A stretch of DNA of 40,269 bases, taken from assembly GCA_001784055.1 (NCBI GenBank), contig MFOZ01000003.1, forward strand, positions 1 to 40,269, written 5' to 3'. This DNA is from Candidatus Levybacteria bacterium RIFCSPLOWO2_01_FULL_42_15 (GTDB taxonomy: Bacteria; Patescibacteriota; Microgenomatia; Levybacterales; UBA12049). This document shows, one piece after another, positions 1-40,269 of the stretch. Position numbers and translations under genes: made by a program. Every line of letters starts with the position of its first letter. Position 1 is the stretch's first letter. The notes below the pieces were generated by a model. That model was not told the DNA's origin, made no database searches, and saw only the letters and a program-made list of their open reading frames with translations.

Positions 1-238
1 GGATTACTGGGAATACCCCGTACACAAAAAACGGAAAACCTTTATTGATTGGATTAAAAGGAGACTGTTGAGGATTTATATATTCAGAAAAACTTTGCGG
101 TAAAGAGAGCGCGTTGCCAACCATCGTAAGGAATCGTTCATCAGGATGCAGATGGAAGGACTGATCCCAGTTTATGTTAAGGGTCCTAAGGAAAAACCCT
201 AAAATTACAATTGCGCTAAGAATGATCGCTGATTTCAT
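1..238 (-). CDS. GT-C-type membrane glycosyltransferase, N-terminal fragment (runs off the window)
   Basis: Not in the ORF track. My own translation from the ATG at 238..236 gives MKSAIILSAIVILGFFLRTLNINWDQSFHLHPDERFLTMVGNAL... It has the same TM1 plus W-x3-F-x-HPDER first-loop motif as the upstream 534-aa paralog. ATGA start/stop overlap at 235..238. Confidence 0.6.
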   Translation of the reverse strand, partial: MKSAIILSAIVILGFFLRTLNINWDQSFHLHPDERFLTMVGNALSLPQSFSEYINPQQSPFNPINKGFPFFVYGVFPVI

Positions 239-1839
239 ACACGTTTAAATATCAATACCTGTGGTCTATCAAATATGTTTGCCGTTTGTTCAAATCGGAA
301 CGTAGGATCCCCAAGATAGAGTATGTTGCACCATAGGTCACAAGGAGTTTCATAGACTTTCTTAAAGCCGCTTTTTTCATCAAAAAGATTTTGATAAAAG
401 GAGTGTCCTTTTGGGAAGACGTTGGGGTTTATCAGTCTTGAGGCAATGACTCGTTGGCTGGGAAGGATGATATAGTCAAACGTTTCTAAGTTAGGAACAA
501 TATCGTCTTGTTCTAGTTGATAGGTATTTAGAAGCGTAATGTTTGAAAACAAAGAGTTAAAGGGTAGAATCCCTAAATCGTATGCTTCGGTTGCGATGGA
601 TGCATTAAGGGAGATATGATTTTTTGCCCACTGCGCCGCCTGAATTCTGACATCTTTCTTCAAATGAACGGTTATTACATACGAAAGAGCATACCCAATA
701 CTCACAACACCTATGACACTTACTGCAATTATACTAATATAATTGCAGTAGCGAGCGGGTTGGGTTTTTGCATCGTTGTATTCTTTAGCAAGTAACCTTA
801 AGAAATCGGAAACGGAGATTGCGATCATAAGATACGCAAAGGGAAGAGTTGGCACCATATAACGGGTCCACTTGGCAAACAGAAATGCTTGAGAGAAAAA
901 AAGACTTGCGAAAAATCCAACAAGCAAAAATAAACCGGGATCGCGCCTTTTGAAAGCAACATAAGAAACGTACAGGAATGAAGGAATTAGTAGGAAAGAA
1001 AGAATCGGATTAAAAAGGAAAGGGTACACGTGAGTAAATTGAAACACAACCGGGATCGCACCAATAAAGACTTCTGTGTAAAAAACGGGCAGCCTTCCTA
1101 AGGCAACAGAAGCCTCGTACTGAATGCTAGAGAAAAATCCAGGATAATCTAAAACCGCAAAGGGGGATGTGGAAATGAAAACTCCCGAGGCAACAAAAAA
1201 GAATAAGAGGAGATGGGATACCAATGAGCACAACCGCTTTCTATATGCAAAAACGATTGCGCTAGCAAAAAGAGGAACAATTGCAAAAGAAGAAACTTTT
1301 GTTGAGAGAAGAAGACCTAAGGTCACAGAACTCCCCAGCCCATAGATACGTTTTTTTGTCGAAAGAAATTTATTCAGAAAATAAAACAGAAGAAGAAATT
1401 CAAATGAAAGCCACATTTCAAAGGTTCCAAGATGCGCAAATTGGATTAATCCAACACTAAAGATAGAGAGGGTAAAAGCAAAAAGCGCTGTTGTAGTGTT
1501 TTTTATTTGTTTTCCGACAATAAATACAAAAATGGTGAGAAGGATTGAAAGTATCGCTGAATACGCGCGGCTTACCAAAATTGCGGTTTCAAAAGAAACA
1601 ATAGGCTGCAATGCTTTCCATAGAAGAGAGCTAACATAAATGATGTAAATAGGGAATGTCCCATACGCAAAAAAGTGGGGATGAAGATTGGTTGGGAACT
1701 TAAGCTGGGAGACAGAGGAGGCAATATTTCTTTCATCAGGATGGAAAAAGAACGGCTCTCCCCAGTTGAGATTTGAAAACCTCCAAAAACAGGCGATAGT
1801 AATGAGTATAAAAATGAGAGCGTATCCTAAGACGCGCAT
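235..1839 (-). CDS. Polytopic GT-C-fold (GT39/ArnT/PMT-like) membrane glycosyltransferase
   Basis: 534-aa ORF with many predicted TM helices. The first loop, NWGEPFFFHPDERN, carries an acidic DE pair as in GT-C enzymes. The C-terminal part is a soluble domain. ATG at 1839; 13-nt overlap with the upstream gene. Confidence 0.75.
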   Translation of the reverse strand: MRVLGYALIFILITIACFWRFSNLNWGEPFFFHPDERNIASSVSQLKFPTNLHPHFFAYGTFPIYIIYVSSLLWKALQPIVSFETAILVSRAYSAILSILLTIFVFIVGKQIKNTTTALFAFTLSIFSVGLIQFAHLGTFEMWLSFEFLLLFYFLNKFLSTKKRIYGLGSSVTLGLLLSTKVSSFAIVPLFASAIVFAYRKRLCSLVSHLLLFFFVASGVFISTSPFAVLDYPGFFSSIQYEASVALGRLPVFYTEVFIGAIPVVFQFTHVYPFLFNPILSFLLIPSFLYVSYVAFKRRDPGLFLLVGFFASLFFSQAFLFAKWTRYMVPTLPFAYLMIAISVSDFLRLLAKEYNDAKTQPARYCNYISIIAVSVIGVVSIGYALSYVITVHLKKDVRIQAAQWAKNHISLNASIATEAYDLGILPFNSLFSNITLLNTYQLEQDDIVPNLETFDYIILPSQRVIASRLINPNVFPKGHSFYQNLFDEKSGFKKVYETPCDLWCNILYLGDPTFRFEQTANIFDRPQVLIFKRV

Positions 1840-3107
1840 ATCAACTCTGCCGCTTTTTCTCCTTCTTGAATTGCGTAATTTGTTCCTCTATCCCAAGGAT
1901 AAATCTGTTGGATGTTAGATAAAAACACATGTCTAAGGGGAGTCTTAAAGGGAGGGAGTATTCGCGAGTAGTATTTGGGAATCACCGGTTGAGCAAAAGG
2001 AGATTTGAATACATGGTAGTTAATAATGTTTTTCCGGTAGTCCTTGTTGATTTTTTTTAAAAAAGGATCGTATAGGTCAAGAAGCTCATCAGCGCTCTTA
2101 AGAAAAAAGGGGTGGCACGGGTCAAGATATTTTCCTACGTATACAATGTGTTCATTATTATAATGCGCTTTGTCCATAAAATTCGTGTGTTCTACGATTG
2201 CGGTTGCGGGAGAGTTGAGGTCACAAATACTAAGCCAGTAGGTTTTATCTCTCATAAATTGTTTTTTAAGCCGCAGGATGAGATTTATTGATCCTAACCC
2301 GCGTAGGTCTTTCAGTTTTTTTTGATACTCGCTTGGCAGTTGGGGCGCTATTTGAAGAAATAGGGCACTTGGTACGGTTACCAGGAGTTTTTCAAAAGAG
2401 CGTTGTGTATGGATTTTTTTGCTTTGCATCTCAACAGAAACAGCATTCTCTGAAGAAATGTTTAAAACCGTGGTATCAAAAAGCACCTTTCCTCCCTCTT
2501 TTCGTATTTGATTGGTAAGTTCTTGAGCGAACATGAGAAATCCTCCTTTGGGATATGCAAGGTGTTGTGTTCTTTTTTTGATCCTAGCCCAGAACCACGC
2601 AAGGGAAATTTGCGCAGCGTAGTCACCGAATTTTAAAACAAGCTGAGGATTCCAGATTGTATCAAAACAACTCTGCCCCATGGCTTTTGCTAAAACTTGA
2701 GACGTAGAATATGCTTCCAGCGGTTTCCAAAAAGGATTAAACTTAAGAAGCCCCAATACAAAACCCATACGGATTTTTTCAACGGGAGAAAGCTTTGGAA
2801 ACCATAGGACACTTGATACGGAATCAAACTGATAGAGGGAGTCTTGAAAAAAGATAGATGTTTTTGGGCGTTTTATCACTACTTCCCAATTGAGTTTGCC
2901 GGCGAGTCCCAGCGCGGAGGTATCATTAGTAAACCAATGATGATAATGTTTCTCAAGGCTCCATTCCCAACCTTTTTCTTGAAACCCTACCGCAAGGCCC
3001 CCCGGATAGGACTCTTTCTCTAAAACAACTACGTTGTGCCCGCGGCGCACCAGAGAAAGAGCCGTAGCAAGTCCTGTGAATCCTGCCCCGATGATTCCTA
3101 TGTTCAT
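1827..3107 (-). CDS. FAD/NAD(P)-binding oxidoreductase (amine-oxidase / phytoene-desaturase-like Rossmann family)
   Basis: The N-terminus MNIGIIGAGFTGLATALSLVRRGHNVVVLEKESYPGGLA is a classic GxGxxG-x17-E dinucleotide-binding fold. 426 aa. The substrate cannot be read from the sequence. Confidence 0.85.
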   Translation of the reverse strand: MNIGIIGAGFTGLATALSLVRRGHNVVVLEKESYPGGLAVGFQEKGWEWSLEKHYHHWFTNDTSALGLAGKLNWEVVIKRPKTSIFFQDSLYQFDSVSSVLWFPKLSPVEKIRMGFVLGLLKFNPFWKPLEAYSTSQVLAKAMGQSCFDTIWNPQLVLKFGDYAAQISLAWFWARIKKRTQHLAYPKGGFLMFAQELTNQIRKEGGKVLFDTTVLNISSENAVSVEMQSKKIHTQRSFEKLLVTVPSALFLQIAPQLPSEYQKKLKDLRGLGSINLILRLKKQFMRDKTYWLSICDLNSPATAIVEHTNFMDKAHYNNEHIVYVGKYLDPCHPFFLKSADELLDLYDPFLKKINKDYRKNIINYHVFKSPFAQPVIPKYYSRILPPFKTPLRHVFLSNIQQIYPWDRGTNYAIQEGEKAAELICAS

Positions 3108-3110
3108 AAT

Positions 3111-4457
3111 CTACGAACGGGTCTTTTGTAAAGAGAAGAGAACAGTAGAGGATATTGTAAGACCAAGCGCAAAAAGCGCCAAGGGGAAAACGTATGATGT
3201 TCCTGGTTCCGCAAGCTCGCCTCCTTTCCGAGAAGACTGCGCACTGGCGCTAGGAGTTGCCAAAAGTACTCCTGTCCCCGTTGGTTTCGGGATCAAGGTG
3301 GGAGAAGGGGATGGCGTGGGAGAGAGAAGAGGGATTTGCGTAGGCGTTATCAAAGGAACGCTTTCTTGCGCAAATACGCTAAAGGATTGTGAAAGCGTTC
3401 TGATTATTCCTGAGCCATCTTTGGTGGTTATTGTTATGATATGGTCTCCTGCCGCAAGAGGGGTTTCCGGACGAAAGGACCAATTGCCATTGCGATCTGT
3501 TGTCAGCGTAGTTTTTATTTCCGCAGCAGATTGAATAATGATTGCCACCGTTTCATTAGGAGCAGCGATTCCTCTTAGGAGAGGCTGTGTTTGGGTGAAT
3601 ACTTCATTTTTCTTAGGCGAGATAATCTGCGGAGGCCTTCCGCCGGAAGGAGAAGAGGTGGGAAACTTGAGAGAGGATGAAGGAGTACTTTCGGGCTGAG
3701 ACAAAGTAAAATCATCCTTAGAAAAATCATAATTGTTTGTAAGAGAAATGGGAGGTATCGATTTTGCTTGTTGCGCAAGGATTGTTATTGATGATGTGTC
3801 GGAAGGACCAATGATGGTAAGGGATATAATACTCGCTTGTCGTATCGTAGCAAGGGACAAGAGAGCACCGTTTCTTATATCTGAAAAGTTAAGATTGTAT
3901 GTGCCGTCTGTTTTGGCAAGCGTTGAAAGGGTTTGGGAGGATGAAGATTTAAGATAGACAATGGCTTTATCAGAACCGGTGTTCTCAGAAAACACTTTTC
4001 CCTTTGCAAGAAACAAAGCCAAGCTTGCATCAAGCGTTGGTCCCGTGGTGATCCGGAAGGGTTGGCCGTTATCTAAAAACGTTTTGTCAGACGAAGCAAT
4101 AGAAAAGAAATACGCGGTAGAAGGAATAAGAGCATGAACGCTTATATAGTGCAAGAAGTAGGCAGATGCGTTTCCCCTCTGCTTGTCGCGATCGTCTAAG
4201 ACAATAGTTTGGGTATTGTCGTTTGCTTTCGAGACGACAAGAGAGCCAAAAACGGCGCTCCGCGTCCTATAGGAAACAGTAAAAGAAGTATCGGTAACGT
4301 TGGTAATTTGAACATCTTGTGGGTCTATAGAGACGGACGCGGTTCCTAAAAAAATGGTTCCCTGTTGAGTAAGATAAGAAGTTGCCCATACGCCTATTAC
4401 GATAAGAACGGCTGCAACAAGCGTAGGGATGCGAGCATCTAAAACAGCATTTTTCAT
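3111..4457 (-). CDS. Large surface protein with N-terminal signal-anchor, FN3/Ig-like beta-sandwich modules, P/T/S linker and C-terminal TM anchor
   Basis: 448 aa. N-terminal hydrophobic segment IPTLVAAVLIVIGVWATSYL. FN3-like stretch PQDVQITNVTDTSFTVSYRT. Ig-like stretch TTDRNGNWSFRPETPLAAGDHIITITTKD. Pro/Ser/Thr-rich linker. The C-terminus is ELAEPGTS + hydrophobic helix + QKTRS. ATGA overlap with the upstream gene at 4454..4457. Confidence 0.8.
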   Translation of the reverse strand: MKNAVLDARIPTLVAAVLIVIGVWATSYLTQQGTIFLGTASVSIDPQDVQITNVTDTSFTVSYRTRSAVFGSLVVSKANDNTQTIVLDDRDKQRGNASAYFLHYISVHALIPSTAYFFSIASSDKTFLDNGQPFRITTGPTLDASLALFLAKGKVFSENTGSDKAIVYLKSSSSQTLSTLAKTDGTYNLNFSDIRNGALLSLATIRQASIISLTIIGPSDTSSITILAQQAKSIPPISLTNNYDFSKDDFTLSQPESTPSSSLKFPTSSPSGGRPPQIISPKKNEVFTQTQPLLRGIAAPNETVAIIIQSAAEIKTTLTTDRNGNWSFRPETPLAAGDHIITITTKDGSGIIRTLSQSFSVFAQESVPLITPTQIPLLSPTPSPSPTLIPKPTGTGVLLATPSASAQSSRKGGELAEPGTSYVFPLALFALGLTISSTVLFSLQKTRS

Positions 4458-4753
4458 AGCTGATTTATTTGTGAAGACTGAGTTGATTGTTCAGCCGGGG
4501 TAGGAAGTACTGCGGATTGGGTTGATTGGGCCGTTTCTGCTTGAGGTGTTTCAAATGATGGAGTAATCTTTTGGCGTTGTTTGAGGTTTTTGATACTAAG
4601 CGTATCGAAGTCAGGAGCGATAGACTCTATCTTTATCTGCAGATCTTTTGGAATCGTTGAGGAGACGGCGTTGTGATATACGCTAAATAGTATCCACGCA
4701 AGGACCATTACACAGGTAGACCCAAAAATGAAAAGAATATCTTTTTGTTTCAT
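4454..4753 (-). CDS. Small bitopic membrane protein (hypothetical)
   Basis: 99 aa with one N-terminal TM (ILFIFGSTCVMVLAWILFSVY) and a Q/S/T-rich tail. ATG start; tightly packed in the operon. Confidence 0.65.
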   Translation of the reverse strand: MKQKDILFIFGSTCVMVLAWILFSVYHNAVSSTIPKDLQIKIESIAPDFDTLSIKNLKQRQKITPSFETPQAETAQSTQSAVLPTPAEQSTQSSQINQL

Positions 4754-4756
4754 ACG

Positions 4757-5368
4757 CTATTTTTTAAAGTATGCCTTTCCCGAGAGCGTAATTTGTTTTT
4801 CGTTCTGACTTGCAAGACTCGCAATGGACACATTCTCAATTGTCACGATCCGCTCAAACTCCACAAGATTGGCAAGAAGACGCGCAACATCCTCATTTGT
4901 TCCCTTCGCAGTGAAGGTAAATGCGAAAGAAGCATACGTATGGGTGATGTCCTTTTTCAGAAGTTGGAGTTCTTCTACCTGGATGAGAGATACAGAAATC
5001 CTATTATTTGTAAAAAGTGTCTGAAGCTGTCCGACAAAAACAGCAATAGCGGGGTCCTGCGGAAGTGCAGAAAAGATAAATGGGAGATCCGTACCAAGCG
5101 CGTTGTATTTTTGCTGGAGAGTGCTTAAGTTGGCATTTTTTTGCTTAATACTCACATAGACGGCTTTACTATCCGAGAGCTGTTTTCTTAATTGGGTAAT
5201 CGTTGAGAGTGTCGGGCTTACCGCAAAAAAACCAAACAGCGCTACTGCGATAAATGTGAAGCTTAACATAGTAGCCTTACGCAACTCTTCTTCTTTGAGC
5301 CGAGGAGCAATCCGTATATACGAATTTTTTAAAAAGTCCCTTACTATATAGGTGCGTTTGGTAATCAT
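4757..5368 (-). CDS. PilO-like bitopic membrane protein
   Basis: Architecture: short cytoplasmic N-terminus, one TM (MLSFTFIAVALFGFFAVSP), a coiled-coil (LRKQLSDSKAVYVSIKQKNANLSTLQQKYNAL), then an alpha/beta C-terminal domain. I prefer the first ATG at 5368 over the track's TTG at 5386. It sits directly after the PilN-like stop at 5370. Confidence 0.55.
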   Translation of the reverse strand: MITKRTYIVRDFLKNSYIRIAPRLKEEELRKATMLSFTFIAVALFGFFAVSPTLSTITQLRKQLSDSKAVYVSIKQKNANLSTLQQKYNALGTDLPFIFSALPQDPAIAVFVGQLQTLFTNNRISVSLIQVEELQLLKKDITHTYASFAFTFTAKGTNEDVARLLANLVEFERIVTIENVSIASLASQNEKQITLSGKAYFKK

Positions 5369-5369
5369 G

Positions 5370-5906
5370 TTATTTTTTAAAAACAATATTGAGACTAAAC
5401 GCTATGGTCGATGTGGATATCCTATTGTCAATTTTGTCAAGAATCGTCGTTTGCACGTCGGGGAGCTTTTTAATTGATTGGATAAGCGTTTTAAGAGATT
5501 CTCCGGATCTGGTGTTTGCTTTGATACTCATGCTTTTTGTTGTGAGGGCAAGACTTGTTGTGGTAATATCTTGTGGGATAAGGTCGGTAATCTCAAAGAA
5601 CAACCCAACGTTTCTCTTTGAGGAAGATGCCAGCTCAGACGCAAATGAAAGTCGCTCCTGAAGATTTCTAAACGTTTTTTCCTGTTCTTTAAACAACTCA
5701 AGGATTTTCTGCTCTTGTTTTGTATTATCTCGCAGATCGATAATTTCTCGATCCAAAGAGAAGCGATACAGGAACGCAGAAAGCGCAATAATTTCCGTAA
5801 CAATAATAATTACTCTCCCTGCGCTAAGAGCCCAAGCTAAAAATCGGTCAAAAAAACTCTTATGCTTTCCTTTAACAAGGTTGATAAGGGCAGGTTTACT
5901 ACTCAT
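5370..5906 (-). CDS. PilN-like bitopic membrane protein
   Basis: 178 aa. The N-terminal ALINLV resembles the INLLP PilM-binding motif. It is followed by one TM (VIIIVTEIIALSAFLY), then a coiled-coil and an alpha/beta domain. Confidence 0.55.
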   Translation of the reverse strand: MSSKPALINLVKGKHKSFFDRFLAWALSAGRVIIIVTEIIALSAFLYRFSLDREIIDLRDNTKQEQKILELFKEQEKTFRNLQERLSFASELASSSKRNVGLFFEITDLIPQDITTTSLALTTKSMSIKANTRSGESLKTLIQSIKKLPDVQTTILDKIDNRISTSTIAFSLNIVFKK

Positions 5907-5921
5907 GGGGTATTCCTATTT

Positions 5922-5950
5922 AGTCTATGCGTTTTTGGAGTCTTTGTCAA
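5922..5950 (-). promoter_or_regulatory. Sigma70-type promoter for the PilN-like operon: TTGACA-N17-TAGACT
   Basis: On the minus strand, TTGACA (5950..5945), an exact 17-nt spacer, then TAGACT (5927..5922). It lies 15 nt upstream of the ATG at 5906. Confidence 0.6.
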
Positions 5951-5962
5951 AGGGAAGAAGAC

Positions 5963-6271
5963 CTATTTTGAAGCTGTTTTTTGAGAAGAGGAGGAAGACG
6001 GTTTCAGTCCTTGTTTATCGAAGGACAATTTTTTCTTTGGTTTTTTTCTTTTAGCAAGCATTGATTTTATTCGAGCGGCTTTGTTTACATGGATAATGTG
6101 TTTACGGGCGACTCGATCGGTAAACGAAACAGCCGCCCGTACTGCTTTTTCGGAACCGGTTTTTTTTGCGCTGCGAATAAGCTTTTTAAGAAAATCTTTT
6201 TGTTTTCTGTTGTGCGCAGTTCGTTTGATGTCGACTCGCTGTTTCTTTTTTGCTGATTTTATTACTGGCAT
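5963..6271 (-). CDS. rpsT: 30S ribosomal protein S20
   Basis: MPVIKSAKKKQRVDIKRTAHNRKQKDFLKKLIR... is the typical S20 N-terminus. 102 aa, with a Lys/Ser-rich C-terminal extension. Confidence 0.9.
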   Translation of the reverse strand: MPVIKSAKKKQRVDIKRTAHNRKQKDFLKKLIRSAKKTGSEKAVRAAVSFTDRVARKHIIHVNKAARIKSMLAKRKKPKKKLSFDKQGLKPSSSSSQKTASK

Positions 6272-6277
6272 GGGCTT

Positions 6278-6306
6278 ATTTTAGCATGCTATACTTGGAA
6301 AGACAA
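6278..6306 (-). promoter_or_regulatory. rpsT promoter: extended -10 TGCTAAAAT, with -35-like TTGTCT
   Basis: On the minus strand, TGCTAAAAT = 6286..6278, only 6 nt before the ATG at 6271, so the predicted +1 falls on the A of ATG. TTGTCT (6306..6301) sits at a 17-nt spacing. Confidence 0.6.
6287..6295 (+). promoter_or_regulatory. murJ promoter: extended -10 TGCTATACT
   Basis: TGCTATACT lies 12 nt upstream of the ATG at 6308. It abuts the rpsT -10 box inside the palindrome TAGCATGCTA. There is no good -35. Confidence 0.5.
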
Positions 6307-6307
6307 C

Positions 6308-7972
6308 ATGCAGGGAAACCTACTCCAAAAAGGCATAGACATATTTCTTAAGCGACAGACCAATATTCTTTCCGCGGCGTTTGTCATTATGGCAACCGTA
6401 TTGCTTTCCCAGTTCTTGGGAATTATAAGACAGCGCCTGTTGGTTTCTGTATTTGGTGCTTCTGATACCCTTGGGGTATATCTTGCCGCGACACGACTTC
6501 CCGATTTTATCTTTCAGCTTATTATCGCCGGTGCACTTTCTTCCGCGTTTATTCCAGTGTTTTCGGATTTTTTAACCAAAGGAAAAGAAAAAGAGGCCCA
6601 CAAAATGGCATCAACCCTTCTTATGCTTGGCATGCTTTTATTTGCCTCTGTTGCCCTTGTGCTGTTTATTATGGCGCCATTTTTTCTGAAAGTTTTTAAT
6701 CTTGGGTTAGGCTTTTCACCGACACAGATGGAACTTATGGTTCATATCATGAGAATTATTATTTTTGGTCAATTCATATTCATTGTGGGGACTTTCTTTT
6801 CGGCTCTCTTGCAATCCTACAACCACTTTTTTATCCCCGGTTTTGCTGCGGGAATGTATAACCTTGGCATTATTATTGCTCTTATTACTCTTCCTCCTGT
6901 TTTAGGAATTTTTGCTCCGGCGGTTGGAGTTCTTTTTGGAGCGTTTCTTTTTGTTCTCTTTCAGCTCCCAATGGTCGCAACAGTAGGATTCCATTTTCGG
7001 CCTTCTTTTTCTCTTCGAATCGAAGGCGTGATGCAAGTGGTAAAGCTTATGTGGCCAAGAACTCTTGCAATTGGTATTTTCCAAATGGGCGCTTTAGTGA
7101 CGCTTTCTTTAATATCGTTTCTTCCTTCTTCCGGAAGAAACTACGTAATTTTTGACTACGCACAAACACTTGCGTTTGCCCCCATTGTCTTATTTGGTCA
7201 AGCAATTGCCCAAGCGGTATTCCCTGTATTGTCACGGGAGAAAGATCGGCTTGAAGAGTTCAAGAGAACGTTTATCACAAGTTTCAATCAGATATTGTAT
7301 CTTATTTTGCCCGTTTCCGTTCTTTTTTTAGTCTTGCGAATTCCCATTGTGCGCCTCGTTTTTGGGGTAGCCGAATTTGATTGGGGAGCAACGGTTCTTA
7401 CCGGTAAAACACTTGCATATTTTTCCGTCTCAATGTTTGCCCAAAGCCTTGTGTATCTTGCGTCAAGAGGATTTTATGCGCTTCATAATACCAAAATCCC
7501 TCTTATTGTTGGGGGTATCGCAACGGGGGCAATGCTTGTTTTAGGGGGCGTTTTTATTCTTATATACCATTGGGGAGTTGAAAGCATTGCGATTGCATAT
7601 TCTTTTGCGAGCATAGTACATTTCATAATGCTTTTGTTTCTTCTGGATAAAAAAGTAGGAGGATTTGAAAAGCGCGTTCTTTTGGTATCAGCCGCAAAAA
7701 TAGGACTTGCAAGTTTGTGCACGGGATTTGCTTTATACATTCCTATTAAGCTTTTAGATCAATTAGTCTTTGACACAACCCGCACGATTAATCTACTCAT
7801 TCTTACCGGAATTTCAAGTTGTGCGGGCATCTCTCTTTATGTGTTTCTTACATGGTTTTTCAACGTTCCTGAGGCCACTACGTTTTTAGTTTTGTTTAGG
7901 CGTATCGGTAATTGGAAAGAGGTTTTGGGAAAAACAGAAGAGATTATTGATACCACAACGGTTAAACCATAG
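6308..7972 (+). CDS. murJ: Lipid II flippase MurJ (MviN family)
   Basis: 554-aa polytopic protein. The N-terminal LSQFLGIIRQRLLVSVFGASDTLGVYLAATRLPDFIFQLIIAGALSSAFIPVF matches the MurJ family signature region. Confidence 0.9.
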   Translation: MQGNLLQKGIDIFLKRQTNILSAAFVIMATVLLSQFLGIIRQRLLVSVFGASDTLGVYLAATRLPDFIFQLIIAGALSSAFIPVFSDFLTKGKEKEAHKMASTLLMLGMLLFASVALVLFIMAPFFLKVFNLGLGFSPTQMELMVHIMRIIIFGQFIFIVGTFFSALLQSYNHFFIPGFAAGMYNLGIIIALITLPPVLGIFAPAVGVLFGAFLFVLFQLPMVATVGFHFRPSFSLRIEGVMQVVKLMWPRTLAIGIFQMGALVTLSLISFLPSSGRNYVIFDYAQTLAFAPIVLFGQAIAQAVFPVLSREKDRLEEFKRTFITSFNQILYLILPVSVLFLVLRIPIVRLVFGVAEFDWGATVLTGKTLAYFSVSMFAQSLVYLASRGFYALHNTKIPLIVGGIATGAMLVLGGVFILIYHWGVESIAIAYSFASIVHFIMLLFLLDKKVGGFEKRVLLVSAAKIGLASLCTGFALYIPIKLLDQLVFDTTRTINLLILTGISSCAGISLYVFLTWFFNVPEATTFLVLFRRIGNWKEVLGKTEEIIDTTTVKP

Positions 7973-7987
7973 TGTTTCTTCAAAATC

Positions 7988-9718
7988 ATGGATAAGAACA
8001 ACATACGAGACTTCGCTATTATTGCTCACATAGACCATGGAAAATCAACGCTTGTGGACCGGTTTTTAGAAATAACGAAAACAATTTCCAAAGAAAAACT
8101 CATCGAGCAATTCCTTGACCAAAATCCCATAAGCCGGGAACGGGGGATAACCATAAAACTTGCGCCTGTTCGTATGCGGTATGACTTTGGAGGAGTATCC
8201 TATCTGCTTAATCTTATCGATACGCCGGGACATGTTGATTTTTCTTATGAAGTGTCTCGGACGCTTGCCGCATGTGAAGGGGCTATTCTTCTTGTGGATG
8301 CGACGCAAGGAGTGCAGGCGCAAACAGTTGCTCACTATTTTGCGGCAAAAAAGCAAAATGTAACGATTTTGCCTGTTGTTAACAAAATAGACGCGCCAAA
8401 TGCACAAGTAACCTCTGTGACGCAAGAACTTATCGACGTATTTCAATTTCAAAAAGAAGAAATTCTCTCTATTTCCGCAAAAACAGGAGAAGGCGTAGAA
8501 AACCTTCTGCAGCATGCAATCAAGAAGTTTCCCCCGCCACAAGGATCAAGCGCGTCTGCCCTTCGCTGTCTTATTTTTGACGCGGCTTACGATGAATACC
8601 GAGGAGTCATTGCATATGTAAAGATTATCGATGGGAGTCTTGCCAAGGGAGAACATGTTCAATTCTTCCAAAACCACTCGCAAGCGTACATAACGGAAGT
8701 AGGATATTTTTCTCCCTATTTACGTCCCTGCGACAGGTTAGAAAGGGGAGAGATAGGATACGTAATTACAGGAGTGAAGGATATTCGCATGGTACGGGTG
8801 GGAGATACCATTATGCATGTGGGGGAAACAGCAGCGCCTCTTCCCGGATATATGGTGCCAAAGCCAATGGTGTTTCTTGGTGTTTTCCCTCAAAACACAG
8901 ACGATTTTGTTCACCTCAAGGAATCACTCTCAAAACTGTCTTTGAACGATACCTCGTTTAGTTTCGCGCTGGAATATTCTTCTTATTTAGGAAGTGGATA
9001 TCGAGTTGGGTTTTTAGGGCTCTTGCATGCTGAAATCGTAAAAGAGCGGCTTAAGAGGGAATTTGGTCTTGAGCTTTTTTTTACCATGCCAAGCGTTTTA
9101 TACGAAAAGAAGCATGACGGAACAATGACAGAGCCATACATGCTTCTTCGCGTATACGTGCCTTCGCTATACGTAGGAGCTGTTATGTCGTTTTGCCAAA
9201 CACAGAAAGGAGCTTTGATGGAAGCTCAATATCATCAAACACACGCGGTTCTTTCTTACGAAATACCATATAGCAGATTTATACGGGGATTGTCCGCGCA
9301 TCTTAAATCTGTTTCTTCGGGATATGCAAGCGTTGATTATGAGCTGATTGATCATAGAAAGGCAGATGTTGTGACGCTTGAGATTCACGTTAACAATAAT
9401 CCGGTGGACGTTCTCTCCGAATTTGTATATAGAGATGAGGCGTTTACACTTGCAAGACAAAAGGTATCAAAATTAAAAGAAGCCCTTCCCCGCCAACAGT
9501 TTCGTCAAATTATCCAAGGAGTCGTTGATGGAGTTATTGTTTCACGCGAAGACCTGTCCCCCTTTAGGAAAGACGTTACGGAAAAGCTCTACGGGGGAGA
9601 TCGAACACGCAAGGATAAGCTCTTAGATAAACAGAAAAAAGGGAAGAAGCGATTGTTGCAATCATCAAAAGTACTTCTGTCTCAAGAAGCGCTTCTGGCA
9701 ACCATGAAGATCTCTTGA
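7988..9718 (+). CDS. lepA: Translation elongation factor 4 (LepA)
   Basis: IRDFAIIAHIDHGKSTLVDRFLE (G1), DTPGHVDF (G3) and NKID (G4), plus the LepA-specific C-terminal region. 576 aa. Confidence 0.95.
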   Translation: MDKNNIRDFAIIAHIDHGKSTLVDRFLEITKTISKEKLIEQFLDQNPISRERGITIKLAPVRMRYDFGGVSYLLNLIDTPGHVDFSYEVSRTLAACEGAILLVDATQGVQAQTVAHYFAAKKQNVTILPVVNKIDAPNAQVTSVTQELIDVFQFQKEEILSISAKTGEGVENLLQHAIKKFPPPQGSSASALRCLIFDAAYDEYRGVIAYVKIIDGSLAKGEHVQFFQNHSQAYITEVGYFSPYLRPCDRLERGEIGYVITGVKDIRMVRVGDTIMHVGETAAPLPGYMVPKPMVFLGVFPQNTDDFVHLKESLSKLSLNDTSFSFALEYSSYLGSGYRVGFLGLLHAEIVKERLKREFGLELFFTMPSVLYEKKHDGTMTEPYMLLRVYVPSLYVGAVMSFCQTQKGALMEAQYHQTHAVLSYEIPYSRFIRGLSAHLKSVSSGYASVDYELIDHRKADVVTLEIHVNNNPVDVLSEFVYRDEAFTLARQKVSKLKEALPRQQFRQIIQGVVDGVIVSREDLSPFRKDVTEKLYGGDRTRKDKLLDKQKKGKKRLLQSSKVLLSQEALLATMKIS

Positions 9719-9729
9719 TATAAACGGCT

Positions 9730-10866
9730 CTAGAGTCCAAAAAGAAGGGCTGCTCCCAAAAGGGTAAGGATAAATCCAACTCCTCCCATAAACATTACTG
9801 TTTCTGCGGATCCGGGAGGAGCAGTGGGAACCGTTCCTACAGCGCCGGTTTGGGAAGGCGCAAGAGAAGGAATAAGCGTTGGGGTAAGTGTGGGAACAGG
9901 CGCAAGCGTTGCGGTAGGGGAAGATACTTGTCCTGTTCCTCCTGTCTGCCCTGTTCCCGACCCCGAGCCACCCGCAGCAGTTACGGTAACAGTTTTTGTA
10001 CAAGAAGAATCCGTGCTTACGTTTCCTTGATTATCGGTGAGGGTTGCTTTTCCCGCAAATGTTCCCGGATTGACATACGTGTGTGAAGTCTGCACGCTTA
10101 CGTTTTTTGTACCGATACCCCCACCTTGTGTGACATCTTGCAGCGGTCCGTCCCCAAAATCAAACGAAACTTTTGCAATAGTTCCGTCAGCGTCGCTTCC
10201 ATTCGCCGTAAAAGAAATAGTAAACGGAGCACTTCCTGTGGGAGTTTTATCTGCGTTAAGAGCAGTGCATACGGGTACCGTTGTTGTTGGGCTCACCACC
10301 GGTTCTCCTCCTGGAATATTCAAAGAAAGAGGAGTCGTAGTTGAAAGGACGTTTTCGCTTGGCGTGTCAGAGGAGGCAATAGACAATACTTGAGTAGCAC
10401 TATTGAATCGGGCAACCTGAGCAGAAGCTCCGCCCGTCCCGGCGAGGGCCTTAAAGGTAATTTTTCCAACTTTTGTTGGGGACTGAATTACTTTAGTGGG
10501 ATCCGCACCTACCGATACGGTAATAAGGATATTTGAATCCATATATACAGGTCCTTCTAAAATAACAGGAAATGAGCTTTTGCTTACTTCAAATCCCGCT
10601 TGCGACGTCCCAATTTTAGAAGACTCGTAACCAATGCTTAATTTTACAAAAGAAACCTGGTTTGTTCCCGGATTAATGGTGACGTCAACGCCAAAATCAT
10701 CCCCTGTCTTTATTGAAACGGAAGGACTTGAAAGCACGAGCGATAGGGTTGTTGAAGGAGTTGCTTCTGTTCGCGTCTCTTGCTGCTGTCCCAAAAGATA
10801 CACGGTAAGAGGAATGGCAACAAGCAGTATAACCGTTACTATTCCAAAGAGAATTTTTTTAAGCAT
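9730..10866 (-). CDS. Surface protein: signal-anchor, cohesin-like domain, PKD domain, P/T-rich linker, C-terminal TM helix
   Basis: PKD signature VSFDFGDGPLQ...SHTYVNPGTFAGKATLTDNQGNVS. The N-terminal beta-sandwich resembles cohesin (IKTGDDFGVDVTINPGTNQVSFVKLSIGY). I prefer the ATG at 10866 (MLKKILFGIVTVILLVAIPL), not the track start at 10929. Confidence 0.8.
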   Translation of the reverse strand: MLKKILFGIVTVILLVAIPLTVYLLGQQQETRTEATPSTTLSLVLSSPSVSIKTGDDFGVDVTINPGTNQVSFVKLSIGYESSKIGTSQAGFEVSKSSFPVILEGPVYMDSNILITVSVGADPTKVIQSPTKVGKITFKALAGTGGASAQVARFNSATQVLSIASSDTPSENVLSTTTPLSLNIPGGEPVVSPTTTVPVCTALNADKTPTGSAPFTISFTANGSDADGTIAKVSFDFGDGPLQDVTQGGGIGTKNVSVQTSHTYVNPGTFAGKATLTDNQGNVSTDSSCTKTVTVTAAGGSGSGTGQTGGTGQVSSPTATLAPVPTLTPTLIPSLAPSQTGAVGTVPTAPPGSAETVMFMGGVGFILTLLGAALLFGL

Positions 10867-10884
10867 AATACCCCTACAATACTT

Positions 10885-10913
10885 ATGGTATAGAAGAATA
10901 CCCACCCTGTCAA
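10885..10913 (-). promoter_or_regulatory. Candidate promoter TTGACA-N17-TACCAT for the cohesin/PKD gene
   Basis: On the minus strand, TTGACA (10913..10908), a 17-nt spacer, then TACCAT (10890..10885). It lies 18 nt upstream of the ATG at 10866. Confidence 0.4.
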
Positions 10914-10939
10914 GCTCGTCCCAAAACAACTATAGGATA

Positions 10940-10968
10940 TTGACAAAGAAAATCTTTTAGTGTATAAA
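10940..10968 (+). promoter_or_regulatory. groESL promoter TTGACA-N17-TATAAA
   Basis: TTGACA at 10940..10945, an exact 17-nt spacer, TATAAA at 10963..10968. The CIRCE-like repeat follows immediately. Confidence 0.75.
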
Positions 10969-10995
10969 TTAGCAGTCTTTAATACCGACTGATAT
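10969..10995 (+). promoter_or_regulatory. CIRCE-like HrcA operator (TTAGCAGTC-N9-GACTGATAT)
   Basis: A 9-N9-9 inverted repeat. The left arm matches the CIRCE consensus TTAGCACTC at 8/9 positions. The arms are complementary at 7/9. Its position between the -10 box and groES is the classical arrangement. Confidence 0.65.
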
Positions 10996-11021
10996 TTTTT
11001 TAGTCTTCTGCTCCAAGTAAT

Positions 11022-11321
11022 ATGCTAAAAAAACTTTCTATACAGCCGTTGTTTGATAACGTACTTATTAAGCCGCTCGAAGCGGAAGACCGAACGCCCA
11101 GCGGTATTCTTCTTCCCGAGAGTGCAAAAGAAAAACCTCAAATGGGATTGGTGATGGCGGTTGGTATGGGCGGGCGCAATAATGAAGGAAAGCTTGTTCC
11201 GATGGTGGTTAAAAAAGGGCAAAAAGTTATGTATAAAAAATGGGGAGGAAATGAAATAAAAGTGGAGAGAGAAGAATGGTTATTGGTAGAAGAAAAAGAT
11301 ATTTTGGCAATTGTTGAATAA
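11022..11321 (+). CDS. groES: Co-chaperonin GroES
   Basis: 99 aa. [42 protein letters not shown] is the typical Cpn10 mobile-loop region. Confidence 0.95.
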
Positions 11322-11325
11322 ACCT

Positions 11326-12963
11326 ATGGCAAAACAACTACAATTTTCAGACGAAGCACGTCAAGCATTAATCAGAGGAGTTAACTGCCTTGCCAAAGCA
11401 GTAGTAACTACCCTTGGCCCCAAAGGACGAAACGTCGCCCTTGACAAAAAATGGGGAGCCCCAAACGTTATTCATGATGGGGTAACTGTTGCAAAGGAAA
11501 TAGAGCTTCCCGACCCATTTGAAAACATGGGTGCCCAACTCGTAAAAGAAGCAGCTTCCAAAACAAATGATGTGGCAGGAGACGGAACCACAACTGCAAC
11601 ACTTCTTGCGCAAGCTATTATTAACAACGGATTTAAGAATATAACAGCAGGGGCAAATCCCATGATTGTTAAATCCGGTGTTGAGAAGGCGGTTATTGCG
11701 GTTGTTGAGGAAATAGGTAAAATGGCACAAAAAGTAAAAGAGGCAGATGTGGCAAAAGTTGCCACGATCTCTGCTCAAGATGAACGGATTGGGGCTCTTA
11801 TTGCAGAAGCGCTCACTAAAGTTGGAAAAGACGGTGTGGTAACGGTTGAGGAAGGCAAGGGATTGGAGCTTTCTATTGATTACAAAGAGGGGATGGAATT
11901 TGATAAAGGATACGCTTCTCCCTACTTTGTTACCAATCCGGACAAAATGGATGCGGATATAGATAATCCCTATATTCTCATAACAGACAAGAAAATATCA
12001 TCTCTTAACGATCTTCTCCCGTTTTTGGAGAGCTTGGTAAAGGTATCTAAAAACCTTGTTATTATCGCAGACGAAATTGATGGAGAAGCACTGGCGACCC
12101 TTGTTGTTAATAAGTTAAGGGGAACATTTAACGCGCTAGCCATTAAAGCTCCCGGATTTGGAGATAGAAGAAAAGAACTGCTTGAGGATATAGCTGTTCT
12201 AACCGGTGGGGTTGTGATTTCTGAGGAAACAGGAAGAAAATTTGAGAACGTAACGCTTGATGATTGCGGGAGAGCGGATAAAGTATGGGCAGACAAAGAA
12301 AACACTCGCATTATCGGTGGAAAAGGAAATACGGTAAAGATTAAGGCGCGCATATCCCAGATTAGGCGGTCCATTGAAGATACCACATCCGACTTTGATC
12401 GCGAAAAATTGCAGGAGAGGCTCGCAAAGCTTACCGGTGGCGTTGCAGTCATTAACGTGGGGGCGGCAACCGAGATAGAAATGAAAGACAAAAAAGAACG
12501 AGTAAACGATGCGGTTGCCGCAACAAAAGCCGCGTTAGAAGAAGGAATTGTTCCGGGAGGAGGCGTGGCTCTTCTAAGGGCTCGATCTGTTTTGCCCCCC
12601 ATAAGAGAAGTAATGAAATATGAAGATGAAAAAATAGGGATTGATATTGTTTATCAAGCGCTTTCTGAACCTATGCGTTGGATTGTTCAAAACGCTGGCG
12701 CGGATGCAGGCTGGGTTATTAAAAAGGTTGAAGATTCTAAAATATCTGATTACGGGTTTAACGTGATGACTATGCAGTTTGGATCAATTATGGCGGCCGG
12801 TGTACTGGATCCGGCAAAAGTGACTCGGACTGCGCTCCAGAATGCGGCAAGCGTTGGAGTAATGGTGTTTACGACAGAAGCTCTCATTACCGATATTCCG
12901 GAAAAGAATACTCAAGCTTCCGGCTCGCCAATGCCTGGCGCAGGTATGGGAATGGACTACTAA
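11326..12963 (+). CDS. groEL: Chaperonin GroEL
   Basis: [20 protein letters not shown]..., [12 protein letters not shown], and a GGM-like C-terminal tail (GAGMGMDY). I take the start at the ATG at 11326 rather than the track's 11311. Confidence 0.97.
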
Positions 12964-12975
12964 ATCCCAGCTCTG

Positions 12976-12984
12976 TGGTATAGT
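12976..12984 (+). promoter_or_regulatory. Extended -10 TGGTATAGT upstream of the PEGA/SH3b gene
   Basis: A TGnTATAGT box 11 nt before the ATG at 12996, in the 32-nt groEL-downstream spacer. Confidence 0.4.
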
Positions 12985-12995
12985 AGGGGCACTTC

Positions 12996-13862
12996 ATGAG
13001 ACGGACTATTCTCTCTCTCTTTTTATCGTTTGTTATTGCCCTCATAGCATTTTTACTCGTCAATTTTTTCATCCTCAGAAAGATGGGACGCGGAGCGCTT
13101 CAAGTTACGTCTGTTCCCAAAAGCGCCGTATATCTTAACGGAACACTCATTGGACAGACTCCCTTCTGCAAGTGCGATGGAAACGACATGTTCGCCTCAG
13201 GAGAATATTCTCTTAAAATGATTCCGGATGCCTCCGAGTCGGCAGAGAAGAATATCTTTCCTCCTTTTGAACAAAAGATAGTTATTGGAACGTCTCTTCT
13301 TACCGGCGTTGACAGGACATTTGGAAAAGGAGGGGCTGCCGAAGGGAGTGTATTGACGCTTTTCCCCATTGCAAACAAACAAGAAGCGCAGGTTCTTGTT
13401 TTATCGTTTCCACAAAAAGCGGATGTTATTTTTGACAGCGTGAAGCGGGGAGAAACTCCGCTTCTTCTCTCTCACGTCACTGCCTCCGATCACGCGATAA
13501 TCCTCAAAAAAGAGGGGTATCGGAGTAAAACGATTCATCTGCGCTCTGTGTTAGGGCATAAGCTAGAAACGCTTATTTTTTTAGGAATAGAGAGTAATCA
13601 GGAAGAGAAAAAAGCAAGCGCATCTGCTCAGAGTGAGAACAAAACGGCAACGAACGCATCCGTTCTTATTACGCAAACGCCAACAGGCTTTCTCAATGTA
13701 AGAAGTACTCCGCCTGTTGATGGGGTTCTTGCGCCTAAAATAGCGGAAGTATATCCGGGAAATGCAGTTTTGCTTATTGAAGAAAAAGACGGATGGTATA
13801 AGATAGAATTGTTAGATGGAAAAACAGGTTGGATAAGCAGCGACTACGCGCAGAAAAAATAA
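12996..13862 (+). CDS. Membrane-anchored PEGA-domain / SH3b-domain protein
   Basis: N-terminal TM. Two PEGA-like repeats (LQVTSVPKSAVYLNGTLIGQTP; FPQKADVIFDSVKRGETPLLL...KKEGYRSKT). C-terminal SH3b-like GFLNVRSTPP...DGWYKIELLDGKTGWISSDY. Confidence 0.8.
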   Translation: MRRTILSLFLSFVIALIAFLLVNFFILRKMGRGALQVTSVPKSAVYLNGTLIGQTPFCKCDGNDMFASGEYSLKMIPDASESAEKNIFPPFEQKIVIGTSLLTGVDRTFGKGGAAEGSVLTLFPIANKQEAQVLVLSFPQKADVIFDSVKRGETPLLLSHVTASDHAIILKKEGYRSKTIHLRSVLGHKLETLIFLGIESNQEEKKASASAQSENKTATNASVLITQTPTGFLNVRSTPPVDGVLAPKIAEVYPGNAVLLIEEKDGWYKIELLDGKTGWISSDYAQKK

Positions 13863-13863
13863 C

Positions 13864-14811
13864 CTACGGGCCCACAAAATAGATCATACCAATAACAAGA
13901 AGAATCCACACAATTACCGTAAGAAGAAGAGCGGTATCGGAGAAAAGTATCCTTTCAGGGTTTTCCCCTTCCCCCTTTTCATAAACGTTTTCAAGATATT
14001 TCATGAGTCCGTATACTACCGGCGCAATAGTGACCATGAGCCATTTTCTTTGAAAAAAAGAAGGCAAGAACTCAGGCATAAAAAGACCTATCGATATCTT
14101 AAATCCCGTCTCATTTTCTAAGAAAGTAAACAAAGCGTATGAAATGAATGTAGAGGTTGCAAAGATAGAAGCATATACGTCAAGTAATCGTTCCGAATAG
14201 CGAAGAAGCGACTTTCTGGTGCTATCAACCCTTGCGCTTACGTTTTGGGATAATAAAAGCGTAAGCTCCGACCTTCTTTTTCCTACTGCGAGAAGAAGGG
14301 AAATGGAAATAGTGGTGAGCAAAAGCCATACCGATATATGAAGTCCCGATGCAAACTCTCCCCCGTAGACACGGAGAATATAGCCGGCAGCAAGAATGAG
14401 AATATCAATTATGGCAATGTGCTTAAGTTTGGCAGAGTAACTCAACTGAAGAACAAAATAAATAATCATAAGAAGAAAAAAGGTGAGATTGATAAGAAAA
14501 CCAACCCATAGAGAAAACAAGATGAGAGAAATCGCAAGAACCCATGCTTGATGCAATGATATGTCCCCGTGGACAAGAGGACGATATTTTTTGTATGGAT
14601 GAAGCCTATCCCGTTTTATGTCAAAAACGTCATTTATTATGTAGATCGCCGAGGAAAGTGCGCAAAATACGACAAATCCCAAGGATACCTTTGAAAATAT
14701 CTCAAGGTCAAAGAGTTTTCCATTAAACGTAATTGCCGCAAAAATAGCCCCGTTTTTTATCCACTGTTTTGGGCGGAGAAGCCGAAATGCGTGAAACAAT
14801 GTACCCATCAT
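13864..14811 (-). CDS. UbiA-superfamily prenyltransferase, decaprenyl-phosphate 5-phosphoribosyltransferase-like
   Basis: LLRPKQWIKNGAIFAAITF... and YIINDVFDIKRDRLHPYKKYRPLVHGDIS follow the RxxQWxKN and NDxxDxxxDRxHPxKxxRPxxxG pattern of the Rv3806c-type family. 315 aa, polytopic. Confidence 0.75.
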   Translation of the reverse strand: MMGTLFHAFRLLRPKQWIKNGAIFAAITFNGKLFDLEIFSKVSLGFVVFCALSSAIYIINDVFDIKRDRLHPYKKYRPLVHGDISLHQAWVLAISLILFSLWVGFLINLTFFLLMIIYFVLQLSYSAKLKHIAIIDILILAAGYILRVYGGEFASGLHISVWLLLTTISISLLLAVGKRRSELTLLLSQNVSARVDSTRKSLLRYSERLLDVYASIFATSTFISYALFTFLENETGFKISIGLFMPEFLPSFFQRKWLMVTIAPVVYGLMKYLENVYEKGEGENPERILFSDTALLLTVIVWILLVIGMIYFVGP

Positions 14812-15872
14812 AGAGACTGTTTGCGTACTATTCTATGAAGAAACAATAACACACCCCCAACAATTGTCACAAGCATGATAATGGCAAAAAATTTTCCCGT
14901 GCTTGTAAGAGCAAGAGAGAGTACCCCCAAAACACCGGAAACTATCCAATAAAAAAGGGCGATGTGTCGTTGCTTAAAACCAAGGTCTAAAAGAATATGA
15001 TGAAGGTGTTTTTTATCATGCCAAAATGGAGAATGTCCGGTAAAAAGTCTTCTCAAAATAGTAAATATGCCATCAACCATGGGAATACCCATGACTAAAA
15101 TTGCCGTTGCAAGTTTTGCGCCTGACAGGATAGATACGGAAGCGAGCAGAAGATACACGGAAGTGGCACCATACCCGGGAAAAACTTTTGCCGGATAGAA
15201 ATTATAAATGAGAAAGCCAAGAGCGGATCCGGCGATGATAAAGGAAAGCATCGAGGATACCATTGCGTTTTGATCAAAAGGGAAGAACCGAAGACTTAAA
15301 ACACCAATTACCAGAGAAGAAATAGCGACAATGCCCGGCATTTGCCCATCAACCCCTTTGCTCCAATTCAACATATTCATAACCCAAACGATCCAAGCAA
15401 CAGAAAGAAAATGAGAGACGGAGATAGGCAAAGATAACCCCGCTATCGGGAGTGCAAGAGCCATTGTATCAAGATGAAGAATTCCCCCAAACGGGTTGGT
15501 AATAAAAGAAATGGTAACGCCACTTGCTACGACAATGCTTGCGCATACAATATTTGCCCCAAACCGAATATAAGGAGAAATATCAAACTTATCATCAAGA
15601 ATTCCCACCACAAGCGCGATGAACCCTGCAATAAAAAGAGAGACAAGAACGGGCGATGGGGAAATAAACAAAAATGAGGTAGCGATTGCACCGATAAACA
15701 AAGGAATACCTCCTCCGCGGGGGATCGGTTTGCTATGAAGAATTGCAGGATGCTTGTGGGACTTTGGGTCGTCAAATAGATTTGCTTTCTTGATAAACAA
15801 AAGAGAAAGAGGAGTGATAAGTACGGTGAGAACAAAAGCAACAAAGAAAGGAAACGCAACGATTTGTATCAT
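14808..15872 (-). CDS. Polyprenyl-phosphate sugar-1-phosphate transferase (GT4, MraY/WecA family)
   Basis: DDPKSHKHPAILHSKPIPRGGGIP, ILDDKFDISP and NMLNWSKGVDGQMPG match the conserved MraY/WecA cytoplasmic loops. 354 aa, polytopic. ATGA overlap with the downstream UbiA gene. Confidence 0.85.
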   Translation of the reverse strand: MIQIVAFPFFVAFVLTVLITPLSLLFIKKANLFDDPKSHKHPAILHSKPIPRGGGIPLFIGAIATSFLFISPSPVLVSLFIAGFIALVVGILDDKFDISPYIRFGANIVCASIVVASGVTISFITNPFGGILHLDTMALALPIAGLSLPISVSHFLSVAWIVWVMNMLNWSKGVDGQMPGIVAISSLVIGVLSLRFFPFDQNAMVSSMLSFIIAGSALGFLIYNFYPAKVFPGYGATSVYLLLASVSILSGAKLATAILVMGIPMVDGIFTILRRLFTGHSPFWHDKKHLHHILLDLGFKQRHIALFYWIVSGVLGVLSLALTSTGKFFAIIMLVTIVGGVLLFLHRIVRKQSL

Positions 15873-15875
15873 GTG

Positions 15876-16229
15876 CTAAACAATAAGCATTATGGTTCTT
15901 GTGACAAAAAACAGAGCAAAAAAAGCCATAAGAAGCATGGTTACGCAGAGTATGCGGGAAACGAGAGGCATTTTGAAATACAAAAAGAATGAGAGAGCAA
16001 GATTGCTTATGCTTATCGTAAAGGCAATGATTGTCGGAATAAAAATCTCGGATTTAATTCCCAGTCTTTTTTCGCCCCATGGCATTTGATTAAATAATGG
16101 CAGGTAGGGTGGGAGTTTTCCGTAGAAGACAAGGATGATGAAGATATTCGCAGTAATACATAAAAGTGTGAAAAGACAGGAGAAGAAAATGACTTTATCT
16201 TCTTTGATTTTGCTAAAAGCGTCGTTCAT
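15876..16229 (-). CDS. Small polytopic membrane protein (hypothetical)
   Basis: The first in-frame ATG is at 16229 (MNDAFSKIKEDKV...); the track start at 16310 is a TTG lying 98 nt inside the upstream gene. 3-4 predicted TM helices. A flippase-like role is only a guess from context. Confidence 0.5.
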   Translation of the reverse strand: MNDAFSKIKEDKVIFFSCLFTLLCITANIFIILVFYGKLPPYLPLFNQMPWGEKRLGIKSEIFIPTIIAFTISISNLALSFFLYFKMPLVSRILCVTMLLMAFFALFFVTRTIMLIV

Positions 16230-17673
16230 AGATAGTAGCTTGTGTAAGGGTAATTCGCGGCGTGTATCCGGAAAGAGTAAATGGAATGGGGTCCATATAA
16301 GACATGACAATAAGGAATCTGGGTTTTGTTTCCTGAAGGATGGAAGCGGTTTCCTTAAGAGATTCTTTTGAATAGGTCATGTGATAGGCAACCGTAAACC
16401 GTCCCGGAGGGAGCGTTTGGGATAAAACATACACTTGTGCGTTGTTTCCCCAAATAAATACGGCTTCGTTTTTTGTTCGTCTTCCTTTAATAAATTGCGC
16501 GATTTGATAATCATGGGGAGTTTTCCTATCAAAAAACGCTTGATAGTCTTCAACACTTTTTTTATTCGTTAAGAATAGGAGAGCGTTTTGATAGTAAGAC
16601 GTAATTTTTCCATACACCCAAAAGTTTTGAGAGAGAAGAAATAGAAGAACACCCGTAATAAGCGTATAAATAATCGTTCGCTCCCGTTGTTTCCGTAAAA
16701 TCGTTTCCCCAACAAGCCCAATCCACAAACAAAAACTAGGAAGAAGAACTAATAGGTAGTGAGTATAAGGCCTTTGAGAGAAAAAGGCGTTGTAAAGAGA
16801 AAAGGCAAGCCACACAAAAATAAAAAGATGGGACGGGAAGATACTGTTTCTTTTGATAAACAAAAACAGCAGGAAAGCTCCCATGAAGAAAAGTTTTACT
16901 ACCAGAAGACCGTTTGCGAATAGAAATTTATTTCCATATCCAACATAACCAACATTTTGAGTAAATGAAGCGGAGAAAAATTCACTGAAAGCGCCGTTTG
17001 AAAGAAAAAAAGCCGCAGCAAGGCTCATGGGCAGAAGAAAGCCAACGGTAAATCCGATTGCCGTTTTGACAATAGGACTCTTCTTTCTCTCAACAAAAAA
17101 GAGAAATAGCAAAAGTGCTGCAAAATCAAATACGGCTACGACTTTGAAGAGCAGAGCTATTCCCAATAGAAGTCCCGCACCAAAGAATGGGAGCATATTT
17201 TTGTATGATTTTGCAACGGAGCGAATAAGAAGATAGGACGCGCTTATAATAGGAAGAAGCATAAAGTTTTCTGAATTCGCAATGTTTCCTTCCAGAATAG
17301 GCAAGCCAAAAAGAATACCATAAAGGGTAGTGGTTGTCCAGACGGTTTTTTGCTGTTTGAATAGGTTTTTTGCGAGAAAGAAAAAAGAAATGAGAGAAAG
17401 AGTTCCTAAACAGAGCGAGAATGCTCGGACCGCAAACTGATCAGACCAGAATAAGGCATACGCAAGATATAAAAGAGGTGGCTTATTGTCCCAAATATCT
17501 CTGTATAGCAGTTTTCCATCGCGGATCGCAAGTCCAATGGTTTGGTAGATTCCCTCATCTCCGTACCAATATGGCTCAATTAAGGAAGGAAGTCTCAAGA
17601 GAAAAAAGCCAAATAAAAGAATAAACAGAAACCAAAAGTTTTTGCTTTTTTCTATTCGGGTAAGAAGCTTCAT
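16213..17673 (-). CDS. Polytopic GT-C-fold (GT39/ArnT-like) membrane glycosyltransferase
   Basis: 486 aa, about 11+ TM helices. The first loop, EPYWYGDEGIY, carries the acidic DE pair. There is a C-terminal soluble domain. ATGA overlap with the GT2 gene. Confidence 0.8.
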   Translation of the reverse strand: MKLLTRIEKSKNFWFLFILLFGFFLLRLPSLIEPYWYGDEGIYQTIGLAIRDGKLLYRDIWDNKPPLLYLAYALFWSDQFAVRAFSLCLGTLSLISFFFLAKNLFKQQKTVWTTTTLYGILFGLPILEGNIANSENFMLLPIISASYLLIRSVAKSYKNMLPFFGAGLLLGIALLFKVVAVFDFAALLLFLFFVERKKSPIVKTAIGFTVGFLLPMSLAAAFFLSNGAFSEFFSASFTQNVGYVGYGNKFLFANGLLVVKLFFMGAFLLFLFIKRNSIFPSHLFIFVWLAFSLYNAFFSQRPYTHYLLVLLPSFCLWIGLVGETILRKQRERTIIYTLITGVLLFLLSQNFWVYGKITSYYQNALLFLTNKKSVEDYQAFFDRKTPHDYQIAQFIKGRRTKNEAVFIWGNNAQVYVLSQTLPPGRFTVAYHMTYSKESLKETASILQETKPRFLIVMSYMDPIPFTLSGYTPRITLTQATIYERRF

Positions 17674-19163
17674 ATTTTCTCGGTTACTTTATACTCAAGG
17701 CGTTTTCCACGAATCAGCTGCGTATGGGATATGAGAGCGGGAATCGTTGAAAGAAAAAATCCAACAATGGGGAGAAGAATAAACTCAAAGGGGAACAAGA
17801 GCTTACGGATTCTGGAAATCGAGGGATTTTTAGGCGCATTTCTTAGGTCTATAATAATCATTACCAAAAGCGCGATTAGACAGAGGGTTAAGATAAAACC
17901 TGCAAGGCGAGGAAGATTATATCCAAGTGTCGTTCTAGAGAAAACAGGATTTATCAAAGGAGTAATATTTGCGGCAATCGTAATAACGAACCAATTTACC
18001 GGCCAAAGGAAATGGTCTAAGAGGACATTTGCAAGCATAAGCGTTTTTCTTACAAATGGAACTCCGGGAACCGTAAACCACCATTTGATAAAGAGCGGAT
18101 CATCAGATACCCCCCAAGACCATCGGCGATCCTGATTATATTTATTTACAAGACTGCGCACGTAGCTAGTTGAGAGCGGAGCATCCATGGATGTTTTGAG
18201 GAAAATTGGTTCGACCCATACGTTTCCTTTTAGCATATAAAATGCCTTAAAGAAAATACGATAGTCTTCCGGGATTACATCCACATCCCAAAATTTAATC
18301 TTTTTTAGAAGAGTAAAAGAAAGAGAATAGGTTGAATTGGCAATAAGCCGGTCTCCTTGAATGAGGAGCGCTGTTCGCCATAAACTGCCTAAGAAAGAGA
18401 GGACGCGCACCGGAGCGGGGACTCGCCACAGATTATTGTAAGTTACGTTGGCAGATTGCCAAAACTTACGGTATCTGTTTTCGTCGGAAATAAACTTATA
18501 CGTAAGATACGAAAAATACTGTTTATCAAAAACAGAGTCTGCATCTACAGAGGAGATTGTTGCGTAATCAAAGTTTATTACTCCTCCCTCAACAAATTTT
18601 TTATGCGCAGCTTTTCCGGCATATGCCTCGTTGGAAGATTTCCCTTTTACCTCATTGGCTATATCAGGATGGTACGTAGTCATTATTTCTCCAAAGACGT
18701 TTCTAAACTCCTCAAGTAGGATACTAGCTTTTTTCCGTGCTTCTTGTTCTCGTTTTTCCATCGCGAGCACTACAAAAAGACGTTTCCTTGGGAACGTTTG
18801 GGCCGCAATAGACTGAATAGACGTTCGTAGCTTCAAAACACTCTCTTTATAATTGGGGATAATAATTACATGAGTTATTTTTTCAAAATAGTGAAGTTTT
18901 TTTGCCTTAGCCAACCAATTGACTCGTTCTGCTTTTTTGATTTTTCTTGAAGCAATAAAAACAGCTACGGCAAGGGAGAAAGACTTATAAAGCCAATACA
19001 TATCAAACAGAACAATAAAATACGCAACAACATACGGAATCAGGATGGATCCCCACAAGGGGAAAAGAATAAGACTCCATGAAACAAATCCAGGAAGTAT
19101 TTCAAGGAACCGTTTGGTTTTTATCGGATATCGGCTGAATAGGGTTTGGAAAAAAGCAGTCAT
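17670..19163 (-). CDS. Membrane-embedded family-2 glycosyltransferase (processive synthase-like)
   Basis: N-terminal TM pair, then a GT-A core with VIIIPNYKES, SSVDADS (DxD), IPEDY and QDRRWSWG (QxxRW), then a C-terminal TM bundle. 497 aa. Confidence 0.85.
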   Translation of the reverse strand: MTAFFQTLFSRYPIKTKRFLEILPGFVSWSLILFPLWGSILIPYVVAYFIVLFDMYWLYKSFSLAVAVFIASRKIKKAERVNWLAKAKKLHYFEKITHVIIIPNYKESVLKLRTSIQSIAAQTFPRKRLFVVLAMEKREQEARKKASILLEEFRNVFGEIMTTYHPDIANEVKGKSSNEAYAGKAAHKKFVEGGVINFDYATISSVDADSVFDKQYFSYLTYKFISDENRYRKFWQSANVTYNNLWRVPAPVRVLSFLGSLWRTALLIQGDRLIANSTYSLSFTLLKKIKFWDVDVIPEDYRIFFKAFYMLKGNVWVEPIFLKTSMDAPLSTSYVRSLVNKYNQDRRWSWGVSDDPLFIKWWFTVPGVPFVRKTLMLANVLLDHFLWPVNWFVITIAANITPLINPVFSRTTLGYNLPRLAGFILTLCLIALLVMIIIDLRNAPKNPSISRIRKLLFPFEFILLPIVGFFLSTIPALISHTQLIRGKRLEYKVTEKI

Positions 19164-19963
19164 ACGTTGCGTAATGCAAAAACAGACATTGTGTTTCGGG
19201 TGGTTTGTTCTTTTATCACATCTTTCAAAACACCTTTAATATGGGCAATAAATTCTCCTACCAGTATAACATATTGAGGCTCGTTTCTCTTTCCTCTGTG
19301 GGGAATGGGAGTAAGATACGGACTATCCGTTTCCAGAAGAATCCGATCAAGGGGACAATAGGAAATAAGATCTTTTAAAGATGTTGTTTCTCCTCTTGCA
19401 ATGCCCTTATAGGTAATGTTGCCGTCAAATCCTATATAAAAACCTAAGTCAAGGACTTTTTTTAGGAATTCAACATCCCCGGAAAAACAATGAAACATTC
19501 CCGGAGGATTTAAGAGATACGATGTATGACGTAAGAGAATGTCTAAGATATCTTTCCCCGCATGGCGGTTATGAATCTGTAAGGGAAGTTTTAGCCGATT
19601 CGCAATCTGAATTTGCTTAATAAACACATCTTTCTGTTTGTTAGGATCGGTAATCCCATTTGATGGGTATGCGTAGTAGTCTATTCCACACTCGCCAATC
19701 CCTACAACCTTGGGTTTGCGAGCAAGGTCTTCAAGTTTTTGTTCCCAGTCCTTTTCGAGTTTGTCTACGTGGTGGGGATGAATCCCTACGATGGCGTAGA
19801 GGTTATCGTACTGCTCTCCCAATTTAACCGCTTTTGCGCTTGAGTCAATTTTGGTTCCGGTATTGATAATAGCGGTAACCTCCGCTTTTACCGCTCGCTT
19901 AATTACGGCATCGCGGTCTTTCTCAAACGCCTGGAAATTAAGATGGCAATGCACGTCAATCAT
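19160..19963 (-). CDS. tatD: TatD-family metal-dependent hydrolase/DNase
   Basis: MIDVHCHLNFQAF..., GECGIDYY and ETDSPYLTP are TatD motifs. The position after metG matches the conserved metG-tatD pairing. Confidence 0.9.
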   Translation of the reverse strand: MIDVHCHLNFQAFEKDRDAVIKRAVKAEVTAIINTGTKIDSSAKAVKLGEQYDNLYAIVGIHPHHVDKLEKDWEQKLEDLARKPKVVGIGECGIDYYAYPSNGITDPNKQKDVFIKQIQIANRLKLPLQIHNRHAGKDILDILLRHTSYLLNPPGMFHCFSGDVEFLKKVLDLGFYIGFDGNITYKGIARGETTSLKDLISYCPLDRILLETDSPYLTPIPHRGKRNEPQYVILVGEFIAHIKGVLKDVIKEQTTRNTMSVFALRNV

Positions 19964-19980
19964 AACGGTAGTACTCTATC

Positions 19981-21411
19981 TTATCTTCTTGGGAAGAGTG
20001 GTTTTTGAGATGTTATTTTTGGTCCCTTGAACTGATCAAAAATTTTTTCTGAAGTTTGAGGGAGAAAGGGTTTTAGCGCATGTGCAATGTTTCTAATTTT
20101 ATCCACAAAGTGCCGCAATAAGGGAGTAACGCCTTCTTTAGAAAGAGTCCATGGCGCTTTATTATTTATTTCGACATCTAATTTTTTGATATCTCTCCAT
20201 ATTTCCTCAAGAACAAGGTTGAATTCGTAGCGCGAAAGATGTTCATGATAACCTCCTTGGTCTAATGATATGGAGGTATGAGATACTGTTTGACTGACGG
20301 TAACCTCGTTTTTTTCGCAGAGCGTTGCAACGCGGGAGACAAGATTTCCAATTCCGTTAGCAAGATCTGCGTTATAAACTTCCTTAAAGCGTTCATGCGT
20401 AAAGTCTCCATCCTCATCAATGGGAATTTGAGAAAGAAGATAATAGCGGATTGGTTCCAGACCATATGTTTTTACTGCCTCGTAAGGATCAATCACGTTG
20501 CCGATTGTTTTGCTCATTTTTTGTCCGTGAGATGTAATAAAACTATGTACGAGCACTCCTTTTGGCAGAGGGAGTTTTGCAGAAAGAAGCATGGCAGGCC
20601 AATAGACCGTATGAAACCGATTAATATCTTTTCCAATAACATGAAGGTCAGCCGGCCACCATTTTTTCCAAAGCGACTCATCGGTTCCAAAACCAATGCC
20701 GGTTATGTAAATCGCGAGCGCATCAAACCATACGTACATAACCTGGTTTGGATCGTTAGGAACAGGTACCCCAACTCCCTTTGCACGTTCTTTGAATCGG
20801 GAAATACTAAAATCTTCAAGCCCGTCTTTAATAAAAGAGATGATTTCCGCTTTTTTATTTTCTGGAGAAATTTTGAGCTCGTCTCTTTGAATGAGGCCCA
20901 AAAGCGTGTTTTGGTATTTGGAAAGGCGGAAAAAATAATTTTCTTCCGTTACTTTTTCAGGGACTTTTTGATGCTCTGGACAGGCTCCATTTTTTAGCTC
21001 TTTTTCGATTTTAAAACTTTCGCACCCCACGCAATAAAGCCCCGTGTACGAGCGTTTATAAATATCACCGTTCTTCCGGCATAATTCCCAGAGCTTCTGA
21101 ACCCCCACCCAGTGTTTTTTCTGATCAGATCCCCTTTGGAATACGTCTAGATGAACGCCTAAAAATTCATAAAAGTTTCTAAACACAGCGGAATTTCGAT
21201 CAAGAAATTGCTGAATGGGAACTTCCTCACTTTCTGCTGCCTGAACATTCTTGAGCGCGTTTTCATCCGCGCCAGACAGAAGAAGAGTTTCATCTCCCTG
21301 TTGCGTTCGAAACCGCCTTATCGTGTCTGCTTGAAAATACTCAAGAGCATGCCCTATGTGGGGTTTTCCATTCACGTAAGGAATTGCGGTAGTAAGGTAA
21401 AATTTTCCCAT
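19981..21411 (-). CDS. metG: Methionyl-tRNA synthetase (short form, without a C-terminal tRNA-binding appendage)
   Basis: PYVNGKPHIGHA (HIGH), KMSKT (KMSKS), and the zinc knuckle CVGCESF...CPEH. 476 aa. Confidence 0.95.
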   Translation of the reverse strand: MGKFYLTTAIPYVNGKPHIGHALEYFQADTIRRFRTQQGDETLLLSGADENALKNVQAAESEEVPIQQFLDRNSAVFRNFYEFLGVHLDVFQRGSDQKKHWVGVQKLWELCRKNGDIYKRSYTGLYCVGCESFKIEKELKNGACPEHQKVPEKVTEENYFFRLSKYQNTLLGLIQRDELKISPENKKAEIISFIKDGLEDFSISRFKERAKGVGVPVPNDPNQVMYVWFDALAIYITGIGFGTDESLWKKWWPADLHVIGKDINRFHTVYWPAMLLSAKLPLPKGVLVHSFITSHGQKMSKTIGNVIDPYEAVKTYGLEPIRYYLLSQIPIDEDGDFTHERFKEVYNADLANGIGNLVSRVATLCEKNEVTVSQTVSHTSISLDQGGYHEHLSRYEFNLVLEEIWRDIKKLDVEINNKAPWTLSKEGVTPLLRHFVDKIRNIAHALKPFLPQTSEKIFDQFKGPKITSQKPLFPRR

Positions 21412-21416
21412 GTTTC

Positions 21417-21425
21417 ATTTTAGCA
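21417..21425 (-). promoter_or_regulatory. metG promoter: extended -10 TGCTAAAAT
   Basis: On the minus strand, TGCTAAAAT (21425..21417) lies 5 nt before the ATG at 21411. It is the identical 9-mer to the rpsT box. The -35 is weak (TTCATC). Confidence 0.55.
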
Positions 21426-21446
21426 CAGAAGAGGATTTAGATGAAG

Positions 21447-21788
21447 CTATGATCGTTTTTTTGCGATAATCTCCATAATACCAAACAAAAAAAGAAGAAG
21501 AATGAAGAGCATGATGTGGGTTACCTCAAGAATTTTAAAAAGAAACGCTGCTGCCACAAATATCCCCACGTATGATGCATATCGTTTGGTTTTGAAAAAT
21601 AAAGACGTGGATAAAAAAACAAAAAGAAACAAAAGAGCAAGAAAAAGAAGGTAAAAAGGAAAAAAAACAATACGTGTGCCTATAGGGATCGTTATGTTGG
21701 TTGCCGGCGCAATGAAATAGAAAGAATACGCAAGAAGCAGAAAAACAAGAAGGGGAGTAATAAAACGTACCCGATTTCTTTTTCGCAT
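21447..21788 (-). CDS. Small polytopic membrane protein (hypothetical)
   Basis: 113 aa with a basic N-terminus (MRKRNRVRF) followed by about 4 hydrophobic helices. No recognisable family. Confidence 0.55.
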   Translation of the reverse strand: MRKRNRVRFITPLLVFLLLAYSFYFIAPATNITIPIGTRIVFFPFYLLFLALLFLFVFLSTSLFFKTKRYASYVGIFVAAAFLFKILEVTHIMLFILLLFLFGIMEIIAKKRS

Positions 21789-21799
21789 ATACTATATCT

Positions 21800-21828
21800 A
21801 GGGTATGGTACTATACGCACTCTGTCAA
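21800..21828 (-). promoter_or_regulatory. Candidate promoter TTGACA-N17-TACCCT for the 113-aa membrane protein gene
   Basis: On the minus strand, TTGACA (21828..21823), a 17-nt spacer, then TACCCT (21805..21800). It lies 11 nt upstream of the ATG at 21788. Confidence 0.4.
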
Positions 21829-21907
21829 TCCTTCTTTGATGTCTTTTCCTGACAGTCTTTGACAAAGAAGTTAGGCACATAAGTCATTCGCAATTAATCA
21901 TCTGTCG

Positions 21908-21942
21908 ATCACCTGGGAGGTGATTTATATAGTGCACCTAGG
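21908..21942 (-). repeat. REP-like hairpin element, copy A (inverted relative to copies B and C)
   Basis: The reverse complement reads CCTAGGTG-CACTATAT-AAATCACCTCCCAGGTGAT. It forms a perfect 7-bp stem ATCACCT/AGGTGAT with a 3-nt loop (21908..21924). It lies 12 nt beyond the RAYT stop. Confidence 0.8.
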
Positions 21943-21953
21943 AATAAAATCTG

Positions 21954-22631
21954 TTATTCAAGGGCAAGGTGCTCGATCTCCTTTAAGGTTCGTTGGTAGT
22001 CTGCTTGATCAAAGACAAATGTTTTGTAGCTTTCAGCATTTTTAAAAAAACCCAAGAGAAGAGATTTATTAACAAATCCATCCCCCTTTGATATATATTC
22101 AGAGAAGGAGGACCATCGATAATATTCAAGTCTATCAATATCCTTTATCACATGGGAAGCATAAGGATTGAGGTGAATATATCTTGAAACATGAATAAGT
22201 TGTTCATCTGTCTCAATTCTGACCGCCTTAAACTGGTTCAGGAATAATGTGCCGTCCCTTTGATGTCTTGTATTGAAATAACGAGTATAACTGTTTTGAA
22301 AATTACTTAAAAACTTCGAAATTCCGCCGTCCATATTCTGTTTTATAAGTAAATGAAAATGATTCGGCATGAAACACCAGCAAAAGATATCGATATTTGT
22401 ATCACCTGCATTCAAAACCCTAAGAAGCTCTGTTCTTTTTTCGTTGCCAAGAGTTAAGAATCTAGAGAGCCTCACTGGAAGCTTTTTGAATCTATAAAAC
22501 TTTATGGATTCCAAAGCTCTGGTAAGTTCTCTTTTTGTAGTAAACGTAGGTTGCCTGTTGGCCCCTCGATTAAAAACATGGTATATCTCGTTTGTAATAA
22601 GCGGAACAATTCTTCCTGGCATTATGCTCAT
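21954..22631 (-). CDS. REP-associated tyrosine transposase (RAYT; IS200/IS605 TnpA-like HUH enzyme)
   Basis: FCWCFMPNHFHLLIKQ (HUH motif HFH) and VSRYIHLNPY (catalytic Tyr in the Y-x-H-x-NP context). The track start at 22658 is a TTG inside the repeat. The in-frame ATGs are at 22631 and 22622; the latter fits a leaderless start from the promoter at 22658..22630. Confidence 0.85.
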   Translation of the reverse strand: MSIMPGRIVPLITNEIYHVFNRGANRQPTFTTKRELTRALESIKFYRFKKLPVRLSRFLTLGNEKRTELLRVLNAGDTNIDIFCWCFMPNHFHLLIKQNMDGGISKFLSNFQNSYTRYFNTRHQRDGTLFLNQFKAVRIETDEQLIHVSRYIHLNPYASHVIKDIDRLEYYRWSSFSEYISKGDGFVNKSLLLGFFKNAESYKTFVFDQADYQRTLKEIEHLALE

Positions 22632-22658
22632 AATATCTAACGTTACCCTAGGTGTCAA
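22630..22658 (-). promoter_or_regulatory. RAYT promoter TTGACA-N17-TATTAT, with the -35 embedded in REP copy B
   Basis: On the minus strand, TTGACA (22658..22653), an exact 17-nt spacer, then TATTAT (22635..22630). The ATG at 22622 begins 8 nt after the -10. Confidence 0.5.
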
Positions 22659-22678
22659 GCTAAATCACCTCCCAGGTG
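22647..22678 (+). repeat. REP-like hairpin element, copy B
   Basis: CCTAGGTG-TCAAGCT-AAATCACCTCCCAGGTG, with a CACCT/AGGTG stem and a CCC loop. It matches copy C at 29/32 positions by my hand alignment. Confidence 0.8.
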
Positions 22679-22705
22679 TTAGTTATGTTAGTTCAGGTGT
22701 TAGTT
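22673..22705 (+). repeat. Short direct repeats CAGGTGTTAGTT (x2, 21-nt period) containing three GTTAGTT units
   Basis: CAGGTGTTAGTT occurs at 22673..22684 and 22694..22705. GTTAGTT also occurs at 22687..22693. The first copy overlaps the 3' arm of REP copy B. Confidence 0.6.
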
Positions 22706-22713
22706 TTTGGTTC

Positions 22714-22742
22714 TTGACAAGAGTTGGCAGTCGTGTTATTAT
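22714..22742 (+). promoter_or_regulatory. hrcA operon promoter TTGACA-N17-TATTAT
   Basis: TTGACA at 22714..22719, an exact 17-nt spacer, TATTAT at 22737..22742. It lies 10 nt before the ATG at 22753. Confidence 0.7.
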
Positions 22743-22750
22743 AGTGCTAA
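22724..22750 (+). promoter_or_regulatory. CIRCE-like HrcA operator (TTGGCAGTC-N9-TAGTGCTAA) overlapping the hrcA promoter
   Basis: The left arm matches the CIRCE consensus TTAGCACTC-N9-GAGTGCTAA at 7/9 positions and the right arm at 8/9, with an exact 9-nt spacer. It overlaps the -10 box and the predicted transcription start. Confidence 0.55.
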
Positions 22751-22752
22751 TC

Positions 22753-23487
22753 ATGCAAGATTTAACACAACGACAGATTCATGTATTGAAGAACCTCATT
22801 GAGGAATATATAGATACCGCGCTTCCCGTGGGGTCTGAAACGCTTGAGAAAAAACACAATTTAAGCGCATCCCCCGCAACTATAAGAAACGAAATGGTTC
22901 GATTAACAAAGTTAGGGTATCTCAAAAAAACCCACACCTCCTCCGGACGAGTTCCGACCCCTTCCGCTATGAAGTTTTATGTCAGTCAGCTTATGAAGGA
23001 AAAGGAATTATCAGTGGTTGAGGAGGTAGCGGTAAAGGAGCAGTTGTGGGACTGTAGGAGCAAAAAGCATGATTTCATGAAAAAGCTCACAAAAACTCTT
23101 GCAGAAAGAACAAAGGCGCTTGCCGTAACTGTTGCGGATGATGATATGCTTTATACTTCTGGATACGCGAATATTCTGGAGATGCCTGAATTTTATGACA
23201 TTGATATCACCAAAAACTTACTGTCCGTCATTGACGAGCTTGATTACTTTGAGAACCTATTCGCACGCATCGCTTTTGATCAAGAAAGGACGCATATACT
23301 GTTAGGAGAAGAGCTCGGACCCAGACTTCCTCCTCAGTACGGTTTTATATTTACCCAATACGAGACGCCTGAGCATGGTCACGGAACGATTGGCGTGTTA
23401 GGACCGGTGCGGCTTCATTACACATCGATTGTGCCCATCGTACGATACTTTGGAAATCTTGCAGGAGAAATTGCGCGAGAATGGTAG
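22753..23487 (+). CDS. hrcA: Heat-inducible transcription repressor HrcA (short, 244 aa)
   Basis: MQDLTQRQIHVLKNLIEEYIDTALPVGSETLEKKHNLSASPATIRNEMVRLTKLGYLKKTHTSSGRVPT is the HrcA winged-helix N-terminus. I reject the upstream part of the track ORF (22504..22752) because it overlaps the RAYT gene and the promoter. Confidence 0.9.
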   Translation: MQDLTQRQIHVLKNLIEEYIDTALPVGSETLEKKHNLSASPATIRNEMVRLTKLGYLKKTHTSSGRVPTPSAMKFYVSQLMKEKELSVVEEVAVKEQLWDCRSKKHDFMKKLTKTLAERTKALAVTVADDDMLYTSGYANILEMPEFYDIDITKNLLSVIDELDYFENLFARIAFDQERTHILLGEELGPRLPPQYGFIFTQYETPEHGHGTIGVLGPVRLHYTSIVPIVRYFGNLAGEIAREW

Positions 23488-23495
23488 GAGAAGGC

Positions 23496-23960
23496 ATGAA
23501 AAAGCAAACCAGTCTTAAAGTAAAACAGGAAGAAAAGAAACAGGAAGATGTGCGGTATGAAGTACTTGAACATCAACTTAAGAGAGCGCTTGCGGATTAT
23601 CAAAACCTTGATAAGCGGTCAAAAGAAGAAAAGGGAGAATGGATCAGAAGCGCAAGCAAGGATCTCTTATTGAGACTTCTGCCCGTTTTAGATACACTTA
23701 TGATGGCGTCTCAGCATTCAGCAGATGAGAATCTAAAAGTGGCTCTTCTTCAATTTCAGGAAGTACTAGCGTTAGAAAGAGTAGTTCTTATTCAAACACG
23801 AGGAAAAGAATTTAATCCTGCTACAATGGAATGTATTGTAACGGAGGAAGGAGAAGAAGGAAAAGTAATTGGAGAACTGCGCCCGGGATATATGCTCTAT
23901 GAAAGCGTTTTGCGCCCCGCCCAAGTAAAGGTGGGAAAAAAGATAGCGACTAATTACTAA
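23496..23960 (+). CDS. grpE: Nucleotide exchange factor GrpE
   Basis: [15 protein letters not shown]...LLPVLDTL... and a C-terminal beta-domain ([16 protein letters not shown]). The ATG at 23496 is preceded by GGAGAAGG. An alternative ATG at 23481 overlaps the hrcA stop. Confidence 0.9.
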
Positions 23961-23967
23961 AACAACT

Positions 23968-25860
23968 ATGGCAAAAATTATTGGAATTGATTTAGGGACA
24001 ACAAACTCATGCGTTGCGGTAATGGAGGGTGGATCTCCAAAAGTTATCCATTCAGCCGAAGGTCGCAATGTAATTCCATCGGTAGTAGATCCGATCTCTC
24101 ATGTGGTGGGCGATGTGGCAAAACGCCAGCTTGTCCTTAAACCCAAACGCACGATCTATTCTATTAAGAGGCTCATGGGGAAAAAGTTTTCTGATGCATC
24201 GGTACAAAAAGATGCAAAGCTTCTTCCGTATACCGTTAAATCGGCAAGAGATAATATGGTAATTGTGGAGGTTGAGGGGAGAACATTCACTCCGCAAGAA
24301 ATCTCCGCAATGATTCTTCAGAAAGCAAAGGCAGATGCAGAAAGCTACCTGGGAGAGAAAATAACCCAGGCGGTAGTTACCGTTCCTGCGTATTTTGATG
24401 ATTCGCAAAGACAGGCGACAAAACAAGCGGGGGAGATTGCCGGACTTGAAGTGTTACGAATCATCAACGAGCCAACCGCGGCAGCACTTGCGTATGGACT
24501 TGACAAGAAAAACACCCACACGATTGCCGTATATGATTTAGGAGGGGGAACGTTTGACATCTCTATTCTTGAGTTGGGAGAAGGAGTATATGAGGTAAAA
24601 TCAACAAATGGGGATACGCATTTGGGTGGAGACGATTTCGACCAGCGCATTATTAATTACCTTGCGGATGAGTTTAAAAAGGAGCATGGGATAGATCTTC
24701 GCCGCGATCCTCAAGCCCTTCAGCGGCTTAAAGAATCCGCAGAAAAAGCAAAGATAGAGCTTTCCTCATCTTCCGAGGCTCAAATAAATCAGCCTTTTAT
24801 TACCCAGGGTAAAGAGGGTCCTCTTCACTTAACCATGAGTTTAAGCCGCGCCAAGCTGGAACAGCTGGTTGATGATCTTGTGCAGGGAACCATAAAGCCG
24901 GTTGAATTGGCTTTGAAAGACGCCAAAATGAAGGCCTCAGACGTGGATGAGGTGGTTTTGGTTGGTGGAATGACAAGAATGCCAAAGATTGTGGAGACGG
25001 TTACCAAATTCTTTGGAAAAGAGGCAAATAAATCCGTAAATCCGGATGAGGTAGTTGCTGTAGGAGCAGCAATTCAAGCAGGTGTTCTGGGCGGAGAGGT
25101 CAAAGACGTTCTTCTTCTGGACGTAACTCCGCTCACTCTTGGCATTGAAACGTTAGGAAGCGTTGCTACTCCTCTTATTCCTCGCAACACAACGATTCCC
25201 AGTTCCCGTTCTCAAGTATTCTCAACGGCGGCGGATAATCAAACGCAGGTTGAGATTAACGTGCTCCAAGGAGAACGGGCTATGGCGACAGACAATAAAT
25301 CACTGGGGAGATTTGTTTTGGACGGCATTCCTCCTGCTCCCCGTGGAGTCCCGCAAGTTGAGGTGACGTTTGACATAGACGCAAACGGGATCTTGAATGT
25401 AAAAGCACAAGATAAAGCAACCGGAAAAGAGCAAAGTATTCACATAACCGGTTCAACCGGTCTTACCAAAGAAGAAGTTGACCGCATGACAAAAGAGGCG
25501 GAAGCTCATGCAAAAGATGACGAAGAGAAAAAGGGAAAGGTAGAGGCTCGAAATAGCGCGGATTCTCTTATCTTTACCGCGGAAAAATCCCTTAAAGATG
25601 CGGGTGATAAAGTTGATCAGGCTCTGGTAAAAGAAGTAGAAGAGAAAACAACATCTCTTAAAGCAGTACTTGATACGGGAACAAAAGAGGACTTGGAAGC
25701 AAAAACAAAAGATCTTTCGGATAGTCTTCAGAAGATTGGTCAAGTAATGGCACAAAATCAACCTCAAGAAGGTCAAAAGACAGAGGAGCAAAAAAAACCA
25801 AATGGCGCAAAAAAGAATACGTCAAAAGAGGAACCAATAGAAGGAGAAGTAGTAAACTAA
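23968..25860 (+). CDS. dnaK: Molecular chaperone DnaK (Hsp70)
   Basis: [22 protein letters not shown] and [10 protein letters not shown], plus the EEVD-less acidic/Lys-rich tail. 630 aa. Confidence 0.98.
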
Positions 25861-25891
25861 AGATGTATCATGTCGGGATGAGCCATGGGTA

Positions 25892-25912
25892 CCGCGTCAA
25901 ACGCGGCTTTTT
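25892..25912 (+). terminator. Weak intrinsic terminator/attenuator between dnaK and dnaJ
   Basis: CCGCG-tcaaa-CGCGG stem-loop followed by CTTTTT. A TATAAT hexamer follows at 25915..25920, and GGAGA lies before the dnaJ ATG. Confidence 0.45.
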
Positions 25913-25931
25913 AGTATAATGGAGATGTTTT

Positions 25932-26819
25932 ATGGCACAGGAAAAAGATTATTATGAAACCTTAGAAGTCACAAAAGCAGCATCGCTTGATGAGGTTAAA
26001 AAAGCGTATAGAAAACTTGCGCTACAGTATCATCCTGACAGAAATAAAACAAAAGAGGCAGACATAAAGTTTAAGGAAATAAACAAAGCCTATGAGGTGT
26101 TGTCGGATTCTCAAAAGCGGCAAGCATACGATCAATTTGGGCATACGGCTTTTGAACAAGGGGCTTCCGGCAGCGGACCATTTGGAGGATTTGATTCATC
26201 TCAAAGCGGTCGTTATGGCCCTTTTAGCTACACGTATACCACGGGAGATACACAAGGATCTGACTTTGGTGGATTTTCTGACCCTTTTGAAATCTTTGAG
26301 CAGTTCTTTGGAGGCGCGTCTCCTTTTGGTTCTGCGAGACGTCGGCCTGTTTATTCGATACGAATTGCTTTTACAGAGGCAGTACAAGGTGTTCAGAAGC
26401 GAGTGGAAATAGATGGCAAGATACAAACCATCAAAATTCCACCGGGAGTTGATAATGGTTCGCGTATCAGGTTTGGAGAGTACGACGTGGTGGTAGAAGT
26501 TGAGTCCCATCCTCATTTTCAGCGTGAAGGGTATGATGTAGTAAGTGAGACAAAAATCTCCTTTTTTGAGGCTATCTTGGGAACAGAAGCGATGATTGAG
26601 GCAGTGCAAGGAGAAATTGCGATTCGTATTCCTGCGGGAACCCAGCCCAACGCGGTTATTCGGCTAAGAGGAAAAGGGATACCGCATCTGAGAGGTGGAG
26701 GATATGGAGACCATTATATCCGCATCAAAGTCATCATTCCCAAACACCTCACCGGAAAACAAAAGCAGCTTCTTGAGGAGTTTAAGAATGAAAAAAGCCG
26801 CAAAAACGGCTGGTTCTAA
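25932..26819 (+). CDS. dnaJ: J-domain co-chaperone (DnaJ/CbpA-like, class II, no zinc-finger domain)
   Basis: YYETLEV...[14 protein letters not shown] (HPD motif), a G/F-rich region and C-terminal substrate-binding domains. The 295-aa translation contains no cysteine at all. Confidence 0.9.
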
Positions 26820-26861
26820 TTCTCCTTTGCAATTCTCCCACAGAATTCCTACACTAAGAGT

Positions 26862-27194
26862 ATGCCTGCCTTTGCGGTATGGATTCCCATCCAATTTTTT
26901 CTCTTTTGGTTCATAGAGGCTCCCAAAGGATTAATTCTCTATTTTGTATCGCTGAATAAGGCGGTTAGCAAGCTTCTTTCTCTTGGGTTATTCCTAGGGA
27001 CTTTCTTTAAACCATTAAAGAATGAATACCGATCAGGTCTTGTTGGATTTTCAATCCTCATGGGGGTAGTGGTTAAATCTATTCTGATTACTGCTGATCT
27101 TTTAATTCTTCTATCTTTTGTTGCGATTGAGGCTGTCTTTGTGATCTTGTTTATTGGTTTTCCTATTGTTCTTATTCGCATGCTGTTTCCTTGA
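26862..27194 (+). CDS. Small polytopic membrane protein (hypothetical)
   Basis: 110 aa, about 3 hydrophobic helices, ATG start. It ends 3 nt before the Clp-like gene. Confidence 0.5.
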   Translation: MPAFAVWIPIQFFLFWFIEAPKGLILYFVSLNKAVSKLLSLGLFLGTFFKPLKNEYRSGLVGFSILMGVVVKSILITADLLILLSFVAIEAVFVILFIGFPIVLIRMLFP

Positions 27195-27197
27195 ATC

Positions 27198-29570
27198 ATG
27201 GAATCCTACGTACGTTTTTATTTGTGGTATACGTCTTTTTCTTGCAGGCTTGTTCGGCTTGGAATCTTATTTGTCCTCTTTGTGCTATCGCTGATTGGAG
27301 GATTACTATCTTCCTTCTTTCTGTTTCTTTTGGGAATCCTTGCTATGTTTGAAGTATTTTTTAAGTTTCACATCGCATCCATTCACCCCAGAATCCCCGT
27401 TTCCTCCAAAGGAGTAGACCCTTTTGAGTCTTTTACAAAAGAGGCTTTGCTTGGGGTTCTTGAGATTTCCTCTCAAAAAAATTTTATTGCTCGGATTTTT
27501 GAGGTAGAGGCAGTAAAACAATTTGCGCGCATGATTGGAATTACACAAAAAGAGTGTATTGGAATGGTAGAAAAAGATGATTTAGTTGCCAAGAGCATAG
27601 AACTAGTGAGTTTTCGTAACGGACTGTTTGTAACCTCTCTTGATGTGTTTGCCGCATACCTTCTCTTAACGGAGGATTCTACAAAACTTCTTGCCCATAA
27701 AGAACTATCTCCCAATGACTGTCTCAATCTTCTTCGTCTTATCGCATCCATACCTTCTTTTGAAGAGAAGCCTACGAAGAAACGGGTGGCGTTCAAGGGT
27801 GAAGGAATCGGAGAGGAATTGGTAAATGGTTGGACGCTCTATACAAAACAATACACAAAGGATACAACCGCGCTTGCAATGAGGAAATTTCCTCTTCTTG
27901 TGGGAAGGGAGGAAGAATTTAGAGTAATGTGTGAGATTCTTTCAAAAAAAGAGAATAACAATGTGCTCCTTGTAGGAGATGCGGGAGTTGGTAAAGATGC
28001 GCTGGTTGAAGCGCTTGCATACAAAAGTCACTTAGGAGTACTTTCTAAAGGGTTGAACCACAAACGGATACGAGAATTATTGGTAGGAACTCTTATTGCG
28101 GGAGCCTTACCAAAAGACGTGGAAGAGCGACTTGACAACATTATCCAAGAGGTTTCTCATGCGGGAAATATCATTGTGTATATTCCCGAGTTTCAAAACG
28201 TAATAGGGCCATCTCATATCGACGTTTCCTCAACCTTTCTCCCTTACTTAAAAGACGGAAAACTTCCTATGATCGCAAGTATGACTCCTGTTCTTTATAA
28301 ACAGTACAAAGAGCGTTTTTCCTCTTTGATGGATGCGTTTGGAACCGTAATTCTTGAAGAGCCAGATGAAGAGAAGGCGCTATTCATGCTATTTCATAAC
28401 GCACAATTTCTTAATGAATCCTATCACTTAAGCACGTCCTATAATGCCCTTAAGGTATCCATTGAATATGGCAGAAAATATGCGTTAGAAACAAAGCTTC
28501 CGGGCGCTTCGGTATATTTACTAGAAGATACCATGCAGATGGTATCAATGGCTTCAAAACAAAAAGACAGTATTTTGGTTCAAAAAGAAGACGTGATAAA
28601 AAAAGTAGAGGAGCGTATCCACGTGCCGATTGACAAACCGCTCCCGCAGGAAAAAGAACTCCTCCTGCATTTAGAAGATAAGCTGCATGAGAGAATTATT
28701 AATCAAAATCACGCGATTGCAACAATCGCCCAAGGACTAAGGAGGATTCGAGCTGGACTAAATCCTTCTTACAAACCCGTTTCTTTTTTATTTTTAGGGC
28801 CAACGGGTGTTGGTAAAACCGAGACCGCAAAGGCTCTTGCCGACCTGTATTTTAAGGGAGAAAGGTTTCTCCTCCGTTTGGATATGAGCGAGTATCAAGA
28901 AACAGATGCGCTGGGACGGCTTCTTGGATCTTCTTCTAGCGAGGGGGATAATCGCGGAGAGTTAACCGAGCATATTCGGGATCATCCTTTTTCTCTTATC
29001 CTGTTGGATGAATTTGAAAAAGCAGACTCTCATGTCCTTGATGTGTTCTTGCAGGTCCTAGACGATGGCCGTCTTACCGATGCATCTGGGCGAACTGCAT
29101 CGTTTGGGAACTCAATCATTATTGCAACGTCCAATGCGGGATCCGAATTTATTCGAGAAGAATTGGAAGCAAACCAGAAAATCGATGATGTGTTTAAGAA
29201 AAAACTCCTTGATTATTTGCAAAGAAAAGGGATTTTTAAGCCGGAACTTCTCAATCGATTTGACGATATCGTGATCTTTGAATCACTGGGGAGTAAAGAA
29301 GTTAAAGAAGTAGTAAAGCTGTTGGTTAAGAAAGTAGAAAAAGTTCTTGAGAAGCATCAACTATCGCTTGTCATAGGAGATGGGGTGTTTGAAAAAGTTG
29401 CACAAGAAGGATATGATCCTCAGCTTGGCGCGCGGCCTCTTATGCGCTATATCCAAAATACGATTGAGGAGCCGATTGCTCAAAAAATCCTTCTTGGAGA
29501 TATAAAAAATGGACAGCGGATCTTGGTAACGCTTACCCCTTCCGGCTCTTTTACCCTCCATCCCCAATAG
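27198..29570 (+). CDS. Membrane-anchored Clp/Hsp100-family double-AAA+ protein with a degenerate first module
   Basis: N-terminal TM hairpin (LVRLGILFVLFVLSLIGGLLSSFFLFLLGILAMF), then Clp-N-like repeats. In D1, Walker A reads GDAGVGKD and Walker B reads IVYIPEF. D2 is canonical: GPTGVGKT, LILLDEFEKA, VLDDGRLTD. Confidence 0.9.
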   Translation: MESYVRFYLWYTSFSCRLVRLGILFVLFVLSLIGGLLSSFFLFLLGILAMFEVFFKFHIASIHPRIPVSSKGVDPFESFTKEALLGVLEISSQKNFIARIFEVEAVKQFARMIGITQKECIGMVEKDDLVAKSIELVSFRNGLFVTSLDVFAAYLLLTEDSTKLLAHKELSPNDCLNLLRLIASIPSFEEKPTKKRVAFKGEGIGEELVNGWTLYTKQYTKDTTALAMRKFPLLVGREEEFRVMCEILSKKENNNVLLVGDAGVGKDALVEALAYKSHLGVLSKGLNHKRIRELLVGTLIAGALPKDVEERLDNIIQEVSHAGNIIVYIPEFQNVIGPSHIDVSSTFLPYLKDGKLPMIASMTPVLYKQYKERFSSLMDAFGTVILEEPDEEKALFMLFHNAQFLNESYHLSTSYNALKVSIEYGRKYALETKLPGASVYLLEDTMQMVSMASKQKDSILVQKEDVIKKVEERIHVPIDKPLPQEKELLLHLEDKLHERIINQNHAIATIAQGLRRIRAGLNPSYKPVSFLFLGPTGVGKTETAKALADLYFKGERFLLRLDMSEYQETDALGRLLGSSSSEGDNRGELTEHIRDHPFSLILLDEFEKADSHVLDVFLQVLDDGRLTDASGRTASFGNSIIIATSNAGSEFIREELEANQKIDDVFKKKLLDYLQRKGIFKPELLNRFDDIVIFESLGSKEVKEVVKLLVKKVEKVLEKHQLSLVIGDGVFEKVAQEGYDPQLGARPLMRYIQNTIEEPIAQKILLGDIKNGQRILVTLTPSGSFTLHPQ

Positions 29571-29579
29571 TCTTTTCTC

Positions 29580-29608
29580 TTGAAGCGAGAATGGTAATTT
29601 GATATACT
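29580..29608 (+). promoter_or_regulatory. nusA operon promoter TTGAAG-N17-TATACT (with TGA extended -10)
   Basis: TTGAAG at 29580..29585, an exact 17-nt spacer ending in TGA, TATACT at 29603..29608. It lies 10 nt before the ATG at 29619. Confidence 0.65.
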
Positions 29609-29618
29609 GTGGGATACT

Positions 29619-30605
29619 ATGCCGGCTATTCAAAGAAGTGAATTTGCCCTTGCGCTCAATCAGGTTGCGACCGAGAGGGGGGTTGACGTATCTGTTGTGC
29701 TTGAGACGGTAAAAAATGCGATTCTTGCGGCGTATCGCAAAGACCATCCGGGAGTTGAGGTTGAGGAATATAGAGCTTCTCTTAATGAAAACACAGGAGA
29801 GACGCGTATCTTTCATAAAGATACCGATGTAACGCCCCCCGGTTTTGGTCGCATTGCCGCACAGACCGCTAAGCAGGTAATTCTTCAAAAAATTAGGGAA
29901 AAAGAAAAAGAAGCGATCCTCACCGACTATTCAACTCGTATGGGAACCATTATTAATGGCATGGTTCTGCGTTTTAGCGGTCCTAATGTCATTGTGGATA
30001 TTGGTAAGGCAGAAGGTATTATGTCTCCTGCCGAACAGCTTCCTAATGAAAAGTATCGGCTTAACCAAAGGATCGCAGTGCATCTTCTGGAGATTAAAGA
30101 GGGAGCACGGGGTGGGGAAATTATGGTATCACGCGGAAGCAATGGCATTATGGAGGGACTTTTCAAAAGAGAGATTCCAGAGGTTGCCCAAGGAAGTGTT
30201 GTTATTAGGGCAATTGCCAGAGATCCGGGAAACAGATGTAAGGTTGCCGTATACACAGATCAATACGGAATCGATCCGGTAGGAAGCTGTGTTGGACAAA
30301 GAGGAGTGAGGGTTCAGGCGATCATTCAAGAATTTGGCGGAATTGAAAAGATAGATATCGTTCAATGGCAAGAAGATCCAAGAGCATATATCGCGGCGGC
30401 GCTTTCTCCGGCAAAGGATTTACGCGTTGAGATAGACGAAAAAGAGAAAACAGCCTGCGTATATGTTGAGGAAGATAAGCTTTCAATGGCAATCGGCAAA
30501 AACGGTGAAAACGCGCGTCTCGCATCAAAGCTTACCGGATACAGAATTGAGATAGAGCCTCAAAAGGCGCAAGAAGCAGAGTCCGCCAAGGCCGCAGACG
30601 CATAA
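29619..30605 (+). CDS. nusA: Transcription termination/antitermination factor NusA (no C-terminal AR repeats)
   Basis: N-terminal domain, S1 domain (GTIINGMVLRFSGPNVIVDIGKAEG) and two KH domains (DPVGSCVGQRGVRVQAI; LSMAIGKNGENARLASKLTG). 328 aa. Confidence 0.93.
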   Translation: MPAIQRSEFALALNQVATERGVDVSVVLETVKNAILAAYRKDHPGVEVEEYRASLNENTGETRIFHKDTDVTPPGFGRIAAQTAKQVILQKIREKEKEAILTDYSTRMGTIINGMVLRFSGPNVIVDIGKAEGIMSPAEQLPNEKYRLNQRIAVHLLEIKEGARGGEIMVSRGSNGIMEGLFKREIPEVAQGSVVIRAIARDPGNRCKVAVYTDQYGIDPVGSCVGQRGVRVQAIIQEFGGIEKIDIVQWQEDPRAYIAAALSPAKDLRVEIDEKEKTACVYVEEDKLSMAIGKNGENARLASKLTGYRIEIEPQKAQEAESAKAADA

Positions 30606-30650
30606 GAAGAAAAGTAAAGAACCCGCAATGTTTTTTTAGGAAGGAAGCCT

Positions 30651-32138
30651 ATGGGTAACATTAAAAAACAACAAGAGATTCATACGAACCAAAACAAAGA
30701 GATACCGCCGGTCATTGCCGTTTTAGGACATGTTGACCATGGAAAAACGTCTCTTCTTGACGTAATTCGGAAAACCAACATTGCGCAGAAAGAACATGGC
30801 GGTATTACTCAAAAAATTGGCACCTCGGCAATTGAGGTCAAGAGTGAGGGAAAAAGACGCAAAATTACCTTTATTGATACGCCCGGACATGAAGCGTTTG
30901 CGCTTATGAGAAAAAGAGGCGTTGCTGCTTGCGATATTAGTCTTTTGATAGTGTCCGCAAATGATGGGGTGATGCCTCAAACTAAAGAAGCGATTGCCCA
31001 CATCCTTTCATCCAAGCTTCCCTTCATTGTGGTGATAACAAAATCTGATCTTCCTGAGTCCTCTCCCCAAAAAGTTATTCAACAGCTTGCAAAAGAGGGA
31101 GTGTTGGTAGACAGAAGCGGGGGCAACATTCCAGTTATTGAAGTATCAGCAAAAACAGGACATCACATAAAAGAACTTTTAGATCTTATTCTTTTGGTGT
31201 GGGACATGCATGAGAGAGAATCCTTGGGCGATAGTGGATTTAAAGGCATTATTATTGAATCCAGGAGAGATGCTGCGGTTGGTGCGGTTGCCAGTGTTAT
31301 TATAAAAAATGGAACGATTCGTCCAAGAGATACTATTTATTGGAAAGGCGGGAGTTGTCGTATAAGAGGACTTATTAATGATCAAGGAAAGCAAATAACA
31401 TCTGCACACATTGGCGAAGGGGTTGAGATATTAGGTTTTGAGACGTGCCCATCGGTAGGAGAAATCATTGGATTCAGCCCACCGCTTATAGAAAACGTAG
31501 TACAACAGAAAACATCCTCTGTTAGTGCAGAAGAGCATGCAAAAAAAAGTCTTTTTGGAAAAAAACAAGAAGAGCAACGTCTTGCGGTTATCCTGTGTGC
31601 GGATACAGAGGGGTCCCTTGAGGTAATCAAAGCATTGCTTCCTCCCGCTGTCTTTTTTGTCCTTGCGAAAACGGGAGAGATATCGAAAACGGATATCTTG
31701 CTTGCCAAATCATCTGCAGCAATTATCATAGGGTTTAATGCGGTTATACGAAATGACGCTTTGCATCTTGCTCGTATTGAAAAAGTGCTGGTAAAGAATT
31801 ATGCAATTATGCATGAGCTTATTAAAGAGATGCAAGAAGCGATTGAAGGAAAAGAGCTTGCTATGGAAGAGCAAATTCTTGGCGTGTCAGCTGTTCTTGC
31901 CCGCTTTCCTTTTGAAAAAACGTTTGTATTGGGACTTCGCGTTAATGAAGGGAGAGTTGCCAAGGGTGATAAGGTACGCCTTGTACGAGGAGATGAAACT
32001 GTTGGAGAAAGCGTTATTACATCAATTCGCCAAGGAAAGGATTCCACCTCAAAGATTGAAAAAGGAAAAGAGTGCGGTATTATTATCTCTCCTTTTCTTG
32101 ACTTTACTATAGGGGATATGTTATTATGCCATAATTGA
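30651..32138 (+). CDS. infB: Translation initiation factor IF-2, minimal form
   Basis: PPVIAVLGHVDHGKTSLLD begins about 18 residues from the N-terminus. DTPGHEAF and TKSD are also present. 495 aa. TGA stop. Confidence 0.93.
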   Translation: MGNIKKQQEIHTNQNKEIPPVIAVLGHVDHGKTSLLDVIRKTNIAQKEHGGITQKIGTSAIEVKSEGKRRKITFIDTPGHEAFALMRKRGVAACDISLLIVSANDGVMPQTKEAIAHILSSKLPFIVVITKSDLPESSPQKVIQQLAKEGVLVDRSGGNIPVIEVSAKTGHHIKELLDLILLVWDMHERESLGDSGFKGIIIESRRDAAVGAVASVIIKNGTIRPRDTIYWKGGSCRIRGLINDQGKQITSAHIGEGVEILGFETCPSVGEIIGFSPPLIENVVQQKTSSVSAEEHAKKSLFGKKQEEQRLAVILCADTEGSLEVIKALLPPAVFFVLAKTGEISKTDILLAKSSAAIIIGFNAVIRNDALHLARIEKVLVKNYAIMHELIKEMQEAIEGKELAMEEQILGVSAVLARFPFEKTFVLGLRVNEGRVAKGDKVRLVRGDETVGESVITSIRQGKDSTSKIEKGKECGIIISPFLDFTIGDMLLCHN

Positions 32139-32146
32139 AAAACGAT

Positions 32147-33064
32147 ATGGATAGTTTTACTTCACAACGAGTTCAGGAGCTTGTTTCAAAACACGAAGCA
32201 ATAGCAATTGCTACCGGCACAAACCCAAATCTTGATAGCATGGCAGCTACCCTTTCACTTTACCTTGGGTTGTCCAAAATGGGGAAAAAGGTGAGCGTTG
32301 CTTGTCCTACGGATCCGCTTGTTGAGGTTTCTTCCCTTGTTGGAATTAATAGAGTAAAAAAGCAATTAGCGGGTGGGGCGGCAGATCTTGCGGTATCGTT
32401 TCCTTATCAAGAAGGTTCTATTGAAAAAGTTTCCTACACGCTTGAAAATGGCCGTTTAAATATTATCGTAAAGGCAGGATCATCCGGACTATATTTTTCA
32501 GAAAAAGACGTAACCTACACGCAGGCGGATAGCGCTCCCAAGCTCTTGCTTATTGTGGGAACTCCCCGATTAAGTGACTTAGGTCCTTTGTTTAACGCAG
32601 ATACGCTTAAAGAAACCGTTATTGTTAATATCGACAATAAGAGCGAAAACCAGGGATTTGGAGAGGTTGTTTTAGTGTCCCCAGAATTTTCATCGGTGTC
32701 AGAACAGGTAGTTCGTCTTCTTCAATCGCTTGCAATAGATATTGACATAGACATGGCGCAAAATCTTTTGTCCGGCATTCATTTTGCAACAAGCAACTTT
32801 CAGCATCCCAAAACGAGCGCTTCCGCGTTTGAAATAGCAGGATTTCTGATGCGCAAAGGAGCAATTCGCAAAAAAGAAGAAAAAGCCGAAGGTCAAAAAG
32901 GATCCATAGACGCTCTCTTTACTCCTTCCCCCGCGCCCTCATTTTCTCAACCTTTCCGAGAGACTACTTCTTCTGTTGCACAAAAGCATGAAGCAGTAGA
33001 AGAAAAAGAAGCGCCTCCTGATTGGCTCACCCCTAAAATCTACAAAGGATCAACCATTGTATAA
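32147..33064 (+). CDS. DHH-family-like protein with the catalytic motifs replaced (putative pseudoenzyme)
   Basis: Collinear with NrnA/DHH motifs but substituted: AIAIATGTNPNLDSMAA (canonical HxxPDxDxxGS), VNIDNKSEN (DHH becomes DNK) and SGIHFATSNF (GDTG becomes FATS). The C-terminus is a low-complexity tail rather than DHHA1/GGGH. An alternative TTG start lies at 32135. Confidence 0.65.
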   Translation: MDSFTSQRVQELVSKHEAIAIATGTNPNLDSMAATLSLYLGLSKMGKKVSVACPTDPLVEVSSLVGINRVKKQLAGGAADLAVSFPYQEGSIEKVSYTLENGRLNIIVKAGSSGLYFSEKDVTYTQADSAPKLLLIVGTPRLSDLGPLFNADTLKETVIVNIDNKSENQGFGEVVLVSPEFSSVSEQVVRLLQSLAIDIDIDMAQNLLSGIHFATSNFQHPKTSASAFEIAGFLMRKGAIRKKEEKAEGQKGSIDALFTPSPAPSFSQPFRETTSSVAQKHEAVEEKEAPPDWLTPKIYKGSTIV

Positions 33065-33092
33065 AGGGTTCTTGTGGGGAAAGCCTTTTTCG

Positions 33093-33101
33093 TGATATAC
33101 T
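33093..33101 (+). promoter_or_regulatory. Extended -10 TGATATACT upstream of rpsO
   Basis: The same 9-mer as at nusA, 9 nt before the ATG at 33111. A weak -35, TTGTGG, lies at 33072..33077. Confidence 0.45.
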
Positions 33102-33110
33102 TATAAAATT

Positions 33111-33380
33111 ATGCCACTTACCTCAATACAGAAGCAGGGTATTATTAAAGAGTACCAGACCGTTAAAGGCGATACGGGGAGTCCGGAGGTTCAAGTGGCG
33201 CTTCTTACGGGGCGCATCGATCGACTAACGGATCATCTCAAAACGCATGCGCATGATGTGCATAGCAGAAGAGGACTTCTCTCTATGATTGCAAAACGCA
33301 GACGCCTTTTGAATTTTTTGGAAAAGATAGATAAGACACGAGTCACCGTTATAGCAAAAAAGATTGGACTCGCCGCATAA
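33111..33380 (+). CDS. rpsO: 30S ribosomal protein S15
   Basis: GDTGSPEVQVALLTGRIDRLTDHLKTHAHDVHSRRGLLSMIAKRRRLLNFL is the S15 signature. 89 aa. Confidence 0.95.
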   Translation: MPLTSIQKQGIIKEYQTVKGDTGSPEVQVALLTGRIDRLTDHLKTHAHDVHSRRGLLSMIAKRRRLLNFLEKIDKTRVTVIAKKIGLAA

Positions 33381-33388
33381 TATCTCCT

Positions 33389-35653
33389 ATGAAACACACG
33401 GTATCATCCATTGAAATTTGCCAAAAAACACTTACTCTTGAAACAGGAACGCTTGCTTCTCAGGCAACTGCATCTGTTTTAGGAAGATTGGGAGACACCA
33501 TGGTGCTTGCAACGGTTGTTGCGGGATCAAAACGAGAAGATCTGGGATATTTTCCCCTCTTCGTTGAATACATTGAGCGGTTATATGCGGGGGGAAGAAT
33601 TAAAGGAAGCAGATGGGTTAAGAGAGAAGGAAGGCCATCTGATGATGCGATTTTGACCGCCCGGCTCATTGATCGTTCAATCCGTCCTTTGTTTCCCAAA
33701 GAATACGTCAATGAAGTTCAAGTGGTAGTTACGGTTCTTTCTGTTGATGGAGAAAATAACCCCGACATTCTTTCGATCGTTACGGTATCCGCCGCACTTA
33801 CGCTTTCGGGGATCCCATGGAATGGTCCGGTAGGGAGCGTAAGGATGGGTTTTCTCAAAGAAGGAGATATCTCCGTCAAAGAACAAGGACAAAATCAGCA
33901 GGAATTTCTCATTAATCCGCGAACTGCAGAGCTTGAATTTTCAGAGCTTGACATGGTGGTTTCTCAGACACAAGAAAAAACTCTTATGATTGAAGCAGGT
34001 GCCAGTGAGATATCAGAAGAGATTCTTGTGCAGGCAGCAACAAGAGCGCATAAAGAAAACAAAACGATTATTGCATTTATCCAAGATTTTGTAAAAAAAG
34101 CAGGAGCTCCTCAAAGACGGACGGTTGAAAAAGACGAACAGTTTCAAACGCTTATAAATATTATTGAAAAGACATACAAGGATGAAATCGTATCGCTTAT
34201 TAAGACGCGCGCAACCCACGAATCAAGCGGAGGGGGAGAACTTCAAGAACTTATTGATAAGATTTCTGCCGATGAAAACACGGTTTCGCAACAGGAAGGA
34301 ATTGATAAGAAAAAAGTGGCGAAAGTGGTAGAGCACATTCTTTTCAAAGGGATACGGGAGCTTATTTTAACAAAACAAGTGCGCCCGGATGGAAGAAAAA
34401 TAGATGAAATCCGCCCGATTTCGGGGGCAGTATCCGTTCTTCCGCGTACTCACGGATCCGCGCTATTTCAAAGAGGAGACACGCAGGCGCTTACCGTTGT
34501 AACGCTTGGGTCTCCGAGAATGGAGCAGCTTATTGAGGGTCCGGAAGGAGAAGAGGTAAAGCGCTATATTCATCATTACTCCATGCCCCCTTATTCCGTA
34601 GGAGAAGTAGGAAGAATGGGTGTTCCCTCAAGACGAGAAATAGGTCATGGCGCGCTTGCGGAACGAGCTCTTCTTGCGGTGATTCCAAAACAAGAAACGT
34701 TTCCCTATACCGTTCGTGTTGTCTCGGAAATATTATCCTCCAATGGTTCAACATCAATGGCCTCCGCGTGCGGTTCAACGCTTGCTTTGATGGATGCGGG
34801 GGTTCCTATTAAAGCTCCGGTTGCGGGAATCGCAATGGGGATGATGTCAGACGAAAAGAAATACGTAATTCTTTCGGATATCATTGGACTTGAGGATTTT
34901 TCTGGAGACATGGATTTCAAAGCGGCGGGCACCGAAAAGGGGGTATGCGCAATTCAGCTTGACGTAAAAACGCCGGTAACCATACAACAGATTGAAGAAA
35001 CGCTTAAAAAAGCAAAGATAGGCAGACTTCATATATTGAAAAAAATGCTTGAAGTTTTGCCACAAGCGCGAGATCGGGTATCCACGTATGCGCCAAAAAT
35101 TGAAGTAGTTCGCGTTCCGGTGGAAAAAATAGGAGAAGTTATTGGGCCGGGAGGAAAAGTTATCCGGGGGATTATGGCAGGAACAAGCACGACAATTGAC
35201 GTAGAAGATGATGGTTCGGTCACCGTTTCCGGTAAAAGTGAAGAGGACGTCCGGAAAGCGGCGGATTGGATAAAAAACCTCACCAGAGACGTTGGCGTGG
35301 GAGAAGTATTTGAGGGAACGGTTAAGCGCATGCTTCCTTTTGGAGCCTTTGTAGAAATTCTTCCTGGGAAAGAAGGATTGGTGCACGTCTCTCAAATGTC
35401 AAACAATTTTGTCAAAAGCCCACAGGATGTTGTTTCCATTGGAGATAAGGTAAAAGTGAAGGTTATTGAACGAGACGAGCAAGGAAGAATAAATCTTTCT
35501 ATGCTTCTTGAGGGACGTTCTCCCCAACAGAATCCTCAGACAACAGAACGTCGTCCTCACCCTCTTTCCATGCAATTTCAAAGAGAGAGATCTGGACGAA
35601 CCAACAATAGGATTGGTGGTCGTCCTTCTCCTCGTCGTTCTTCTCGCTATTAA
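33389..35653 (+). CDS. pnp: Polyribonucleotide nucleotidyltransferase (PNPase)
   Basis: Two RNase PH domains, a KH domain (IGEVIGPGGKVIRGI) and an S1 domain (GEVFEGTVKRMLPFGAFVEILPGKEGLVHVSQM), plus a C-terminal tail of about 50 aa that is Arg/Pro/Ser-rich. Confidence 0.97.
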   Translation: MKHTVSSIEICQKTLTLETGTLASQATASVLGRLGDTMVLATVVAGSKREDLGYFPLFVEYIERLYAGGRIKGSRWVKREGRPSDDAILTARLIDRSIRPLFPKEYVNEVQVVVTVLSVDGENNPDILSIVTVSAALTLSGIPWNGPVGSVRMGFLKEGDISVKEQGQNQQEFLINPRTAELEFSELDMVVSQTQEKTLMIEAGASEISEEILVQAATRAHKENKTIIAFIQDFVKKAGAPQRRTVEKDEQFQTLINIIEKTYKDEIVSLIKTRATHESSGGGELQELIDKISADENTVSQQEGIDKKKVAKVVEHILFKGIRELILTKQVRPDGRKIDEIRPISGAVSVLPRTHGSALFQRGDTQALTVVTLGSPRMEQLIEGPEGEEVKRYIHHYSMPPYSVGEVGRMGVPSRREIGHGALAERALLAVIPKQETFPYTVRVVSEILSSNGSTSMASACGSTLALMDAGVPIKAPVAGIAMGMMSDEKKYVILSDIIGLEDFSGDMDFKAAGTEKGVCAIQLDVKTPVTIQQIEETLKKAKIGRLHILKKMLEVLPQARDRVSTYAPKIEVVRVPVEKIGEVIGPGGKVIRGIMAGTSTTIDVEDDGSVTVSGKSEEDVRKAADWIKNLTRDVGVGEVFEGTVKRMLPFGAFVEILPGKEGLVHVSQMSNNFVKSPQDVVSIGDKVKVKVIERDEQGRINLSMLLEGRSPQQNPQTTERRPHPLSMQFQRERSGRTNNRIGGRPSPRRSSRY

Positions 35654-35679
35654 CACAGATAGATTCTTTGAGACAGTAG

Positions 35680-35688
35680 TGTTATAGT
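35680..35688 (+). promoter_or_regulatory. Extended -10 TGTTATAGT upstream of rnj
   Basis: A TGnTATAGT box in the 55-nt pnp-rnj spacer, 20 nt before the ATG at 35709. It overlaps a weak hairpin, so the interpretation is ambiguous. Confidence 0.35.
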
Positions 35689-35708
35689 AATACTGTAGGG
35701 CTTTTTCT

Positions 35709-37361
35709 ATGAACGAAACCGTATCGATTATTCCTCTTGGAGGTGTTGGAGATGTAACCCGCAATATGTATCTCTATGAATACGGAGAATTTGTTCTTAT
35801 TGTTGATTGTGGTTTGGGGTTTGCGGATGAGACCATGACGGGTGTTGATCTTTTGCTTCCCGACATATCGTATCTTCTTTCTTCAAAAAAGAAGATAGTG
35901 GGGATGCTTTTAACGCATGGACATGAAGATCACATAGGAGCGCTCCCTTTTATTCTTCCTCAGCTTCCAAGCATTCCGATTTTCGCAAGTCCTCTTACCG
36001 CAGCGTTTGCCAATGAAAAACTTAAGGAATTTAAACTCAATAATCGAGTAGTGTCTGTTCCCTTTGATTCAGCGGAAAAAACGCTTGGTCCTTTTTCCGC
36101 CACGTTCATTCGAGTAACGCATTCTGTTCCGGATACCGCGCATATCTTTTTGCGCACTCCCGTTGGCAATTTCTATCACGGATCTGATTTCAAATTTGAT
36201 CTTACGCCGTATGATAAAAAACCTTCGGAGCTACAGCGCATCGTTGAATATGCAAAAAAAGGCGTTGTGTGTCTTTTGTCCGATTGCCTTCGTTCCGAAG
36301 TTGAAGGATCAACGCCCTCAGAGCTTTCTCTTGGAGAGAGTTTTGAAAAAGAAATGCAAGCTTGCAAGGGGCGATTCATAGTGACAACCTATTCGTCTAA
36401 CATTTCCCGTCTCAACCAGGCAATTAAGATAGGAGAGCGTCTCAACAGAAAGGTATGCTTTGTTGGTCGTTCTCTTATGAAAGCAAAAGGAGTGGCAAGT
36501 AGAATAGGATATATGAATCTTGCCAGGGGACAGGAAATTTCTATTGATAAAATACGTCAATATAAGCCTCAAGAAGTTCTTTTAATCGTTGCGGGAAGCC
36601 AGGGTCAACAGAATTCGGCGCTCACCCGTATTGCGTATGGCGAGCACTCCGACATAACGCTTAATGAAAACGATGTAGTAGTATTTTCTGCCGATTCAAT
36701 CCCAGGAAATGAGATTGCGATAAACGCGCTTATTGATGAGATTGCGCGTAAAGGAACAAAAGTCATATATTCTGGTCTTGCGGATAGTTTTCATGTGTCA
36801 GGTCACGGAGCGTCAAATGAGCTTATGCTTCTTGCTTCCCTAACGCGCCCATCCTATTTTTTGCCCATCGGAGGAACGTTTCGTCAAATGGTTGCCTACA
36901 GAGGACTTATTGAAAAGCTTGGATATGCAAAAGACCGCGTACTACTAGTTGAAAACGGTCAAGAGATACAGTTTAATCGAGGTAAAGCACTGCTTGGCAA
37001 GAAGCTTCCTCTAAAGACGGTGTATGTGGATGAGATTACCGGAGAAGAGGTTGAGCACTTTGTAGTAAGAGACAGACAAAAGTTATCAAAAGATGGAATC
37101 GCAATTGTAATGGTTGAGATTTCAAGGGAGAACGGACGAATAGTGGGAACCCCGGATGTTGTTGCGCGAGGAATACCACCTTCTGATGTTCAAATATTTC
37201 GTCTTAAACTGACGGATGCGTTGCAAACAGTGTTTAGGGAAAGAAGAGGAGATAGCGGATGGTTTCATGCAAAAAAACGTATCGGAGAGATAAGCGAGCG
37301 GCTTATGTTCAGTGCGTTAAACAGAGAGCCTTTGATTCTTCCTATTGTAGTTGAGGTATAA
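35709..37361 (+). CDS. rnj: Ribonuclease J (beta-CASP metallo-beta-lactamase)
   Basis: IIPLGGVGDVTRNMYLYEY...LLTHGHEDHIGALPF (HxHxDH), SGHGASNEL and a C-terminal domain. 550 aa. Confidence 0.93.
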   Translation: MNETVSIIPLGGVGDVTRNMYLYEYGEFVLIVDCGLGFADETMTGVDLLLPDISYLLSSKKKIVGMLLTHGHEDHIGALPFILPQLPSIPIFASPLTAAFANEKLKEFKLNNRVVSVPFDSAEKTLGPFSATFIRVTHSVPDTAHIFLRTPVGNFYHGSDFKFDLTPYDKKPSELQRIVEYAKKGVVCLLSDCLRSEVEGSTPSELSLGESFEKEMQACKGRFIVTTYSSNISRLNQAIKIGERLNRKVCFVGRSLMKAKGVASRIGYMNLARGQEISIDKIRQYKPQEVLLIVAGSQGQQNSALTRIAYGEHSDITLNENDVVVFSADSIPGNEIAINALIDEIARKGTKVIYSGLADSFHVSGHGASNELMLLASLTRPSYFLPIGGTFRQMVAYRGLIEKLGYAKDRVLLVENGQEIQFNRGKALLGKKLPLKTVYVDEITGEEVEHFVVRDRQKLSKDGIAIVMVEISRENGRIVGTPDVVARGIPPSDVQIFRLKLTDALQTVFRERRGDSGWFHAKKRIGEISERLMFSALNREPLILPIVVEV

Positions 37362-37362
37362 T
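37357..37362 (+). promoter_or_regulatory. Consensus TATAAT inside the rnj 3' end, 6 nt before the ftsK ATG
   Basis: TATAAT at 37357..37362 places the predicted +1 on the A of the ATG at 37369. A -35-like TTGATT lies at 37332..37337, but the 19-nt spacer is suboptimal. Confidence 0.35.
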
Positions 37363-37368
37363 ACAGGT

Positions 37369-39495
37369 ATGCCCAGGAGATACCGAAAAAGAAGTCTTCG
37401 CGTAAAACTTAAAAAAGAAACCGTTTACAATGTCTTTGCGTTTGGATTCTTGATTGGCGGAGCTCTTCTCTTGCTCTCATTTTTCAATAACGAGGGCACA
37501 TTTCTTATTATTAAAGATACGCTTGATGAATACTTTGGAGCTGGAGCTCTTCTTTTTCCCGTAACACTTATTTTAGCAGGGTTTCTTTTTTTGAAACTTC
37601 GTTTTCCTCTTTCCCGGCCCAACGTAGTTCTTGGTTTCATCCTGCTCTTTGTATCGGTAATAGGACTATTGAAAGCTGGTATTGTGGGAAGACTATTATT
37701 TGATACCTTTCAGGAGGTTCTTACTCCGTTAGGAAGCATGTTGGTGTTTTTTGCGGGTTTGGTAGTGGGCGTTATTGTGTTGTTTGATACCTCTGTTGAT
37801 GAAATCATGCAGGGGATAAGTATTGTTTATAAAATAACTACCCGGCTTATTCCCAAACGCCTACTTTCTTCTCTTTTTAAGACAAAAAAACCTCTTGTGG
37901 TTAGAGACACACCCATGACTATTAATAAGGGTGCGCTGTCTCGAGATGGTTCTTCTATGCTAGCTGATTCCGCAATCAAGATACAAACCCGCAAAGAACC
38001 GGAAATTCTGTCAGAAAAATTAGTAAGCAACTTCCCTGCTGACAACAAGGGGGAAATATGGGAATATCCTCCTTTGTCCTTGCTTTCTGACATTACGGGG
38101 CAAAAAGCAGATCGGGGAGATATCAAGCGTATTGCAAGCGTTATCGAAAAAACATTATCCAGTTTTAGCATTAAAGCTCAAGTTGTTGAGGTTAATCTTG
38201 GTCCTGCGGTTACTCAATATGCGCTTGAAATTGCCCTTGGAACCAAAGTCTCCCGCATTACCGCCCTTTCCAATGATCTTGCTCTTGCAACGGAAGCTCC
38301 AACAGGACAAATTCGCATAGAAGCTCCTATTCCGGGCAGAGGACTTGTGGGTATTGAAATTCCGAACAGATCTCTTGAGGTAGTGACCTTAAAGACAATT
38401 CTCTCATCATCCATCATGCAAAAAAACAGATCCAAACTGGTTGCAGCCCTCGGCCTTGATGTATCCGGAAATCCGTTGGTTGCTGACGTTGCGAGAATGC
38501 CACATGTTCTTATTGCCGGAACTACCGGATCAGGAAAATCGGTTCTTATCAATTCATTTATTTGCTCTCTTCTCTTTAGGGGATCTCCTCAGGAGGTAAA
38601 ACTTATCCTCGTTGATCCAAAGCGCGTCGAGTTTACCGCTTTCAATGGCATTCCCCATCTTCTTACTCCGGTTATTGTAGAACAAGCAAAGATTCTCTCG
38701 GCGCTCCGATGGGCAATGGGAGAAATGGATAGAAGATATAAATTATTTGCAGAACAAGGTGTTAAAAACATCGATGCGTATAATGAGCTTTCTGGATTTC
38801 AAGCGCTTCCCTACATAGTCATTATTATTGATGAGCTTGCGGATCTTATGATGTTTGCTCCTGTTGAGGTTGAAGACGCGATTGCGCGTCTTGCGCAAAT
38901 GGCGCGCGCAACAGGAATCCATTTAGTGATTGCGACACAGAGGCCATCGGTAAACGTTATTACCGGTCTTATTAAGGCAAATATTCCTTGTCGGATCGCG
39001 TTTAACGTTTCATCCATGATTGACTCTCGGGTAATCATTGATGTGCCTGGGGCAGAGAAGCTTTTAGGACGGGGAGATATGTTGTATATTCCTCCGGATC
39101 AAGCAAAACCAACTCGTATTCAAGGAACATACGTATCCGAAAAAGAAGTTAAAAAACTCGTTGACTACCTTAAGGCAAAAGGGGTTCCTCTGGAATATAC
39201 AGAAGAAGTTACCGCCCAAGCGATTCCGGTGAAACGGGGAGGCGGCGCAGCTTCTTCTCCAACGGACGTACGAGATCCTTTATTTGAAGAGGCTATTCGG
39301 GTAGTATGTCAACACGATAGAGCGTCGGCATCTCTTTTACAAAGAAGACTGTCTGTTGGATATTCTCGTGCGGCGAGGATTATAGATCAACTTGAAGAAG
39401 TTGGTATTGTGAGCCCCGGAGAAGGATCTAAACCGAGAGATGTTCTTGTTCAAAACGCGCAAGATTTTCTCAATAATCTTCAACAGAGACAATAA
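37369..39495 (+). CDS. ftsK: DNA translocase FtsK/SpoIIIE
   Basis: N-terminal TM helices and a linker, then a motor domain with LIAGTTGSGKSV (Walker A) and IVIIIDELADLM (Walker B), and a gamma winged-helix (ASLLQRRLSVGYSRAARIIDQLEEVGIV). I take the ATG at 37369; the track's TTG at 37351 overlaps rnj. Confidence 0.93.
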   Translation: MPRRYRKRSLRVKLKKETVYNVFAFGFLIGGALLLLSFFNNEGTFLIIKDTLDEYFGAGALLFPVTLILAGFLFLKLRFPLSRPNVVLGFILLFVSVIGLLKAGIVGRLLFDTFQEVLTPLGSMLVFFAGLVVGVIVLFDTSVDEIMQGISIVYKITTRLIPKRLLSSLFKTKKPLVVRDTPMTINKGALSRDGSSMLADSAIKIQTRKEPEILSEKLVSNFPADNKGEIWEYPPLSLLSDITGQKADRGDIKRIASVIEKTLSSFSIKAQVVEVNLGPAVTQYALEIALGTKVSRITALSNDLALATEAPTGQIRIEAPIPGRGLVGIEIPNRSLEVVTLKTILSSSIMQKNRSKLVAALGLDVSGNPLVADVARMPHVLIAGTTGSGKSVLINSFICSLLFRGSPQEVKLILVDPKRVEFTAFNGIPHLLTPVIVEQAKILSALRWAMGEMDRRYKLFAEQGVKNIDAYNELSGFQALPYIVIIIDELADLMMFAPVEVEDAIARLAQMARATGIHLVIATQRPSVNVITGLIKANIPCRIAFNVSSMIDSRVIIDVPGAEKLLGRGDMLYIPPDQAKPTRIQGTYVSEKEVKKLVDYLKAKGVPLEYTEEVTAQAIPVKRGGGAASSPTDVRDPLFEEAIRVVCQHDRASASLLQRRLSVGYSRAARIIDQLEEVGIVSPGEGSKPRDVLVQNAQDFLNNLQQRQ

Positions 39496-39514
39496 GAATA
39501 GGTACTCTTTCTGT

Positions 39515-40150
39515 ATGATTCGACTTGGCCAACGACTTCGTGAAGTCCGCATCGGAAAAGGAATAAGCCTTGAAGAAGTTTCTCGAGCAACAAAAATCAA
39601 AATAGCCTTTTTATCGGCAATTGAGGACGGTATGTATGAGAAGCTTCCATCAAGTTCTTACGCGCAGGGATTTGTAAAAAACTACGCTCAATTCCTGGGG
39701 TTCTCGGAGCGGGAAGCAATGGCTCTCTTTCGCCGTGAATTCGACGAAAAAAGAATATTTAAAGTGTTGCCGGATGGACTTGTCAGTCCCCACGAATTCC
39801 ACCCGTCAAAACGCATTTTTCAACAAACGACAATAATTGTCCTATCTGTTTTTGTAGTTCTTATTGGTTATATTTTTTTTCAAAATCGGTACGTATTTAT
39901 CAATCCTCCCCTTGAAGTAATTACGCCAATTGAAAATGCAGTTCTTGACACAACGCGGGTTATGGTTTCAGGAAGAACGGATCAGAATGCGAGCGTGTTC
40001 GTAAATGGAGAACCCGCATTTATTGACAAAGATGGTTCTTTTCAAAAAAATGTGACATTTTTTTCCGGCAAAGAGACTCTTGAGGTTACGGCGGTAAATC
40101 GTTTTGGGAAAGAAACAAAAGTGAAAAGACACATAGAAATAAAAGAATAA
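39515..40150 (+). CDS. rodZ: RodZ-like HTH (XRE) cytoskeleton-associated membrane protein
   Basis: MIRLGQRLREVRIGKGISLEEVSRATKIKIAFLSAIEDGMYEKLPSSSYAQGFVKNYAQFLG is the RodZ-type HTH. It is followed by one TM and an extracytoplasmic beta-domain. The first ATG is at 39515. Confidence 0.75.
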   Translation: MIRLGQRLREVRIGKGISLEEVSRATKIKIAFLSAIEDGMYEKLPSSSYAQGFVKNYAQFLGFSEREAMALFRREFDEKRIFKVLPDGLVSPHEFHPSKRIFQQTTIIVLSVFVVLIGYIFFQNRYVFINPPLEVITPIENAVLDTTRVMVSGRTDQNASVFVNGEPAFIDKDGSFQKNVTFFSGKETLEVTAVNRFGKETKVKRHIEIKE

Positions 40151-40185
40151 ATTCTTGGTTTTGATCAAAAATAAGAGAGGAATTT

Positions 40186-40217
40186 CCTAGGTGCCAAGCT
40201 AATCCACCTCCCAGGTG
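40186..40217 (+). repeat. REP-like hairpin element, copy C (dispersed)
   Basis: CCTAGGTG-CCAAGCT-AATCCACCTCCCAGGTG, 35 nt after the rodZ-like stop. It matches copy B at 29/32 positions. Confidence 0.75.
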
Positions 40218-40269
40218 AACTATTCATATTCAAAAAGACAAGTTGACAGAATTGACAGAAAATGCGATT

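Follow-up and report, generated by a model that had tools for sequence, protein, structure and literature searches.

A gene for a Y1 HUH protein in Candidatus Levybacteria bacterium RIFCSPLOWO2_01_FULL_42_15 is bracketed by inverted copies of a composite hairpin repeat, and the same repeat is dispersed, mostly without the gene, in related genomes. We read this arrangement as a REP/RAYT-type system of Microgenomates (Patescibacteria/CPR), with a low copy number and a non-GTAG repeat, and give this reading a probability of about 0.72. A sequence-only reading of the same DNA had proposed a REP/RAYT system with a differently headed repeat, a proposal that dispersal, gene counts and protein homology now support. 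The host is an ultra-small groundwater bacterium with a reduced genome. The window, that is, the whole stretch of DNA analysed, comprises 40,269 nt (contig MFOZ01000003.1, positions 1-40,269; GCA_001784055.1).

The gene and the repeat copies of the window

The following features are discussed below.

21908..21945, - strand: downstream (3') repeat copy A; on the gene strand aTTCCTAGGTG-CACTATATAAAT-CACCTCCCAGGTGAT, with a 12-nt spacer and a 7-bp stem
21954-21956, - strand: TAA stop codon of the Y1 HUH gene
21954..22622, - strand: gene of the Y1 HUH protein (RAYT/TIRYT-like), 222 aa, with HUH NHFH and catalytic-Tyr motif YIHLNP; from Pfam, fold and homologues
22620..22658, - strand: putative gene promoter; from sequence reading and recurrence at homologue loci
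22646..22678, + strand: upstream (5') repeat copy B, CCCTAGGTG-TCAAGCTAAAT-CACCTCCCAGGTG, with an 11-nt spacer; inverted relative to copy A
22673..22705, + strand: imperfect tandem duplication adjoining the copy B core, CAGGTG-TTAGTT...CAGGTG-TTAGTT
40184..40217, + strand: solo repeat copy C, TTCCTAGGTG-CCAAGCTAATC-CACCTCCCAGGTG, of the 5' type, with an 11-nt spacer

The most likely start of the gene is the ATG at 22622, which yields a 222-aa product with the N-terminus MPGR. This start is kept in all homologues and is the one used by public gene calls. The sequence-only reading had recognized the HUH protein but began it at the ATG at 22631 (225 aa), which is less likely than the conserved one. 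In an exact-protein look-up, the 222-aa product was recorded on 15 contigs, every time at the same locus. Next to the gene lie hrcA, metG and a gene for a small membrane protein. In part of the public annotations, the hrcA call runs on into the repeat.

Copy A begins 8-11 nt past the stop codon of the gene. The heads of copies A and B both face the gene, and the two copies are hence inverted. Copy C lies 33 nt past the stop of an unrelated ORF on the + strand (39440-40150). If up to 3 mismatches are allowed, the 17-nt core is found three times in the window for 0.09 expected, a number reached in none of 100 shuffles. A covariance model built from 121 copies of other genomes also finds exactly three copies in the window and no further one, at 46-55 bits (A, 46; B, 49.9; C, 54.9). 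The ssDNA fold of copy A has an energy of -5.3 kcal/mol (z -2.6). The three copies lie where they had first been placed (A, 21908-21942, -; B, 22647-22678, +; C, 40186-40217, +), and the inverted copies of one element on both sides of the gene, the 7-bp stem of copy A (by fold) and the identity of copy C to copy B at 29/32 positions, all claimed at that stage, were likewise recovered. The element had been described correctly as to its core and too short as to its length: the conserved part is slightly longer, by a front stretch and 1-3 more stem pairs.

Protein family, fold and motifs

The 222-aa protein matches Pfam Y1_Tnp with an E value of 5e-10, above the cut-off. The NCBIfam equivalog for classical RAYTs (NF047646, REP_Tyr_transpos) gave 47.7 bits and was not reached at its cut-off of 80. 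A PDB search with the single protein sequence returned nothing relevant, and a profile made from 25 homologues aligned the HUH of the protein with that of ISDra2 TnpA in a weak match limited to the HUH surroundings. The link to RAYTs needed the predicted structure. For the AlphaFold2 model (pLDDT 84), the best PDB fold match was 4ER8, the E. coli RAYT bound to a REP hairpin (E 2.5e-5). This was the sole match at E<=0.001, and the structures of IS608 and ISDra2 TnpA rank behind it.

In the alignment of 25 homologues, residues H88, H90, Y148, H150, N152 and P153 are invariant, and NHFH, YIHLNP and W170-S171-S172 are invariant or nearly so. The HUH (NHFH) and Y-x-H-x-NP motifs that the sequence-only reading had picked out are therefore both present and conserved, and the alignments together with the 4ER8 fold match show homology of its HUH and Tyr residues to the catalytic ones, on which that reading had made itself depend.

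We used the motif definitions of Table 1 of PMC6006769 for TnpA-Y1 classes and subclasses, the subclass comparison being done by eye. An HUH, a catalytic Tyr in Y---NP and a Y1 fold place the protein in class 2. NH[YF]H, Y[IV]HLNP and an SS pair in the proximal tail, the motifs of subclass 2.1 (TIRYT), are all found by the same by-eye comparison. On these motifs, the protein is a class 2 Y1 member and a RAYT relative closest to subclass 2.1, and it resembles this branch more than the classical GTAG-REP branches. TIRYT or 'TIRtron' genes (Di Nocera et al. 2013, PMC3733652) have been equated with subclass 2.1 (Quentin et al. 2018, PMC6006769), which Table 1 of the latter paper marks as Bertels' RAYT Group 1 (PMC5581495). 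Pfam gives Y1_Tnp only, and a C-terminal helix-turn-helix (Bac_DnaA_C, HTH_23, HTH_28) was not detected; in the AlphaFold2 model, the protein ends about 70 residues past the Tyr motif, in short helices.

Architecture of the repeat

The gene-flanking element of the window reads tCC(C)TAGGTG-N11/12-CACCTCCCAGGTG. It is a composite of about 33-35 nt, made of a head, (T)CCCTAGGTG, an 11-12-nt spacer and a hairpin, CACC(T/C)-CCC-AGGTG. Across genomes, the element has an A-rich stretch and TCCC before TAGGTG, and 1-3 variable stem pairs beyond the core. Head and core are nearly always together (122 full elements for 131 heads and 143 cores, among the matches listed). The head, TCCC-T-AGGTG, repeats the loop and 3' arm of the hairpin, TCCC-AGGTG.

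Three stem pairs beyond the fixed core covary, the first of them being C-G, U-A or A-U, and the observed score is reached in 0 of 500 shuffles. Variant copies show compensating stems (CACCC/GGGTG, TACCT/AGGTA). As DNA, the hairpins are short and weak (-3.9 to -5.4 kcal/mol), and the fold of copy C is no different from that of shuffled sequence. Hence, recognition may be of double-stranded inverted repeats and not of an ssDNA hairpin.

In a canonical REP, the hairpin is GC-rich and a tetranucleotide, GT[AG]G, lies 0-2 nt 5' of its foot (PMC6006769). Here, neither GTAG nor GTGG stands at the foot; the conserved unpaired part, (T)CCCTAGGTG, is 11-12 nt upstream of the hairpin, and the stem has 5-8 bp. 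Inverted pairs at a short fixed distance, which predominate in REPINs, do not do so here. Most copies are singlets, with a few double-headed forms in which one hairpin is common to two inverted heads (e.g. L013, L057), and with inverted cores. Of the REP/RAYT reading first proposed, the gene with dispersed inverted repeats has held; the copies are mostly not REPIN doublets, and the copy number is low.

Homologous loci and gene copy number

The same element flanks the genes of homologues that share just 50-63% identity with the protein and come from Davies-, Gottesman- and Levybacteria and further Microgenomates. It stands at fixed distances on both sides of every full-length gene locus examined. 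The flanking copies are inverted in 8 of the 9 readable homologue loci and in direct orientation in L072. An upstream copy with the architecture of copy B is present at 7 of 8 other full-length homologue loci (the copy of L118 is without the TTGACA box), and a post-stop copy is arranged as in the window. In the divergent homologue L104 (50% identical), the repeat is correspondingly changed, to CACCC-TCA-GGGTG. From adjacency and this co-variation, we infer that the protein acts on the repeats. In the window, the gene is flanked by inverted hairpin repeat copies in the manner of a REPtron.

In look-ups of the exact protein, each assembly has it at one place, and so has the complete 820-kb chromosome CP066688.1; no assembly with more than one such gene is found among the 118 blocks listed. 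The gene is seemingly single-copy. Among its neighbours, no tnpB was seen. The sequence-only reading had named several identical gene copies with a tnpB as the mark of an ordinary IS, and neither was encountered.

These data bear on a very unlikely alternative, in which the gene belongs to an ordinary autonomous IS200-like element with terminal inverted repeats and the solo copies are its decayed remnants. The Pfam domain is named 'Transposase IS200 like', gene neighbourhoods vary by lineage (hrcA in the window, ruvC in L008, dprA/topA in L009), and the ends of L072 are in direct orientation, as in IS200/IS605. The HUH/Tyr fold, the small subterminal hairpins and the presumed ssDNA cleavage with a 5'-phosphotyrosine intermediate are also shared with IS608 and ISDra2 TnpA. 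In contrast, elements of that family have Y---Q, several near-identical copies, same-strand ends and often a tnpB, and none of these is seen for the gene of the window. The Tyr motif is Y---NP (class 2) and not the Y---Q of IS200 transposases (PMC6006769). Solo ends outnumber gene-bearing units by about 10:1, and they are complete 33-nt units without flanking gene remnants. A search of 2.9 million viral contigs gave no true match; the sole candidate was rejected as fortuitous, since it has a GC content of 54%, lacks the CCC context and is not close to a gene. Finally, inverted ends put equivalent sites on opposite strands, which would misfit single-strand excision of the whole unit. This opposite-strand argument has been made for REPtrons in the literature. 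That no tnpB and no identical gene copies were seen speaks against an ordinary IS.

A putative promoter that overlaps the upstream repeat

A putative -35 box, TTGACA, lies inside the upstream repeat copy B, at 22653-22658 (+ coordinates). It is followed by a 17-nt spacer, a putative -10 box, TATTAT (22630-22635), 7 nt and the ATG (22620-22622). The arrangement TTGACA-N17-TAnnnT recurs at 6 of 8 other full-length loci, with the ATG 6-12 nt later, usually 6-7. If this assignment is right, the upstream repeat copy would carry the -35 box of the gene's own promoter, and the mRNA of the gene would be leaderless. Solo copies were also considered as portable promoters, an idea that was rejected: without the RAYT loci, there is no significant excess of TTGACA-type copies upstream of genes.

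Dispersal of the repeat across genomes

A scan of genome contigs (at least 118 blocks) gave at least about 123 true copies, in CPR-type context, in at least about 57 assemblies, the richest of which contain at least 9, at least 8 and at least 7 copies. Among the matches listed, about 105 copies are away from the gene, which is present in 11 blocks only, and solo copies stand to gene-bearing units at about 10:1. The sequence-only reading was to fall if the repeat occurred only at the three sites of the window; dozens of related genomes contain it as well, for the most part in solo copies between genes. With the covariance model, about 28 further matches were obtained in 730 kb of blocks, of which an estimated 10 or so flank the gene. 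Together with the one solo copy of the 40-kb window, this suggests about one solo copy per 40 kb. As a rough estimate, the copy number is probably in the tens per genome. REPs of Pseudomonas and E. coli typically have hundreds of copies.

In total, 95 of 125 copies (76%) are outside crude ORF calls, with ORFs covering 89% of bases (p about 1e-63). The repeat is thus over-represented in extragenic space, as in REPtrons, at a moderate and not a high level. Spacers are more alike within genomes (distance 0.317) than between them (0.529), and 0 of 500 permutations are as low.

In the least probable of the alternatives, the repeats have nothing to do with the protein and serve the host as RNA or DNA signals (terminators, hairpins that stabilise mRNA or hairpins that mask a Shine-Dalgarno-like GGAGG), the flanking of the gene being incidental. 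A perfect Shine-Dalgarno sequence, GGGAGGTGAT, stands on the complementary strand, and the repeat core resembles the 3' end of 16S rRNA. Many copies lie just past stop codons, and 13 crude ORF calls end with the TAG of the head. Such signals are at odds with an element found on both sides of every full-length gene locus examined and with a repeat that changes along with the divergent protein of L104. Copies show only a weak preference for one orientation to the neighbouring genes (54 vs 37), a search of Rfam around the gene gave no credible family with E values of up to 10 admitted, and an outward promoter role of solo copies is not significant. The terminator reading was rejected, as no T run follows the hairpin and there is little orientation bias.

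Some element-bearing assemblies are labelled archaeal or gammaproteobacterial, labels that look wrong. Archaeal hosts were rejected: the Pacearchaeota/Bathyarchaeia contigs are probably mis-binned, and their ORFs look bacterial (OmpR-type regulator and histidine kinase, MnmA, Pol IV-like).

Comparison with known systems

To our knowledge, REP/RAYT systems have been studied almost solely in Proteobacteria and a few other cultured phyla. The present system extends a type known mainly from Proteobacteria to reduced genomes. Such genomes, of about 1 Mb and poor in repetitive DNA, have kept a Y1 gene together with its repeats in many candidate phyla, and this retention bears on the question whether RAYTs are selfish or serve their host. 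Most descriptions present REPs as species-specific. In this system, a recognition sequence almost unchanged across lineages offers a large natural data set on protein-DNA reading.

Three large surveys (PMC3733652, PMC5581495, PMC6006769) do not cover CPR, and we found no description of a REP/RAYT system in CPR in the literature. The general kind is not new, since RAYT-like genes with non-GTAG inverted repeats in moderately abundant families were described already in 2013 (PMC3733652). Like TIRYTs, the system has a class 2 Y1 protein (about 220-240 aa in TIRYTs) with NH[YF]H, Y[IV]HLNP and a tail SS pair, a low gene copy number and non-GTAG inverted flanking repeats in moderately abundant families; the flanking 16-mers of Group 1 have about 12 genome-wide occurrences (Bertels, PMC5581495). 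Unlike TIRYTs, the Levybacteria protein is without a detected C-terminal helix-turn-helix, and its flanks have a clear covarying hairpin and lack the GGGGWSAS motif of most TIRYT repeats. For subclass 2.1, REP-like structures were not found by Quentin et al. (PMC6006769). Two other differences are the host, a CPR lineage absent from PMC3733652, PMC5581495 and PMC6006769, and a repeat nearly identical across many Microgenomates candidate phyla.

E. coli TnpA-REP with its REP/BIME elements (PMC3479197; Ton-Hoang et al. 2012, as cited in PMC6006769) is the best structural match (4ER8). Both systems show no sign of extra gene copies, inverted hairpin repeats that bracket the gene and are also dispersed intergenically, and conserved unpaired bases 5' of the hairpin. 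The proteins are only 15% identical in sequence, and that of E. coli has 165 aa in contrast to the 222 aa found here with a helical C-terminal tail of about 70 aa. In addition, the E. coli REP has GTAG at the hairpin foot, a long GC-rich stem and hundreds of copies, whereas here the head CCCTAGGTG is 11-12 nt away, the stem has 5-8 bp and copies are probably in the tens.

With the REPIN-RAYT systems of Pseudomonas (Bertels & Rainey 2011, PMC3116915), the system shares a seemingly single-copy gene with a cognate family of repeats, repeat populations whose sequences differ from genome to genome, and an apparent long-term persistence in lineages. It differs from them in that copies are mostly singlets, with few double-headed forms, and in copy numbers one to two orders of magnitude lower.

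An insertion in uvrB and possible duplication footprints

All-against-all comparison of flanks for filled and empty sites gave one clean case. In uvrB of L087, the element is inside a 21-codon in-frame insertion that is missing from the related uvrB of L112; with 63 nt, this insertion is longer than the element. Two more orthologous sites contained diverged elements or had themselves diverged too far to be read. A two-site excision model (unit CTAGGTG...CACCTCC into TCC^CAGGTG) was rejected on the 63 nt of the uvrB insertion, with extra sequence on both sides. Outside cores, CCCAGGTG is only modestly frequent, with 20 occurrences compared to a median of 8 for permuted 8-mers.

CAGGTG is tandemly duplicated with 2-16 nt of local flank in 12 of 125 copies (about 10%); of the AGGTG sites taken as controls, 7 of 1607 show the same. 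The duplications start at CC^CAGGTG, and in 11 of these 12 a C stands before the second AGGTG. The case of copy B is the weakest of the 12, with only 6 nt of flank repeated. These duplications are a possible footprint of activity and, being specific to this boundary, suggest where exactly cleavage may take place, at CC^CAGGTG in the loop. A metagenome scan for CACCTCCCAGGTG-N2-20-AGGTG was discarded as a source of further duplication cases, since most hits were chance matches in unrelated DNA and only 8 of 134 cores had a head. Among these 8 headed cores, 5 have a second AGGTG; 4 of these 5 show the flank duplication, and 2 of the 4 were already known (Gottesmanbacteria locus).

These observations also weigh on an unlikely alternative, in which the protein is domesticated and the repeats are its selected, immobile binding sites in a host function (regulation, replication/repair signalling or chromosome organisation). 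Head and core are almost invariant though the proteins are 50-63% identical, the gene family (>7,700 relatives) is very uniform in length, the copy number is low, and the putative -35 box in the upstream repeat would allow autoregulation. Bertels et al. 2017 (PMC5581495) have argued that RAYTs in general behave like host genes. On the other hand, position and orientation relative to neighbouring genes are inconsistent. In addition, spacers more alike within a genome than between genomes, the uvrB insertion absent from a relative and the locus-specific tandem duplications at the core boundary point to continuing DNA transactions and not to static sites. Domestication overlaps with our preferred explanation, as host benefit and mobility are compatible.

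Proposed mechanism

Under the REP/RAYT-type reading, the protein is presumably active, and by analogy with IS608 TnpA and E. coli TnpA-REP it would be a single-strand-DNA nuclease/ligase that binds the hairpin when the DNA is single-stranded, e.g. on the lagging-strand template. It would cut and rejoin beside or within the hairpin via Tyr148 and an HUH-bound metal, a reaction by which the dispersed copies would be seeded or maintained. The gene would remain in its place, because the flanking copies put equivalent sites on opposite strands. The host may benefit.

We also propose, tentatively and at somewhat less than even odds, an ancient partnership, in which gene and repeat were passed down together by vertical inheritance throughout the Microgenomates radiation. 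The recognition sequence would have been frozen as the protein drifted to 50-60% identity. If true, this would point to a function that minimal genomes cannot afford to lose. A more doubtful proposal, which we rate below the ancient partnership, is a nick inside the hairpin loop at CC^CAGGTG, unlike the cuts of IS608 TnpA and E. coli TnpA-REP, which are outside the hairpin. Rolling-circle Rep proteins nick in a hairpin loop. If the loop were nicked, the duplications would be in-vivo footprints of nicking, short 3' extension and rejoining, and the head TCCC-T-AGGTG could be a second cut site on the same strand.

Repeat copies flanking the transposase gene

Three copies of the repeat, each made of a CCTAGG-type head, an 11-12-nt spacer and a short hairpin core (CACCT-CCC-AGGTG), lie in the window:

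21908-21942, minus strand: repeat copy A, downstream (3') of the transposase gene
22647-22678, plus strand: repeat copy B, upstream (5') of the transposase gene
40186-40217, plus strand: repeat copy C, a solo copy not beside the gene, 29/32 identical to copy B

All three were recovered exactly where the sequence-only reading had placed them. The 17-nt core has three matches in the window against 0.09 expected by chance, and a covariance model built from the copies of other genomes found no fourth copy in the 40 kb, only A, B and C. The hairpin lacks a T run, which argues against a terminator, and no known RNA family matched. The transposase ORF, on the minus strand, ends at 21954 and is longest from a TTG at 22658. 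The 225-aa frame initially proposed, from ATG 22631, is a genuine ORF, but its start is less likely: public gene calls and all homologues begin at ATG 22622, which gives a 222-aa product with the N-terminus MPGR. The gene is surrounded by ordinary housekeeping genes, with hrcA-grpE-dnaK-dnaJ-clpB on one flank and a small membrane protein and metG on the other; tnpB is absent among these neighbors.

The repeat core (21910-21926, 22662-22678) reads ATCACCTCC and resembles the 16S rRNA 3' end. The complementary strand, GGGAGGTGAT, forms a perfect Shine-Dalgarno sequence that is in part taken up by the hairpin; at about 35-45 nt from the transposase ATG, on its upstream side, it is too distant to serve that gene. 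Both resemblances may be coincidental. On the hrcA side, a promoter is seen at 22715-22756, with TTGACA (22715-22720), 17 nt and TATTAT (22738-22743). The inverted repeat TTGGCAGTC-N9-TAGTGCTAA (22725-22751), which we take to be the CIRCE-like operator of hrcA, overlaps the -10 box, its end lying 2 nt ahead of ATG 22754. This ATG yields a 244-aa HrcA, as in the NCBI record, and with this promoter geometry the operon mRNA would be nearly leaderless. Some public gene calls give hrcA 287 aa, and its longest ORF has 327 aa (window 22504-22753; 9136-9999 in the fetched locus L001). Either longer version reads across the CIRCE site and the upstream repeat, right up to the transposase start; 244 aa is in better agreement with the promoter and operator.

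The exact 222-aa protein is found on 15 public contigs, from Rifle groundwater metagenomes and assembly GCA_001783905.1, with an identical neighborhood in all. Its relatives number more than 7,700, the best 120 of which are 57-71% identical, nearly all 220-225 aa long and, where named, from Levy-, Davies- and Gottesmanbacteria.

The same architecture at homologue loci

Two homologue loci were compared (59-60% identity), one near ruvC on a complete Daviesbacteria chromosome (L008), the other near dprA/topA on a 557-kb Gottesmanbacteria contig (L009). The element brackets both genes with unchanged geometry. Ahead of the ATG, seven of the other eight full-length loci read CACCTGGG(A/G)GGTG, 7-8 nt, then TTGACA-CCTAGGG, with a single substitution in one or two of the seven. 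A TAnnnT box follows 17 nt further on in six of those loci, and then the ATG after 6-12 nt, usually 6-7. The upstream copy of locus L118 lacks the TTGACA box. Judging from this TTGACA/TAnnnT/ATG geometry, a putative near-consensus promoter would have its -35 box inside the upstream repeat, and the transposase mRNA would probably be leaderless. On the other side, full-length loci carry CCCTAGGTG-N11/12-CACCYCCCAGGTG 0-15 nt past the stop codon, and at two loci the head itself supplies that stop codon, as TAG or TAA. The flanking copies are co-oriented at a Levybacteria locus (L072, 2936-3712), whereas all eight others that were readable have them inverted.

L009 and a second contig, L011, carry an identical Gottesmanbacteria gene; they are 99.9% identical to the right of L009 6370/L011 2799 and unrelated to the left. 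This breakpoint, which reflects strain-level rearrangement or else chimeric assembly, lies away from any repeat copy.

Relationship of the protein to REP-associated transposases

The protein matches Pfam Y1_Tnp (E 5e-10) and scores 47.7 bits with the NCBIfam RAYT model, under the cut-off of 80. Its NHFH and YIHLNP residues are unchanged in 25/25 homologues, and its HUH region aligns weakly with that of ISDra2 TnpA in a profile search of PDB sequences. Searching structures with an AlphaFold2 model (pLDDT 84) gave 4ER8, a complex of the E. coli REP-associated transposase with a REP hairpin, as the sole PDB match at E<=0.001 (E 2.5e-5), with IS608 and ISDra2 TnpA ranking below it. The Y---NP motif places the protein in class 2 of Table 1 of PMC6006769. 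At the level of motifs, NH[YF]H, Y[IV]HLNP and the SS pair of the tail match subclass 2.1, which that table equates with Di Nocera's TIRYT and marks as Bertels' Group 1. Pfam detected no helix-turn-helix tail such as this subclass has. An ordinary insertion sequence is disfavored, as the Tyr motif is wrong for IS200, tnpB is missing from the neighborhood and the exact protein occurs at one place per assembly.

Dispersal of the repeat across genomes

Scanning species-representative genomes with TAGGTG-N10-13-CACCYCCCAGGTG returned at least 118 blocks of 8 kb. Six matches in high-GC organisms, in which the CCC context is missing, were dismissed as chance. The remaining copies, at least about 123 in at least about 57 assemblies, are each preceded by an A-rich stretch and (T)CCC, and the richest assemblies hold at least nine, eight and seven. 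Named hosts among the matches listed are Davies-, Levy-, Gottesman-, Woese-, Shapiro-, Chisholm- and Woykebacteria and one 'Parcubacteria' MAG; viral contigs gave no true match to the element. A covariance model found 128 matches in 730 kb of blocks, and head and core are almost always found together among the copies listed. Because only 11 of the blocks listed contain the transposase gene, about 105 copies among these matches are solo. This excess of solo ends over genes, about 10:1 among the matches listed, also speaks against an ordinary insertion sequence. The blocks and the window suggest about one solo copy per 40 kb, i.e. tens per genome, a rough density since the blocks were chosen for carrying a copy.

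The presence of the element around homologue genes, together with its dispersed and mostly solo distribution, supports the REP/RAYT system proposed from the sequence alone, and we infer that the protein acts on the repeats. Such a low-copy class 2 Y1 gene, with inverted copies of a dispersed repeat around it, is of a known kind, described as REPtrons, TIRtrons or RAYT Groups 1-5 (PMC3733652, PMC5581495, PMC6006769). Unlike known REP/RAYT systems, the present one places 11-12 nt between a CCCTAGGTG head and a short hairpin and lacks GTAG. In addition, the 2018 survey found no hairpin repeat for subclass 2.1 (PMC6006769), whereas 2.1-like motifs are accompanied here by a clear one. The host range also differs: CPR Microgenomates are outside the scope of these three studies, and literature searches found no report. 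A further difference is that, across many candidate phyla, the recognition sequence hardly varies.

The label 'uncultured Gammaproteobacteria (binchicken)' is borne by many carrier assemblies (about 28 among blocks L012-L125). Over syntenic flanks, three of them are 70-71% identical in nucleotide sequence to named Davies-/Gottesmanbacteria contigs, and their GC is 34-40%; we take the label to be a placeholder. Including these, element-bearing contigs labeled Pacearchaeota, Bathyarchaeia or 'uncultured Gammaproteobacteria' comprise L054, L073, L098, L120 and the 'binchicken' assemblies. The 'archaeal' contigs encode bacterial-looking genes (an OmpR-type regulator with histidine kinase, MnmA, a Pol IV-like protein), and such labels are probably due to mis-binning or placeholder taxonomy.

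Conservation and variation of the element

Crude ORF calls cover 89% of bases, and 95 of 125 copies lie outside them. Orientation relative to neighbors is weakly biased: the head side faces the 3' end of a co-oriented gene in 54 cases and the 5' end in 37, and between co-directional genes the element runs with the genes 28 times and against them 14 times. The hairpins are weak as DNA (-3.9 to -5.4 kcal/mol). Three stem pairs past the fixed core covary, with a score matched in 0/500 shuffles; the first extra pair is C-G in 49 copies, U-A in 19 and A-U in 9. Variant copies retain the stem via double changes. Variant families with compensated stems were seen at L011 1716-1800 (CACTC-CCG-GAGTG), L104 4450-5290 (CACCC-TCA-GGGTG), L027 7455-7501 (CACCC-TTC-GGGTG) and L083 6492-6530 (TACCTC-GG-AGGTA). 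The L104 repeat accompanies a 50%-identical homologue, so that gene and repeat have changed together, as co-evolution of protein and DNA would predict. The variants hint that several protein/repeat pairs exist in these lineages.

Two spacer types recur across genomes, one of 11 nt beginning (T/C)CAA, as in the upstream copy, the other of 12 nt, e.g. TCCTAGCTAAAT, as in the downstream copy, and solo copies of both coexist in one genome. Spacer distance is 0.317 within genomes versus 0.529 between them (0/500 permutations), which implies spread or homogenization within lineages. Double-headed forms occur at L013 4010-4074, L035, L057 3822-3886, L056 and L082 1464-1567. One type consists of head, spacer, shared hairpin, spacer and inverted head, and in another two cores lie inverted with 14 nt between them. 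Similar 'double foot' REPs have been described for another Y1 subclass.

Tandem duplications and insertions

Among 125 copies, 12 (~10%) are followed by a duplication in tandem (2-3 units) of CAGGTG with 2-16 nt of flank particular to the locus, compared with 7 of 1607 other AGGTG sites (0.4%). Sites include L014 815-870, L043, L092 7560-7640, L093, L096, L113, L117, L125, L129 and window 22673-22705; further duplications are found at L011 and at two other loci with T replacing C. C precedes the second AGGTG in 11/12 duplications, so that, as read from the listed sequences, the repeated unit appears to have its left boundary between loop C number two and number three. One process could give both a fixed left edge and a variable right edge: the hairpin loop would be nicked at CC^C, with the 5' end linked to the enzyme, and a short extension from the 3'-OH would precede rejoining. 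The head, TCCC-T-AGGTG, repeats the loop and 3' arm, TCCC-AGGTG.

In uvrB of L087 (plus strand, 5520-5620), the element is part of 21 in-frame inserted codons (63 nt), which the uvrB of the related MAG L112 (2324-2335; 71% protein identity) does not have. This case gives no support to head and loop being the two cut sites of an excisable unit. Repair genes with REP insertions were noted earlier in PMC3733652. Within the tgt ORF of L008 (4726-4779) there is also a degenerate double-headed copy.

Follow-up and report, generated by a model that had tools for sequence, protein, structure and literature searches.

Gene content of the locus

The window is the whole stretch of DNA analysed, 40,269 nucleotides of contig MFOZ01000003.1 from Candidatus Levybacteria bacterium RIFCSPLOWO2_01_FULL_42_15. 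It contains a chaperone block, hrcA-grpE-dnaK-dnaJ (22753..26819, + strand), followed by a gene for a small membrane protein, hereafter the partner, and by a gene for a Clp/Hsp100-like ATPase. The features of this region are:

22714..22750, +: sigma-70-like promoter TTGACA-17-TATTAT with an extended -10 (11/12 matches), overlapping a degenerate CIRCE
22724..22750, +: CIRCE inverted repeat upstream of hrcA, 3 mismatches to the consensus
22753.., +: hrcA, likely start ATG 22753 (Pfam)
23481..23960, +: grpE (Pfam)
23968..25860, +: dnaK (Pfam)
25892..25906: terminator-like hairpin between dnaK and dnaJ
25932..26819, +: dnaJ, with J domain and C-terminal domain and no Zn finger
26862..27194, +: partner gene, 110-aa membrane protein with two long helices (residues 3-38 and 61-108)
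27003..27053, +: basic loop of the partner, FFKPLKNEYRSGLVGFS, invariant and predicted to face the cytoplasm
27198..29570, +: Clp/Hsp100-like ATPase gene, 790 aa, starting 3 nt past the partner stop codon

An earlier note on this DNA had assigned the ATPase gene to a CIRCE-controlled chaperone cluster. The gene order was as described and one CIRCE match was found where 0.01 were expected by chance, while the terminator-like hairpin after dnaK speaks against the claim. Of the 80 loci compared, 30 have clp and not dnaKJ next to the pair on the upstream side. The link of the ATPase to the heat-shock regulon is thus one of adjacency, and the mismatches in the CIRCE, the hairpin after dnaK and the clp neighbours are points against it. 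About 4.5 kb upstream there is an ORF for an IS200-like transposase, and lon is found downstream in loci L005 and L006.

Architecture and membrane anchor of the ATPase

Pfam, HMMER and MAFFT showed that the product of 27198..29570 carries tandem AAA+ tiers, D1 and D2, and the 790-aa protein is a two-tier, class-I member of the Clp/Hsp100 group. Pfam matches included AAA_2 (4e-45), ClpB_D2-small (6e-21) and AAA_lid_9 (1.8e-4), with P-loop matches at residues 234-302. The AlphaFold model (pLDDT 88, pTM 0.75) consists of a TM hairpin, a helical N-domain and two AAA modules; Foldseek superposed its AAA body on ClpC, ClpC1 and ClpB protomers with a TM-score of about 0.88 and an rmsd of about 3.4 Å, and the best PDB sequence match by HMMER was T. 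thermophilus ClpB. Motifs were placed by HMMER against T. thermophilus ClpB and S. aureus ClpC, and by MAFFT with E. coli ClpB and ClpA. Both alignments matched the motif positions of the earlier note, with only the D1 Walker B coordinates off, and they showed that the motifs had not been misplaced and that the conserved aromatic pore residues are absent. The AlphaFold models are monomers, and the hexamer, pore lining and partner contact discussed below are extrapolated from ClpB/ClpC homology. The features within the ATPase gene are:

27237..27374, +: N-terminal TM helical hairpin, residues 14-59 (hydropathy across the family, AlphaFold)
27420..27746, +: divergent helical N-domain, probably of the Clp_N type, residues about 75-183 (model, hhalign)
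27753..27902, +: linker from N-domain to D1, residues 186-235 (family motif GEGIGE..V.GWT.ETKKYT)
27903..28577, +: D1 AAA+ module, catalytically degenerate (motif states, family counts)
27975..27998, +: D1 Walker A GDAGVGKD, Lys retained, Thr replaced by Asp
28098..28133, +: D1 pore loop AGALPKDVEERL, without Tyr (AGALPKD at 28098..28118)
28173..28193, +: D1 Walker B IVYIPEF, Asp replaced by Pro
28326..28340, +: D1 LMDAF, with MDAF at the ERRF site, arginine fingers missing
28578..29567, +: D2 AAA+ module plus D2-small domain, catalytically intact (Pfam, family counts)
28797..28820, +: D2 Walker A GPTGVGKT, intact
28926..28958, +: D2 pore-loop-1 GSSSSEGDNRG, two residues shorter than GAPPGYVGYEEGG, no aromatic
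28995..29024, +: D2 Walker B LILLDEFEKA, intact
29124..29141, +: D2 sensor-1 ATSNAG (sensor-1 Asn), intact
29250..29264, +: D2 arginine finger LNRFD, intact
29427..29441, +: D2 sensor-2 GARPL, intact

The two hydrophobic helices seen earlier at residues about 20-55 were recovered as a hairpin by hydropathy and, in the AlphaFold model, as helices at residues 14-32 and 36-59, with a conserved EVFF+FKI motif closing the hairpin. K+R counts around it average 3.2 before and 4.1 after, and from these counts the hairpin is predicted to be oriented N-in/C-in. The N-domain, which forms eight helices in the model, had been read as Clp-N-like repeats. This reading was supported by hhalign, which aligned the family N-domain to the canonical Clp_N profile with 93% probability (E=3e-7, 85 columns; reversed control 0.2%), but the domain is invisible to Pfam, in which Clp_N was undetected in the ATPase even at E<=1. 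The linker that follows is modelled with low confidence (pLDDT 58-65 at residues about 190-210) but is highly constrained, with a dN/dS of 0.01-0.05 in most close pairs; E190, G211 and W212 are invariant, and conservation reaches at least 90% at G201, G203, T213, E215, T216 and Y219.

Degenerate D1 and intact D2 across the family

The same motif substitutions were found in 120 metagenomic homologues with 40-49% identity. In D1, the Walker A GDAGVGKD was confirmed with Asp in place of the canonical Thr/Ser, and the Walker B change from DE to PE also stood, at coordinates one codon downstream of those first given (28170..28190). The Walker B Asp is present in 0/120 family members, with Pro at this position in 108/120. 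Arginine fingers are likewise absent (0/120), the ERRF site, which reads MDAF in the query, being [ED][VA] and never Arg, and the Tyr of the KYR clamp in the pore loop is retained in none of the 120. The P-loop glycines are invariant and the Walker A Lys is K in 108/120 and R in 12/120; for this reason D1, which the earlier note had called dead, is better described as non-hydrolysing and possibly still nucleotide-binding. Its catalytic residues are lost family-wide, and it is under purifying selection as strong as that on D2, with similar dN/dS values (0.04-0.09 for D1, 0.03-0.11 for D2).

The D2 module is intact, as had been proposed from GPTGVGKT, LILLDEFEKA and LNRFD, and each of its catalytic residues is present in 119-120 of the 120 members, with the arginine finger R687 in all of them. 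The D2 pore loop is the exception: GSSSSEGDNRG is the shorter loop that had been reported, and 119/120 members have no aromatic in this loop, with E at the Tyr position in 75 and Q in 16. The family consensus is GAPPGEGxE[RK]G, an acidic motif in place of Tyr-Val, in which G581, G583, E585, R/K586 and G587 are conserved. The residues of the D2' loop (EKH in ClpB) map to poorly conserved positions.

Two further absences were confirmed. The ClpB model aligns to the ATPase in two pieces by HMMER, and TtClpB residues 401-520, the M-domain, match nothing in the query, whose alignment passes directly from residue 458 to residue 460. The missing M-domain is not distinctive of the ATPase, since the canonical Clp of the lineage also lacks it. 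As for the IGF/IGL tripeptide for ClpP docking, [ILVM]G[FLIM] was found between the D2 sensor-1 and the arginine finger in 0/120 members, and the IGL of E. coli ClpA falls opposite a gap or a ClpB-like segment in the family.

Distribution and probable origin of the family

The motif losses and the intact D2 were replicated in the proteins of 67 independent species-level genomes, mostly Levybacteria. The ATPase gene was found in 185 species genomes, and its place in the gene order is fixed, with chaperone genes on one side and nusA-infB on the other. Judged from these sequences, the ATPases are a family of conserved Clp/Hsp100 paralogues centred on Levybacteria (CPR/Patescibacteria). Because the premises hold across the whole family, the losses are selected traits, not decay in a single genome. 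In databases, members go by the generic name 'ATP-dependent Clp protease ATP-binding subunit ClpC/ClpA'.

A canonical Clp is encoded close by in many of these genomes. In 30/80 loci a copy that has GYVG, ERRF and two Walker B motifs is located at a distance of no more than 6 kb (for example 3050..5632 of locus L005, 860 aa), often as the immediate upstream neighbour. Among the proteins compared, this canonical Levybacteria Clp is the closest relative of the ATPase, the two aligning contiguously across D1 and D2 at about 40% identity, and it is likely the source of the duplication that gave rise to the ATPase. Like the ATPase, it lacks the M-domain and mostly lacks the ClpP loop; unlike the ATPase, it retains the GYVG D2 pore loop, ERRF and both Walker B motifs, has a Pfam-detectable Clp_N, and carries neither a TM hairpin nor a small partner. 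Since the canonical Clp is present in many of the same genomes, the ATPase is an added specialist paralogue and not a replacement.

A small membrane partner encoded beside the ATPase

The small membrane gene upstream had been noted as a neighbour of the ATPase gene. The adjacency is real, and the wider comparison points to more than a neighbour: the partner lies directly 5' of the ATPase gene in 78/80 loci, most commonly with a 4-nt overlap, and at least six sequences are natural partner-ATPase fusions. Conservation in 185 species genomes accompanies this arrangement. On gene-order evidence, translational coupling of the two genes is typical, in several lineages they are fused, and the partner is an obligate, sometimes fused, companion of the ATPase. 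This obligate partner is the most informative clue to the function of the ATPase.

The AlphaFold model (hairpin pLDDT 90) predicts a two-helix hairpin topology for the partner, which stays a prediction because the natural fusions vary by one TM helix at their junctions (one extra TM in four, none in two). The two helices are connected by the basic loop, the lowest-pLDDT segment of the model (K+R mean 3.1; family motif KPLKNEYRxGLVGFS). Across 29 sequences, P51, L52, K53, N54, E55, Y56 and R57, as well as G59, L60, V61, G62, F63, S64 and I65, are invariant, and K72, D79 and E90 are conserved intramembrane residues. Because of the charge distribution, the loop and the ATPase domains are predicted to lie on the same side of the membrane.

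The partner had no Pfam, NCBIfam or PADLOC match, and no protein of analogous structure was found. A search of 1.84 billion representatives detected only 52 relatives, none with any other architecture, so that by these searches the partner is without known relatives outside its own family. This small protein family is conserved but often missed by gene callers.

Comparison with known AAA+ systems

The ATPase was compared with the families that it resembles. With ClpB/Hsp104 it shares the N-domain, D1, D2 and D2-small, the absence of a ClpP loop and the adjoining dnaK/dnaJ, and its D2 is 39% identical to that of E. coli ClpB. It differs in a D1 predicted to be unable to hydrolyse ATP, in the lack of Tyr251/Tyr653 equivalents and of a coiled-coil M-domain, and in its membrane anchor and obligate membrane partner. 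In ClpB, the substrate is gripped by pore-loop residues, namely Tyr251 and Tyr653/Val654, and the mutation Y653A has severe effects (PMC6546751). Identity with ClpB was rejected from scores of 444.5 against a cut-off of 1232.1 and 360.9 against 1417 (TIGR03346 / NF008118), and from the lack of two competent NBDs, of the pore tyrosines (KYR, GYVG) and of the DnaK-coupling M-domain. The likeness to ClpA lies in a D1 contiguous with D2 without a long M-domain, and that to ClpC/ClpC1 in the best structural matches and a probable Clp_N-type N-domain; the degenerate D1, the lack of pore aromatics and the membrane anchor set the ATPase apart from ClpA, ClpC and ClpE. ClpA itself was rejected at 396.8 bits against 993.15 (TIGR02639), and any ClpP partner (ClpA/ClpC/ClpE/ClpX) by the IGF/IGL/VGF docking loop, present in 0/120. 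ClpV/TssH was rejected at 353.4 bits against 884.95 (TIGR03345), and no T6SS genes were found in the window or in 80 related loci.

Torsins are Clp/HSP100-related, membrane-associated proteins without aromatic pore loops that need membrane cofactors and are judged unlikely to thread substrates processively (PMC5425593). The ATPase resembles Torsin with LAP1/LULL1 in the absence of aromatic pore loops, an N-terminal hydrophobic anchor and a probable dedicated membrane-spanning cofactor. Torsin, however, has a single AAA module and receives an arginine finger from the AAA-like domain of its cofactor, whereas the ATPase has two tiers and its own D2 R687, and its putative cofactor is a 110-aa helical hairpin without an AAA fold. 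Since D2 retains its arginine finger, the partner would not be needed to complete the active site. The resemblance is an analogy and not a family relationship, with homology only through shared Clp D2 ancestry.

FtsH and Msp1/ATAD1 share with the ATPase an N-terminal TM anchor, which in the ATPase too would hold a hexameric AAA+ ring to the cytoplasmic side of a membrane, and a plausible role in membrane-protein quality control, but they are single-ring members of the classical AAA clade with aromatic pore loops and proven threading or extraction, features that the ATPase lacks. FtsH has, besides two N-terminal TM helices and one classical AAA module, an M41 zinc protease domain, and identity with it was rejected because, despite the TM hairpin, there was no Peptidase_M41 match and the ATPase is Clp-type by Pfam. 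The plant proteins SMAX1/D53 also have a double Clp-ATPase-like body repurposed to a non-chaperone role, and a chain of this type (9kkx_D) was a weak PDB match (5e-11); they are nuclear co-repressors without a membrane anchor, in contrast to the ATPase, whose D2 is catalytically intact. The defence ATPases Dodola DolB and PDC-M37B matched D2 only (116 bits, residues 484-650), and this identity was also rejected, the partner having no PADLOC match.

Discussion

Clp/Hsp100 machines are the textbook case of substrate threading by aromatic pore loops. The earlier note had concluded against a conventional threading disaggregase or ClpP partner and had suggested a membrane-tethered ATPase with one working ring and a new role; every sequence premise of the first conclusion was found to hold family-wide, and these premises support the second. 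Without aromatic paddles, M-domain or ClpP loop, the ATPase would not be a processive general disaggregase or protease unfoldase. With its gripping and threading parts lost, its strict conservation within a single group of ultra-small bacteria and its constant partner, the ATPase probably works in a new way.

We propose that the ATPase is a D2-driven, non-classical, membrane-bound remodelling machine with a dedicated membrane cofactor, a reading to which we give about an even chance. A hexameric double ring would be held at the cytoplasmic face of the membrane, with D1 as a non-hydrolysing structural or assembly tier and D2 as the only motor. ATP cycling in D2 would act on a dedicated membrane-embedded target, for which the best candidate is the partner itself or clients presented by it. 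For the cytoplasmic basic loop of the partner, the possible contacts would be the acidic pore, a pairing that is pure inference, or the highly constrained linker between the N-domain and D1. The logic would be that of a remodelling switch, made of a bacterial Clp-derived AAA+ protein and a membrane cofactor, comparable to Torsin with LAP1/LULL1. The role is probably in membrane or envelope proteostasis, because of the fixed position beside hrcA-grpE-dnaK-dnaJ or canonical clp. A more specific version, which we hold only tentatively, is that the pair is an undescribed obligate two-component bacterial machine in which D2 alone would pull or reshape the partner loop via the acidic pore and so drive gating, insertion, extraction or envelope remodelling.

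The ATPase could instead still be a translocating motor, an extractase or unfoldase of membrane proteins with polar or acidic pore loops and a small adaptor or anchor, like Msp1/ATAD1 or a protease-less FtsH, that passes extracted clients to Lon, FtsH or canonical Clp. We consider this fairly unlikely, on balance. As a Clp-type motor D2 is fully competent, its arginine finger and sensor residues being invariant, its conserved pore loop PGEGxE[RK]G suggests contact with something, and the membrane tether, the probably retained Clp_N-type substrate or adaptor domain and the proteostasis gene setting, with lon downstream in two loci, fit such a function. Translocation through other contacts may still occur without aromatic residues. 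However, the known Clp/Hsp100 translocases all need the aromatic-hydrophobic pore motif (PMC6546751). That aromatic is missing in 119/120 members, and the D2 loop is shorter by two residues. The family has also lost the KYR clamp of D1, and the D2' loop residues are poorly conserved.

Unlikely, too, is that the ATPase performs no mechanical remodelling and serves as a nucleotide-dependent regulator or gate of the partner, for example of a channel of oligomerised hairpins. The obligate gene pairing and natural fusions, the long two-helix hairpin with its conserved intramembrane K72, D79 and E90, and the lack of any other known context for the partner would be expected from such a system, but a complete double-ring body with D2-small and a probable Clp_N, all under strong purifying selection, exceeds what a switch needs, and neither a structural analogue of the partner nor any sign of channel formation was found.

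A decaying, functionless paralogue or a part of a mobile anti-phage or conflict system is very improbable. The lost D1 catalytic residues, the domain-level PADLOC matches of D2 to DolB and PDC-M37B and the upstream IS200-like ORF can be cited for it, but the PADLOC matches cover generic AAA_2 only, dN/dS is 0.03-0.11 in all regions with invariant D2 catalytic residues, and fixed synteny in 185 species genomes is what a core gene, unlike a defence island, typically shows; neither a patchy, island-like distribution with flanking mobile elements nor relaxed selection was seen. Finally, a conventional ClpB/ClpC/ClpA-type chaperone with mis-aligned motifs, as the generic ClpC/ClpA annotation and an overall fold that fits ClpC and ClpB might suggest, is refuted at the sequence level and scarcely credible, since three independent alignments concur (HMMER with PDB chains, MAFFT with E. 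coli proteins and the species-level set), scores fall far under the NCBIfam equivalog cut-offs (ClpB 444 against 1232, ClpA 397 against 993) and many of the genomes also have a truly canonical copy close by.

The name 'ATP-dependent Clp protease ATP-binding subunit ClpC/ClpA', under which databases now list these proteins, is misleading. The family is a natural experiment, an Hsp100 ring without threading paddles, M-domain or ClpP loop and with an anchor and a cofactor, and as a bacterial system of two genes it provides a tractable analogue for work on the mechanism of Torsin-type AAA+ proteins. If the two-component machine proposed above is true, prokaryotes would have a functional counterpart of the Torsin-cofactor systems, and Clp/Hsp100 would gain a new mechanistic class. 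In the CPR/Patescibacteria, the family is a further lineage-specific component of membrane and proteostasis biology.

Conserved loss of D1 motifs and retention of a complete D2

We analysed the membrane-anchored Clp/Hsp100 relative encoded by a 790-aa ORF at 27198..29570 (+), in which Pfam detected a Clp-type D2 (AAA_2, 4e-45), ClpB_D2-small, an AAA lid and P-loop matches in the D1 region. The top NCBIfam models were ClpB, ClpA, ClpK, ClpV and ClpG, with every score far under its curated cut-off (444 vs 1232 for ClpB and 397 vs 993 for ClpA). Motifs were placed by HMMER against solved ClpB and ClpC chains and by MAFFT with E. coli ClpB and ClpA, which bore out the positions that the earlier note had assigned to the D1 and D2 motifs. 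Its only slip in coordinates was the D1 Walker B, located at 28173..28193 rather than 28170..28190. Three independent alignments were concordant, which disfavours a mis-alignment of the motifs.

A search of 5.8 billion proteins yielded at least 120 homologues of about 785-805 aa with 40-49% identity; those with names were from Levybacteria, Woesebacteria or Patescibacteria, all annotated generically as 'Clp protease ATP-binding subunit'. The hosts of the family are uncultivated. The same motif states were found in a separate set of 67 proteins from species-representative genomes. The 90%-identity cluster representative of the window protein, the metagenomic homologue P0001, differs from it only at residue 360 (28275..28277), which is Ala in the window and Val in P0001.

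Motif states in the ATPase of the window and in 120 homologues
D1 Walker A: GDAGVGKD; Lys in 108/120 and Arg in 12/120; Thr position mainly Glu or Asp, Thr in 35/120
D1 Walker B, 28173..28193 (+): IVYIPEF, Pro for Asp; Asp in 0/120, Pro in 108/120
D1 pore loop: AGALPKD where AGAKYRG is expected; Tyr in 0/120 at the Tyr position, Asn or Asp instead
D1 arginine fingers: MDAF at the ERRF site; Arg in 0/120
D2 Walker A, Walker B, sensor-1, arginine finger and sensor-2: all intact; kept in 119-120/120
D2 pore loop: GSSSSEGDNRG where GAPPGYVGYEEGG is expected; no aromatic residue in 119/120, short conserved motif PGEGxE[RK]G
ClpP-docking tripeptide: 0/120

The M-domain couples ClpB to DnaK, and an IGF-type loop docks Clp ATPases to ClpP. 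The earlier note had reported both to be missing; alignment to ClpB indeed revealed no counterpart of TtClpB 401-520, and the docking tripeptide was absent from all the homologues. Its view that the protein is not a conventional threading disaggregase or ClpP partner is supported at the sequence level, and its observation as a whole was confirmed by the motifs and their family-wide conservation.

Purifying selection acts on all regions of the ATPase. dN/dS was calculated for the closest pairs only, as pairs at 62-90% identity gave saturated dS (~2), and ranged from 0.04 to 0.09 in D1 and from 0.03 to 0.11 in D2. The D1 values indicate that the non-catalytic D1 is kept by selection, and this constraint, together with the family-wide conservation, disfavours a decaying gene or pseudogene. 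A role in defence is also disfavoured, since the PADLOC matches (DolB, PDC-M37B) span the generic D2 domain only.

A two-helix membrane protein obligately linked to the ATPase

We found a small membrane protein, hereafter the partner, encoded directly upstream, which extends the finding of the earlier note.

26862..27194 (+), partner ORF, 110 aa, ending 3 nt before the ATPase start

Homologues occupy the same position in three distant loci, two of them missed by gene callers: the ORFs at 7616..7993 of L003 and 7668..7997 of L005, loci from other genomes, are absent from public gene predictions, which for L003 have in its place a 69-aa ORF on the other strand. The partner family is therefore likely to be under-annotated. 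When 1.84 billion cluster representatives were searched exhaustively with HMMER, only 52 relatives came up, all of 44-152 aa. No match to the partner was found in Pfam, NCBIfam or PADLOC, and no Foldseek match to its fold in PDB at E<1. Its AlphaFold model (pLDDT 90) consists of a pair of very long helices (residues 3-38 and 61-108) separated by a loop that is invariant in the family, P-L-K-N-E-Y-R-x-G-L-V-G-F-S-I.

Scanning one genome for each of 185,579 species with the small-protein alignment showed 185 genomes to contain relatives of the partner. In the 80 loci listed, informative names were nearly all Levybacteria, with one Woykebacteria. The Clp-like gene directly follows the partner in 78 of the 80, the remaining two stopping at a contig edge, and the genes most often join through a 4-nt overlap (28/74). 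A single ORF fuses partner and ATPase in four of the 80 loci, and two further fusions came from metagenomes. The linkage of the two proteins is obligate, with fusion now and then.

Fusions of partner and ATPase
L011, 5983..8601; L026, 1508..3970; L047, 5998..8454; L084, 5980..8108: one extra TM helix at the junction
P0083, P0097 (metagenomic): no extra TM helix at the junction

The positive charge of the invariant loop predicts that it is cytoplasmic, which fits the four fusions with the extra helix but conflicts with P0083 and P0097. The difference of one TM helix at the junction implies opposite positions of the partner C-terminus, unless the 48-residue helix 2 varies its membrane arrangement.

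Predicted structure and membrane topology of the ATPase

The AlphaFold2 model of the ATPase, built from a 100-sequence alignment (pLDDT 88, pTM 0.75), begins with two helices (14-32 and 36-59) that form a hairpin, followed by a domain of eight helices (residues 75-183), a highly conserved linker of low confidence and two AAA+ modules. In Foldseek comparisons the AAA body resembled ClpC, ClpC1 and ClpB protomers (TM-score ~0.88, rmsd ~3.4 A), and alignments to full-length ClpC reached 776-828 columns. By hydropathy, the hairpin is conserved in full-length family members. K+R residues average 3.2 before and 4.1 after it, a distribution that predicts an N-in/C-in hairpin and a cytoplasmic ATPase.

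Pfam Clp_N matched neither the full ATPase nor four isolated N-domains at E<=1. With hhalign, the N-domain matched a two-sequence Clp_N alignment at 20% probability, which rose to 93% (E=3e-7; reversed control 0.2%) once 23 lineage-matched canonical N-domains had been added to the profile; the domain is, on this profile evidence, a putative divergent Clp_N.

27753..27902 (+), linker between N-domain and D1, residues 186-235, family-specific motif GEGIGE..V.GWT.ETKKYT

Few segments are as constrained as the linker (dN/dS 0.01-0.05 in the majority of close pairs), yet its model confidence is the lowest in the ATPase (pLDDT 58-65). Binding sites that become ordered only in a complex typically show both properties, and the linker is a candidate for such a site.

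Gene neighbourhood and relationship to canonical Clp

The module of partner and ATPase is followed by nusA-infB in 54/80 loci and preceded by grpE-dnaK-dnaJ in about 33 of 80 and by a canonical Clp ATPase in 30/80 (within L008-L087).

Further canonical Clp genes in related loci
L005, 3050..5632
L003, 3223..7506

The canonical Clp retains GYVG, ERRF, two Walker B motifs and a Clp_N domain detectable by Pfam, and likewise has no M-domain. Of the proteins compared, none is more closely related to the membrane-anchored ATPase (~40% identity in one contiguous alignment). With a canonical copy encoded close by in many of these genomes, the ATPase family is therefore a specialised paralogue, and the Clp of its own lineage is the probable source.

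The canonical Clp has peculiarities of its own: its D1 pore loop is AGASHRGEFEERL, with His at the expected Tyr, most copies have no IGF/VGF loop, and it carries a low-complexity N-extension of ~60 aa and, in some genomes, extensions of the C-terminus that are very long (up to 1513 aa). It also scores under every NCBIfam equivalog cut-off (ClpB, 872-887 vs 1232).

About 30 loci (within L015-L080) are titled 'uncultured Gammaproteobacteria', from third-party assembled MAGs. Because their gene order and proteins match named Levybacteria loci, we take this title as a placeholder. Four further MAGs, titled Sulfotelmatobacter, Methylomirabilota, Limnocylindrales and Acidiferrales, have Levybacteria-type gene order and proteins, and the organism names of all these MAGs appear unreliable.

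In the window, the module lies in a heat-shock gene cluster.

21954..22658 (-), IS200-like Y1 transposase ORF (Pfam Y1_Tnp 5e-10), divergent and adjoining the hrcA promoter region
22714..22742, strong sigma-70-like promoter, overlapping the degenerate CIRCE
22724..22750, degenerate CIRCE (3 mismatches), directly before the likely hrcA start
25892..25906, terminator-like hairpin in the dnaK-dnaJ gap: 6 bp stem, 5 G-C pairs, T-rich tail
25932..26819, dnaJ homologue, 295 aa, J domain and C-terminal domain
30651..32138, infB, 495 aa, GTPase and C-terminal domains only, long N-terminal region missing

The CIRCE-like repeat contains the -10 box of the hrcA promoter, and only ~10 nt separate the -10 hexamer from the likely ATG (22753) downstream, so the hrcA mRNA may have no leader or almost none; the start of the mechanical ORF call (22504) probably lies 83 codons too far upstream. 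It is plausible that the module is co-regulated with the heat-shock operon, and the hairpin at 25892..25906 could uncouple dnaJ, partner and Clp-like gene from the CIRCE-controlled promoter or attenuate their transcription from it. The dnaJ product, the only DnaJ of the operon, has no cysteine-rich zinc-finger region and zero cysteines, a class-B/CbpA-like architecture. The short infB form also occurs in related loci (476-506 aa). The remaining genes of the window are housekeeping: pilO, rpsT, murJ, lepA, groEL, metG, tatD, pnp, RNase J and ftsK.

Possible function of the ATPase and its partner

We propose that the ATPase would form a hexameric double ring tethered to the membrane, in which D1 would be a structural tier, perhaps nucleotide-binding, and D2 the sole motor. 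It would be neither a general threading disaggregase nor a ClpP unfoldase, and may act jointly with the partner on a dedicated target in the membrane. Candidate contacts for the partner's basic loop are the acidic D2 loop and the strongly constrained linker between N-domain and D1 (GEGIGE..GWT.ETKKYT).

The main rival is a membrane-protein extractase that still translocates polypeptide via unconventional pore contacts. D2 keeps its motor motifs, as such an enzyme would; against this reading, the pore loops of both AAA+ modules have lost the aromatic residues, and in ClpB the translocating chain is clamped by Tyr251 and Tyr653/Val654, and the Y653A mutant is severe (PMC6546751).

For a joint action of ATPase and partner, the nearest functional analogy, as distinct from homology, is that of Torsin and its membrane cofactors. 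Torsins are membrane-associated relatives of Clp that depend on cofactors and have no aromatic pore loops (PMC5425593). Unlike in Torsin, D2 of the Levybacteria ATPase has its own arginine finger, and the partner has no AAA fold.

Full-text literature searches, of incomplete coverage, returned no description of the family, and an earlier one is possible. Judged by its motifs and domains, the ATPase family belongs to the known Clp/Hsp100 kind, of which it would be a new variant in sequence and architecture, a finding of note to AAA+ and CPR specialists.
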